Assembly (NCBI GenBank): GCA_050084985.1
Contig: JBITNC010000001.1
Coordinates: 93,620,001-93,684,000 of the forward strand
Direction of reading: 5' to 3'
Source: Nageia nagi
Taxonomy: Eukaryota; Plantae; Pinophyta
DNA: 64,000 nucleotides
This document shows positions 1-64,000 of this stretch, piece after piece. The translations under genes were made by a program, and so were the position numbers. Within the stretch, counting starts at the first letter, position 1; every line of letters begins with the position of its first letter. Below the pieces are notes generated by a model. The model ran no database searches and was not told the DNA's origin. It saw only the letters and a list, made by a program, of their open reading frames with translations.

Positions 1-440
1 ATCTAAACTCCTTGTAAGTTCAATTAATCACTTAAATGATATGTAGATACCTTAAGGGATTAATTGAATTCTTTATTATGTGTGGACTTTGACCTAACCA
101 TGGGGTTAGTTGGTAGGTTAAAGTTAGGTTATACATTTATTGTAACCCTAACCTTACCCTTGGGTTAAAGGGAGGTTAGGGAGGTGCTCTCAAGCTATAA
201 ATAGAGGGCCTCTCCTCTTGTAACATATCTAAGTTTTGGAGTAAGATTACTCTACTAGTTTGTGTAGGAGAGGAAGAGAATAGTTGTAAGAGGGGCATAC
301 TTGAGAATTGAGATACTAGTTGTGGATGTACTCCCAAGGAGGGAGGAACCACATTACACTTGTGTTATCTTGTGTGAATGTTGTATGATTGAGCTTCCTA
401 GTCTTGGACCTTGAGGATTAGAGTAGTGCTAATTCTCTCA
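1..440 (+). mobile_element. Partial LTR (3' or solo LTR end) of a copia-like family related to the LTRs at 22716 and 30117
   Basis: Has TATA-like CTATAAATAGAG (~195) and shares GTGGATGTAC..CCAAGGAGGGAGGAACCAC with the LTR at 30431-30461. It ends in CA at 440, where the gypsy gag homology (matching 8841) resumes. No PBS follows. Confidence 0.75.
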
Positions 441-2824
441 TATCTGGGGAGACTTTTCCACCAAAATACACTTTGTAGAAGTAGGGAAAAAAATAGGCAC
501 CTTTGATTTAACTGATTCCACATTGTTGGTGTCATGAAAATAGTGGTGGATGCTACTAACAATGTGTATTTTGGTTACATTTTTTATCTCTTTTAATGAA
601 ACATGCCTATATCCATGATTGTGAGCAAAATAATGATGTAACTCATTAGAAACACTTACTATACCAATGCAACCTCTTGGTTGTGAAGGAGGTAGAGGAT
701 TATTGTAAATCCCTAACTATTTGTTGTTAGGATGGATAGGTTCAATTTGTTCAATAGGTTTAGCATCCATCTTGATAGCTCCCTTATTGATAAAATTTTG
801 TATGATATGATTGAGATTCCTACAATTGTGAGTTAGATGCACAGGTACCTTGTGATAATTACAAAATTCTTCATATCAAAAATGCTTAGGCACACCAGTG
901 GGGAACATGGATTCAACAATAGGAGGTGACTTAATAAGCTCTTCTTTTAATAGGACATTAAGAAAATTGTTAATACTATCAGTGAAAGGTGTGAATTATT
1001 GCCTTCGTTTAGAGCTATTTTTGCATTTATGACCAACATTGTTTACCTTCAACCTTTTGGTACTCTCAAAGATTGGTTTCTAATTTTGAGAATTGTCATT
1101 ATTTCTCATAGCATATAGTTTTTTTATACATGGCTCTTTCTTGATAACAATGTCTGTCATATCTCCTAGTTTCATATCATGATTAAAGATGACAAATAAT
1201 TTATATATGGGCAATAAACCATTTGCAAAGGCATTTTTTAGATCTTGTTCAAGCATAATTATTGTATTAGCTATTTGTTTCCATACTTTTATAAATTCTT
1301 TGACATGTTGATTAGGTAATTGCTTAATTTTGCATAAGTTATTAAAATAAACTTTCTTGATTATATTATACCTAAACATTTTCAAGAATAAATAAATCAA
1401 ATATTCATACCTATTAATGCTTTTTTCAAGAAGCTAAAAATACCATTTGAGTGCATCATCTTTCATACTATAGGAGAACAATTTAGGTAACAAGTATCTA
1501 TCATGTATATATTCAATAGCTTCTTCTTGGAACTTTCTAACATGGATCTTAGGGTCTTGAAAACCATAAAATTTAGTAAAATTGACACTATTTTTTGAAA
1601 AAATACCTTAGCAAGAATTCTATTAGTTAAAGGTCTCTTGAGATAAGACAAGAAATCATCCTCATCAACCAAAGTATTTTTAGGTGTTATATTACTTATA
1701 TTGGTTGAGTTACTTTTTGGGGACGGTGGATGGGTTTGACGGGGATTTTGTGTATTTTTAAGTTCATCCTCTTTTAAGGTAACAAATGGACCTATTTGAT
1801 TAACCCTTTCATGCTCTATTTTATCCAGTATTTTAGCTAGGACTTCTAACTATTTCTATGAGGGTTCTTTGTACCAACTAGTAGTATCTTGAACTTCAAG
1901 AAGGATACTAGTTTTGATGTGATATTCTTTTAATGTACAATTAGGTTATAATTTGTAAGCTTCATTAATCATTTTATCAAGTTATTAGTTGATAAGAGTT
2001 TTAGAATATTCTTCTTGCATAATATTCTTATCTTTAGAATTCATACCTTTTTTAAATAAATCAGGCTTAAGGAGAAGGTAGTCGTAATCTTCATCATCTT
2101 CATCTTGAGCATCATCCTTGGCATTTTCCTCATCATGATTTTCATTAATATATTACATGCATTCTTTATTTATCTTTGGATCAAGACCTACATCATCTAT
2201 GTTCACACCATCAGCAACATGGTCACAATCTAGCATGTCACTAGCATCATTCTCTTTATGATTAGACACCTTCCATTTTGATATTCCTACAATTTCATAA
2301 GAAAATAGACTATCCTATAACTCTAAAACAACATAATTCTCTTCTATTAATTAATATTTAGTAAAAATATTAATCACAAGAGGAGCATTATTTGTAAGAT
2401 AATATTCCAATTTTTGCATGATAGATAACACTTCTTGAATAGAGTTAGCATAACAAGGGATTCTATCCAGTTCCAAAATTTCATCCTCACTATCAAAAGA
2501 GTCAAAATGAGTTACCATGTTCTCAAATTCATAAGGATCAATGGTAGCATGTCTCTTAGTAGTTTCACCAATAATTTCTAGAATGTGAGGATTCAGTGTC
2601 ACTATGAGCATCAGGAAGGGGTTCTTGGTAGGTAAGTCAGAATAATGTTGAACACTTCTCCTAAGCTCACTAAAGTGGAATTTTAACCTAGATAATTTAA
2701 GGTTTTATTTATTAAAGTCTATTTTTGGAACATTAGTAGAAAAAACCCTAGTTTAATCATTCTCTTTAGCTACTATTCGAAGAGTTTCATCTAAAGGAAC
2801 AAATAATAGCAAAAATGGATTCAT
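441..2824 (-). pseudogene. gag: Second copy of the gag-like ORF, interrupted at 440 by a copia-type LTR
   Basis: ORF-track fragments 2351-2611, 1463-1672 and 1080-1400 match those of the 8826-11232 copy. EFCNYHKVPVHLTHNC is at ~825-870. Confidence 0.8.
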
Positions 2825-2889
2825 GATTTTTTAAAATAAAGTGCCCTATATTAAGACCTAGGTGTCTAAGAATGTCAAGTTCACCAAAA

Positions 2890-3569
2890 TGTAGACCCAA
2901 AATAATGCCTAAATAATAAAGGGGATTAATTAATGCACTATTTGGACTACTTTGTTTTATTGACACATATATATGAAATATGGCAATAATGATAAATAGA
3001 CATACATGTTCATTTTATCCCAATCATATGTTTGATTAATTAATGAGATCATACACCAAATGAAAATAGTCATTCATTCATTAGCACACTATTAATGGCC
3101 TAAATAAGACACACCAATAATAGCTAAAAGAGGTAAAATTGCAAGTGGGACAAAAGATATGAAGATGCTTGAACAAATGATTCATAAGATAATGAATATG
3201 TAATAAGATTTAGAAATTATACTCATGTATTACAAATATAATATCTTATGGTCTCCCTTAGGTCTTCCTCTTCATTATCTTTACATTTATTCTTGTTCTT
3301 ATTGTGGATTCTATAGTTTCATGTAGCCTTGATATCCTTTGATGATTTTTTTGATAATGATCCTCTTCCCCCCTCCTTTTTGGTTGCTTTTAATGTATTT
3401 ATATAGCAACATATTTATTACAAAATTTTGACCCCTTGTACATAGTACAATTGTCCATTACATGAATTACATAGCTTTGGGTATTGTTGTAACTCTTTTT
3501 ACATTATACATTGTTTATTCTCTAAAATTAATTATTTAATAAATAATAATTCATTTTTAGGAGTCTACA
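2890..3569 (-). repeat. Shared central LTR of the tandem gypsy element
   Basis: Termini are TGTAGAC...GTCTACA (7-bp inverted ends). The PPT (minus AAAGAGGAGCAAAA, 3570-3583) lies on one side and the PBS (2873-2886) on the other. Confidence 0.85.
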
Positions 3570-4189
3570 TTTTGCTCCTCTTTAGAGGTGTGATTGAGGA
3601 AGTGAAATTACATGTCCAAAAAAGAAGTATAGAAGAAATATTTTTGGGAATTTTAAACTCTTTACTGCACCACCTCTTTTTGTTGGTGATGAAATGAGGA
3701 GCCTTTGTTGCCCCCTTTTAGCTTGGATGGCCTAGAAAAGATCATTGAATGGTGCAACCAAGGCAAAATCTAAAGAAATGTATCTTTGTAGGAATTATGT
3801 TATTTGTATTTATGGAAATGATTGTGATATTAGGTAGTTGTATGGTTCCATATCCAATGTTGAAGATGGAAGATGTATTTTTGCCCTTTATGTTATTTCA
3901 ACCATAAATTTGGTCATTTTGTTGTGTTTGGTACTCAATAACCATTTACACTTATGTCCATTCCTTGAAACAAAGGTTATCTACTTTATCTAAGATGAAA
4001 TGTGAAGGAAATGCACACCAATGATGGTATGGGAATAGTAAGCATGCCATTGACACTTAGGATCATGGGTATTTTCTTCTATTATTTGAGATGTAGATAC
4101 TTGCAATGAAATGTTAGCAATACCTTGCATAAAAATAAGGTGGATGCATAGTGAGTTGATTCATCCATTAATGATGATTAAATATCAAT

Positions 4190-4695
4190 AATCTACTTAT
4201 GATTGCAATGTTAGTATTTCTTTTAAGTGAGTGAACTCTCACTAGTCATGTCAATGGCCATTGATAATCATATGTTTTATGTATATGACCAAAAGACATT
4301 ATGTTTTGTATGGTTCAAAGGAAAAATCATGTGGATACATAGCAAGTTGCATCTTCCATTGGAGATGAGCCAATGTCAACATCTTGCTTATGATTGCATC
4401 ATCAATTTATCTTTTAAGTGAGTGAACACTCACTAGCCATGTCGTTGGCCATAAATGATCATACATTTTATGTCTATGACCTAAATACATTATGCTTTGT
4501 ATGGTTCAAAAAAAAAAAACTATTTAGATACACAATAAGTTGCATCATCCATTGGAGATGAGCCAATATCAACATCTTGGTTATTGATGCATTGTTGGTT
4601 TATCTTTTAAGTTAGTGATCTCTCACTAGTCATGTCATTGGCCATAGGCGATCACATGTTTTATGTCTATGACCTGAAGATATTATGCTATGTAG
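4190..4695. repeat. ~191-bp tandem repeat (~2.5 copies) in the 3' UTR of the gypsy element
   Basis: TTTTAAGTGAGTGAACTCTCACTAGTCATGTC recurs at ~4221, ~4412 and ~4605. Confidence 0.85.
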
Positions 4696-6349
4696 TAAGG
4701 ATGAAATAAATAGACTCATAGTGATGTAGAATATGATACATAGATTAGGTTAGTGAGAGATAAAATAATAAATGCAATATTTTCTCATGGAATACCATGG
4801 CTATGGAAAATAATTGTTAGTACTTTAAGGAATTATGCCTTAAATCATTCATTCATATAATTATCAATAAATCATAGTATGAAATATATGAAAATATACC
4901 TGATATTCAACAATTCAGTGGTCTTAGATCTCAATCTACATGAGTTTTCAAAGAAAACCCATGTTGTTGGTAATATGACATGTGACAAATTTTCTAATCT
5001 TATCTTCAACAAGACTGATCATTACCTTAAAAAGATGTCATTTCCATAAAAAAATAGAGAATAACTTCAAAGTGTGATGGAATATTGATATGCCCTAAGT
5101 AGAGGGATTTGTAGCAATTTTAGGTCATTGGCAGCATAGAATTGTTAATTTTTAATATAGAACTTTGGAAATCATGTAACAATCATGCACTTTTTTCATT
5201 TCAATATCATATAGAAATAGGGAATCATTTAGAATTTTCCATAATAATTTGAGAAATATGTTCAAGATAGCAAGTTTTGTTAATGTCCAGAATTCATCAT
5301 TCTAATGCATATGATATTCAAGTAATAATTGCATAAAATTATGAGATAGATATAATAGAAGAAATTATTTGAAAGTATGCCCAATTTATCCTTTTCCATG
5401 CCACTATTAGCATTCAAAAGGATTAATGAACACTCCCATAAAATGGTGCCTTCAATTGACAATGAGACATGAATTTTGGCTATACCTACATTCTTTATTA
5501 ATTATGATTTTTAAAGATAAAATTTTAATGTACTACATCAATAAAATTGAATATTCATAATACAATTTTATGTCATACAATGATATTCAAGTTTCATTCA
5601 TCATTCCAAAAAATTACAAATAGCCAAAATTGAAAGAGTGCATTTTAAATTTTGCTTATTTCCTCCAATTTTACATCGTTAGCGGCCTAAATTTAATATA
5701 AATTTAATTGAAAAATGCATAAGGTGTGATTTTTAACTTGGAACAAGTGGTAGGATATAAAATTAATTTTACTTATCATTTTAGGCCATTTCCAATTGAA
5801 TGCACGCATATATTATAAAAAAGGATGTCATTGGCAATGTGAAAATCATCATTTTATGCTTGCAAAAAGGGATGTTAGGTATTTAAAATATTTTCAAGCA
5901 TTTTGGTCATACAAAATAATGATTTCACATATTCTAGGACCAAAAAGAATTATTCCCTATATTTTACATCAAAATTCAACCTATATAAGCAAATTTAGAT
6001 AATAAAAATTCATTTTAACTTTTCAACTTCCTGATTTAGTGCTCTAGCTTCGTAGTCAACCAAGCGATGAAGTGCTACCTGATTTTCAATTGATTGACCA
6101 TGTTATTGAGAATACATGCATATAGAGGCATGATAGGCTGATTATTATCTTGTGTACATCATTTTAATTTAGTTTGACTCTTATTTGATGTGGTGAATGG
6201 CGATAGGAGGGGAATCGATCATCCTATCATAGGCATACAAGGACACATCATGGAGTACTTCCTCTCCTTATCGTATGATCACATAGTCAGTTTCTCATTT
6301 TCATTTTAATATGTATTTTTAATTTTTATTTTTATTTTAATTTTTAATT

Positions 6350-8184
6350 ATGCATTTTTCTCACATGAATTTATTTGTTCCACATTTTGCCTTCCAAGAG
6401 TGTAAGGGATTGATATGCAAAGGTCATATTACTACAACCATGCTTGATAAAATGCAAAGTTGGCCATGGACTTCCCACATGGATGATATCCTAGATAAGT
6501 GTGGGTTGGTTTATTTGGCCATCCCTAGTTACATCTAAAAATATCTTCCTCTTCTCACTACATTAGCCAAGTAGTTGGACCTTGATTGTTGTACATTTCA
6601 CTTGCCCCTAGGTGAAATGATAGTTACTCTTCTAGATGTTTACTCTATTTGGGGTATTCCTATCTAGGGAATCCTTGTATAGTAAAGAGAGATTAAAAAT
6701 AATAATATACATGAGAAAGAGGCCCTATAGTTAATGGGGGATGCAAACCACAATTGGGAGCATCAAGCTACTCATCTCATGAAGGTTTGCAGGTTCACCC
6801 TAGCTAGGCATCATTTATGTCTATATGTAGCTTCCATCATTACCACCTAATTGTGCTTAGAAAAGAGTATTTTTACATTACCCCTTGGATTGGTTTGGGT
6901 TTTATGATAGATATATCAGCTTGGGACCCAATTTGTGTGGGATCCACTAGTATTGGCATAGTTGTATAGGGACCTATACAACTTTGTTAATATTGACAAG
7001 TTCAATATTACCATTGCTCATGTTGGCCTATTGCAAATATGGGCCTATGAGTACATCATAGTTGTGCATCCCATCAGTCTTTAATGGGATCTAGAGGGTC
7101 CAAGGGATATTTCTTTAGTTTGTTGGACATCTCACATAAGTGGTTCTCAATATCTACACTCTCTAGAGGTGCAAAGGAGAGAGCTAGATCACTTGCAAGT
7201 AGAGGACCTAGTGTGGGTTTACTTTAAGGATTTTGATTGGCATGCTAATGCTCATGAACTTTCATAGGCTAAGAATCACTACTTATTCCATACTAGGAGA
7301 AATATCATCAAGCCATACCACCTCTACCATGTTTTGAGGTAGTTTGGGATCCAATAGGGGATCCCACCCATTCCCCCATGTTATCATAAATACATGGAAA
7401 AGAGGGATTTATCTATAGGCTTAGGAGGAGCCCCAAGTTGTGGATGGTGCAACTCATGTTTCTATGGCTCCCACAAATTCCCCTAATTACCCAACATGAT
7501 GGATCGGAGTCCATCTCGATGACATAAGGATGGAAGAGGATGATGACAGTGATGAGGAGGTGACCAATGAGGGGTCATATGAGGATGACCTATACCAATT
7601 TAATAATCCCATCCATGATATCCCAATTTAGGAATAAGAGGGAGTGGGAGGATTGACTCTACTAGCCATAGCTACCCCAGTTGTTGTACAAGGTAATAAT
7701 ATAGCCTAAGTTTGTAATTTATTAATTTTCATGTTATTTTTACTATTACAAAGTAACTAACCCATATGTGTGTGCAATAGGAGGCACAAATTCTAGGATT
7801 ACCTCATTGGAGGTTGAGGTTACTATATTGAGGCCTATGGAGGACCAATTGACTACATTATAGGCCACCCTCATGAAGAAGGACATCTAGATTACGACCT
7901 TGGAGTAGTCTATTAAGAGACTATAGGAGAGGTTGAGTATGGCCCCATTATACTAGTAGTGGAAATATATAGAGAGCCAAGTAGAAAAGATCATGGTGAA
8001 GGAGTGAGAAATCATAGCTTTGAAGGTTAAATATGCTCAAGTGAAGACCTTACTAGATAGCCATGGTGTGACTATGAGTGGCATTTCTAGAGAAACCATA
8101 ACTATGAGGGCCAATGGGAGTAGTAGGTGGGTTAGGTTTAGGACCATTGATATGGTGAATAGTGGTGGTAGTTCCCCTCCCTAG
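6350..8184 (+). pseudogene. Plant Mobile Domain (PMD, aminotransferase-like/MAIN-MAIL family) ORF antisense to gag, with acidic and coiled-coil-like tail
   Basis: Continues in frame from ATG 6350 through stops: LLTTLAK*LDLDCCTFHLPLGEMIVTLLDVYSIWGIPI*G (~6550-6670). Then WDPLVLA*LYRDL (~6940), LLQIWAYE (~7030), ELDHLQVEDLVW (~7180) and VLR*FGIQ*GIP (~7330). These are PMD hallmark motifs in the canonical order. Confidence 0.85.
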
Positions 8185-8825
8185 CGAGTTGTAAGGCATG
8201 AGGCCCATTGTTGTATACTATGTACTTTTCTTAGATATATATATATATATATATTATTTTGGACTCAAACTTATGTATATGAAATGTTTTGTTTATTATG
8301 CATGTGAATGTTCTATCTGTTTCTATGAAATGTTTATTATCTAACACTATGAACCTAATAATGAAATCTAACCTAAAAGTTACAAAAGAAAATGAACTTA
8401 ATATTTATAAATTATTCAAGATAATAAAAATAATTAATCATAATAAAACAAACATTAATTATAAAAATCCACCTAATGGAATCAAACAATATTCTAAGGT
8501 ACCAAAAAGGGACCCAACAAACATGTTCAAGTTATTTTTAATAGATGATAAGAAAACTAGCCTAAGCCTAAGACCATTCCAATGTACTTAAAAATGTTCT
8601 AAGATGCTGGAAATACTATCATTCAAAACCTTATCCTAGGAAATGTACACCATTGGTGGTGTATTTAGAATTGACCCATGCAAAGGAATGAAAGAAAAGA
8701 CTCAACACACACAAAAATAGTAGAAAATACCCCTAGTACATATAAATAACTACTTAAAATGCACAAAAATATAGAAAAGACCTTACCTAACTAATATATA
8801 GTACATATGAAAGTGGAGAAATTTA

Positions 8826-11232
8826 AGTGATTATTTTGTGTACCTAGGGAGATTTTTCCACCCAAATACACTTTGTAGAAGTAGGGATAAAAATAGACAC
8901 CTTTACTTTAACCAATTCCAAGTTGTTGACATCATGAAAATAGTGGTGGACATCACTAGCAACCTATGTTTTTGTAACATTTCTAATCCCATTCAATGAA
9001 ACATGCCTATATCCATGTTTATGAGCAAAATTATGACTAATTCATTAGAAACACTTATCATACCAATTCAACCTCTTGGTTATGGAGGTAGGGGATTAGT
9101 AAAAACCCCTAACTATTCATTATCAGGATGGATAAGCCCAATTTATTTAGTAGGTTTAGCATCCATATTGATACCTCCTTTATCGATAAAATCCTATATG
9201 ATATGCCTGAGATTCTTGCAATTGCAAATTAGATGCCTAGGTACCCTATGATAATTACAAAATTCTTCATATCAAAAATGCTTAGGCTTACCATTGGGGA
9301 ACTTGGGTTCAATAATAGGAGGCAACTCAATAAGCTCTTCTTTTAATAAGATATTAACAATATTGTCAATAGTATCAGTCAAAGGTGTGAATTATTGCCT
9401 TGGTTTAGAACCAATTTTGTGTTTATGAGCAATATTATTTCACTTTGACCTATTGGTGCTCTCAAGGATTTGTTTTTGATTTTGAGCATTATCATTGTTC
9501 CTCATAGCATATAGTTTTTTTATACATGGCTCTTTCTTGATAACAATGTCTATCATATCTCCTAGTTTCATATCATGATTAAAGATAACAAATAATTTAT
9601 ATATGGGTAATAGACCATTTGCAAAGGCATATTTAATATCTTGTTCAACCATAGTTATTCTATTAGCCATTTATTTCCATACTTATTCAAGTTCCTTGAT
9701 ACATTGATTAGGCGATTGCTTAATTTTGCATGAGTCCTTAAAATAAAATTTCTTGATGATATTATACCTAAAATTATGTAGGAATAAACAAATCAAATAT
9801 TCATACCTATCAATGCTTTTTTCAAGAAGTTGAAAATACCATTTTGAGTGCATCATCTTTCATACTATGGGAGAACATTTTAGCTAACAAGTATCTATCA
9901 TGCATATATTCAATAGCTTCTTATTTGAACTTTCTAACATGGATCTTAGGGTCTTAAAAACCATAAAATTTAGTAAACTTGACACTCTTTTTTAAGGAAA
10001 TAACTTAGCAAGAATTGTATCAGTTAAAGGTCTCTTGAGGTAAGACAAGAAATCATCCTCATCAACCAAAGTATTTTCAGGTGTTATATTGCTTATATTG
10101 GTTGAGTTACTTTTTGGGGAAGGTGGATGGGTTTGAGGGGGATTTTGTGTCTTTTTAAGTTCATCCTCCTTTAAGGCAAAAATGGACCTATTTGATTAAC
10201 CCTTTCATGCTCTAGTTTATCTAGTATTTCAGCTAGGACTTCTAACTATTTCTATGAGGGTTCTTTGTACCAACTAGTAGTATCTTGAACTTCAAGAAGG
10301 ATACTAGTTTTGATGTGATATTATTTTAATGTCTAATTAGGTTATAATTTGTAAGCTTCATTAATCATTTTATCAAGTTATTGGTTGATAAGAGTTTCAG
10401 GATCTTCTTCTTGCATAATATTCTTATCTTTAGAATTCATACCTTTTTTAAATAAATCAGGCTTAAGGAGAAGGTATTCATAGTCTTCATCATCTTCATC
10501 TTGAGCATCATCCTTGGCATTTTCCTCATCATGATTTTCATTAAGAAATTACATGCCTTCTTCATTTATATTTGGAGCAAGACTTGCATCATCTATGTTC
10601 ACACCATTATCATCATGGTCACAATCTGGCACATTGCTACCATCATCTTCTTTGTGATTAGACACCTTCCATTTTGATGTTCTTGCAATTTCATAAGAAA
10701 ATAGGCTATCCTCTAACTCTAAAACCACATAATACTCTTATATTAATTCATATTTAGTAAAAATATTAATCATAAGAGGAGCATTATTTGTAAGATAATA
10801 TTCCAATTTTTGCCTATCAGATAACACTTCTTGAACAGACTTAGCAAAATAAGGGATTCTATGTAGTTCCAAAATTTCATCCTCACTATCAAAAGAGTCA
10901 AAATGAGTTACCATGTTCTCAAATTCAAAAGGATAAATGGTAGCATATCTCTTAGTAGTTTTACCAATAATATCCATTTTCTTTCTAAAATGTGAGGATT
11001 TAGTGTCACTATGAGCATCAGGAAGGGGTTCTTAGATAGGTAAGTTAGGATTATGTTGAACACTTCTCCTAAGCTCACTAAAGTGGAATTTCAACCTAGA
11101 TACTCCAGGATTTTCTTTATTAAGGTATATTTTTTGAACATTAGTAGAATAAACCCTAGTTTTATCATTCTCTTTGGCTACTAATCAAAGTGCTTCATCT
11201 AAAGGAATGAATAATTGCAAAAATGAATTCAT
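8826..11232 (-). pseudogene. gag: Gypsy gag-like ORF with long N-terminal extension (disrupted)
   Basis: Motifs: GFxDPKIHVRKF, SMKDDALKW, LxKIKQxPNQxxKE and GLLP (retrotransposon gag), then EFCNYHxVxxHLxxNC (CHHC-type knuckle) and NPLP. It has stops and frameshifts, and no protease/RT is seen downstream. Confidence 0.8.
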
Positions 11233-11280
11233 GATTTTTTAGAAGAAAGTGCCCTAGATTGAGACCTAGGTGTCTAAGAA

Positions 11281-11294
11281 TGTCAGGTTCACCA
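11281..11294 (-). promoter_or_regulatory. Primer binding site, tRNA-Trp-like (second copy at 2873-2886)
   Basis: Minus strand TGGTGAACCTGACA lies 3 nt from the LTR end. It resembles the complement of the plant tRNA-Trp 3' end (TGGTGAACCCGACG, from memory) with CpG-type changes. Confidence 0.7.
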
Positions 11295-11297
11295 AAA

Positions 11298-11981
11298 TGT
11301 AGACCCAAAATAATACATAAATAATAAAGAGGATTAATTAATGCACTATTTGGACTACTTTGTTTTATTGACACATATATATGAAATATGGAAATAATGA
11401 TTAATAGGCATACATGTTCATTTTATCCCAATTGCATTTTCAATTATTTAATGAGATCATACACCAAATGAAAATATTCATTCATTCGTTAGCATGCTAT
11501 TAATGGCCTAAATAAGACACATCATTAATGACCTAAAAGAGGTAAAATTACACATGAAATAAAAGATATTAATATGCTTGAATGAATTATTCATAAGATA
11601 ATGAATATGTAATAAGATTTAGAAATGATACTCATGTATTATAGATATGATATCTGCTATGATCTCCCTTAGTTCTTCCTCTTCGTTCTCTTTACATTTG
11701 TTCTTGATCTTTTCGTGGCTTCTGTAGTTTCTTGTAGCCTTGATATCCTTTGATGATATTTTTGATAATGACCCTCTTCCCCTCTCCTTTTTGGTTTTCT
11801 TTAATTTCTTTGTATAGTAATGTATATTATTACAATATTTTGACCCATTGGACATAGTACATGGTCCATTACATGAATTACATAACTTTGGGTATTATTT
11901 TAACCCATGTTTACATTATAGATCATTAATGCTCTAACATGAATTATTTAATAAATAATAATCCATTTTTAGGCATCTATA
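11298..11981 (-). repeat. 5' LTR of the tandem gypsy element
   Basis: TGTAGACCC...GGCATCTATA, collinear with 2890-3569. It abuts copia RT sequence at 11982. Confidence 0.85.
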
Positions 11982-13011
11982 AAACTGCTATGAAGAGGGT
12001 GCTTAGATATTTATGTGGTACAACTAATTTTTCAATTCATTATCAAAGAAATAGAAAGGAAAAATCCCTAGATATTGAGGGTTTTATTGATGCAGATTAG
12101 GAAGAAGATCTTGATGATAGAATATTTATGAGTGGCTATGTCTAGAATTTATTTGGAGGAGCCATTAAATTTGGATGAGTAAAAGATAAGTTGTTGTTTC
12201 CCTTTCAACTACTGAATTTGAAAACATGGTAGCCACTCATGCAAGCAAATAAGAAATATGGTTGTAGAGATTATGTGTTTATATTGGTTTTGCACAAGGA
12301 GTTGTGCAAGTGAATTGTGATATCTAAAGTTTTATATTCTTGGCTAAGAATCTTTCTTTCATTACATGAACTAAGCACATTGATGTATGTACTAGTTCAT
12401 CAAGGACATGATTGAATAGAAGAAAATATTGGTGAAAAACATGGACACAAAGGAAAATATTATTTATGCTTTGACCAAGGTGATTAGCATAGAGAAATTC
12501 ATGTGGTTCACAAGTGAGATGGGTTTAGGTAGCCCAAGTGTTAAAGAAAATATATTTTATAGTTTTTCTACAAAGTATTAAACAAGTGGAATAATGTTAC
12601 ATATAGATTATCCTTTGTAGAGAAAGTACTATACATCAAGACCCTACCTTGATGGAAAAATATTTTGGGGATTCACCTAAGATTCACCTATTTTCACATG
12701 GCACTAGTGAAATTTCCAAGGTTTTATCTTAGTGAAAGGATGGGTCATTTATCTAGTGGTTTTCTAATACCACATTATGGTATAGGGTTGAGGGTTTTCC
12801 TATATATTCATTATAATGATCTAATTGTGGTAGATTGTATTCATTGTAACCAATAATATAGATAGAGAAGAAGCTCTTGACATGCTATAGTAGCTCACAT
12901 TGGATGAACTAAGGTAAATCTTATGTGTTCCTTATATTGGTGAGATTTTTATGTTTTGATTAATTCATTTTTGCACTATACTTTCATAATATATTAAGAT
13001 AAGTCTCTTCA
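11982..13011 (+). mobile_element. 3' end of a Tnt1/Tork-like Ty1/copia (RT end, RNase H, PPT, 3' LTR 12595-13011)
   Basis: Translates as AMKRVLRYLCGT...GFIDAD...SLSTTE...KHIDV. The LTR TGTTAC...CTCTTCA matches the LTRs of the copia at 54942-61748 (reverse complement). Confidence 0.85.
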
Positions 13012-13979
13012 AGAGGGATTGAAAAAGAGGGAAATATTGTCTTCATCGATAATGAAGAAGATAGACAAAGACCCAAGGTCAACAACCAAATGGATCCCCT
13101 CACAAATAGACACGGAGGGATCATCTTTATCCACCATCAAAGAGCTTCTAGAACTTCCTTTCTAGATATAAATTGTAGATTTTGCACTACCCTTACCACC
13201 TCCACTACAAGATCCTTCTCTACCTCCATCAAGAAAACCATTACACCCTCTAAAAACTCTACTCGAATGATTCACAACCACCTTAAACACTTCAGAATGA
13301 AACCCTAGCATAGTCATTTCTTAAACTATAATCATCATCATCATCATCAATATGTTACGATAATAATTGATCAAAAACTAATTGACTAAATAATTTAATT
13401 AAGAAGATAATATTATTCCAAACAATATTGATCAAAATATATATCCCTTTTTTTAAAATTACTAAAATAATTTAACTAAAAAAAGTTCAAAATTTTGATT
13501 AAAAATATTATAAGATTAATCATATATTTTATAAATGAATATATATTCATATTTGAAAATATATATATTAATAAATTTTTTAATTTTTCAAACTAAATTT
13601 TTTTCTTACAATTAATAATATAATTTATGTACAAATTATCAACAAACATAATAATAACAAATACTTAAGAATAACTAAGAAATTTATATAATAATCAATA
13701 TTAGTTATTTTATTTTCATTAATAAATTAATTAAAAAAATTTAAATAAATATTTTTTTAGAAATAAAAAAGAGAAATGGGGAATTATTCCCCACTCCCCA
13801 CACTTCCTTCAAAAGCAATACATGGCCCTTAGAAGAAATGTAACCAAAAAAACCAAATGGTAAGGGTGGCAAGCACAACAATAAAGGTTTTTGGTTCAAA
13901 TCTAGCAACCACACCTTTACAAGTTTGAATATTTCTATTATAAAATTAATTAACTTATGGTTGGTGCAATGTGGCACCA

Positions 13980-14883
13980 TGAATGGTGTGGCATATGTGA
14001 TGATGTGGCACCACTAGTGATGTGGCATACTAAATTATGATGATGTGGTGATGGTGGGAGATGATGATGTAGTGGATATAATTACATGGCTAATATGATG
14101 ATGTGATAAGTGGTGATGATGTGCACGATATGATAATGTGGTAGGCGGTGATGACATGATTTAGATGGCGATAATGACATGAAGAATATAATGATATGAA
14201 GAATATGATGAGATGAAGGAAAATGATAACTTAGTGGGAGATGATGATGTGGTAGGAGATGATGACATGGCCTATATGATGTTATGGAAAATATGATGAT
14301 GTGGTGGGAGATGAGGATGTGGTGGGTGATGATGATGTGTCCCATATGATTTCATGGCCTATATGATGATGTGGGTAATATGATTATATGTCCCATATGA
14401 TGATGTGGTAGGCAATGAGGATGTGGTGAATATGATGACATGGTAGGCCATGATGATAGGATCGATGATGGTGATGGGGTTAGTGATGATGTCATGATGG
14501 GTGAATATGATGGCAAGTGAATATGATGACATGGAGGGCCATGATAACAATATTATTTATGGTGATATGGTGGGGGAATATGATGATGTGGTAGTAGGTG
14601 ATGATGATGTGGAAGGAGATGATGATGTGGTTGATGATGACATGGTATCGATGATGATGTGATAAATATGATGATGTGGTAGGTGATGATGATGTAATAG
14701 GAAATGATGATTTGGTAGGTGATGATGATGTGGTGAGTGATGATGATATGGTGGATGATGATGACATACTAGATAGTGATGATGTGGATGATGACATGAT
14801 GAATATGCTGACATGGTGGATGATGATGATTTGATGGTCAATGATGATATGGTAATCAATGATGATATGGTGAATATGATGAC
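13980..14883. repeat. Degenerate GATGATGTGG / GATGACATGG minisatellite (left part)
   Basis: Dense repeats of ATGATGATGTGG and (GA)ATATGATGACATGG. The His/Ser/Ile-rich ORFs here are by-products. Confidence 0.9.
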
Positions 14884-17800
14884 TAATGGAATTAAAGGAT
14901 TCCAAATAACCAATATCTCCTTAAATTTTCTCCAACAAGAATGTGTCATTCATCCATCTAGCAAAGTAAAAAATAATCACATAAAAGATAACACATAATG
15001 TGTAATGGTTCCTCAAAATCTTGGAAGTTCATCCACTTTGAACCATCATTCTTTTTCTTCTCACAAGATAACTCTCCTACAAATTCTTAACAAATCTCCT
15101 ACAAGATCATCTCTATAAGAAAAGCATTACCATGCTTTATCAAGTTAGATCAAATTACAAAATGATAGGAGTACATCTCTATTTATAAGAAGAAATATAC
15201 CTTTTAACTTTCTTTTTACCCAAGGGTAAGGTTAAAGGTATTTCTATATTTATTCCTATTTCTATCTTTATTCTTTTAATGCTTTAAAGGTATATAAAGA
15301 TACTTTAATCATTAAGTGAATTTATATTGAAAAAATATAACACTATAAATATTACATAATATTACATTACAATTTCTAACATTTTCCCTTAATGCAATAT
15401 TGGGTAGAGGGTCAAAAAGACAAAGAGAAATAGTAAGAGAAAGTTCTCCTCCAAAGAGATACAAGTGAAGGATAAAAAATTTTACATCTTTGAGAAAGTA
15501 ATAGAATATAGATGGTTCTACAATGGCTCAACTACTTAACTATTTTAACAAATGGTTTTACAATACAATCATTAACCAAAAAATAATTTTTTTGTAAAAG
15601 AGTAGTCATTTAACAACATGTTGATAAGATGAGCCTCCATGTGCTTGCATACCCAAAGTCACATACAATCTCAAAAAGAAACCTGCAAGCTACAAGTAGA
15701 TCATAAATAAGATCAATTAGATACATTATATATACTCATATAAGATATATGTCATCCATAAACTAATCAAAAGATACCAAGTCATCAAATATACATAATA
15801 CCAAAGATAGCATACAATATCAACTATATATCACATGTGCATACTAAAAAGTACCAACCATAACATGATATCAACAATATCATAAAAGCACAAACTATCA
15901 AATGCCTAATCAACCAAATGATATAAATGCATTCTCAAAAAAAATTGATTTTTGATTTTTGTGTTTGTTTATTTTATTATGTATTTGTTGAGGGTACATA
16001 AACATGTCATCACACCATAATATTTCATAATTTTAATTCTCCACCTTGATGACAACTTCATCAAACAAATACTTATGTGACCATGATAGCTTAACCATGT
16101 CACAAATGGTTAAAAAGTAATATAACTAAACCACAAGTTTAGATTTTTAAGCCATAAATGCTAACATGACCAAACACAAATCCAAGATTTATAAGAAAAA
16201 GCATAAGCCACAACTAAAATAAACTTGACTTTACCAAGAGTGAGTCAAGATGCCACAGTAAATAAACTTGACTTTACCAAAAGTGAGTCAATATACCATC
16301 ATAACCATGCTACTAGTTAAGATGAATATGATAGAAAAAGATAGAATTCATTCAACAAGGATGCAATTTTCCATAAAAGATTTTAATGTAGGATAAGGGT
16401 GAACCTTTTAACCACTCCATCCACTACAAGTTTCTAACAAATAGTAGAGTGGCAATCAATCCATCATCATGGATATAACTTCCCAACATGGAAGTAAAAT
16501 GTGGTAGACAGTGCTCTATAAGTCATCATGAAGATGACAAGCCAATACTTATAGTCACAACCATATAAAAAAAATTATGTTTGGATTTGATCTATCAACA
16601 TGGAAGTAAATAAACATGGCACAATCCATCAATATGGATATTCTTCCAAAACATGGAAGTATACTTAGATTTTACTCCCCCTTAAGGATAACTTCATAAA
16701 AATTGAAGCATATTACACAGCTCTACAAAAAATGTAGAGAGGAATTTATATTTTCCAAAGTTACTTGTACACTTCCTTTCCAAAGCAAAATTAATATTGC
16801 ATTATTAATATCCTCAATAAGCCTAATGGAGAAATTTTAAAAATATTTCACTCCAACAAGTATATTAACCAAGGTGCATAAGCAAAAAATTAGGGATTAA
16901 TGCACAACAATTCCAATGTTGAATAAGTTTACAAACTCTACTCAACTAGTATGTGTGCAAAACCACAAAAAATAATCCAACTAGAATACAAAAAATATGC
17001 ACAATCAACAAAGATAGTAATGTTTGAAGAAAGTTTACACAAACTTATCACTTCAAATAATGTGCATAACAAAATTAATTTTAGAAGTTAAACTTTCATA
17101 TCATCTATTGATATAACAAATGTGTAGATATACATAAATATCAATTCATTGTTCAATGCACATAATAAATCTTTATGCAATATAAATTAATCTTAATTTG
17201 CAACCTAAGGATAGTGCATAAAAAATTAAACAAATTGTCATAATGTACATTCATAAGTTTTCATTTTAACAATGTGCAAATTTAATTATCAATATATTGA
17301 ATATTAATAATTTATCAAATAAATTGATTTTTATTTGTCCAATGTTGAAAGAATTTGTAAGTAATGGTTGCAACTAACTGCTTTAATTAACTTTGATTAT
17401 TTTTAAAAAATATCATCAAGGCATATAATTTGCAAATTACCATAGTAATTTTTCTAACTTGGATTAAATAAACTATCCAAAGTTTTAATCAAATATTTGA
17501 TACTTAACAATTACTATATTTGCAACATTATTAAAAAGCTACTAAAGCTATTAAAAAATATATATCAAAGTTATAATTCTTGTATAGGATATCCACTATT
17601 TAAAAAATATGTTCATATCACTTTTAAATAAAATATCAATTTGCATTTGCAAATTAATAAAAAAGAGACCATGGTTTAAAATGGGCATTAGATGACTTAA
17701 ATTTTTCAAACTCTCATCTCTTAAAAAAATTCACTCTTTTTGGTTTAAAAAACATACTTTTTATAACAAATAGTGCTTAAAAAACATGCCCCTTTAAAAA

Positions 17801-19466
17801 AAAAATCCTTATTTCTATAAAAAGATATCATTTAATATAATGGTCTATAAAAAATTCCTCCCTGTCTAAAAATAATATCCTTAGTTGATTTTAAACTAAG
17901 AGGATTTAGAGGAGAGAAGGAGTGACATTGGGTGCAAAACCAAACCTTGTACCTTTTTTCAGTAAGTTGGATAGATGGAAAAGAAATCATAGGCCCTATA
18001 GAGGGCATTTGACCTTGAGAAGAGGTGGGGATCAGTAGGGTGACCAGAGCCTAGTTGCATGCCACATGAGAGAAGGGGTTGTAGCCCCACATGGTGGTTT
18101 ATCCTCCCCTGGAAGGCTATGGCTCCTCATGGGAATTGCTCCTCACTTGGGATATGGTGGCCCCTTATAGCTTCCAAGGCCCCTTGGGGTTGACATGACC
18201 CTGCAAGGTACGTGTCCCCTTGGGGCCAACATGACCTCTGCAAAGGTCTGTGCTCCCCTTACAGGGTATATGCCCCCTTGGGTTACTTTTATTTTTCTTT
18301 TCTTTTAAGAAAAAAAAATTAATTTTTATTATATAAAAAAACTTAAAATTATTTTTTTAATTAAAAAAATTCTATTTTAATTTTAAAAAAACCATGAAAT
18401 TATTTTTCCTTTTTTTAAAAAATTGCAATTACAAAAAATTGCAACTAAAAAAATAGAATTTTTTTCTACTTTTTTTTAAACAAATTTTGCATGCATGTAA
18501 TCATGAATGAAATTTAATTTTTACAAATATTTTGTAAAAAAAATTGTGTAATAGCATTATAGTTATTTTGTATAGACTAAAAATTTCAAGATTTTTAATT
18601 ATTTCTATACTAAATAGAAACTTGTAATTTTAAGCTATAACAATCCATTTGAGAAAATTTACTCAAAATTTTGCATACTATTACTACACATTAAATAATT
18701 TTATTAAATTTGCAACTAACAAATTGTTAGTAAAAAAAAATAATGCATAGTAAAAAATTGAACTAACATGTTCTTTAATCAAATTTTGCTAGACTTAAGC
18801 TCATCATCAAGAAACCAAAAGAGGTTAAGTATTAAAGCAAAAATTTGACAAGAAGAGGTAAATTATACCTTCAAACCCTTTTACCTCAACTCTTGATGGA
18901 GAGAAAAGAGAAATGGACCTTCAAGGTTGTTGAAGTGGAGAATCCAAAAATGGCTCTGATACCACATGATGGAATTGAAGGATTCCAAATAACTAAGATC
19001 TCCTTGAATTTTCTCCAACAATAATTTGTCATTATTCCATCTAGCAAAGTAAGAAATAATCACATAAGAGATAACACACAATGTATAGTGGTTCCTCCAA
19101 CTCTTAGGAGTACATCCACTTTAAACCATAATTCTATTACTTCTCATAAGATAACTCTCCTACAAATTTTCAACAAAGCTTTTACAAGAGCATCTCTATA
19201 AGACAAGCATTACCATGTTTTATCAAGTTAGATCAAGTTACATAATAAAAGGAGTACCTCTCTATTTATAAGAAGAAACCTACACTTTAACGTTCTTTTT
19301 ACCCAAGTGTAAGGTTAAAGGTGTTTCTATATTTATTCATCTTTCTATTTTTATTCTCTTAATACATTAAAGGTATATAAAGATGCTTTAAGCATTAAGT
19401 GAATTTATATTAAAGAGAAATATAACACTATGAATATTACACAATATTACATTACAATTTCCAACA
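14884..19466 (-). mobile_element. Non-autonomous, non-coding LTR element (LARD-like) related to the copia at 22716
   Basis: LTRs at 14884-15381 and 18967-19466, PBS-Met TGGTATCAGAGCCA (18951-18964), PPT next to 15382 and TSD ATGAC/GTGAC. The 5' leader and 3' UTR match those of the 22716-30582 element. No pol motifs are seen. Confidence 0.85.
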
Positions 19467-21130
19467 GTGACATGGTAGGTGATGATGATGTGGTGATTGA
19501 TGATGATATGGTAGTCAATGATGATATGGTGGTTGATTTTGATGTGGCAATAAATGATGATATGGTGGTCAATGATGACATAGCAGGTAATGATGATGTG
19601 GTGAATATGATGATGCAATGAATATGATAACATGAAGAATATGATGATGTAGTGAATATGATGACACGATGAATGTGATTATGTGGTTAGTATGATGAGT
19701 ATGATGAGGTGATAGGAGATGATGATGTGGTGGGTGATGATGATGTGGTGAATATAATGATGCAATGAATATGATGATGTAGCAAATATGATGACATGGC
19801 AAGTGATGATGATATGGTGGGTGATGATGATGTGGTAGATATGATGCTGTATGATGACTTGGCAAATATGATGAGTTGGTGGGTGATGATTATATAGAAA
19901 ATATTTTGATATTAAAAATATGATGATGTGGTGAATATGATATCATAATAAATATGATTATGTGATGAATCTAATGATGTGATGAATCTTATGATGTGAA
20001 AAATATGATGATATGGTAAATATGATGATATAACGAATTTGATGACATGATGAATATGATGACATGGTAAATATGATGATGTGATGAATATGATGACATG
20101 GTGAATATGATGACATAGCAAATATGATGATATGATGGGTGATGATGATGTGGTAGGCAATGATGATATGATAGGCAATGATGACATGATGAGTATGATG
20201 ATATAGAAGGCAATTATGATATAATGACTATGATGATGTGGTAGGTGATGATGACACGGTGAATATGATGATGTGGTAGGTGATGATGACATGGTGAATA
20301 TGATGATGTGGTGGGAGATGATGATGTTATGAATATGATGATGTGGAGAATATGATGATATGATCAACAATGATGAATGACATGGAGAATATGATGATGA
20401 GAATAATATGATGACATGGTAGGAGATAATGACATGGTAGGAGATGATGATGTGGTGAATATGAGGATGTGATCGATGATGAGGATGTGATCAACAATGA
20501 TGATGTGGAGAATATGATTATGTGAAGAATATTATCATATAGATAATATGATGATGTGGTGAATATGATGACATGGTGAGAGATATTGACATAGAAAATA
20601 TGATGACATGATAGGCAATGATGACATGATGAGTATGATGATGTAGCAAGCAATGATGACATGAAAAATATGATGATGTGGAAAATATGATGATGTGGAG
20701 AATATGATGATATGGATGATATAATTACATGGTGAATATTATGACATGGATAATATGATGATATGTTGGATATGATGATGCGAAAAATATGATGACATGG
20801 TGAATATGATGATGTAGTGAATATGATGATGTGGAAGCAAGGGTGATGTGGTGAATATGATGACATGGTATCAATGGTGATGTGGTGGTAAGGGTGACAT
20901 GGTTAATATGATGACATGGAGAAAATGATGATGTGGCAACAAGGATGATATGGTGATGAGGGTGACATGGTAGATATGATGACATGGAGATGAGGTTGAC
21001 ATGGTAGATATGATGACTTGGTGATGAGGGTTACATGGTAGATATGATGATATGATAAATAATATGGCATGGAAATGAGGATGATGTGGCAATGAGGATG
21101 ACATGGAAAATGGATGATGTGGTAGGACAT
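19467..21130. repeat. Degenerate GATGATGTGG / GATGACATGG minisatellite (right part)
   Basis: Same units as 13980-14883, resuming immediately after the inserted LTR element. Confidence 0.9.
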
Positions 21131-21664
21131 GCTACTTTTAAACAAGTGACATGTGGCAACATAGATCTCACTTACATGGAAAATTGGGACCCTCACAAAA
21201 TAACAAAAAATTTAAAATGTCAAAACTTTTAAAATATAAATCCATTTTAAGTAATTCAAATTACACTAGAAAGAAATTGACATGAATTTTTTGAATTTTA
21301 TATCAAAATATTGAAACAAAAATTTTAAAATTTTAGATTTTTGGTAGGTAAGATGCTGCAAGATGACATGGCAAGGTGGGATCCACCAAAAATTGAAATG
21401 ATCATAACTTTTGTGTTATTGCCTTGATTTTGACAATTCAAAATGTATTGGAAAGATCTCAGAAATTGATATCCAAAAAATTCATAAAATTTTAGTTTTG
21501 ATAACTTTGAAATTTGACATATATTTAATGTATATACACCCAAATTTCAAGAGCACATATCTTGATCAAAATAACTTAGATTTTGATGATTCCAATTGTA
21601 TTTTGAAAATCTCAATAATTAGATTTCAAATATATAAAAAGATTTAATTTTGATATCCTAAAAA

Positions 21665-22650
21665 ATTATTGAATAACACAAAAAAATTCATAATGCATGT
21701 ACCTAATTTTGAATATTTGTTTGTGGGTATCTAACTCCTTTATTCTCAATTGATGGTTATCAAATATAAAATAAATATTTAAAAATATTATAGCATCTTT
21801 TAGTTGATCAAATATATCATTTATTTCATGTAATGAGTATATATTTTCTATATTGAACTTGCTAATTATATTAAATCAATAATTTATTTGAGGTAATGAG
21901 TATCTATTGTTGATAGTGACCTTATTAAGCATTATATAATCTAGACATAACCTCAAAGTTCCACCCTTTTTATTTACAAGTAACATAGGACATATTGCTA
22001 ATAGACACTTGGTTTTATTAACCCTTTCTCTAAAAAATACCTTCATTGTACCTTAAGTTCCTACACCTTGATTATTATCATTTGATATAGAGTACTTGAT
22101 GTATATTCTACCCTTAGAACTAGTTCGATTGAGAAATTAAATTCTTACTAAGGGCATATTCTTGTTAACCCCTTACAAAACACATGCCAATAATTTTACA
22201 ATAGTATCCATATTAAGAATAACCATTTTTCATCATATTTTTATTCCTTCTTATTAATTTAATTTACAACATGCATAAGTCCCCTTTTCAAACAACTCTT
22301 TTCAACTATAAGGAAATTTTTAACTAAGGTTAGAAGACCTTCTACTTGTTGAATAGTATCTATATAACTAAGCCTTTAATCAAGAATTTTAACCATCTCT
22401 CATGCAAATCTCCCTATGCTTTATGCTTTCATAACCAACCATGCCTAAAACTAAATCAAAAGAGTGCATAGGTGCTACATAAAGGTCACACTTTACAGTT
22501 CCCTCAAGAAGGAATATCTATACCTCTTTCAAACACTTGGTTACTAGAGATGCTTACATAAATATTGCACATATTGAATCATATATTTTGGATTACACAA
22601 GTCAATTATGTCCTCCTATCCTATAGATTTTAATCTTGTATATGAAAATT
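21665..22650 (-). pseudogene. Ty3/gypsy (chromovirus/Tekay-like) protease-RT relic
   Basis: Minus translation gives CDLYVAPMHSFDLVLGM (protease end), [36 protein letters not shown] and DIFDQLKDA..HQLRIKELDTHK..RYMHYEF. Confidence 0.8.
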
Positions 22651-23719
22651 CAATAGTAAAGGTCCTTTTGTAGGATCATGTTTCATCAAAATTCTTGATA
22701 ATCTTGTCGATTATATGTTAGAATTTGTAATGTAATATTATGTAATAATTCTCTTTAATGTAAATTCACTTAATGCTTAAAGTATCTTTAGATATCTTAA
22801 AGAATTAAGGGAATAAAAATATAAAAGGGGTTAAATATAGAAAGGAGATTAAATATAGAAATATCTTTAACCATACCCTTGGCTTAAAGGGAGGTTAAAG
22901 AGTGGGTTTCTTCTTATAAACAGAGAGGTACTCCCCCTCTTGTATTATACAACATAGAAACAAGCTTTGCTATAGGTTTAGGGTTTGGAAAGAGATGAGA
23001 GATTCTATAAGAGAGGTCTTTGAGAATAAAAAGATCTTAGTTAGTGTATGTGCTCTTAAAGAGGGAGGAACCATTTATATCTTATGTTCATTATGAGATT
23101 GGTTTGTGTTATTGTGCTATTGTGTTGATGTTGTGAGTGTCTTCTTGAGATCTTGGTAGATTAGAAGTTAATTTAGAAAAGGTTAATTTCATTAAGTGGT
23201 ATTAGAGCCATTCTTGGAGGATTATCTTCAACATTCTTGAAGGTCCATTCCTATTCTTTCTCCATATACTTTGTTGATGTAAAAAAAGCTTGAAAGTATA
23301 ATCTACCTCCTATCATATTCTTTGTCAAATTTTGCCTATATTACTAAACATTTTGGTTCTTTGATTATAAAATCATTTTAGCAAAATTTATTCAAAGTAA
23401 TATATCATTGTTATTTTGTTATACTAACATGTTAGTACAATTTTTATGTTATTGCTATGCATTATTTTTTACTAACAATAGTTTGTTAGTTGCAATTTTT
23501 TTAAGTAAAATTGTTTAATATGTAGCAATAATATGTTAATTGCAAATTTTAAATAAATTTGTTTAAATATAGCAATAATATGTTATTATATCTAAAATTT
23601 GCAAGTTTCTAGTTAGTGTAGTTATGGTTAAAAGTATTACAATTTTTTTACTATAATGTTATTATTGTAATATTATTTTTACAATCCTAATATGTTTGTA
23701 GAAATAAAATTACATACAA

Positions 23720-24165
23720 TTACATGCATGCATTTTTTAAAAATATATTACATATATGCATTTTTTAAATATATTACATGCATGCATTTTTTAGAGAGCT
23801 TTATATTACATGCATGCATTTTTCAAAAATAAAAATTACATGCATGCATTTTTTAGAGCTTTATATTACATATATGCATTTTTTTTAAATAAAAATCATG
23901 CATGAATTCTTTATAGAGCTTTATATTACATGCATGCATTTTTTTTAAATAAAAATTAGATGCATGCATTTTTTAGAGAGCTTTATATTACATGCATGCA
24001 TTTTTAAAAAATAAAAATTGCATGCATGCATTTTTTAGAGAGCTTCATATAACATGCATGCATTTTTTAGAGAGCTTTATATTACATGCATGCATTTTTT
24101 AAAAATAAAAAATACATGCATGGATGCATTTTTTAAAAATAAAAAATACATGCATGCATGCATTA
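23720..24165. repeat. Array of TTACATGCATGCATTTTT units (RY-like CATGCATG)
   Basis: About 14 copies spaced ~30 bp apart, alternating with AGAGCTTTATA and AAAAATAAAA linkers, followed by (TA)n. Confidence 0.9.
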
Positions 24166-25684
24166 TATATATATATATATATATATAGGGGAAAAAATAG
24201 TATGATCTAAAGGTTGCATTAATTGCCATTTAAAGTGTAAAGTTTTTTTTAGGCTAATTTTTTTTTAACTCCTTATGGGCAATTTTTTAAGGTTAATATT
24301 TCTTTATTTGCTAAATTATAATTTTACCTTAATGCAAATTATAATAAGGGACTTTATTAATCATGTATTTAATACAAAAAAGGAGGAAACTTTTTATGAA
24401 TGCATGGTTAATATTCTATTTTCATGCATGATTATTGCTATTATACACACATGTGTATGGATAAAATTTATTTTTACATAGTTTAATATTCTATCTTAAT
24501 GCATGATTATTGCTATGTAGATTAAAAAAATCAAATGCATGGTTTAATATTTTATCCTAATACATGATTATTTTTATATGGATAAAAAAATTAAAATGCA
24601 TGGTTTAATATTTTATCCTAATGCATGTAGATGGATGAAAGTTCTCTTGAATATTTTTTCTATGAATTTTTTAATCATAAATTATAAATAAAGAATTATT
24701 TTAAGTCCAATTTTTAAGTAACAAAGGGTAGAATTCCTCAATTTTTGATAATGAACCTTTGTATAAAGATCCATTAGAGGTTGTAACAAAACCCCATTAG
24801 ACTCTTAGGCTCATTTGTTGTTACTTAAAATTAATGAACCTTTGTAAAGAGATCCATTAGGGGTTGTAACAAAATCTATTGGACTCTTTGGCTCATACAT
24901 ATTGTTGATGTTGGTTGTAGTTTCATGTTTAAAGCATTTTATTATTTTGCACTTTTATTTTATATACAAAAGTACATAAACATTGAAAATTGCTTCCCCT
25001 AATATGAACACATTCGCACATTTATTCTACATGACATGTTTGGGGAGCTATGAGGTGAGGATAAGGTAGACTGCATCCTTTTAATCTGATGATCTAAGTG
25101 GTGAAAATTATTTACTTCTTAATTACCCCTAAATCCTTTGTTGTTTTGTATTTAACTCCATATAAGTGGACAGGCATGTGTGTAGTGATACCACATGTCC
25201 ACCCATCCATTTAGGGATTATCTTGATAGCCTAAGAGAAAAATTGAAAATTTAATCAAGATAATTAATTTGATCAATCCAACATATGCCATAACCTTGAA
25301 AAATAGCTATTACTTCTCCTTATGAGAGTATATTGTTGCCTAATGCAAATCAGTTGAAGATTGGTAGCTAAGATTCAGGTGAAGGCCTAATTTATAAGAA
25401 AACAACCTCAACTATACTCTTCCTTGAGTGATATTTGGTGATGATAAAATGTTAGATATATAGATATTTGATTATGCACATGTTGATTATATTTATTCAT
25501 ATAAATATTAAGTTTGCAACAATGATGCAAATATTTTATACAAATGATCATTTTTTTATGGATGGTGATGAAAATATGCATATCAAGTTATATAATTATG
25601 AATTTTTTCTTTTAACCTTGGTTAGATGAAAACTCTTGCTAAATAATGATAGCACACTTGTTGATATCCATAGTTACAAATTTA

Positions 25685-26195
25685 ATGAAATGGTTAAAAA
25701 GGTTCACCCTTCTCCATGGTTGAGAATTTGATGGAGTGGTTAAAAAGGTTTGCTCTTATCTGTGGTTGAAAATTGGATGGAGTGGTTAAAAAGGTTCATC
25801 CTTCTCTATGGTTGAAAATTAGATGGAGTGGCTAAAAAGGTTCATCCTTCTTAATGGTTAAAAATTTGATGGAGTGGTTAAAAAGGTTCACCCTTCTCCA
25901 TTCTTAAAAATTTGATAGAGTGGTTAAAAAGGTTTGCCCTTCTCCATGGTTGAAAATTTGATGGAGTGGTTAAAAAGGTTTTCCCTTTTTCATAGTTGAA
26001 AATTTGATGGAGTGGTTAAAAATATTCACTCTTCTCCATGGTTGAAAATTTGATGGACTAGTTAAAAAAGTTCGCCCTTCTCTATGGTTGAAATTTTGAT
26101 AGAGAGGTTAAAAAGGTTCACCCTTATACATGGTTGAAAATTTGATGGAGTGGTTAAAAAGGTTCATCTTTCTCCATAATTGAAAAGGTTCACCT
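25685..26195. repeat. 46-bp tandem repeat (~11 copies)
   Basis: Unit is TTGATGGAGTGGTTAAAAAGGTTCACCCTTCTCCATGGTTGAAAAT, with no spacers. Confidence 0.95.
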
Positions 26196-26699
26196 TATGC
26201 CACTTTACTTCCATTAGTAAGAAGTTTATTCATTATGGATAAATACCAATTTACTTCTATTACTAGGAAGTGTATTTATGCATTGATGGAAGTTGAATCC
26301 TTGTTAATAGATTAATGCTACCTTCATCCATCATTTGCATCTTGACTAGTAGTATGGTTAAGTTGACATTATTTATGATTTGTACATCTCTATAGAGAAG
26401 TTGACTTATGGATTTATATAGTTAAGATGTCATGGTCAAGTAAATTTTATCTTATGCCATATTAAATAAGGCATTTATTTGAAAGATTTTGTATAGATTC
26501 TAATCTAGTGATCAAAATGCCTTAGTGATTGATTTATATATTTGAAACTTCCCTCATGAATGGTGCATTAGTTGTTAGAGATAATGTAATGACTATGAGT
26601 TTGAAATTTGTTAAAGGTAATTTGTTTGACCTTTCTACAAATATGCTTAACCATATTTTAGATAAATAATTTCGTATGATAGCCTATATATTTGAGAAA

Positions 26700-29075
26700 G
26701 ATAAGGCAACAACTGTAACTAAACCTTTTTAGCTTATGCATTTATATTTGATGGGTATATTTATGACTAAGTCACTTAGAAGAGCATATTATATCTTGAC
26801 CTTTATTAATAAATTTAGCAAAATGATATTTGGTTATCTTCTAGAGCATAAGGATCAAACCTTTGATAGGTTCAAAGATGTCAAAGCTTTGATTGAAAAT
26901 TGGTCTAGATTCAAAATCTAGATGTTGAGATCTGATAATGGAGATGAGTATAATAGTAATGAATTCGATAATTTTTGTACCAATTATAGAATGATTTAAC
27001 TAAAAAGAAAAATAGTACCATTCAAGAATTGACAAGATGTATGTTAGGAGATTTTCCTAGCTTCTTATGGGATGAAGTTATAAATACTATAATATACATC
27101 TTAAATAGATGTCCTATGAAAATAATTGAAAGCAAAAATCCATATGAGGCATGGAAAAGGAAGAAACCTAACATCTCTCACTTCAAAGTCTTTGGCTATG
27201 ATGCTTATGCCTTTATTATTCTTAAGAAAAATAAAAAGTTCGATAAGATATTCAAAAAGTGTATTTTTATGGGCTATGATAGTCAACATAGAGGCTACAT
27301 GCTATATCAACCTTCCTCTAAAGTAGTATTTTTATCTAAGAATGTAAAGTTTAATAAACTTCTTGAAGAGTCTGCTTCTTGTAAAAACCTAGATGAGGGT
27401 GATGATTCTTTTGTTGCATCTAATTGGGTGGATGTTAATGTGGATATGTCACCTAAGGAATAAAACTCTCTAACATAAACGATAACAAAAAGTATGACCA
27501 TTAATAAATCTTTATTTACCAAAATTGATAGCAAGAATGAGCCCTCATGCTTAAGGAAGCTTCAAAGCATGAGTGTTGGATGAATGCAATGAATGTGGAG
27601 TATGAAGCTCTAATGAAGAATCAAACTTAGAATTTGGTTTCTTATCTTAATAAATAAAATATGATTGATAATAAATAGGTTTACAAGGTTAAATATAATT
27701 CATTTGGAGAAATTGAAAAATATAAATCAAGGTTAGTATCCAAGCATTTTGCACAAAAATATGAAGTTGATTATGAGGAAACCTTTGCTCCAATGGAAAA
27801 GATGCCTACTGTCAGGGTAATCCTTGCTCTTTCAATAGCTCAAATATAGAAAGTTTTTCAACTTGATGTCAAATGTGCTTTTATTAATGGTGACTTATAT
27901 GTGAAAATCTATATGAGCCAACTAGAAGGGTTTGTTGGGAAGGCAAATAATATTTTGTTTGCAAGTTATAGAAGTCTTTGTATAGACTTAAGAAAACACC
28001 TCAAGCTTGGTACAAAAAGATTTCAAGATACTTTGAGGATATTGGATTTTCTAAATGCTTCTCTGAAATAGATCTTTATATGCTCAACCAAGGAAAATAC
28101 TTGATCTTGATTCTTCTTTATGTAGATGATTTTTTGATTACATGGAATAATATTATCCCCATACAAGAATGCATATCCAAATTCAAGGTAACTTTTGAAA
28201 TGACATACCTTGGTCTATTGTACTACTACATTTGTATGCAAGTATACCAATACAAAGATTGCACTTATCTTAGTTAATCCAATTATATCTCATATATCTT
28301 ACAAAGTTTTGGAATGGAGGAGTGCAGACAAGCTGTAATCCCAATTTCTCCTAGAATCACTTTATCTCTTTATTCCAACTCTTAGTTGGAAGATGCTACA
28401 GCTTATAAGCAACTAATTGGTAGTATTCTTTATTTAACTATCTTCAGTCTATATATTACCTTTTACATGAATTTTATGGCTCATTTTATGCAAAAATAAT
28501 ATGTTGAGCACCTCAATGCAGCTAAGAAAATTTTAAGGTATATTGCAGGAACTAAAAATCTTGCTCTCAAGTATGATAATTTGCCCCCATTTGTTCTCTC
28601 AAGATTCTCATATTCTAACTATGGGGGAGATAGAGATGATAGAAAATCAATTTTTGATTGTGTATTTATAATTATTTTAAGTGCTATCTCTTGGAATTCC
28701 AATAAGTATCCTACTATTGTTCTCTCCACCACAAAGGTTGAATATCATGCAATATCAATTGTAGCCCAAGAAACCATTTGGTTTAGGTATCTTCATAAGG
28801 AAATTAGGTATGAGCAAGTTTTTTCATCTCAAATTCCTTCATATAATTAGTCATTTAATTATTTATCAAAGAATCATATTTTCCATAAGAGAATAAAGCA
28901 TGTAGAAATCCAAGCCCTCTTCATCAGAGAGAAAGTTTTGGATGGTCTTCTACACTTGTAGTATTGTCCATCAGTCCTAAACTCTACTAATTTATTTACC
29001 AATCCCCTTCTTGAAGCTTAGTTCTCCAATATTAGGGATTCTATTAGGTTGATGAAGTTGCCTTCGAAAAAGGAG
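26700..29075 (+). pseudogene. pol: Copia integrase - reverse transcriptase - RNase H
   Basis: Integrase motifs YYILTFINKFSK, LRSDNGDEY and YILNRCP..FKVFG. RT motifs DYEETFAP, QLDVK and LLYVDD. RNase H motifs LSTTKVEY and KHVEI. Confidence 0.9.
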
Positions 29076-30715
29076 TAAAGGTTGAATTCATTGTAATTTC
29101 TTCCTTCTTAATAAAGTTGTTGGGCACTTTGTTTTTTATTTTTTGTTTGTATACCTTTCTTATACATTATTTTTTGGTGACTATAAGTAATGGCTTGGCA
29201 TCTTAATGATAACTTATAGTTCATCATAAATCCAAGCACATTATATTAGGGAGAAAGTTTTTGATGGAACAATTGTAGCTTTGTTCATCTGACTTTGACT
29301 CTCTTGATTTATTCACTAGATCACTTTAGAAACTTTGTTGTGCATACTTTACAAGTTTTTCATGGTTAGTGAAGTTATCTTCAAGGGGGCATGAAGTCTG
29401 AATTACTTTTTTGAATTCATATTTGAGATGACAACTTCATCTCTAAGAGGATATTTTATTGTATAGTATTGATTTTAAATGTACATCTTTGTGGTTAGTT
29501 TGCTCTGTGTGAGGAACTCATGGTATATTTTTATTTTAGTTATCACTATATGAGGAATCAGTATGTGTTTATTGGCATTGTTTGGTTATCCATATGTGAG
29601 TAATTCATATGTGCATATGCTCCTTTTTTATTTTTGATCAACATATATTTCTAATATACACCAGATGACTATGAGTATTATCTTTTCATCTTCGTGATGA
29701 CTTATAGTGCATCATTCATTAGTTTATGAATGTCATTACTTAGTTAATTTATATTATAATTGATATGAGTGTTTTGTGATGCATCTAAGTGATCTTGTTT
29801 ATGAGCTACTTGTAGCTTGCAAGTTTCATCTTGAGAATGCAGGTTACTTACTTCGGATGGACAGGCTCATGGAGGCTCACATGTCAAACTAGTGTTGATT
29901 GACTACACTTTACAGTGAAACTAGTTATAGTTAATGATTGTATTGTAAACCATTTTGTCAAATGGTATTGTAGTGAGTTTCAAACTAAGATCTTACTTAT
30001 TTCTCAAATATGTAATAGTTTTCATCTCCACTTGTATCTATATGGAGGAGAACTCTCTCTTACTTTCTCTTTCTTCTTTTTTCTATGCTCTATCCCAATA
30101 TTACATTAAGAGGAAGTGTTAGAATTTGTAATGTAACATTGTGTAATATTTCTCTTTAATGTAAATTCACTTAATTCTTAAAGTATCTTTAGATACCTTA
30201 AAGCATTAAGGGAATAAAAATAGGAATGGGGTTAAATATAGAAAGGAGATTAAATATAGAAATATCTTTAACCTTACCCTTGGGTTAAAGAGTAGGTTTC
30301 TTCTTATAAATAGAGAGGTACCCCCCCTCTCATGTTGTACAACTTGTAAGCAAGTTTTGTTATAGGTTTAGTGTTTGGAGAGAAAGGAGAGATTCTATAA
30401 GAGAGATCCTTAAGAATAAGATCTTAGTTAGTGGATGTACTTCCAAGGAGGGAGGAACCACTTTATATCTTGTGTTCATTATGAGATTGGTTTATGTTAT
30501 TATGCTATTGTGTTGATGTTGTGAGTGTTTTTTTGAGATCTTGATAGATTAGAAGTTAATTCAGAAAGGGTTAATTTCATCATTATCATGACTCGATCAA
30601 TCGGTAAATTTTCACACCACCTTATCCATTTCACTTTATTCAACAAAAATGGTAATAAAAGTCTCATATCCTCAAGATTTTATGATTTTATATGGTCAAT
30701 ATACCAATAAGTGGT

Positions 30716-32925
30716 TGTTGGGATACTAATACATTAAGGATAATTATAGAATATATGTTAATTATAGGATATAGGATACTTATAGAATGGAGGTTAATTA
30801 TATGTTAGAGAATAATTATGGAACAAAGTTTATTTTTAGGATAATAATTATTTTTATAAGTATGTTATTCCTTATCTATTTTTAGTTCTTATGTCTTGTA
30901 TTTATACTTGATTAATGAATGTAATAAATCAACTCTCTCATTCAAATATATTATGATATCAGAGCATATCTTGTAGGAAATCCATTCCTTACTTCCAATC
31001 ACTTATGAAGATTTTTTCATACAAATATTTAAAGCTCAAGGAGAAAGGATGTCTATTTTGAATCCTATGCTAGTTTTCTTATCTGTTGCACATACACCAA
31101 AATTCCATATTACATGTTGTTGTACATATACTAGACCTACATACTCCTTATTTATTTACACTCAATTGTATGAAAGATAAAGATGTCCTACAAACATAAT
31201 GTGTGAATATAGAAGGTGAAAATATTGCATATGCTCGATAATCCTTCTGTACACTAGTTACAAGCGTGAAATACTTATCCAGTGAATGAAACTATGAACA
31301 AATTTGTTTGGAAAAAAAATCATCCCAAGACTAGTGAAAAGCAAAGTTTACTATCATTTTTCACTTAAATGTGCTCACATTAATATGGAATTGAGCTCCA
31401 TTTCATAGTATTAGTTTTAGAATCCTATAAAATCTTATATAGGATCTACAGAAAATGGATGATTTCTTGAATGTTTTAGTAAAAATGGCACAAATAGATC
31501 CAAAAATCCTCCTTCCTAACTCTCAAGTATTGAAAGGAAATAATTATACTTCCTAGAAGATAAAAATTCAAACCATTCTTGAATTTGAAGGCCTATGGGA
31601 AATTGTTAATGGGATTGAGAAATGTCCAAAAATTATTGGATATCCACAAAAAGAGTTTGATCAATATAATAGAAAGGTGCATATGATACTCCTTGGAATC
31701 TTGGATGATATCCAACCCCATGTTCATGATTCCAAGGATGTTGTTGAATCCAAGAAGAAATTACAATAAGTGTTTGAATCAAAGAATCAAAATCAGATAC
31801 TTCATCTTCAAGGATAATTACACAATTTGAAGTCGAAATATGGAGATAAGTTAGAATTTTTACTTCTCCAAGTTGTGATACTTTGTACCTTCCTACAAGT
31901 ATAAGGATCTTCTTGTACCCATTATCTTGAGAGCTCTCCCAAAGTCCTAATGTATCTTTGTGACATCCTTGAACATCACCAAATAGAAGCTTGACTTTGA
32001 AGAGTTAGTGAATATGTTTCAATAAGTGGAGGCCTTACATGAGAATTCAAATGAAGATGGGCATGAAATGGTGTTCTCTTAGAAAGTTGAGAAGCAAAAA
32101 AAGTAAAAAGGTAAGTCATAAGATCCCAAAAAATTGAAAAAGTGTCGCTTGATTTATGGAATTAAGGGGCATGAATTGCAAGATTGTTGGTCCAACTCTT
32201 TTGCTCAATATTCTTCAAGTGAAAAAAAAAATAGAAAGGATCACCTCCCAGTAACAAAGGAGAATGGAAAAATAAAATACCAAAAGAATATCAACAAGGA
32301 AATGTTGTTAATACTAAAGAAGAGGAGTTTGATACTTTGAATGGGAAATGTTATCTCATTTAAGAAAAATCTAACAATCATATTATGGCTTGAGAAATAG
32401 GAGTTAAGAAGATGTTCCTACTTGATGTTATGGCTTTCAAAAATTAGGCACTCATATTTTGTGTTGTGAATGTCACCACTTTGTGGCACAGATGATATGG
32501 ATACATGAATCTCAACTACTTTATTAACTTGTAAAAAAAGAAGATGGTCCATGGACTTCCCTCTCTTAGTTCTCATGCATCTATTTTCTATTCTTGCATT
32601 GTAGGAAAATACATCAAATTCCTTTTGAGACTAGTACCCATCATGCTAAGGAACCTCTTGATGAGATTCATTCCAATTTGTGCACCCTATTAAAGCTATC
32701 CACAATGATTATCAATATTTCCTATTCTTTATTGATGATTACTCCCAAAAGATGTGAATGTATTACTTGAGAACAAAGTTAGAGTCCTTTGAGTTCTTCA
32801 AGGAGTTAAAGATTCATGTGGAGAATGCCATTAGTTGTCACATCCATGTACTTCCCTCATATTAAGGGGAAAGAGTACACATCAAACGAGTTTTCTTCTT
32901 TGTTGAAAGAGAGTGAGATTCAATG
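30716..32925 (+). mobile_element. Truncated Ty1/copia: short LTR, PBS, gag, zinc knuckle, partial integrase
   Basis: TGTTGG at 30716 and TGATATCAGAGC at 30954. Translates as LKGNNY..GLWEIVNG, GIKGHELQDC, LWHR and FFIDDYSQK. Confidence 0.7.
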
Positions 32926-32929
32926 ATAA

Positions 32930-34650
32930 GAGATTGAAAGTGTAAGTGAATATTATGTGAGAGAAAATAATATTATGAATAATATATATACTCTTAGACA
33001 GACTTTAGAAATAATGGTGGTTGTAAAAAAGGTATTAAGATCATTTACTCCTAAATGGGACCATCTTGCAATAATCATAGAGGAAAGCAAATATTTTACT
33101 AAACTTGATTTTGAATACCTTGTTGGTTCTCTTGTATCACATGAGGAGATACTAAGAGATATAAATAAAAAGGGAGATGAAACTATCTTTAATTCAAAGT
33201 TGAAATATTTTTTTTTTTAAAAGATGAGAATGAGCCTAACTCAAGTAGAAGAAGAGGTATAAAATAGAACCATACAAGAGGTAGATGAAGAAGAGGAAGA
33301 GGGACTTCTAAGTTTGGAAGAGGAAGGACAAAATGAAAGAAATTTGAATGCAACGATTATCACAAGTTGTATTACATTGCAAAATATCATTGGTAAAAGA
33401 TTGCAAATGAGAACAAAAAGACACATTAGGTTTGTGAAGATGAAGACTCTCGATGTAATCTTTCTTACCTAATGATATGGTGGGAAATACTAGCAAGGAA
33501 GTTTGGTATTTGGATTCTAGTTTCTCTAATAATATGATTAGAAAAAAGAATTTATGTGATGATATTAATGATATTTTTAAGTCAAAAATTATGCTTGGAA
33601 ATAACAAGTGTTTAGAAGTGGTTGGAAAAGGTTCCATGGAGGTTGTAACAAACTAAGGTACAAAAAGAATCAATGATATTTTTTATGCACTAATTTTGAA
33701 GAATAATTTGTCAAGTGTTGGATAACTTATTGAAAAGAATTACAAAGTTGTATTTGGAAATAATCAGTACATTATTTATGACAAGGGCATTAGAAATTGT
33801 GTTTCACTATTGTTCCATTTTATAAAAAAGAATGTTTCCCTTCAAGTTTTATAACAAGGGAAGTGCTAACTTAGAAAATTTGGCACTTGAAGACAAGAAT
33901 GGCTATGGCATTTAAGTTTTGGTAACTTTAATTTTAAGAATTTGAAGTTTTTGTCTACAAAAAGTATAGTGAATGTACTACCAAATGTTGAAGAGCGCAA
34001 AGGTGTGTGTGGAACTTGTATGATGGGTAAGCATACTAGGACAGAGTTCCCACAAGGCAAGGTATGGAGAACCACATATCCTCTTCAACTAGTTTATTCT
34101 AATAGATATGATCCAATGCAAACATAAGGCTTTGGTCACCTACAAGTCCAACTAAATATACTTTAATTACAAGCACTATTTACTCCTATTCAAGCCCAAA
34201 GTAAAAGGTAAATAAAGGGAAGAGGAAATTGCAAGCTCATCGACCCAACCAAATGATGTATAAGAATTTTGAATTCAAGCAAAAGAAATACACCAAGGGA
34301 TTTGTAGAATGGAGGAGCTATAAGTTGATGGTGATGATGAAGAGGAACCCAAAAGTGAGATGATGCATTATGTGTTATTATATTAAATTGATTTATAACA
34401 TTCTTTTTTTAAGGATTTGTATACTAATGGTGTTTGGGTTCAAGGAATGGAAAATGAAATTCAATACATAGAAAAGAATGATACTTGGGAACTAATGGAG
34501 CTTCCTAAAGGAAAAAAGGTTATTGGTTCAAAATGAATATTAAAACAAAGTATAACAATGATGGAAACATACAAAAGCATAAAGCAAGACTAGTTGCAAA
34601 GTGTTTTAAACAAAGATATGACATGGACTATGAAGGGACTTTTGCCCCTA
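32930..34650 (+). mobile_element. Second, internally deleted Ty1/copia fragment (gag C-term, protease, pre-integrase, RT start)
   Basis: VVKKVLRSFTPKWDH..IEESK, VWYLDS, LWHLSFG..VCGTCMMGKHTR, then IEKNDTWEL..HKARLVAK..DYEGTFAP. Confidence 0.8.
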
Positions 34651-37600
34651 GGAAACAAAAAGTTCCATAGAATCATACCACTTACATATGAAGGGAGTAT
34701 GGATGAAATTTGTTCTTATTGCAGTTCATAGGATGGTTGATTTGTTGTTCCATACTTTGGATTTTATTGTGTATATACACTACTAGTGTAGCCAATTAAG
34801 CAAGGAAAATGGTTTTTCCCATATTTTTAAGGTTGATCATATTGAAAATAGGTCATGGTGAAAGAAAAATAAAATTTTGAATGATCATGTTACTTTTAGC
34901 AATTTCAACCCATTAATTGTGTGGGTTAAAAATCAAAGTGAAAAATGTTGGATTGAGGTTTAGTATGTATGAATGCACCTTATCTCTATAAGGTTACATG
35001 TGCAAATATTCTATAAAGGTACATACACTATGAGATAGATTAATCAAGGAGAGGGGAGTGGAGCTTGAAGTTGTTATAATAGGGGTTGATGTTGATGTTG
35101 AGGTTATTATGCTTGAAAGAAGTAGCAGTAACCACATTAACTATGAACATTGGAAACAATAATGTTTAGGGAACATGCTTTCTTAGAACTCGATTAATGA
35201 AGGACCAACTGCATATATCTTAAGTGCTAATTTTATTTTCTATATATATAATTTTTGGAATTTTTTATGCTATGCAATTTCTTAATAGCCTTTTTTTACA
35301 CTTGTTAATATCGAAAATAAGGAATAACATCAATAGAGTAAATGGATAGCCCCAACAACCTAATAATTTTACATAATCGATTGGGTTAGGGATTGAATAA
35401 CAAAAGAAAATACAACATAAGTTAATCAACCCGATTGATAACAATATTTATATGGCACAAGATGATTCATCTATTTAATACTTAGATAAACTCATTGAAG
35501 CAACATGTGATTGTTGCAAGGGAATAACTATAATCAACAACATAATAAATCAAATGGCTAAAGAACCATTTATCACTTGTGAGGATGACTTTGATACAAG
35601 TGTTAAATGAACATGAGATTTCATCAAGAAAATTTTGATATAGAAGTATCCACCATTATTAACATCATTTTCAAGTTTCCCTCTAATTTCTCAAGGCATA
35701 AACTCTCAAAGGTAAAATTTTGGCACATATTTAGAAAGAGTAATAGAAAGAGATGGATACAGAAAAACACAAGTAGACAACTCATTGTATACAATGTAGT
35801 GTAGTGTCAAAGTAATGCATTGAGGGTTGTATATGTTATTTATTGTACTAATAATAATACTTTGCAAAACATATGTGCATTATATTTAGTTGTGATCCTA
35901 TATTATTATAAAAATTATTCATTTTTATCAAAAATTTAAAAAAAAATTCTTAACTGGGAAGTGATCTCGAATGATCACACATCCACTAAAAGTGTATTGT
36001 ATAATGTTAATTTGAGAATTAACAACATCAATTATTGTTCAAATAATATAATTACATGTATTAAAAATATTCATTGGACATGGAATTAAAGAAGGAAAAT
36101 AAAGGAAATAATATTGATACAACGTTGTTCAAATAGTTTCCTGATCTTTCTTAAAGTTACTTAACCTTGTACAAAGTCACCTAACCCCAATAAGAGCAAG
36201 CTGAACCATTGGAGGGTTGCCTTACCTAGCCTCATTTCTTTTGAATAATTTTCCTTGACCCTTAAGAAAGTGGCCCAGAATTACCAATTTTTTGGTATCC
36301 TTTTTATAAGCGATTTTATTATAAGAAGACTTAGGTAAATTGGAAGGTTATTTTTTCTTTGAAATTCTCTTTTTTTATTAATAAGGTCAATTTTGTATTA
36401 ATAAAAAAATCTTAGAGTTTTAGAGGATCTCTAAAAACCTTTACAAGATGTTATCTTTAGATATGCTTATACAACCACAATGTTGAGATATCCAAATATA
36501 CATCATTTTGCTCTATTTTCAAAATATAGAGAAACTTCAAACTTTCCCAAGCTAGATTTCAAACTAAAATAACATACATTTATTTTGATTTCAGTTTTTT
36601 CCTATTTTGCACCATAAAAAAAAAAAACTTAAAATTCCTAGGACTTTCTCTATTACATGTGGTGAAAAACTAGTGTCATAGTCAAAGTCGTATTATTGTG
36701 CAATATGCTCTTTGCCAAACTAAAGAGCATCCACTAAATTCTAATCCAGACTACATATTACCATAATATAATGATATTTACTAGTTTTCTTAATTTTTCC
36801 TTATCTCTATAATTTGCTATCTTGAATTGAAAAAAAACATTACAAAAGAAATGTTGACCAGGTTTACCACTTTAAACTACCTTCTTTTATTCAACCTTCT
36901 ACATAATTTTTTATTCATTAAAATTAGGAGTATTTAAAAATACTATGAACCATATCAACTATAAAACAACAAGATAGAGGAGAATGAAGCAATTGTTGTT
37001 AAGTCTTTTGATTTATTTCCTAATCCTTCATCAAACTAAATGATAGTGATTTGTTTTTATATTGGTAAAATGAACTTCGTCTATTGATAGTTGTCTTTGA
37101 AAAACATTTATCCATCCTCTTCTAAAGTATATCCCTAAAATGTGGATTCTCCTAAATGTTTTCAAATAGAAGGCTTGGTTATCCTTTCTGTAATATAGCC
37201 TATGCTAACATTCTATTATGAAGTTGAAACTCCTTATGCAATTTGATTGGGATTATCTTTAGTATTTTTTTGTTAGTTTTCTCTGCTAGAAAAGGGATTC
37301 CCTCTACTTTTTATATCTACTCATCATTCCCTTATTATGTTTAATTATGCTTCTACTCAACTCCCTTCACTTCATTTGCAAGTTTTTATCTGATACACAT
37401 CAGGTGGAATGACATTGTATATGCCAATGGTCTATATGTTAATCTCCTAGTCATAGTCAATGTCGTTGTTGGTCTCTTTTACTTTTGTTCTTATCATATT
37501 CAAATGTTCTTTTTGTTCATATTTCTTCTTGTTTGTATTCTTTTATTTCTTCCTTTTAGTTACCTCTCCTTTTTATGCCTATTTTGGGTCTTTATTCTAG

Positions 37601-38483
37601 TTTTAGGAACAAATTGTATGCTTGGTAAAAACTTTTTTACTCCTTTTCTTTCCCTCTTCCCACTGGAGATATCCTTTTGTACCTCTTCATCCTTATTCTA
37701 TTATGCTTCATTATGTCCCTCTATGGAAACTAGGTGGTCTTCAATGTCTATTACCTTTGTGTGTTATTGTAGTGGTGGATGCGCCTATATTGTATGCGCC
37801 TTTAACATACATTCTTCAAAAGAAATTGATCAATCAGTACTCACTTTGTATTGATATTCCAATACAATCAAAGTCCACATTATCCAAAACTCACAAACCT
37901 AAGGCCTCATATATCCCTCATTGGCAAATTGAATAAATACCAATAGAGAAAATTAAACAAATTTAGTGAATAATTATTAAGTGGATCTTCTAGAACCTAT
38001 ATGGTTAATAAAAATATTACTAAAAATCATAAATTTAACTACATCACTCCCTCAAATCTAAATGTACGTAAATTCTAAATACATAAAAGGAACAACAATC
38101 TTTGTATTAATTTCAGGTCTTTTTACTCCATATATCTTAGATTTATCATAATAAGAAAATATTTACTAATTATTTTCCTACAAGTCTTTCAAAGTGTGGA
38201 CTCCATCGATTTTACAATTTATCATCAAATTCCTTTTCAAATTTTGAAATATTTACCAATACATTCCTTAAGCACTTGCAAATTTATAATAAACTTAAGG
38301 TTAAATGTATTCATCTTATGAATTTAAAGAATGAATTTAATAAGAAAATCATCGAGTATAGTTAAATTCATAACCATGCTTGCAAAAAAGGAAACTAAAT
38401 TATCCAATGATGAGAGCTATGACTTTTAAAATTTGTGTAATCTTGCCAAATGTATTGACTCTATACTATTACATGCAGTGAAG

Positions 38484-38730
38484 TAAAACATAATTTCAAA
38501 TATAATTCCAAGAGTAAAGCTTTTAAGTGATTGCAATAGCAGAGTTAAATCAGTCACACATGAAGATAAGTTTAAATTCAAAAAGAATAAAGAGATTATG
38601 ATAAGAACTAAAACATAATTTCAAATATAATTCTAAGAGTAAATATTTTAAGTGATTGCAATAGAAGAGTTAAATTACTTACACATGAATATAATTTTAA
38701 ATTAAAAAAGCATAAAGAGATTGTAATAAG
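38484..38730. repeat. ~125-bp direct tandem duplication
   Basis: TAAAACATAATTTCAAATATAATTC...AAAGAGATT..TAAG is present twice. Confidence 0.85.
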
Positions 38731-39299
38731 CTAGTTGAGTCACCTTGATAAATGTTTTTTGAAAGGAAAAATAATAATACAAAAAGTCCCTAATGATTTG
38801 AAGTGAATGAGGCTTGCAATTTTTATAGATCTAAGGGATATTCTATAAAATAAGTATACTAACTTGAAGACTATGATTATGATCTAGAAACATATGAAGG
38901 TCAAATGCAACATACTATATATAATGTTATTGATCCAAGTTACATGTATCTGTATGGTTTTCATATATTTTTTTTATAATGTGTATAATAGATTCAAAAC
39001 ATAAATCAAAGTTCAAATCGCAATAGTCTAGGACAATAAAGAACAAATAGAAAAAAAATGTATATCCTTTGAATAATGCTCCCACTTTACACCAAATGAA
39101 CTATGAAAAGTGTGTAGGAGATGATAGATAGATAGAAATTACTAAAAAATAGTTTAAACTATAAAAAAGGATGAATGATAATAGAAAATAATGGCTGAAG
39201 AAATATTGAGGACTTTTTTTTTTTGGGGTTTATTATTGCCAACAAATAAATCATGATGGAATAATGAACTTGAATAACTAATCTCAAATACCTTAGGAC

Positions 39300-40767
39300 C
39301 AAGTGTGGGATGTTTTCTACATGATTCCATTGTCTCTATGTTGCTCTTTGTATATGATGTGATCATGTTATCTCATATAATAGTTGGGCTTCAACATCAA
39401 GTTGACACTCTAAGAACCTTCTATGATACCCATGGTCTTGAAGTTAATCTAAAAAAAATAAGTTAATATCCTTCAATATGTTACTAGCAAATGCTTCCAA
39501 AAACCACCAAACTTTCCAAGGGAAGCCTATTAAGGTAGTCACCTCTTACACCTATCTAGGTGTGCTCTTCACAGGTCCTACCTTCAACTTGATCCCAGCC
39601 TTCTAGAAAATATTGCATAAAGTTTACGTTGTAATTATCACACTCGAGAAACAATGCTTTCATCTCTAGTTCCAGGAACTAGCTTGAGACACTCTAGTTG
39701 GGCCTGCATTGAGAGGGTTCTCATCAAATGCTCTCAAGATCCATCTAGGCAAAAAAAATTATCCCTTATTCCATCATTTTGATTGAATTCATTGCATACC
39801 CCATGTTGGCCCTTTCCATGTTATCAAACTTTTGAATAGGATCTAATTTTAATAGATTTGGAATCAAAGAGATACCCTCTCTTAGGGCTCAAATCCTCAA
39901 TGAAACTTGTAAGTAAAGGTATTTGTTGGTATTAGTACTTAGAAGCTACCTCTCTTGCTATCCATAAGGCAAAATATTAAGTGACTACCTCCTTAACTCC
40001 CCGATAGAACCTTTAATCCCTCTACCAGAGATATCAGCGAAAGGATCAGGAAGGAAATCTACTCAACTTACTTGAAGACAACATGGATTGAGTTGGAAAA
40101 ATCACTTTCACCAAAGCTTTTACATTATCTTCAAGTTTACATGAAACTAGAGAATGGTGTTATTATCATCCCTGATTACATCAAGCTACACATATGTCAT
40201 GGACTTTGTTACCCCCTTGTCCAAATAAGGGTTTTCTCACACCAGCTTCATATTGAGATAGATCACCATATCCCTAGAGACGAATGTGTATGCAAACAAT
40301 GTAACATTGAACCTAATACTGAAAAGCATTTCATATTTGTTTGTCCCATCTACTATGAAATTCAAGGTCAATTCCATTACTTATTCAAATGTACCCATAC
40401 TCTAAAATCATGTGTGGATTACAAAGACCAAAAATGCATCACACTCTATATTAAAGAAGCCAATCGCCTTAGACAGAAAATTATTGTTGATAAATCTTGC
40501 AACACACCAAGTCCCAAACTTATCATGTCCTATTTTCAACCATAGGTAGCTACAAATCGAAATCATCACATGAACCCTAAAGATTATGGAAGGATCACAT
40601 GTTGACGCATCATTTTTAAAGCATTATTACTAAATCTACTAGGGTTAATCTCTTTTGTTGTAACATTAAGAGCTTCTTTTTTTACCTCAAATGATCATGT
40701 TGATGGAGTTCTTTTGAATACCTTGTGGACCCCACTCATCCAAATCAATGATAAAATAAATTATCTA
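39300..40767 (+). mobile_element. 5'-truncated non-L1 LINE (RTE-X/CR1-like RT end plus C-terminal zinc finger)
   Basis: LLFVYDVIML..GLQHQVDTLRTF..GLEVNL, VVTSYTYLGV, and IRVFSHQLHIE..PRDECVCKQC..TEKHFIFVCPIY (ORF 40072-40545). It ends in an A-rich stretch near 40750. Confidence 0.75.
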
Positions 40768-40799
40768 CGTGGAAGTGGGACATCCCTCTCTTAGGAGCA

Positions 40800-41520
40800 A
40801 TTAGTAATATTTTTATGTTTTAAAAGTCAATTAGGACTAATAAGGTCTGTTTAATGACTTTTAATAATTCTATGAATCACAATGGAGAATTAGAAATTCA
40901 TGGTTATAAAAGGAGGTGGAACACCCCATTTGTGATTATTATTAGGTGATTTTGACATTGTGAAATTGAGATTGAACAGTTGATCCCTTACCTTCTGTAG
41001 ACTAGAGTTGATCCTGAAATCTTCAGAAGAAGTCAATTTTATAGACAAAGGTTGATCCCTTTCTCTTGGTTGAGGATTTAGGGGTTGATCCCTTGGATCA
41101 TTATGAGAGTGAATCCATCCAGGGTTCACCACTTGGGCATAATATTTTCATATATCAGTTTGGAGGGTTTTGTGAAGATTTTTAGTGTGTTTCAAATCAT
41201 ATCTTCCTCTTAGCAGAGGACTTCCATCCTTGCTGATTTTTTATTTTCGAATTTGAGCTTTGATTTGGATGTTTTGGGAGTTGATCTATGTACTGCCACT
41301 TACAAAAATATTTAATAAAAATTTATGTGGCTAGATATACTATTTTGAGGGTTTTTATGTGTTTTTCTAAGTTAATTTTTCATATCTAACTTATTTTGAT
41401 AAATCTAAATATTGATCTATGATTTAGGGCTTATCATTGACTAAATCTGATAAATTTGATTAGATTTGATATTTATTGGCAAGATCATTAATAGTTTTTT
41501 GTTAGGGTTCTTACAAACCA
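40800..41520 (+). mobile_element. Probable LTR fragment
   Basis: TATAAAAGGAGG at ~40905 is followed by repeated GTTGATCCCT motifs typical of LTR R/U5. Termini were not identified. Confidence 0.35.
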
Positions 41521-41579
41521 CATTTAAGAAGTTTTCAATATTTAGAAGACCTTATATGGAATTGCATGTTGTGTACGTG

Positions 41580-41785
41580 TTTTTTCTTAATGAGAAACTA
41601 TCCTTTGCGGGGGAATTTCCATAGGCTAAGTTGCCATGATCGAGGAGTATTCATTCCATCAAATTCATTTGAGGCTCACACCCGACCTCGTCTTGTTAGA
41701 GGGGGTGGGATTTGAACCTAGGTCCCCCATTAAAATTTTAGTGGAGAGTTTTAGCTACCCTCTAGGTCCTCTAACATATTAACAT
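41580..41785 (-). mobile_element. tRNA-derived SINE
   Basis: Minus strand has a weak A-box-like motif (CCTAGAGGGTAG), a perfect B box GGTTCAAATCC (~41708-41718) and an A tail. TGCATGTT on both flanks is a possible degenerate TSD. Confidence 0.65.
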
Positions 41786-41943
41786 AAGTGCATGTTATAT
41801 TTATGTTTTAGTATGATTATTACTTTTATTTTACAAATGTATGAATATCTTTTGAGAAACATAGAAAAGTTTATGTAATAATATTAGAAAAAAATTGCAT
41901 TCATGATATCAATAGGATATATAAAAATATTAAGGCTTCATAA

Positions 41944-43332
41944 TGTAATGTCCCCATTTTTATGGTGTTTTCCTCATTTCACCACTGTAAAATGGGAACA
42001 TTTAGTTTAGGATTCTTTTACTTAATTTTGGTTATCTAGTGGATATTTAGCCCTTTATTTGTAAGTTCCATTTGGAGATTAGTTAATTGCTCCAATTATG
42101 GAACGTTGGGCCTATTTTTAGGAAATATTTCATATTTAATTATGCCAATAATGATGTATAATGATACCAAGATAATTATTAATTGTAAATATAATATTAG
42201 TTACCTAATTTGGGATGTTGCATATATCAAGCCTTGATGGTTGTAATATTGGAATCTTTAGTATTATTGCTCCCCTTTTGAGGTAAAGCATGAACCAAGG
42301 TGATTTCACCTATCTTGTGGCACAAAGAAGATATCCCACCTTAGACATGGCACACCTAGAGGATGGGACCATTAATGGATGATATTTGGTATCCCGAGGC
42401 ACATTGGAAGACCCCAAGGCTCAATATCACAATAGGAGGCTTTTAAGATGGTTTCATGGATCCTAATGTGCATGGGAATCCCCCTACATGAAGTGTTGCA
42501 ATTGGGAGCCCTTGGATGTGACAACACCCATCCCAAGACTTCCGATCGTGGACATTGGGTAGAAGAGCACACAGATCACCCTTGTACACCGTTGGATCAA
42601 CCCCAACGATTGATTAGAGATGAGCTACCTCTCACTATATAAGGACTCCTAGACAACAAACTCATTCGATTATTATTATGACTTCTTATTCTTGGTTTGG
42701 ACATTGTCTTCCTTGATTCCATTCTTCAGAGTGAGGTACCTGTAGCAAGGTACAGTATAGGACTTATGTGGGCACACACTTGGGGGTTGGCGTAACCCAA
42801 TTTGATGGCTAGTTATTCAAGGGGTGTTGGCATTACCCTAAGATTATTAGAACACTACTAGTTGATTTCTAAGATTCCACCATAATTGCTAGAGGAGGAA
42901 GCCCTAGTTTAAGCCTTGCCACACTACGGATCTAAGCCCTGGAGCATCAATCTTCATAGCATTATCATTGTAATTGAGGGTCACTACATTTTCATATTCA
43001 AATACAATTACATTATTCTATTAAATTCTTGTCATTATCTCATCTTGCTTGGACATTAGATCTGGAATGCATTTTGTGTTATTTATTTGTGATCTTGCTT
43101 CCTTAGCCCCTATGTTGGGTATTTTGCATATTTGAGGGTTTACTGCTAAGTTTCTTGCCCTTACTAGCTAGACGTTGGACTTACATGTTTTTTAGCATTA
43201 TTGATGAGATGTGAAGATTTGGAGTAAAAAGTCCCTCTCTTAAGGCACATTTGGTGATCTTAATTATTATTTTATCTCTAGAATTGAGGGATTTTGATGA
43301 AATCCCAATAGGCCCATTCTAGTTTCATCACA
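41944..43332 (+). mobile_element. Probable solo LTR (gypsy-type)
   Basis: Starts TGTAATGTCCCC, with TATAAG at ~42637. Candidate ends are GGGTCACTACA (42988) or TTCATCACA (43332). No clean TSD. Confidence 0.55.
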
Positions 43333-45934
43333 TTTGAACATATACATGGATTTACATTGCTAAGAGACATCCAAGCCACATATCATAGCATTAACCTTCA
43401 AATTATGCACAACTAAACAAAGAGTATTTGAAAACAACATAAAATCCAAAGAAGAGCCAAAAGCAATGTCCAGCTCATTTGTAAAAATAATCATGTGTAT
43501 AACCTTATGAACCTCACCATGGCCATCATAGAATATATTTATAAATTGTTATTGTTAGTTAAATGGACTAGATAATTGCTCCCATAGTGTGGCTTTACTC
43601 TCCACAAATACAAAGACTTGTGAGGGTATTTGGGTTGCAAATACCTAATAAAATCTTCTTATGCATATAGCCTTTAAGAAATTAAGCATTATTACACTTC
43701 AAATAAGTTCAAGGACATATAAACTTATCCAACCTTTATTAAAATAAAACGCATCATGTTAGTAAAAAATGTAGGCACTGAGATATCCAACCATCAAAAC
43801 AATAATACCTTCAATAGTTAATCTATGATTAACTCTCCAAACACGGTATGATTGAGAGCATGTAATCTCATTGAAGGTGAGTGAAGCCATCCTCAACTGA
43901 TCAATTATAGAATGCTGAGATATAGAACTATTAATTCATTAACAGATTTTTTACCTGTTCAAACATAAAATGGCCTTGCATGGCACGTGATATTTCTCCT
44001 ATATTTTGACATAGTATTTTATGCATTATCCATGCTGACATAAATAAAACCCATATCATTATCTAAGACATTCATTCTCGACTTCGAATAAATTACATAA
44101 TATAATCATTGTGCAGTTATGATTTACAAGATCATATTAACAATTTCTTGTGACTGAAAATGCTTCTTAATATTTGTATAAATTACTTGATAAAGATCAA
44201 TTACTATTTAAAGTTGAATGTATCTATTATTATATATCCTTTAAATATGTTTTGTACATATATGCAGATAATTTACAACTTTTTCCTCTTCTGATAGGCT
44301 TCCTTGCACTATTTTACTACTTTTATTACGAAACATGAATCAATAGTTATGTGGAGATAAGTAGTTGTATAATATTTTAATATGAATTCAATCAACATGT
44401 AATGATTTAAGCTTATATTTTAAAAATCTATGATCAATGATTTGAAACGAAACTGCCAACGAATTACATTTAATATATATTTAAAAAAAAAAAACTATTT
44501 CAAAAAGTAGAAGTAAAAAAATAAAATCAAAATTACCATTCTTTTAAATCTATTGGTTTGTAGGATCTATCATCAATTTTTTCAATGTAAGAGGTGGGAG
44601 TTGAACATAAAACCTTCAATATGAATGCCTTCACATCCACTTGTCTCCCAACTCCTCTAACAACACAAAAATTTTTTATATCATGAAACACAAAAAGTAC
44701 TTCTATATCCATAAGGAAAATGTAGTACAGAATCCACTACTTAAGGCTACATGCAGTAAGAACCGGTTAGACTTTTTACTGTACATCATATTTACTTCCA
44801 CCACTGTAAAAAACGTAATCAGAACAAACAGAAACAACATACTTGGCATGCTATGTAAGCCTGACATTTAACATGTGACCAAATTAGATGTGTAGAAATT
44901 AAGATAAATGTGTTAAACTAGAATGCAAAACCACTCGGCAGCTAGGTTGCATGACCACTTCAGGCCCTTCCGTATATACATAAAATAGGCAACCCCTTCT
45001 ACTTGCTTCTATTCATCACTTTGTTATTGCTTTCAAGCAAAAGAACATTTGAAATAACGAGTAACCTTCTATAAAGCAAGAAGAATAAGAGCTTTGATCT
45101 AGACTCTCTGATAAGTAGAGAACCAGTAATGTTTAAATATTGCATGACCAGTAGACCACTTCTGTAATAAATAAATTTGTACATATTAGGGTGAATTAAA
45201 TTAAAAAAATTTACTTGCTCCAAGTAAGATGCTTTACAAAATCAACAGAACAGTATACAACCTTTCAACAAGTCCACATACGCAATGTTCATCTTTTAAC
45301 AAACTAGTCCTGCTAACTTGAAGAAAATTCTCCAAACTTTTCACAATTGAGCACTTTCGTTCTCCAAGTAAATACTTGATACACATTTTTATCAGCTAAA
45401 TATTTGAATCTTTGATATACATTTATAGCAGCTGCACCATACCCCAGCTTACTATTTTCCAAATAATCCTCTACTATTCATTAGAGTAACGCATTAGCAA
45501 ACGTTTGCAAAGCAGCCAACTGGTCATCTCTCTGATCAACATGATTGGAGCTTCTCAATAGTGAGTGACATACAAGTTGACTCAGTACTTACATTTCATA
45601 TTCTTTCTTTGCTAGGTGACTACAATAAATCAGCGTATGCCCCACAATACAAAATAAATATAGCAAAAACCTCTCTAACCTCTTGCATCTTATTGGAAAA
45701 TATCATCAGACTCAATACCAAACTACTTATTAAGCCACGGCATGGCAGTACTCGTACGCCAAATACTGCTTCTAAAGTTGAAAAAGTAAATAAATACAAT
45801 ACAAAAATAGACTAGGGAATATATAGGGCTTAAGATGGTCATTTGTCTAGGCTTGAGTTTCAACTGTGTCTTACGATTTGATTGCAATAAAGCATGATGT
45901 ATGCTCTCACCATATAATGTTCCAAAAGATGTCA

Positions 45935-46287
45935 TCAAGTTGGAACACCTTGCTCAGGTTCGTAAAATCCTACAACTGCTGCAGAAATACATACCCAAAG
46001 CATTAGGAATGCTATTATCAAGAGGCTTAGCTTTTGACAGCCGCCACCTTCTTCACATATCTCATTGTCATAGGAGCTCCATTGGTCTTTGTCTCCATTA
46101 TATTTTTCAATTGATGATTCACTATTTCTAGCAATATCCTCTTCATCATCACTGCACACCATTCTACAGCAAGAACATGTACAATCACCACCCAGAAAGA
46201 ACGGCACTGACTCCAGTATTCAGCAAGTATCCTGAGATAATTATCACCCAAAATGTGTAGTTTCTCCTGTGTAACAGGCTTCAAAAC
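45935..46287 (-). CDS. CRAL-TRIO/SEC14 protein, last coding exon with C-terminal TM segment (apparent 1-nt frameshift at ~46215)
   Basis: AG acceptor at 46288-89, then VLKPVTQEKLHILG..LAEY. After a frame change it reads VPFFLGGDCTCSCC...LLIIAFLMLWVCISAAVVGFYEPE, with a stop at 45935. Confidence 0.85.
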
Positions 46288-47641
46288 CTGAAAAGTGACA
46301 ATTAATTGTGTTTAGAAATTAGGAGTTAGGACCCACTATAAGGGCAAGGACTTTGAATGCCAAATGTTTCATCAAACCTTTGAATCTATTGACTCCAGTT
46401 TATAGACTTAGAAACTTGACTATACATATAATAGAGTCATTGGTGTTGAAAAGGTTGGAACACCAAACCAGATGCAAACAAAAGCAGAATCTATTTTCAT
46501 GAACAGAATGTCAGGAGCACTTCCAGTTTTTAATTCATAATAAAAGTTGACTATGGATTATGCAACAGCCTAGGCAACACTGGACGTAGAGGCCTAAAAG
46601 TTGGTTTTGTAATATAATTTGAATAATGATTTTGCTGCAGAATGTACACAAATAACCATTTGGCATTTTTAATTTTATTGAAACTATATGTGGAGTAAAT
46701 AAGATACAATACCTCAGGCCAAATTTTGCTCAAAATACGTTTCATCTCCATATTTCAAATTAAGTATAGAAGATTATAGTCATTCATTTTATGCTATAAT
46801 AAAATACTTTTCAAATTGACATTCAAAGTAAACAATCTCTTGAGATCCCAACACTTAAGCTAAAAAACTTAAATGCCATGATTTGGGTTCATTAGGCAAA
46901 CGCTAACATTATTAATATTTAGTAGACTCTTCCAAAGAAATTTTCTGTTCTTCAAATGATTTAGGTTTCTTCTGGTATTTCATTATTTAAAAATGAATCT
47001 CCCTGGTAATAAACTCTTAGCAAATAAAGATGGCTTATTCTTCCACAAAGTTTGATGCATTCACGACAAATAACCCATTGTCACATGTCTTTTCGTAATG
47101 TTTATTCCCCTCCCTTATACATCTCCATAACTCGAGTTGAATTCCTGGTACTACTGCATTCTGATCTGCCTTTTGTAGCCAGTCCATTCTGCTATTATCC
47201 ATAAAAAAAATGAGTCCGGACTATAAAGCAGATGGGTTCAGACCATCCAATATGTACGAGGGGCTAGTTGAATCTAGATCAGGTCTGGACAAATCTTGTA
47301 ATAACACTTGGGTGTTTATAAACAGTTTTGTACATTTTGAACTGAGAGGCCAATTTTTATCTGCTATAAAAAGATGGATAATGATCAAAGTGAAGATATC
47401 TTAGTAACTTGGATCCCAGGTTGGTTGAGTAAAACCACTTTTCTTTCAGAAGATCTTTGAGTAGATTAATTTGATCCTGATTTAGTGATCTCACGGTTCT
47501 AAAACAGAGGTTGAAAGCCCATGGAACTTATTCAGTAGCACATGAATGAACAATTCCATGGCTGAGGAATGAAATGAACAAACAATTTCATGGCTAAAGA
47601 ATGAAATGAACGAACAATTTCAGTAGCGCTATGAACAAACA

Positions 47642-47719
47642 ATTTCATGGAATGCAATGATTGCAGGATATGCAAGGAATGGTTGTAGCAAGGAAACCAT
47701 TAAGCTATTTAAACAAATG
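47642..47719 (+). pseudogene. Isolated PPR motif fragment
   Basis: ISWNAMIAGYARNGCSKETIKLFKQM matches the PLS-class PPR P-motif consensus. Confidence 0.8.
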
Positions 47720-48622
47720 GCACACTTTTAGGTAAATACAAAAGATTTGAAATTCACATTGTATTTCTGTAATATATACGTAAATACATGTAAGTATAAA
47801 TAGGAGATTGTTGAAACCTCCTAACAAACTGGACAATTTATTGACTCAAACCACCCAAGCTCTACTACACAACAAATACTGTTAAGATACTACTCAACAA
47901 CAATACATCAAACAATAATATCTCTAACATCACATCGAGCATTCGAGCTCTTCAATTCACCCTTGCATTTTAGCAAGGATCATCCTCGTTCTTTCTAAGG
48001 ATTCGCCCAACATGGCTTGCATCTTTAATGCTGAATTAAGAACTTCTACAGCCATGGCTTGCTCTCGTTTCAGTAGTTCGAGAGCATCACCCTGATTGTG
48101 GCTGTCTCATTTACCGGACTTTGGATATGGAAGGAAACTTCTCCTCCATGAATGACATCCTCCTCAATCTCAAAGATATCCATAGGCTCGCTTCCATAGT
48201 TTCTTTTGAAGGAGCTTATCAAGGGGAGGGGTAAATATAGGAGTTTGGGTGAGTAGCGGATTCCCGCTGATGCTTAGGTAGTAGTGGATTACCACTACAG
48301 GAATCTCACTGCAAGATTCATGTTGCTTGGCCAATAGCGAATTCCCACTGCAGGGTTTGCTGTTGTCAGACCAGTAGTGGATTCCTGCTACGTGGTTTGC
48401 TATTGTTAGGACAACAGTTAATGCTCCTCATTTGGCTATTTGTTTTTAATACGTTTATTAAATTTAATTTTGTTTCTAATGTTTTGTGAAACACTAATAA
48501 AGGTAAAATCAACATTCAAAGTCATTCAAAAACTTAACTGATATATATTTACTTTTAAAAAAACTTTTATAGGTCCTACAAACCAATGGGTTAAAAAGGA
48601 TGTTAAAAGACTCTCATCTACC

Positions 48623-50984
48623 TTTTGGGACGGAAATCTTTCCTCTTACAAAGTATTGTGGACGGCGGCAAAATGGAAAAGGGTACCAACACCTAAGTGA
48701 GGTAGTGTTACTTACCCCTGCTTGAAGGGACTGATACCCCAAGGTTTCTATCTTAAAAAATTCTATGCTTTGTGATACAATCCTGGAATAAGTTGATAAA
48801 GGAGAGATAAAACTGTTTACGCACATTGTATAAAGCCTCTTGAGTTTGCTTCTGGTTTTAGAAATGTCTTCCTGACTTCACTAAGATTCATTCGAATTTG
48901 AGTTCATTTCAGGAATTTTGAAGCAATAAAATTGTGTTGGAAAGAAAATAAAAGAAAAGAAAGAAACAAGAAAAGAAAGGTTAGGGTAAAACACAAAGTC
49001 TTGGCTAAAGCACAAAGCACAACATTCACCACTAGTAGAGCATTGTCTAAATTAGCCTTTCCTTCCGAATTAATTAAGAAAATTGCATTCATTCATCCAA
49101 TGTTTGCACCAAATGACATAGTCCAACTTGAATGCAAAAGAAGCAAGAAGCAGGAACGATGGATAAAGATGATATGTGATGACCAATAAGTTTTGAGTGC
49201 AAGTTTCTAATCTAATAGCATAGAAGAAAATCAATTCAGAATACATTCACTTCTCATGCAAATTGCAGAAGATATCCATCCAATAGTGATCCAAATGCTT
49301 CATAAGGTAGACAATCAAGTTTTCTTAAAACTCTAGGTTTTAAAAGAAAATGCACACAAGCATAAGAATCATCACAAGTTTTAAAAGAAAATGCACACAA
49401 GCATAAGAATCATCACAAAGAGAGTTATCATATCGTAGAATTCAAATCCACAATTCCACAAAATGATGGAGTTGACTTGATTTTAAATTATGCCACTTCA
49501 TTCAACAAGGAGAAGAGTTTTCAATTTCCAAGAGTTTGCTCTCCTCCTAGAGAACATAGTTCATCCTCTCCAAAATGACCCCCTCTAAGGGTATTTATAG
49601 TAGAAAAATGACTATTCATAAGCAATAAAGGCTCACCTACCTCCTAATACATGTAAATGAACTAAAATTACCATGAAATGTCATTTGGCATGTGGGGAGC
49701 AAAAACTCTTCCCCACTTGAAAATAAGCTAAGTAAATACTAAATTCTAATAAAATCTTTGGCCTGCATCTTTGGATCCTCATATCTTGGAATGGATGATA
49801 ATCTGAAAGAGTAAAATATACCAAATTTGTATGTTTGAGGAACATGACAAGCTTGATCTTGGAAGATGTGCCATTGGAGGGTGAAGATTGAAAAAGGTTT
49901 CATTTTTTCTGGCTTTGGAACTCTCAAGCCTACAAATCATGCAAATTGTCTTCCTCCTAGTCACATGTTCTAGCTGTTCAAGATTCTTAACGATGAGAGT
50001 GATGCAACTAGAGAGTTTCCCTTTGCCTTGGTCGCATGTCTCTGAGTTTTATGTCCTCTAATCTTGTTTGGGATGCGACTAAAGGACTTTGGCTTGCTGG
50101 TATAGACATGATCGCAAAATCCTCCTTTTTAGCTGGTCGCACTTGGTGGCTTTTCAAGGATTTTTGAACTTGTGTGAGGTGCAACTAGACTTTCCTCTCC
50201 ATTCCTGGTCACATGTGGTGGCTTTTCAAGGATTTCTGAACTTGTGTGAGGCGCGACTAGACTTTCCTCTCCATTCCTAATCGCACGTTGAGACTTTTCA
50301 AAGCTTGCTAATTCTCCTGAAGAGGCGACCAAGGACTTTTTTGGGTTTTTATGGTCGCATTGTATCTTCTCTTTGGATTTTCTAAACTCCTTAACAAGGC
50401 AGCCAAGGTTTTTTGTCATTCTAAGGTTGCATCACTTGATTTTTTGAAAATTTTGAAGGTTCTTGACATGTGACTAAAATGTTTTGTTGATTGTTCAACC
50501 TTTTAATGGCTTCTAGTAGCATGGATGGTGCAACCAAGAAAACCTGTGTTTTTTGAGTCCCAAAACATTGTTTCTCCTCTTCTCAAATCATTCTTCATTT
50601 GGCTTTTGGGATTTTCTGACCTTAAATCCAAATAGCATCGAATGTACCCCAGAAATTCCGTCTTACCTGATTTTCCACTCCTGAGCATCAAAAGTTTCAA
50701 GATATGGGATTTTTCTCGCATTTTGACACCTCTTGAAACTTTCTACACCCCAAACTGATGCAAATTGCTCCTTTTGCATTGTAAGCCTTCTTAATGGTGT
50801 GAATTTGCTCCTTGGCTCTCTGATCGTTGTCTGGGCTTAGATCTTGGCAGTTTTCAACCTTTCAAGACTTATTTCCTTCTGGATCATCAGAAATGCCTCT
50901 CCAAGGTAATCTTCTCCACTACTAGGGTCAAAAAAGGGCCCCCAAAAATGCAAAATTTTAGGGGTGTGTTGTGCGGGCACAACA
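48623..50984 (-). mobile_element. Solo LTR (~2.36 kb, gypsy-type) in the SEC14 intron
   Basis: Perfect 5-bp TSD CTACC (48618-22 and 50985-89). Minus start is TGTTGTGCCC, and minus CTATAAATACCC lies at ~49590-49600. The other end reads TT instead of TG on the plus strand. Confidence 0.8.
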
Positions 50985-53944
50985 CTACCTATCTATCTAG
51001 ATAGGTTGTCACATGTCACAAGTTTGCAATTTTTTAACCTCCATTTGATTCAAGTAGAACCAAAGAAGCAACATTGGTTCTTGTTTTGATAAGTCAGCAT
51101 TTCCCTTTATTAAATATGAAAGCATTTTGTAAAGTCTACGCAAAATCCTATCCACATGGCAGAACTAAGCAAGTTTCCCTACCCTTCTTCCCTTCCACAA
51201 AATAAGTTGTGCACTTTGTCTCCAAGTGCCACTCTTTTTCAAAGATCTTCCCCCTAACAATTCTCAAGAGAAAAGATTTGCACTATTGGCCTTGAATTCG
51301 TAAACACCACCATATCTTGCCTTTGTTTCTCCTTTGTGTATTTGGATTAAGTAAGGAACTGCAAGCTACATGGCAGTAATCCACATTATTTTAAAAAAGT
51401 TGATTCTTCTCCACAAGTGAAGAAATCGACTATGTGGCATTTTCCGCATCTTTTCTGCATAGATATTCTTTCTTTTTAAGAAAAACTATGAACTGCACCC
51501 ATGTGGCATATTTCCTATACCTTAGTTTATTTTAAAATAAAATAAAAAAGGTTTACTTTCCCATCTCATTGGATCTAATGCAAATTGTAAGTTTTCATTT
51601 TTTATCAGTTAGCCAAAATTCAGTGGTTTCTGAACCCAAATAGCATATTTTTGCCATCTCTTTCACATGACGTCAGATTTCAGCAATCTAATAGTCAGTA
51701 TGTAGCACTTCGACCATTCAAGATTCATTTGCATAGTTAGCAATAACTTTTTGCATCATCTATGAACTAAAAATAGCCCATAAAACATTATGGATAAACG
51801 ATGTTCAATCACCCCGAAATTTTAGAGATAATGTTGCTTTTGTACAACCACTTCGTACATCAAATATTAAAAATATCCAGCATGTTTAAATCCATGAACT
51901 GTAAAGACAAAAAATGTTTTCTTTTTAATGTGTTTGTAATACTGTATAAATGGCAATAAATGGCAATGGTTGGCTGCTAAAATAACTTCATTGAAGGATA
52001 CTTTAAAAGGTAGAATTGAATCTAGAGAGTCTCTAGTGCCTCAGCTAGCAAGACTCGGTTACAAAAAGAATGAAGACCAGATAACATATTGCTAAAATTG
52101 AGGATGCTACCGGAAAGCAAATAATATAAAGGATATAGAAACAAGGATGAAACTACATCCAAGGACATATCAAGATTTTGTAATTGTATGGTTGATAACT
52201 TGGATAAAACATGAGAACATGTACATGATGAATTTACAAAAGAAGGGTGGAGCAATGACACTAGCTTGTATAATGAGCTACTCATCTTGAGACAAGAAAA
52301 GGACAAACCATCATAGATCATAATAGAAGAATGTTGAATAAAGTGCACAGGTTAGAATATCCTATAGGAGATAAGCCAACAATAGCAATCTTGTGTAAAT
52401 GCCGAATGGGTTATGAAACACTTCAAAAGTTACTCTGAGAATATTGGCAACAACAAATTACTTGGATAACATTCTAGGATGTTGGATATAGAAGAGAGAA
52501 AATATCTACAAACTAAAAATGATCACAAAAATGTTTGTCAACGGACTTCAATTTAAGGTATAGCAAGACGGAAAATGGAAAAATAGCAATAAAATCCTAA
52601 GTTCAGAGACATAAAGAAGGGGGATGTTCAACAAAACTGAGTACCGTATGTAATGTGAATACTGTTAATACAAAAGAATGACCTCTGTAAACAGGAAATA
52701 CAAGCATCACATACAAATATAGTTTCAACAAGTGGTGGGTATAAAAAACCACATTAATCAGTATCATAACAATGAAAATAAGAATTGATTCATGTCACCC
52801 CTTCAATCATACATATATTACTAAGACGGAACCCTAACATCATCATCTCATCCATCTTCTTTATATTTTTATTCTATATATTTCTTGAAGTATAATAGAC
52901 TGGAACATATCGATAGATCATGGCCAAATAACATTGAAAAGCACAAAGTTAAAAATATATTTCATGATGGCTATTCATGCATGCATGGAAATATTCTACG
53001 TTGTACCGTATACCTCTTCAATTATTTTTTCCAATATGTTCAGGTGCAGAAAAGACTGTTCTCCAACACTCTTACAACATGATAGACCAGCAGAAGCTTT
53101 TCTGATTTCCATTACCTACCAATATTTTAGTCAGCCACACAAATATTGCATGGCATTGAATATATTAGACGGATCAGCAAGGATCAGTTTCACATGAGAT
53201 TTGGTTAAAAGATCAACCCTCAAACTGGGTTTAGTGAATAGTATTATGTGCCAAGTAACGTGAAAACTTCCCTTATAGCCTACAAACAGTTCTCATGCAT
53301 CAATCAGGCATGCTGGCTGGACTGGGGCCTACAAGTCCACCATACCTATGCACTGTTGATAATGAATGATAACATATTAACAACTATCTTTTATTAGAGC
53401 TGGAATTTTACAAAAGTATCATCCAATCCCTCAAAAGATCTTACTGCATCCTCATGTAAATGGTGACTTTATGATTTTGAATGTGATGAACCTCTTGATC
53501 GCTCAGTCAATGTTTCATGGCTTTAAGTTTAAACAGATAGTATCCTTGCCACTATATTATGACATTTATATATGCCTGTGTATACTTCACAAAATAAGTA
53601 ATTATAAACTTCTAGCCTAAGTTGATTTTTTCTTTGCTACAATATCATCCAATTGCTCATTTAGATCAGTTGAGGTCCTATATAGTCCAACTTTCACCAT
53701 ATCAAATAAATGTAAACAACCATGGATTATAACACCACCTGCTACATAACATTGGTGGAAATGATAATTATATGTATGAAGTTATGAACTACAGTGCTCA
53801 TCGAAGAAAATAAGCATTTCATCTGTTTGATCCTTGGAAAGGAAATACATCAAACAAATTAGTTTACAAAGGATAAAGTATTTGATTCCTTACATTTAAA
53901 CTTACCAACTCAAAAATCAACATATAGTAATAGCATAAACATAC

Positions 53945-54165
53945 CTGGATGATAGCTTGTGCAATTACTCGCACAAGGGGGGAGAGATGGACAACATAGA
54001 GGGATGCAAGACGAGTTGGGTAATGTTCTTGTACAAGGACACAACAAGACTTCATCATTTGAACTGGAAATCTGAATGTAGATATCCCTTCACAATCCAA
54101 TAGAACTGTAATTCTTGGATCCTCTGAATTTAGCAAATGCAAGACTCCATACTCTACCTGCGAAA
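53945..54165 (-). CDS. CRAL-TRIO/SEC14 protein, penultimate coding exon
   Basis: Phase-compatible AG/GT boundaries. Encodes VSQVEYGVLHL..ITVLLDCEG..LVQEHYPTRLASLYVVHL..AIIQ (SEC14 core QxHYPxRL). Confidence 0.92.
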
Positions 54166-56916
54166 CTGGGAGATATGAAAGAATTAAGGAATATTCATCA
54201 CCCATAAATTCCATTCCAATAACATTGAAATTTATAAGAATCAAAAATCCATTACCCAGTAAATCAGCATTGCAAGAGGACATCTAACATGCATCCAACT
54301 TGTGCAATATTCAGAATAGTTTTATGTTTGTCAGGTGCCATGAAAGACTTTCCCAAAAAGGTAACAAATTTGGAATGACTTTTTAAATAGAATGTTATGA
54401 AGGTCAAATAGAACCTAATAAATAGAAGTAGTAAACAAAAACAGCTAAAGAAATGTCAATTAAAGATAAAATAAGAGTAAACAATAGCAAAACCAGCTTC
54501 CTCATCAATAGCAGCTTTAAGGCTATCAGATAGTGGGTGTGAAACGTCTAACTCACCAAACCAACTAGTGATCATCTCATGAAGAGAACAAACTCAAACC
54601 AATGATACAGACTTTTACTTTTTTTCGAACAGGATTTCAGTAAATAGCATACATGTTGTCAAAGAGTGCAATCCTCCATTTGTATCTTTGCATCTTTCAT
54701 CCATTTGATTTCTTCTTGTTTTATATATATAATATATTTAAGAGTGTGTACAAGAAACCATATCTCCATAAAGAATAAGTCACAAAATTGTATAATGATG
54801 CGACTACCACATAGAAAAATTTCTTCCAGGTTCAGAAATAAGTATCTTTAAATATAAGAAGCATAGCAAGGACAATCCATTAAAATAGAAGGATGGTTAC
54901 AGCTCCATTTGGTTCAGCAGCTTCTTCTGTTTAGTCCAAATTGAAGAGTCTTATCTAAACCTATGATGAAATTATAATGCAGAAATGAATTAATCAAAAC
55001 ACAAGGAACACATGAGATTTACCCTGGTTCACCCAATGTGGGCTACTCCAGCATGTCAAGAGCAGCTCGTCCTTCTATATTATTGCTTACAATGAACAAT
55101 TCACCACAAATGGCTCATTACAATGAATATATAGGAAAACTGTTAACCCTAAACCACAACCTGGTATTAGAACACCATGGGCTAAACCACTCATCCTCAT
55201 ACTAAGATGAAACCTTGGAAATTAAACCAAGTGTAAATAGGCGAATCTCGAGGCCCGGTGTACAGTATTTCCTCTGCAAAGGATGAGCCATATCCAACAT
55301 TCTCCCACTTGGTGAATACTTTGTAGAAAAACTACAAAACATATTTGCTCCAGTATTTGGGCTAGCCAAACCCATTTCTCCTGTACACCACATGAATTTC
55401 TCTGTGCTAACAGCCTTGGTCAATGCATCAACAATATTTTCCTTTGTGTCCATTTTTTCAGCAACAGTGTTCAATCATGTCCCTGATGAAGTGGTACTGA
55501 ACATCAATGTGCTTGGTTCTTGCATGAAAAGCAAGATTCTTAGCTAGGAATATAGCACTTTGGCTATCACAATTCACCTGCACAGCTCCTTGTGCAAAAC
55601 CAATATTAGAACATAATCTTTGCAACCATATTGCTTCTTTGCTTGCATGAGTGGTTGTTGTGTATTCAGCTTCATTAGTTGAAAGGGCAATAACAGCTTG
55701 CCTTTTACTCATCCAACTAATGGCTCCTCCAAAAAAATTGAAGACATAGCCACTAGTAGATCTTCTATTGTCAAGATCTTATGCCCAATCTACATCAATA
55801 AAACCATCAATATCCAAGGATTTTTCCTTTCTTTTCCCTTGATAACAAATTGAAAAATCTATTGTACCACGTAAATATCTTAGCACTCTCTTCATAGCAA
55901 TCTAATGCTCTTTTTTAGGCTTAGACATGTATCTACTCAGAACTCGCATTGCATGTGCAATATCAGGTCTGGTACAAACCATGGCATACATCAAACTCCC
56001 TACAGCATTTGCATAAGGAACACGGGACATTTATTCAACTTCTTCTGTCTTTGGGCATTGTTCAATAGATAATTTTGTTCCCAAAGCTATAGGAGTTTTC
56101 ACAAGTTTGGAATCATGCATATTAAATCTCTTTAATATAGTCTCAACATATTTTTTTATCTAGCCACAACTTTCTGTTTGACCTATCTCTCCTTATTTGC
56201 ATGCCGAAAATGTAATTTACAGGTTCAAGGTCTTTCATATCAAACTGTTGTGCTAAAAGAGACTTCACAACATTGACCATTTTACTACTATTTCCCAATC
56301 AACAAAATATCATCAACATACAATGTTATGATAACAAAATCATTACCAACTTGCTTCATGTATATACAATGGTCATCATTGCTATGAATAAAACCAAGTC
56401 CTAAAACATAAGTATCAAATTTTTGATACCACATCCTAGGTGACTGTTTCATTCCATATAGAGATTTTTTATAGCACAAACTAGACAGCACTGTCAATCA
56501 TTCATTCGAATTTGGCATGACAACATGAGAAGCATTTCATCATAATTACACATACATACACCACCTTTAACTTAGAGAATTTTTGGTCTAGCAAGCAAAA
56601 GTTCCTTACAAATGAATCAAAATGGGGTATAAATAGTTTTGGAGCAACCAGCAGTGTTGCCCTAACCCTAATCACAAGTTTCAAGAAAAATAAACGCGGT
56701 CCAATAATAAAATGCCACATGGCATTACAAGATTTATTCCAGCACTTGTGGGAACAAATCCTCATCCATCACAAGGCTGTACAAAATTTAATAAGTATTT
56801 GGAATCCAAATTTAAAATAAAATTGCAATAAATAAAAATGTAAAATAAACTAATTGTTGCGCTTGCAACATCCTGCCTTGAAGGTTCTCAGGTCTATTCT
56901 TGCTGATCCACCTTCT

Positions 56917-57384
56917 CTATCTCTGCAACATCGAGCTTAGGACCCCATTGCTGGCTTGTTGATGGTACTCCTGTCCATCTGTGGCTACCTGGTCTTGAAG
57001 ATAATCTGGATTGGAAGGTGTGGGCTCTCCTTCTAGGCTCAGCTTCCCTTGCCCCTCTTCCAGCTCCTTCGCCAGCTTGGTGATATCCCTTATCCGTTCT
57101 GCCCCAGTGGTTTTGACTTCATCAATCTCAATCTTTAGAGTATGGGCCTCCAAGTCTTGTGGCTCCTTTGGATCTTTGTTCAAGGCAACTTTGGTGATAG
57201 AAAGTTTGTTCACCTTGAACACGAATCTTTCGTCTCTTGCTCTCAGGCTAGGATCCTCGTGCAATGATCTTATTAAGGCTGTGATGTCAACATTGTGCCT
57301 TTGTCTTGGCGAGGTATTGCCAGTGGTCATGCCTCCCTCTGTCTCACCTCCTTGCTTTGGTTCCTCGAGGTTTGGTTCGACCAT
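56917..57384 (-). CDS. Uninterrupted ~155-aa ORF of unknown function inside the nested LTR fragment
   Basis: Runs from MVEPNLEEPK to SSMLQR* with a natural-looking charged composition. TATA-like CTTATAAAC lies ~65 nt upstream. Confidence 0.4.
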   Translation of the reverse strand: MVEPNLEEPKQGGETEGGMTTGNTSPRQRHNVDITALIRSLHEDPSLRARDERFVFKVNKLSITKVALNKDPKEPQDLEAHTLKIEIDEVKTTGAERIRDITKLAKELEEGQGKLSLEGEPTPSNPDYLQDQVATDGQEYHQQASNGVLSSMLQR

Positions 57385-57644
57385 TCTGGTGCACAGGATG
57401 AGGTGCAAGATAATCTGAGTTTGGAATAATGAGCTCCCCAGGCTGGTGTTTATAAGCAAATTTTGGTCTCCAAGAAACCCTAGTTGTCTAAGCATGAGAG
57501 GAATTGATCTTGGAATGGCCGACCTCGAGATGTGTTTGTACTCAAACTTCCATGCCTGACTGTTGGAGATCAGATGTGTGGCCTCTGGGACTTTCTTTGA
57601 AATCTGGCTATTTCGGGCATATACCCTGAACTTGGAGCATGCCG

Positions 57645-58685
57645 AAGAAAGACAAGATTTTGTCTTTTGAAACGGTGCTCCCAACTCTCTCCTAAGCTAG
57701 GAGCATGTTACAGAAAGACAAGATTTTGTCCTTTGACACAGTGCTCCCAAGTCTCTCTTAAGCTAGATGTGACCTGAACTTGCTCGTTTTTGCTCATCCT
57801 GGCATCCCAACTTGCCAATTTTGCACAATAGACTGACCCAGAGGCCCTTCCAAGCCTAGCACATGATTTCAAAAGACAAGATTTTGTCTTATTGAAATTC
57901 CCTCCAACTTCTCCAGCTCTTCCAATTCGGGTGCATGGTTTCAAAAGACAAGATTTTGTCTTTCTGAAACTCCCTCCAACTTCTCTGGCTCTTCCAGTCT
58001 GGGTGCATGGTCCAGAAAGTCAGGATTCTATCTTCTTGAGGCATGCACTAGGTTGCAGGTGGCTAGATTTGCTTCATTTTGGGTCTTTTGGTCTTGGGAC
58101 TTAGCCAAATTTTCAAGTTCACTCTGTCTTGGTGTCTTCCCAGGCTTGGCGTATGCTCCCAAAAGTCATGAATTTGTCTTTTTGTGGCATGCACCAGCCC
58201 CTTTAGTCATGCTAGGGCAAATCTGGGCTTCGAGGCTCCATGCCTTAGCCAAATTTTCCACTTCGTCTTGTTTAGAAGCCTTCCTGGGCTAGGCGCATGC
58301 TCCCAAAAGATAAGATTTTGCCCTTTTGAGGCATGCCCCAACCCTCTGGGTGAGTGCACTTCATCATTCTGAGTCTCAAGTCCATCTTGGCAGCCTCCTA
58401 ACTTGGGCGCATGCTCCCATAAGACAAAATTTTGTCTTTTTGAGGCATGCACTAGCCTTGAAATGCAGTAAGTTACTGTTTCTGGGCCTCCATTCCATCC
58501 TAGATGCCTCCCTGAGCTTGGCGCATGCCCTAGAAAGACAAGATTTTGTCTTTTCATGGCATGCGCTGGGTCCAGAAGTGACCCAGTTCCACTTTCCGCA
58601 CTTGGATTTTAAATCGGGCGACCTCCTGGCTCGAGCGCATGTCCCAGAAAGACAAGATTTTCTCTTATTGGAGCATGCGCCAGGA
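57645..58685. repeat. Degenerate ~60-bp repeat with palindromic GACAAGATTTTGTC core
   Basis: More than 10 copies of GCATG....AAAGACAAGATTTTGTCTTT. Confidence 0.85.
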
Positions 58686-61600
58686 CTAGGAGTGACCTGA
58701 ACTCATTTTGCTTGGCTCCGACTCGACACCAATTTTCCAGTTTCACCTAAACTCGACTTAAATTCCCAAACTTAGCCATTTTTCAAGGGTTTTAACTCTT
58801 GAACACGACATGACTAGGACTAGGTTGTTTGGGCACATTTGGGTGATGGGCTAATAGGCATGATATTGAGTTCGTCCAAGGACATGGAGAAGCTGCATTG
58901 ACTAGGTGCCAAACGTGTGTAAGTTGCAGACGGTCCCCAAAATTGCGAAATTTTGGGGCGGGTTGTGTAAGGCACAACAAGTTTTTCCTATGTTACTTTA
59001 TTCCTAGAATCATTTTTCAATTCTCTAAACACCACATCTCTATTGTAGGCAATACTCTTAGTTTTTGGATTTCAAAGTTTATAACCTTTAATGCCATCTT
59101 TATAACCAATAAAGATACACTTAACAACCTTGTTTTCAAGCTTACCCTTTTTTTCCTTTGGAATATGCATGAATGCATCATAGCCAAAAACTTTAATATG
59201 TAACATAGACGGTTTCTTACCAAAAAATGCTTCAAATGGAGTTTGGTCAGGCAAAGCTTATGTAAGAGACCAATTTAATAGGTAGCACGTAGTATCCACT
59301 ACTTCTACCCAAAATTCTTGTACCAATCCAACAACATTGAGCATGCTCCTTGCCTTTTCCATAAGAGATCTATTCAATCTCTCAGCAACTCCATTCTATT
59401 GAGGTGTATATGGAGTGGTCTTCTGCCTTGCAATACCACATTTTTTACAGAATTCCTCAAACTTATTTGAACAATATTCTCCTCCATTATCACTACTAAC
59501 ACCTTGATTTTTTTCCAATTTGGTTCTCAACAATTGCTTTAAATTCTTGAAATTTATCAAACACTTCAGCGTTGCTCTTGAGAAAATAGATCCATGTATA
59601 TCACGAAAAATCATCAATTAGAGAAACATAGTACCGTGATTTTCCAAGGGATGGTACAGGAGCAGGACCAGAAACATCACTATGTATCAAATCTAGAACT
59701 CCTTTAGATCTTGTAGCACCAAATGGGAAACTCACACGTTTCTGCTTGCCATAAAGACAATGCTCACAGAAATCAAAACCCATAAAGCAATCAAGAAAGC
59801 CTTCAACCATACCTTTTGTATATAAAGTCTGCAATCCCTTCTCTCCAATATGTCTCATTCTTTGATGCCAGAGTGTTGACACATCAACCGAAGTTCCATC
59901 TGATTTAGCCTCAGAAATAGATGCACTATTGCACTAAGGCATCACAATGCTTCCCAACAGCTTATACATGGTTCCATCTCAAACCCTTCATGCCAACACC
60001 ATTGATCCACGAACCAATTTACATCCATTCTTATTGAGACTGAAATCTACATCTGCATTAGCCATCTTGCTTATAGAAATCAAATTTCTAGCAAAACGAG
60101 GAATGTGTGCCACACCTAGGAGGGTTCTCACCCTACCATCATGAAACTTTATTTTCACCTTTCCACCACCAACGATTTTGCAAGGACTACCATCTCCCAA
60201 GAGCACCTCCTCTCCATCACATTCTTCATATTCACAAAACCACTCCCTATGAGGAGACATATGAAAAGAGGCTCCCGTATCAATTACCCAATTATTTTGA
60301 TCTGATCTAGTGGAGCACGATGCCAAATATGCATCCCCAACTTCATCATTGGACTTTTTGGCTTCTGCAAAAGTGGATTCATCAAATCTCTTCCCTGGAT
60401 CTGCACCTTTTGATCTACAATCTCTCTTCAAATGGCCAATCTTACCACAACTCCAACATCTAGGACCGGATCTACCTTGAGACTTAGATCTACCACCAGA
60501 TTTACCTCTGGATTTTGATCTATCAATACATCTCGATTTCTCTCTTTCCTTTGTACATCCTCTTACCACTAGGACATCATTTGATTTGCCCTCCATGGAT
60601 CTTCTTCTCAAATCCTCTGATAACAAAGATGCCACCACATCTTCAAAGGATAAACCAAAAGAATTACTTCCAATTTCTACAACCAGATTATCCCATGAAT
60701 CTGGTAGAGAGCATAGCAATGCAATGCACTTATCTTCTTCTGCAATCTTAATATCAATAGATTGAAGTTGGCTCACTATCATATTGAATGCATTGAGATG
60801 ATTTGCTACTTAATCTCCCTCATACATCCGAAGATTTATAATTTCTTCCTGAAGAAGAGTTTGTTAACCAGGGACTTACTTTGATACAAAGCCCTCAACT
60901 TCTCACAAAGAGCATTTGCAGTCTTTTCTCCAGAAATGTTAATCAACACCAAATCAGCAAGACACAATCGGATTAGACTCCTTGCTTTCCAATTCAATTT
61001 CTCCCAATCTTCATCGGAAGTACTATCTAGTTTCTTTTCAGAGACAACATACCACAGATATCTGTCCACTAACAAATCCTCCATCTTAAGCTTCCATAAC
61101 TCAAAGCTTTTTCCATCAAATTTTTCAATCTTGATCCTTGATTGACTTGTAGACATTTTTCTTCTTCAAGATCTTTCTACATAAAGCTCCCACTCAAGAA
61201 TAGGTTTTCTGAAACACCTAGAAACCCTAGATCCTCTTCAAACGAACTAAACCCTAGAAATAAAGGCATCCTTCTATGGCTAAAAAAACTCAGCTCTGAT
61301 ACCAGATGAAGAGTCTTATCTAAACCTATTATGAAATTATAGTGCAAAAATGAATTAATCAAAACACAACACTCTCACAAACACAAGGAACACACGAGAT
61401 TTACCCTAGTTCACCCAATGTGGACTACTCCAACATGTCAAGAGCTTCTCCTCCTATATGATTGTTTACAATGAACAATTCGCCACAAATGGCTCATAAC
61501 AATGAATATATAGGAAAACCCTAAACCACAACGTGGTATTAAAAAACCATGGGCTAAACCACCCATCCTCATACTAAGACGAAACCTTGGAAATTCCACC

Positions 61601-61992
61601 AACGCCATGTGTAAATAGGCGAATCCCCAAAAAAAATTTCTCAGGGGGGCTCCCATCCCCCAAACCCCCCTGGCCCGATGAGCAGGACCATCGAGGTAGG
61701 GGCCCAATGTACAGCACTTCCTCTACAAAGGATGAGCCATATCCAACACATAAAAAACCGAAAGTATTCTTCTTAAAATTAGGATGTTACTCAAGCGTGT
61801 TTTGTTAGCACTTCAAAACAATTAACAAAATTTTTAAAACAAAATGTCTTATTTATATAAATATAGAAAGAGGCCTCGCTAAATATTTTGACTCAGTGAA
61901 CACTGGTACCCTCTCTCTTAAGATATTTGATTAGTTTGCATTTGCAGACAATCTACTATTGCAAAAAGACAAGAGACATATGAAGATCTTAC

Positions 61993-62249
61993 CAACTGCC
62001 TGGGCAAAACGAGGTCTCTGATCTGGTTGCAGATAGGAGCAAGCAATTCCAAGACGAACAACAAGACATGGCCTTAGCTGGATGTCAAAACCATGCCAAA
62101 ATACCAGGTTTGACCAGCAATCTAACTCTTGCGGTGTGAGGAAGTAATATGTTTCCCTCCACCGAATGGTTTTCTTGACTGATGACATTAATAGAGAAAA
62201 GTCACCACTTGCTGCAAAATAAAACCTTTCCAGTTCATTATCATTTACC
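61993..62249 (-). CDS. CRAL-TRIO/SEC14 lipid-binding domain protein, internal exon
   Basis: AG|G...G|GT boundaries. Encodes VNDNELERFYFAASGDFSLLMSSVKKTIRWRETY...FWHGFDIQLRPCLVVRLG...RPRFAQAV. Upstream exons appear to lie outside the window. Confidence 0.9.
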
Positions 62250-64000
62250 CTGCATGCATAACATTAAGACCATCATCGAGAGATAATGCCATATAAAGAA
62301 GAACTAATGCATATTAATTTAAGGTGTTCCTCCACTAAACTATGTTCTTTGATTTTGAAGGAAAAAGCTATTGAATCTCTACTTTAGACCCTTCTTTTCA
62401 GAAAAACTTAATGTACTCGCATTATATGCATGTTCATTGTATATATCACAGGAGTCTAGCTAAAGCATGTAGAGCAATAATATACATAATTAGTTTACAC
62501 TATTCTTGGGAATTATGAAACAAGTAAAGATAAACTTTTGCATAGCAAGTGGTAATCTGGCAAAAGTCAATATGAATAGTAGGGGCACATAGTTAATGTC
62601 TGCAAAAAATGGGATAGCAGAAATCAATCTGGCAGTTCTAGGAGAAATATATGGGACCCACTGCAAATTCACTTGTGGAAGGAAGGAAGTGCCTTGATTC
62701 AAATTCCTAAACTCTCTAAGAGAAAGCAGCAATCCTTATTCTAAGAATATAATCTGATATGTTCTCTTCCATAAAAAGAAAACAGTATTCAACCAAACAG
62801 ATTCCAAAGGAGTTTATATGAGTCCATCAATCAAGAGTCTACAAGGAGAGAACCACACCCAATAAGAATGGTGCTGAGGAGGAAATGAAACCAGTTTTGG
62901 AACTATGACCAAAATTTCTTCATAAACATCACGCACGTTTTTCTCACACAAAAAACAACAAAAGCATGAGATTCCCACTTTTTCAAGGACGTTTGACAAC
63001 CAACCCATGATGTTAGACCAGCCAACCAACCTCATTGTTAGTTTAGGAGGTTCATGCTTTATTGCTTTCCATATAGACTAAAAGTGCCTTTGCCACCTCT
63101 ACAAATACAATTGATTTTCAAACATCCGCTCAAACAAGGGATGATATTTGAGTAGTGCCTTTTTGTCCATTGATTAGTGTTAGATCAGCAAATCAACCTC
63201 ATTGTAATAGAAGGACGTTCATGCTTTCCGTATAGACTTAACAGTGGCAAATCATGCTTTCCATATAGACTAACAGTGCGTTTGCCACCACTTATGCATA
63301 TCATTGACCTTCAACCATCATTCCAAACAAGGACTGACTTTTTTGGGGTGCCTCAACGAATCATATTAAATCTTTTGTGCAGTGGTTATCCAAGGCTTTT
63401 CCACCAGTGCGCTTTCAATCTCTCCAATAAAAGCTTGATCTTTGAAATTTGAACCAAAAATCTAAATGATCATCTGGCGTGTTTATTGAGATACACCTTC
63501 ATCAGAAATATGCAGAGCACAGGACTTTACTCCCAGAATGGAAAACACTGCAGTTAATCACAAATACAATTATTACCTACCCAAAAATTCCCATTTTTAC
63601 CAATGTTTTAAATGATAAAGAAAGCAGCACATTTTTTGATTTATCTATAATATTTTGTATATTTCAAACCAAACAAATGTTTTCGAGGAAAAACAACCAC
63701 CTCCAAACATTTGCCTCTTTTGATTCGAAGTTCAAACCAAATTTTCCATATGTAGTAACTGTGACTAAGACCATGTCAAGGGAAACTCCTATATCCCAAG
63801 CACTATACCTGAATGTATCAGATCTCATTTTGAGAAGGACAGCCATGCTTAAATGTAATGAGAGACTTCCAAAATTTAGCTCACTGTTAACAAGAACACA
63901 GAACCCATATGCTATGCAAGGAGTGAATAAGCCATGAAGATCTATTGCTGCAACTGAAGGTGAAACACAGGAGGAGAAAATGAGATTGGACAAGGCAAAC

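What the first reader, a model, noticed from the sequence alone, without database searches (positions are those of the whole stretch)
441..11981. Pol-less gypsy element carrying gag plus an antisense Plant Mobile Domain gene
Seen: between PBS and PPT the 7.7-kb internal region holds only a long gag-like ORF (minus) and a convergent PMD ORF (plus). I find no protease, RT or integrase motifs. Established: PMDs occur in some gypsy and MULE elements, and domesticated PMD proteins (MAIN/MAIL1) act in TE silencing and gene expression. Inference: this is a non-autonomous family that kept its capsid and a possible chromatin or counter-silencing protein while borrowing pol in trans. It is the best candidate for an undescribed system here.
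Basis: partly seen in the sequence, partly recalled or inferred. Interest (0 to 1): 0.8.

Follow-up and report, generated by a model that had tools for sequence, protein, structure and literature searches.

The report
Pol-less gymnosperm retrotransposon carrying PMD gene
This is a decayed copy of an old family of gymnosperm jumping genes that has no copying enzymes but keeps its own shell protein and a spliced, backwards-facing 'plant mobile domain' gene; it likely borrows the enzymes from a related complete element that lacks that gene, and the extra protein possibly helps keep these elements switched on.

Summary
Confirmed and extended. On the minus strand lie LTR 11981-11298, a PBS, an ~800-codon gag, a 638-bp spacer, a convergent three-exon PMD/coiled-coil gene, a PPT and LTR 3569-2890. 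A second PBS and gag follow (tandem unit), cut at 441 by another LTR. All ORFs are broken. No pol remnant was found. Of 15 related loci, 9 reach at least 1.3 kb past gag: 7 carry the antisense PMD gene 640-770 bp behind gag, 0 carry pol there, 1 lacks PMD, 1 is interrupted. The gag stop is at one aligned column in 12 of 13 loci. dN/dS is ~0.15 (PMD) and ~0.28 (gag), against 0.64-1.7 in other frames. Locus L003 holds a complete Tat-type element without PMD that shares LTR ends, PBS and PPT; 1.28 kb of the window's 3' end is 76% like it: a likely helper. The host is a gymnosperm. Antisense PMD in Tat elements and gag-only non-autonomous elements are each known; my ten literature searches did not find the combination, and three look-ups in the scan's notes found no earlier report. 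PMD function and expression are untested. New variant of a known kind.

The parts
11298..11981 (-). 5' LTR (684 bp), begins TATAGA, ends CTACA
   Evidence: 88.5% to second LTR, K2P 0.125; termini shared with relatives and helper
11282..11294 (-). Primer binding site, TGGTGAACC-type; relatives L001 and L002 show TGGTGAACCCGAC
   Evidence: complementary to the CCA-ended Cryptomeria small RNAs mapped to gypsy repeats in PMC5846777 Table 3; assignment to tRNA-Trp is recalled, not tested
8823..11232 (-). gag copy 1, about 800 codons: ~400-aa family-specific N-terminal part, capsid domain, C-x2-H-x4-H-x4-C knuckle-like motif, own stop; broken by stops and frameshifts
   Evidence: repeat of gag copy 2; tblastn; stop at same column in 12 of 13 loci; knuckle label is from my own knowledge
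8185..8822 (.). Non-coding spacer between the convergent gag and PMD stops (638 bp), where pol would lie
   Evidence: no pol hits; about 640-770 bp in the 7 PMD-bearing relatives
7781..8184 (+). PMD gene exon 3: predicted coiled coil and basic tail, then stop
   Evidence: tblastn hits in 7 loci; dN/dS 0.17; only weak coiled-coil-type Pfam hits
7693..7780 (+). Predicted intron 2
   Evidence: GT donor in 8 of 8 aligned copies, AG acceptor intact in 5 of 8
6398..7692 (+). PMD gene exon 2: Plant Mobile Domain (about 6545-7369) then acidic stretch; broken by stops and a frameshift near 7410-7450
   Evidence: PF10536 E 3.2e-21; also in L001, L003, L005, L015; dN/dS 0.15
6286..6397 (+). Predicted intron 1
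   Evidence: GT donor in 5 of 5 aligned copies, AG acceptor intact in 2 of 5
6190..6285 (+). PMD gene exon 1 (32 codons); start codon present in 3 of 5 copies, not in the window copy
   Evidence: tblastn hits in L001, L003, L005, L015; alignment
3570..4700 (-). 3' untranslated end like that of the complete element in L003, with a 193-bp tandem array x2.7 (4181-4694)
   Evidence: 73-79% per 200-bp bin to helper vs 49-58% to two other pol-less copies; TRF
3570..3583 (-). Polypurine tract
   Evidence: directly before LTR start; same place in helper, L003 and L005
2890..3569 (-). Second LTR (680 bp), TGTAGA...CTACA; 3' LTR of unit 1 and 5' LTR of unit 2
2874..2886 (-). Second PBS
441..2824 (-). 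gag copy 2 of the tandem unit, cut a few codons before its stop
   Evidence: PF03732 E 1.4e-6 at 1484-1212; 89% to copy 1
1..440 (+). End of an unrelated, very abundant LTR (ends CA at 440) inserted into gag copy 2; not part of the element
   Evidence: sequence; depth about 112,000 in run X1; related pieces elsewhere in window and L002

Best explanation
This is a decayed, tandemly duplicated copy of a pol-less LTR retrotransposon family of a gymnosperm that carries its own gag and an antisense three-exon PMD/coiled-coil gene, and that likely moved by borrowing protease, RT, RNase H and integrase from a complete Tat-type element. Shown: layout, absence of pol, family-wide conservation, purifying selection on both genes, and cis signals shared with a PMD-less complete element (L003:790-9871). 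Inferred: RNA made from the 5' LTR is translated into Gag and co-packaged with helper RNA and Pol; a tRNA primes at the shared PBS; the helper integrase uses the shared TGTAGA...CTACA ends; template switching in such mixed particles gave the window lineage a helper-like 3' end and LTR. The PMD gene would be read from its own promoter in the 3' region, and its introns survive retrotransposition because they lie on the strand opposite the packaged RNA. Most likely role of the PMD protein (about 40%, untested): a nuclear factor that keeps these LTRs from being silenced, by analogy to MAIN/MAIL1/MAIL2.
For: No pol in the window. PMD gene 640-770 bp behind gag in 7 of 9 informative loci and pol in 0 of 9. 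Whole gag-to-3'LTR span seen without pol in window, L003 and L005. gag stop at one column in 12 of 13 loci plus window, and database fragments P0051 and P0101 end at the same motif. Median dN/dS 0.15 PMD, 0.17 coiled coil, 0.28 gag vs 0.64-1.72 in shifted or antisense frames; IQ-TREE omega 0.18, 0.11, 0.25. Splice donors conserved 5 of 5 and 8 of 8. Complete element in L003 has gag, RT, RH, aRH, INT by Pfam and a protease-like region by tblastn, no PMD hit, LTRs 90% alike and a 5-bp target duplication with two transitions. It shares LTR ends, PBS and PPT, and matches window 4688-3426 at 75.8% over 1,281 bp. Contigs of run X1 join the pol-less 3' region to the helper-type tandem array (table 5c). 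Helper gag and family gag fall on one side of a branch (99/97) against 26 distant gags.
Against: Loci were fished with this family's gag, from 7 assemblies of unknown and possibly one host, so the sample is small and biased. Helper gag is only about 22-30% identical to the family gag and lies on a long branch, so the family is not a simple deletion of this helper. Whole-LTR identity to the helper is only 64-66%, and four pol-less copies use another LTR type (L002 and L012 are about 50% alike to the window's). L014 has gag but neither PMD nor pol, so PMD is dispensable in at least one copy. In run X1, contig depth over PMD (1-49) is far below gag (145-970): either many gag copies lack PMD or PMD DNA is too diverged to be laid at 80%. 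No call gave functional evidence for the PMD protein.
Confidence: 0.72

Rival explanations
1. The family is pol-less, but its true partner is an unseen complete family that has pol and PMD; the L003 element is only one of several opportunistic donors, and there is no split of pol and PMD between partners.
For: PMD-bearing complete Tat elements are known in gymnosperm lineage III and angiosperm lineage V (PMC4408406). The second LTR type has depth about 10,600 in X1, far above PMD, so another large family exists that I did not see. Only one complete helper copy was examined.
Against: The window LTR is about as close to the helper LTR (64-66%) as to pol-less L001 (69-70%), and the 3' end is helper-like. 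The helper inserted into a family copy in the same contig, so both coexisted in one genome.
Confidence: 0.3
2. The PMD/coiled-coil protein does something other than anti-silencing, for example acts on the element's RNA, particle or integration site, or benefits only its own element.
For: Function of TE-borne PMD is stated as unknown (PMC5418596, PMC9289625). The anti-Polycomb data are for host PMD-C proteins, not retrotransposon PMD-A (10.1101/2024.09.27.615353). The coiled-coil exon is as constrained as the PMD.
Against: Host PMD proteins oppose H3K27me3 at DNA motifs and are modelled as similar to the VANC anti-silencing domain (same preprint).
Confidence: 0.45
3. This copy is an ordinary complete element that lost pol locally after insertion.
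For: The copy is old and heavily decayed (CpG o/e 0.09), and internal deletions are common in such copies (general knowledge).
Against: The same gag stop and the same short spacer recur in copies whose PMD synonymous sites are near saturation; 0 of 9 informative loci have pol behind gag.
Confidence: 0.03
4. The PMD gene is a separate nested insertion (MULE or host gene fragment).
For: MULEs carry PMDs (PMC5418596), and the gene has introns like a host gene.
Against: Same place and orientation in 7 loci; no long inverted repeats bracket it in 3570-8840 (best 38 nt at 71%, AT-rich); the PMD-coiled-coil antisense layout is that described for Tat elements.
Confidence: 0.02

Closest known systems
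Tat/Ogre Ty3-gypsy elements with a 3' antisense PMD eORF (Tat lineages III and V of Ustyantsev et al. 2015, PMC4408406; REXdb Ogre, PMC6317226)
   Same: Antisense PMD in the 3' part, a coiled coil after it (lineage V), long 3' region with tandem repeats, gag related to Tat-type gags. In REXdb 431 of 434 PMD hits are 3' reverse in Ogre.
   Different: Those are described as complete elements with pol. Here pol is absent family-wide, the gene is spliced, the PBS is TGGTGAACC-type rather than the tRNA-Arg type listed for TatIII, and the candidate helper has no PMD.
TR-GAG and other GAG/PROT-only non-autonomous LTR elements (as summarised in PMC13570524)
   Same: Keeps gag, lacks RT, RH and INT, depends on a helper.
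   Different: 9.1 kb long, no protease found, ~800-codon gag with a ~400-aa extension without Pfam match, and a second selected gene (PMD). The sugar beet paper has 0 mentions of 'mobile domain' or 'antisense'.
Defective Retand clusters with antisense TRP28 ORFs (PMC11963269)
   Same: Recently active elements that lost core domains yet keep the antisense extra ORF.
   Different: They were selected by RT and keep it; the cargo is TRP28; the paper finds them in eudicots and monocots only.
Conifer II 'retroviral-structure' Tat elements, cluster Tat J (PMC13468544)
   Same: The candidate helper has the order RT-RH-aRH-INT described for conifers II, Ginkgo, gnetophytes and angiosperms.
   Different: No RT tree with that paper's sequences was built, so cluster membership is untested. 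The paper has 0 mentions of PMD or 'autonomous'.
Soybean SNRE/SARE partnership by LTR swapping (Du et al. 2010; title seen in a reference list, content recalled, paper not held)
   Same: A non-autonomous family takes LTR and 3' sequence from autonomous partners.
   Different: By recall SNRE arose from its partner recently; here family and helper gags are about 22-30% identical.

Membership tests
Non-autonomous LTR retrotransposon | Paired LTRs with TG...CA ends | tested here: met
   684 and 680 bp, 88.5%; second LTR TG...CA, first begins TA
Non-autonomous LTR retrotransposon | PBS and PPT next to the LTRs | tested here: met
Non-autonomous LTR retrotransposon | Target site duplication | not testable with these tools
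   far end of the tandem lies beyond window position 1; no genome held
Non-autonomous LTR retrotransposon | pol absent in dispersed copies, not only here | tested here: met
   0 of 9 informative loci; full span seen in 3 elements
Non-autonomous LTR retrotransposon | A complete partner sharing cis signals | tested here: met
   L003:790-9871 shares LTR ends, PBS, PPT and 3' end; mobilisation itself not shown
Tat clade (OTA, Ty3/gypsy) | RT/RH/INT phylogeny within Tat | not testable with these tools
   the element has no pol; no named reference RTs at hand for the helper
Tat clade (OTA, Ty3/gypsy) | aRH domain | tested here: not met
   absent with the rest of pol in the element; present between RH and INT in the helper (RVT_3 E 2e-4). 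So the element is Tat-derived by gag, PMD and helper, not a canonical member
Tat clade (OTA, Ty3/gypsy) | Antisense PMD or PMD-CC eORF in the 3' part | tested here: met
   described in PMC4408406 section 6
Ogre (REXdb) | Angiosperm host, tRNA-Arg PBS, gag-pro split from pol by an intron | tested here: not met
   host gymnosperm; PBS is TGGTGAACC-type; helper reads on in one frame from protease through a G-patch-like motif to RT
TR-GAG | gag (with or without protease) as the only coding content, short element | tested here: not met
   second gene under selection; 9.1 kb. L014 may be a gag-only derivative
PMD-A (gypsy-encoded clade of PMC5418596) | Placement in the PMD-A1/A2 clade | not testable with these tools
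   homologue search with the PMD returned nothing, so no reference PMD set was available for a tree

The most novel reading that the evidence does not exclude
A two-part retrotransposon partnership with split labour: an abundant complete Tat element supplies the enzymes but has no PMD, while an old pol-less satellite supplies its own capsid and a PMD anti-silencing protein that acts in trans on the LTR and 3' motifs both share. The satellite would be a mutualist that pays for pol with protection from silencing, kept in step with changing helpers by swapping LTRs.
Probability: 0.2. Interest if true: 0.82.

Novelty: new variant of a known kind. Interest (0 to 1): 0.58.

Why it matters
The function of retrotransposon-borne PMD is open, as is whether host MAIN/MAIL genes came from it (PMC5418596). 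An element that dropped all of pol yet kept PMD under strong purifying selection suggests that PMD helps a retroelement independently of its own enzymes. A helper with pol but no PMD offers a natural comparison for a trans-acting role. The family has no RT, so RT-based surveys of conifer giga-genomes would miss it. The conserved introns show how an antisense position lets a spliced gene ride in a retroelement.

Tried and rejected
No whole genome is held, so no census of copies. Word-seeded protein searches with gag (longer proteins) and PMD found nothing; the HMMER search with gag found 372 hits at E<=1e-3, the close ones short unnamed fragments. IMG/VR scans with gag (2) and PMD (1) gave no locus. 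No RNA holder was listed: no evidence on expression either way. The PMD fold failed (pLDDT 33), so no fold search was run; no PDB sequence match at E<=1. The ESM Atlas gave no result for the PMD. I first read the helper's ~750-bp stretch after protease as an Ogre-type intron; rejected, because one frame runs on through a G-patch-like motif into RT with ordinary stop density. Depth from run X1 is contig depth at 80% likeness and no copy number; used as a hint only. Rows dropped before the 7-of-9 count: L006, L008, L009, L010, L011, L013 end within 440 bp of the gag end. Pairs with saturated dS were left out of the medians (6 of 15 PMD pairs, 5 of 15 coiled-coil pairs, 0 of 10 gag pairs). L001's tandem array is inverted relative to the window, unexplained. 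A paper confirming the PBS as tRNA-Trp was sought; none of the passages I read says so. Du et al. 2010 is not held. PMC7264820 had 0 hits for my six terms. Supplements were seen only for PMC6317226; those of PMC4408406 and PMC5418596 (PMD sets) and Repbase entries could hold a similar element.
Full report
1. The observation. The window is AT-rich, repeat-filled DNA with no genome held. Self-comparison shows 441-3567 repeated at 8841-11979, 88.5% over 3,145 bp. On the minus strand the unit starts with an LTR at 11981-11298, then a TGGTGAACC-type PBS. A purine tract at 3583-3570 precedes a second LTR at 3569-2890, which is again followed by a PBS. The LTRs are 88.5% identical (K2P 0.125) and enclose 7,728 bp. 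Pfam on six frames of 441-11981 at E<=1 returned only PMD (plus, E 3.2e-21) and Retrotrans_gag (minus, E 1.4e-6, in the second gag). The copy is a fossil: the longest stop-free stretch is 128 aa and CpG o/e is 0.09.

2. Anatomy. gag runs from 11232 to a stop at 8823, about 800 codons. Its first ~400 residues have no Pfam match (first 351 scanned) but are conserved in L001, L002, L006, L009, L012, L014 and L015. After 638 bp comes the end of a convergent gene with three predicted exons (6190-6285, 6398-7692, 7781-8184), about 600 codons: short N-terminus, PMD, acidic stretch, predicted coiled coil. A 193-bp array lies at 4181-4694. After the second LTR a second gag (2824-441) is cut by the end of an unrelated LTR at 440. 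The two gags differ by K2P 0.116, like the LTRs, and almost evenly over codon positions (0.11, 0.08, 0.10; dN/dS 0.63). I infer one tandem duplication followed by mostly neutral decay. With a recalled conifer rate near 2e-9 per site per year this is tens of millions of years old; deamination inflates the figure. On the right the element abuts a copia fragment (11986-13012, 77% to 55899-54941).

3. Host. A CRAL-TRIO exon at 53888-54283 is closest to Araucaria (87%), a 'Gb_' protein I read as Ginkgo (87%) and Taxus (81%); named fern, liverwort and angiosperm hits are 73% or less (24 hits). The host is a gymnosperm, likely a conifer.

4. Is pol-less the family structure? A gag alignment found 15 loci in JGI assemblies (221 pattern matches, 15 confirmed), 63-78% identical to the window in DNA over gag and PMD. 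Nine extend at least 1.3 kb past gag. Seven (L001, L002, L003, L004, L005, L012, L015) carry parts of the PMD gene antisense, ending about 640-770 bp behind gag; Pfam confirms PMD in 4 of the 5 cores scanned. L014 goes from gag almost straight to sequence upstream of PMD, so it lacks both PMD and pol; L007 follows the spacer for 557 bp and then turns unrelated. None of the nine has pol behind gag, tested with 14 long gag relatives (some with protease, RT or RNase H) and with the helper's own pol pieces. In the window, L003 and L005 the whole span from gag to the 3' LTR is visible. The gag stop lies in one aligned column in 12 of 13 loci that reach it and in the window. The loss of pol is therefore old and shared, not local.

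5. Were the genes functional after pol was lost? Pairwise NG86 on six copies gave median dN/dS 0.15 for PMD and 0.17 for the coiled-coil exon, and 0.28 for gag on five copies. The same alignments read antisense or shifted gave 0.64-1.72. IQ-TREE codon models gave 0.18, 0.11 and 0.25. Saturated pairs were dropped from the medians. Splice donors are GT in 5 of 5 and 8 of 8 copies; acceptors are intact in 2 of 5 and 5 of 8. Since these copies share the pol-less junction, most of this selection postdates the loss (inference). No inverted repeats bracket the gene.

6. A candidate helper. L003:790-9871 is a complete element inserted in the gag of a gag+PMD copy: LTRs of about 620 bp (90% alike), a 5-bp target duplication with two transitions, gag, a protease-like region, RT, RH, aRH and INT. 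It has no PMD hit by tblastn or Pfam. It shares LTR starts and ends, the TGGTGAAC PBS and the PPT with the window element. Window 4688-3426 matches its 3' end at 75.8%; per 200-bp bin the window is 73-79% like the helper from 4700 to 3400, but 49-58% like two other pol-less copies over 4700-3600. Whole LTRs are 64-66% alike, against 69-70% for pol-less L001 and about 50% for a second LTR type in L002 and L012. Helper gag is only about 22-30% identical to the family gag, though both fall on one side of a 99/97 branch against 26 distant gags, with the helper on a long branch. In run X1 contig depth is 630-4,800 over helper gag-pol, 145-970 over family gag, 1-49 over PMD and 5,000-10,000 over the shared 3' end; some contigs join the pol-less 3' region to the helper-type array. 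Depth is a hint only.

7. How it most likely works. Shown: own gag, no pol, selected spliced antisense PMD gene, cis signals shared with a complete element, mosaic 3' end. Inferred from standard LTR biology: co-packaging with helper RNA and Pol, tRNA priming, integration by the helper integrase, and template switching that swaps LTR and 3' ends. The PBS is complementary to CCA-ended small RNAs that PMC5846777 maps to Cryptomeria gypsy repeats; that this is tRNA-Trp is my recall. REXdb lists tRNA-Trp for TatI and Phygy, not for TatII or TatIII. For the PMD protein I favour anti-silencing (about 40%). Host PMD-C proteins oppose Polycomb silencing at DNA motifs and are modelled as like the VANC domain (10.1101/2024.09.27.615353), but nothing here tests it, and L014 shows it can be lost.

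8. Against this reading. The sample is small, chosen by the family gag, and from 7 assemblies of unknown host. Only one complete helper copy was seen. The second LTR type is very abundant in X1 (about 10,600) and its complete family was not seen; it could carry PMD. Low PMD depth may mean many gag-only copies, or reflect that PMD DNA is more diverged than gag DNA in the same pairs (pS 0.72-0.85 vs 0.36-0.48 for window, L001 and L004).

9. What is known. PMC4408406 (passages and section 6): antisense PMD eORF first appears in gymnosperm Tat lineage III, PMD plus coiled coil in lineages IV and V. PMC6317226 (passages, supplement rows): PMD in 57% of Ogre elements, 431 of 434 hits 3' reverse. PMC13468544 (passages): RT-RH-aRH-INT order in conifer II Tat J. 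PMC13570524 (passages): GAG/PROT-only non-autonomous families and TR-GAG. PMC11963269 (passages, section 11 part 1): defective Retand clusters keep antisense TRP28. PMC5418596, PMC9289625, PMC6894440, PMC5846777 and the bioRxiv preprint: passages. PMC7264820: term search only, 0 hits. Steinbauerova 2011 and Du 2010: not read. Ten searches (those aimed at this layout were 13, 15, 54, 60, 67, 87, 88) listed no paper whose title, abstract start or read passages describe a pol-less gag+PMD family or a PMD-less helper; most listed papers were not opened, and subscription journals and Repbase were not covered. The scan's own notes held nothing alike by words, sequence or place.

10. Verdict. A real, well-supported pol-less gag+PMD family with a plausible helper. 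Each part has precedent; the combination was not found in what I could search. New variant of a known kind, interest 0.58. The boldest reading not excluded, a pol-for-PMD partnership, has about 20% odds.

Noticed in passing
window 8843-8846 and gag ends of 13 loci: A GTA, usually after AG or AA, sits six codons before the gag stop in 12 of 14 aligned copies, with the third base fixed although synonymous sites elsewhere are widely diverged. It looks like a splice donor at the end of gag; unexplained.
   Followed up: partly
window 10000-11232 (minus): The ~400-aa N-terminal part of gag has no Pfam match, is conserved in seven loci and is absent from the helper gag.
   Followed up: partly
L014:3623-4400; L006, L009, L011 gag ends: L014 lacks PMD and pol; L006, L009 and L011 share its post-gag sequence at 80-86%, so a gag-only subfamily may exist.
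   Followed up: partly
L003:15277-15984, L005:5831-6572 and 10146-10904, L002, L012: A second LTR type on gag+PMD copies, depth about 10,600 in X1; L005 also holds an apparent solo copy. Its complete family was not seen.
   Followed up: partly
L003:15985-20546 (minus): Pieces of other complete Tat-like elements (integrase 41-52% and protease region 39% to the helper).
   Followed up: no
L001:8516-8842: The 192-bp tandem array is inverted relative to the element, unlike in the window.
   Followed up: no
window 53864-54283 (minus): Exon of a host CRAL-TRIO (Sec14-like) gene with gymnosperm best hits; a copia element (LTRs 54942-55247 and 61307-61625) lies just beside it, probably in an intron.
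   Followed up: partly
window 56900-58700: Inside that copia element, a GC-richer insert with a 259-aa ORF without Pfam match and 72/114/144-bp repeats with inverted-repeat cores.
   Followed up: no
window 14000-14900 and 19450-21200: Arrays of 17/18/35-bp GATGATGT-type repeats with strong GC skew, next to LTR-like repeats 14886-15185 and 18969-19268.
   Followed up: no
window 23700-24180 and 25575-26278: A 30/32-bp TGCATGCA array and an 11-copy 46-bp array near a copia element (SH3 at 26990-27460, RVT_2 at 27972-28274).
   Followed up: no
window 39997-40545 (plus) and 45935-46219 (minus): A 182-aa ORF that looks like the C-terminal zinc-binding end of a LINE (my recall; no Pfam hit) and a 94-aa stretch that may be a host exon.
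   Followed up: no
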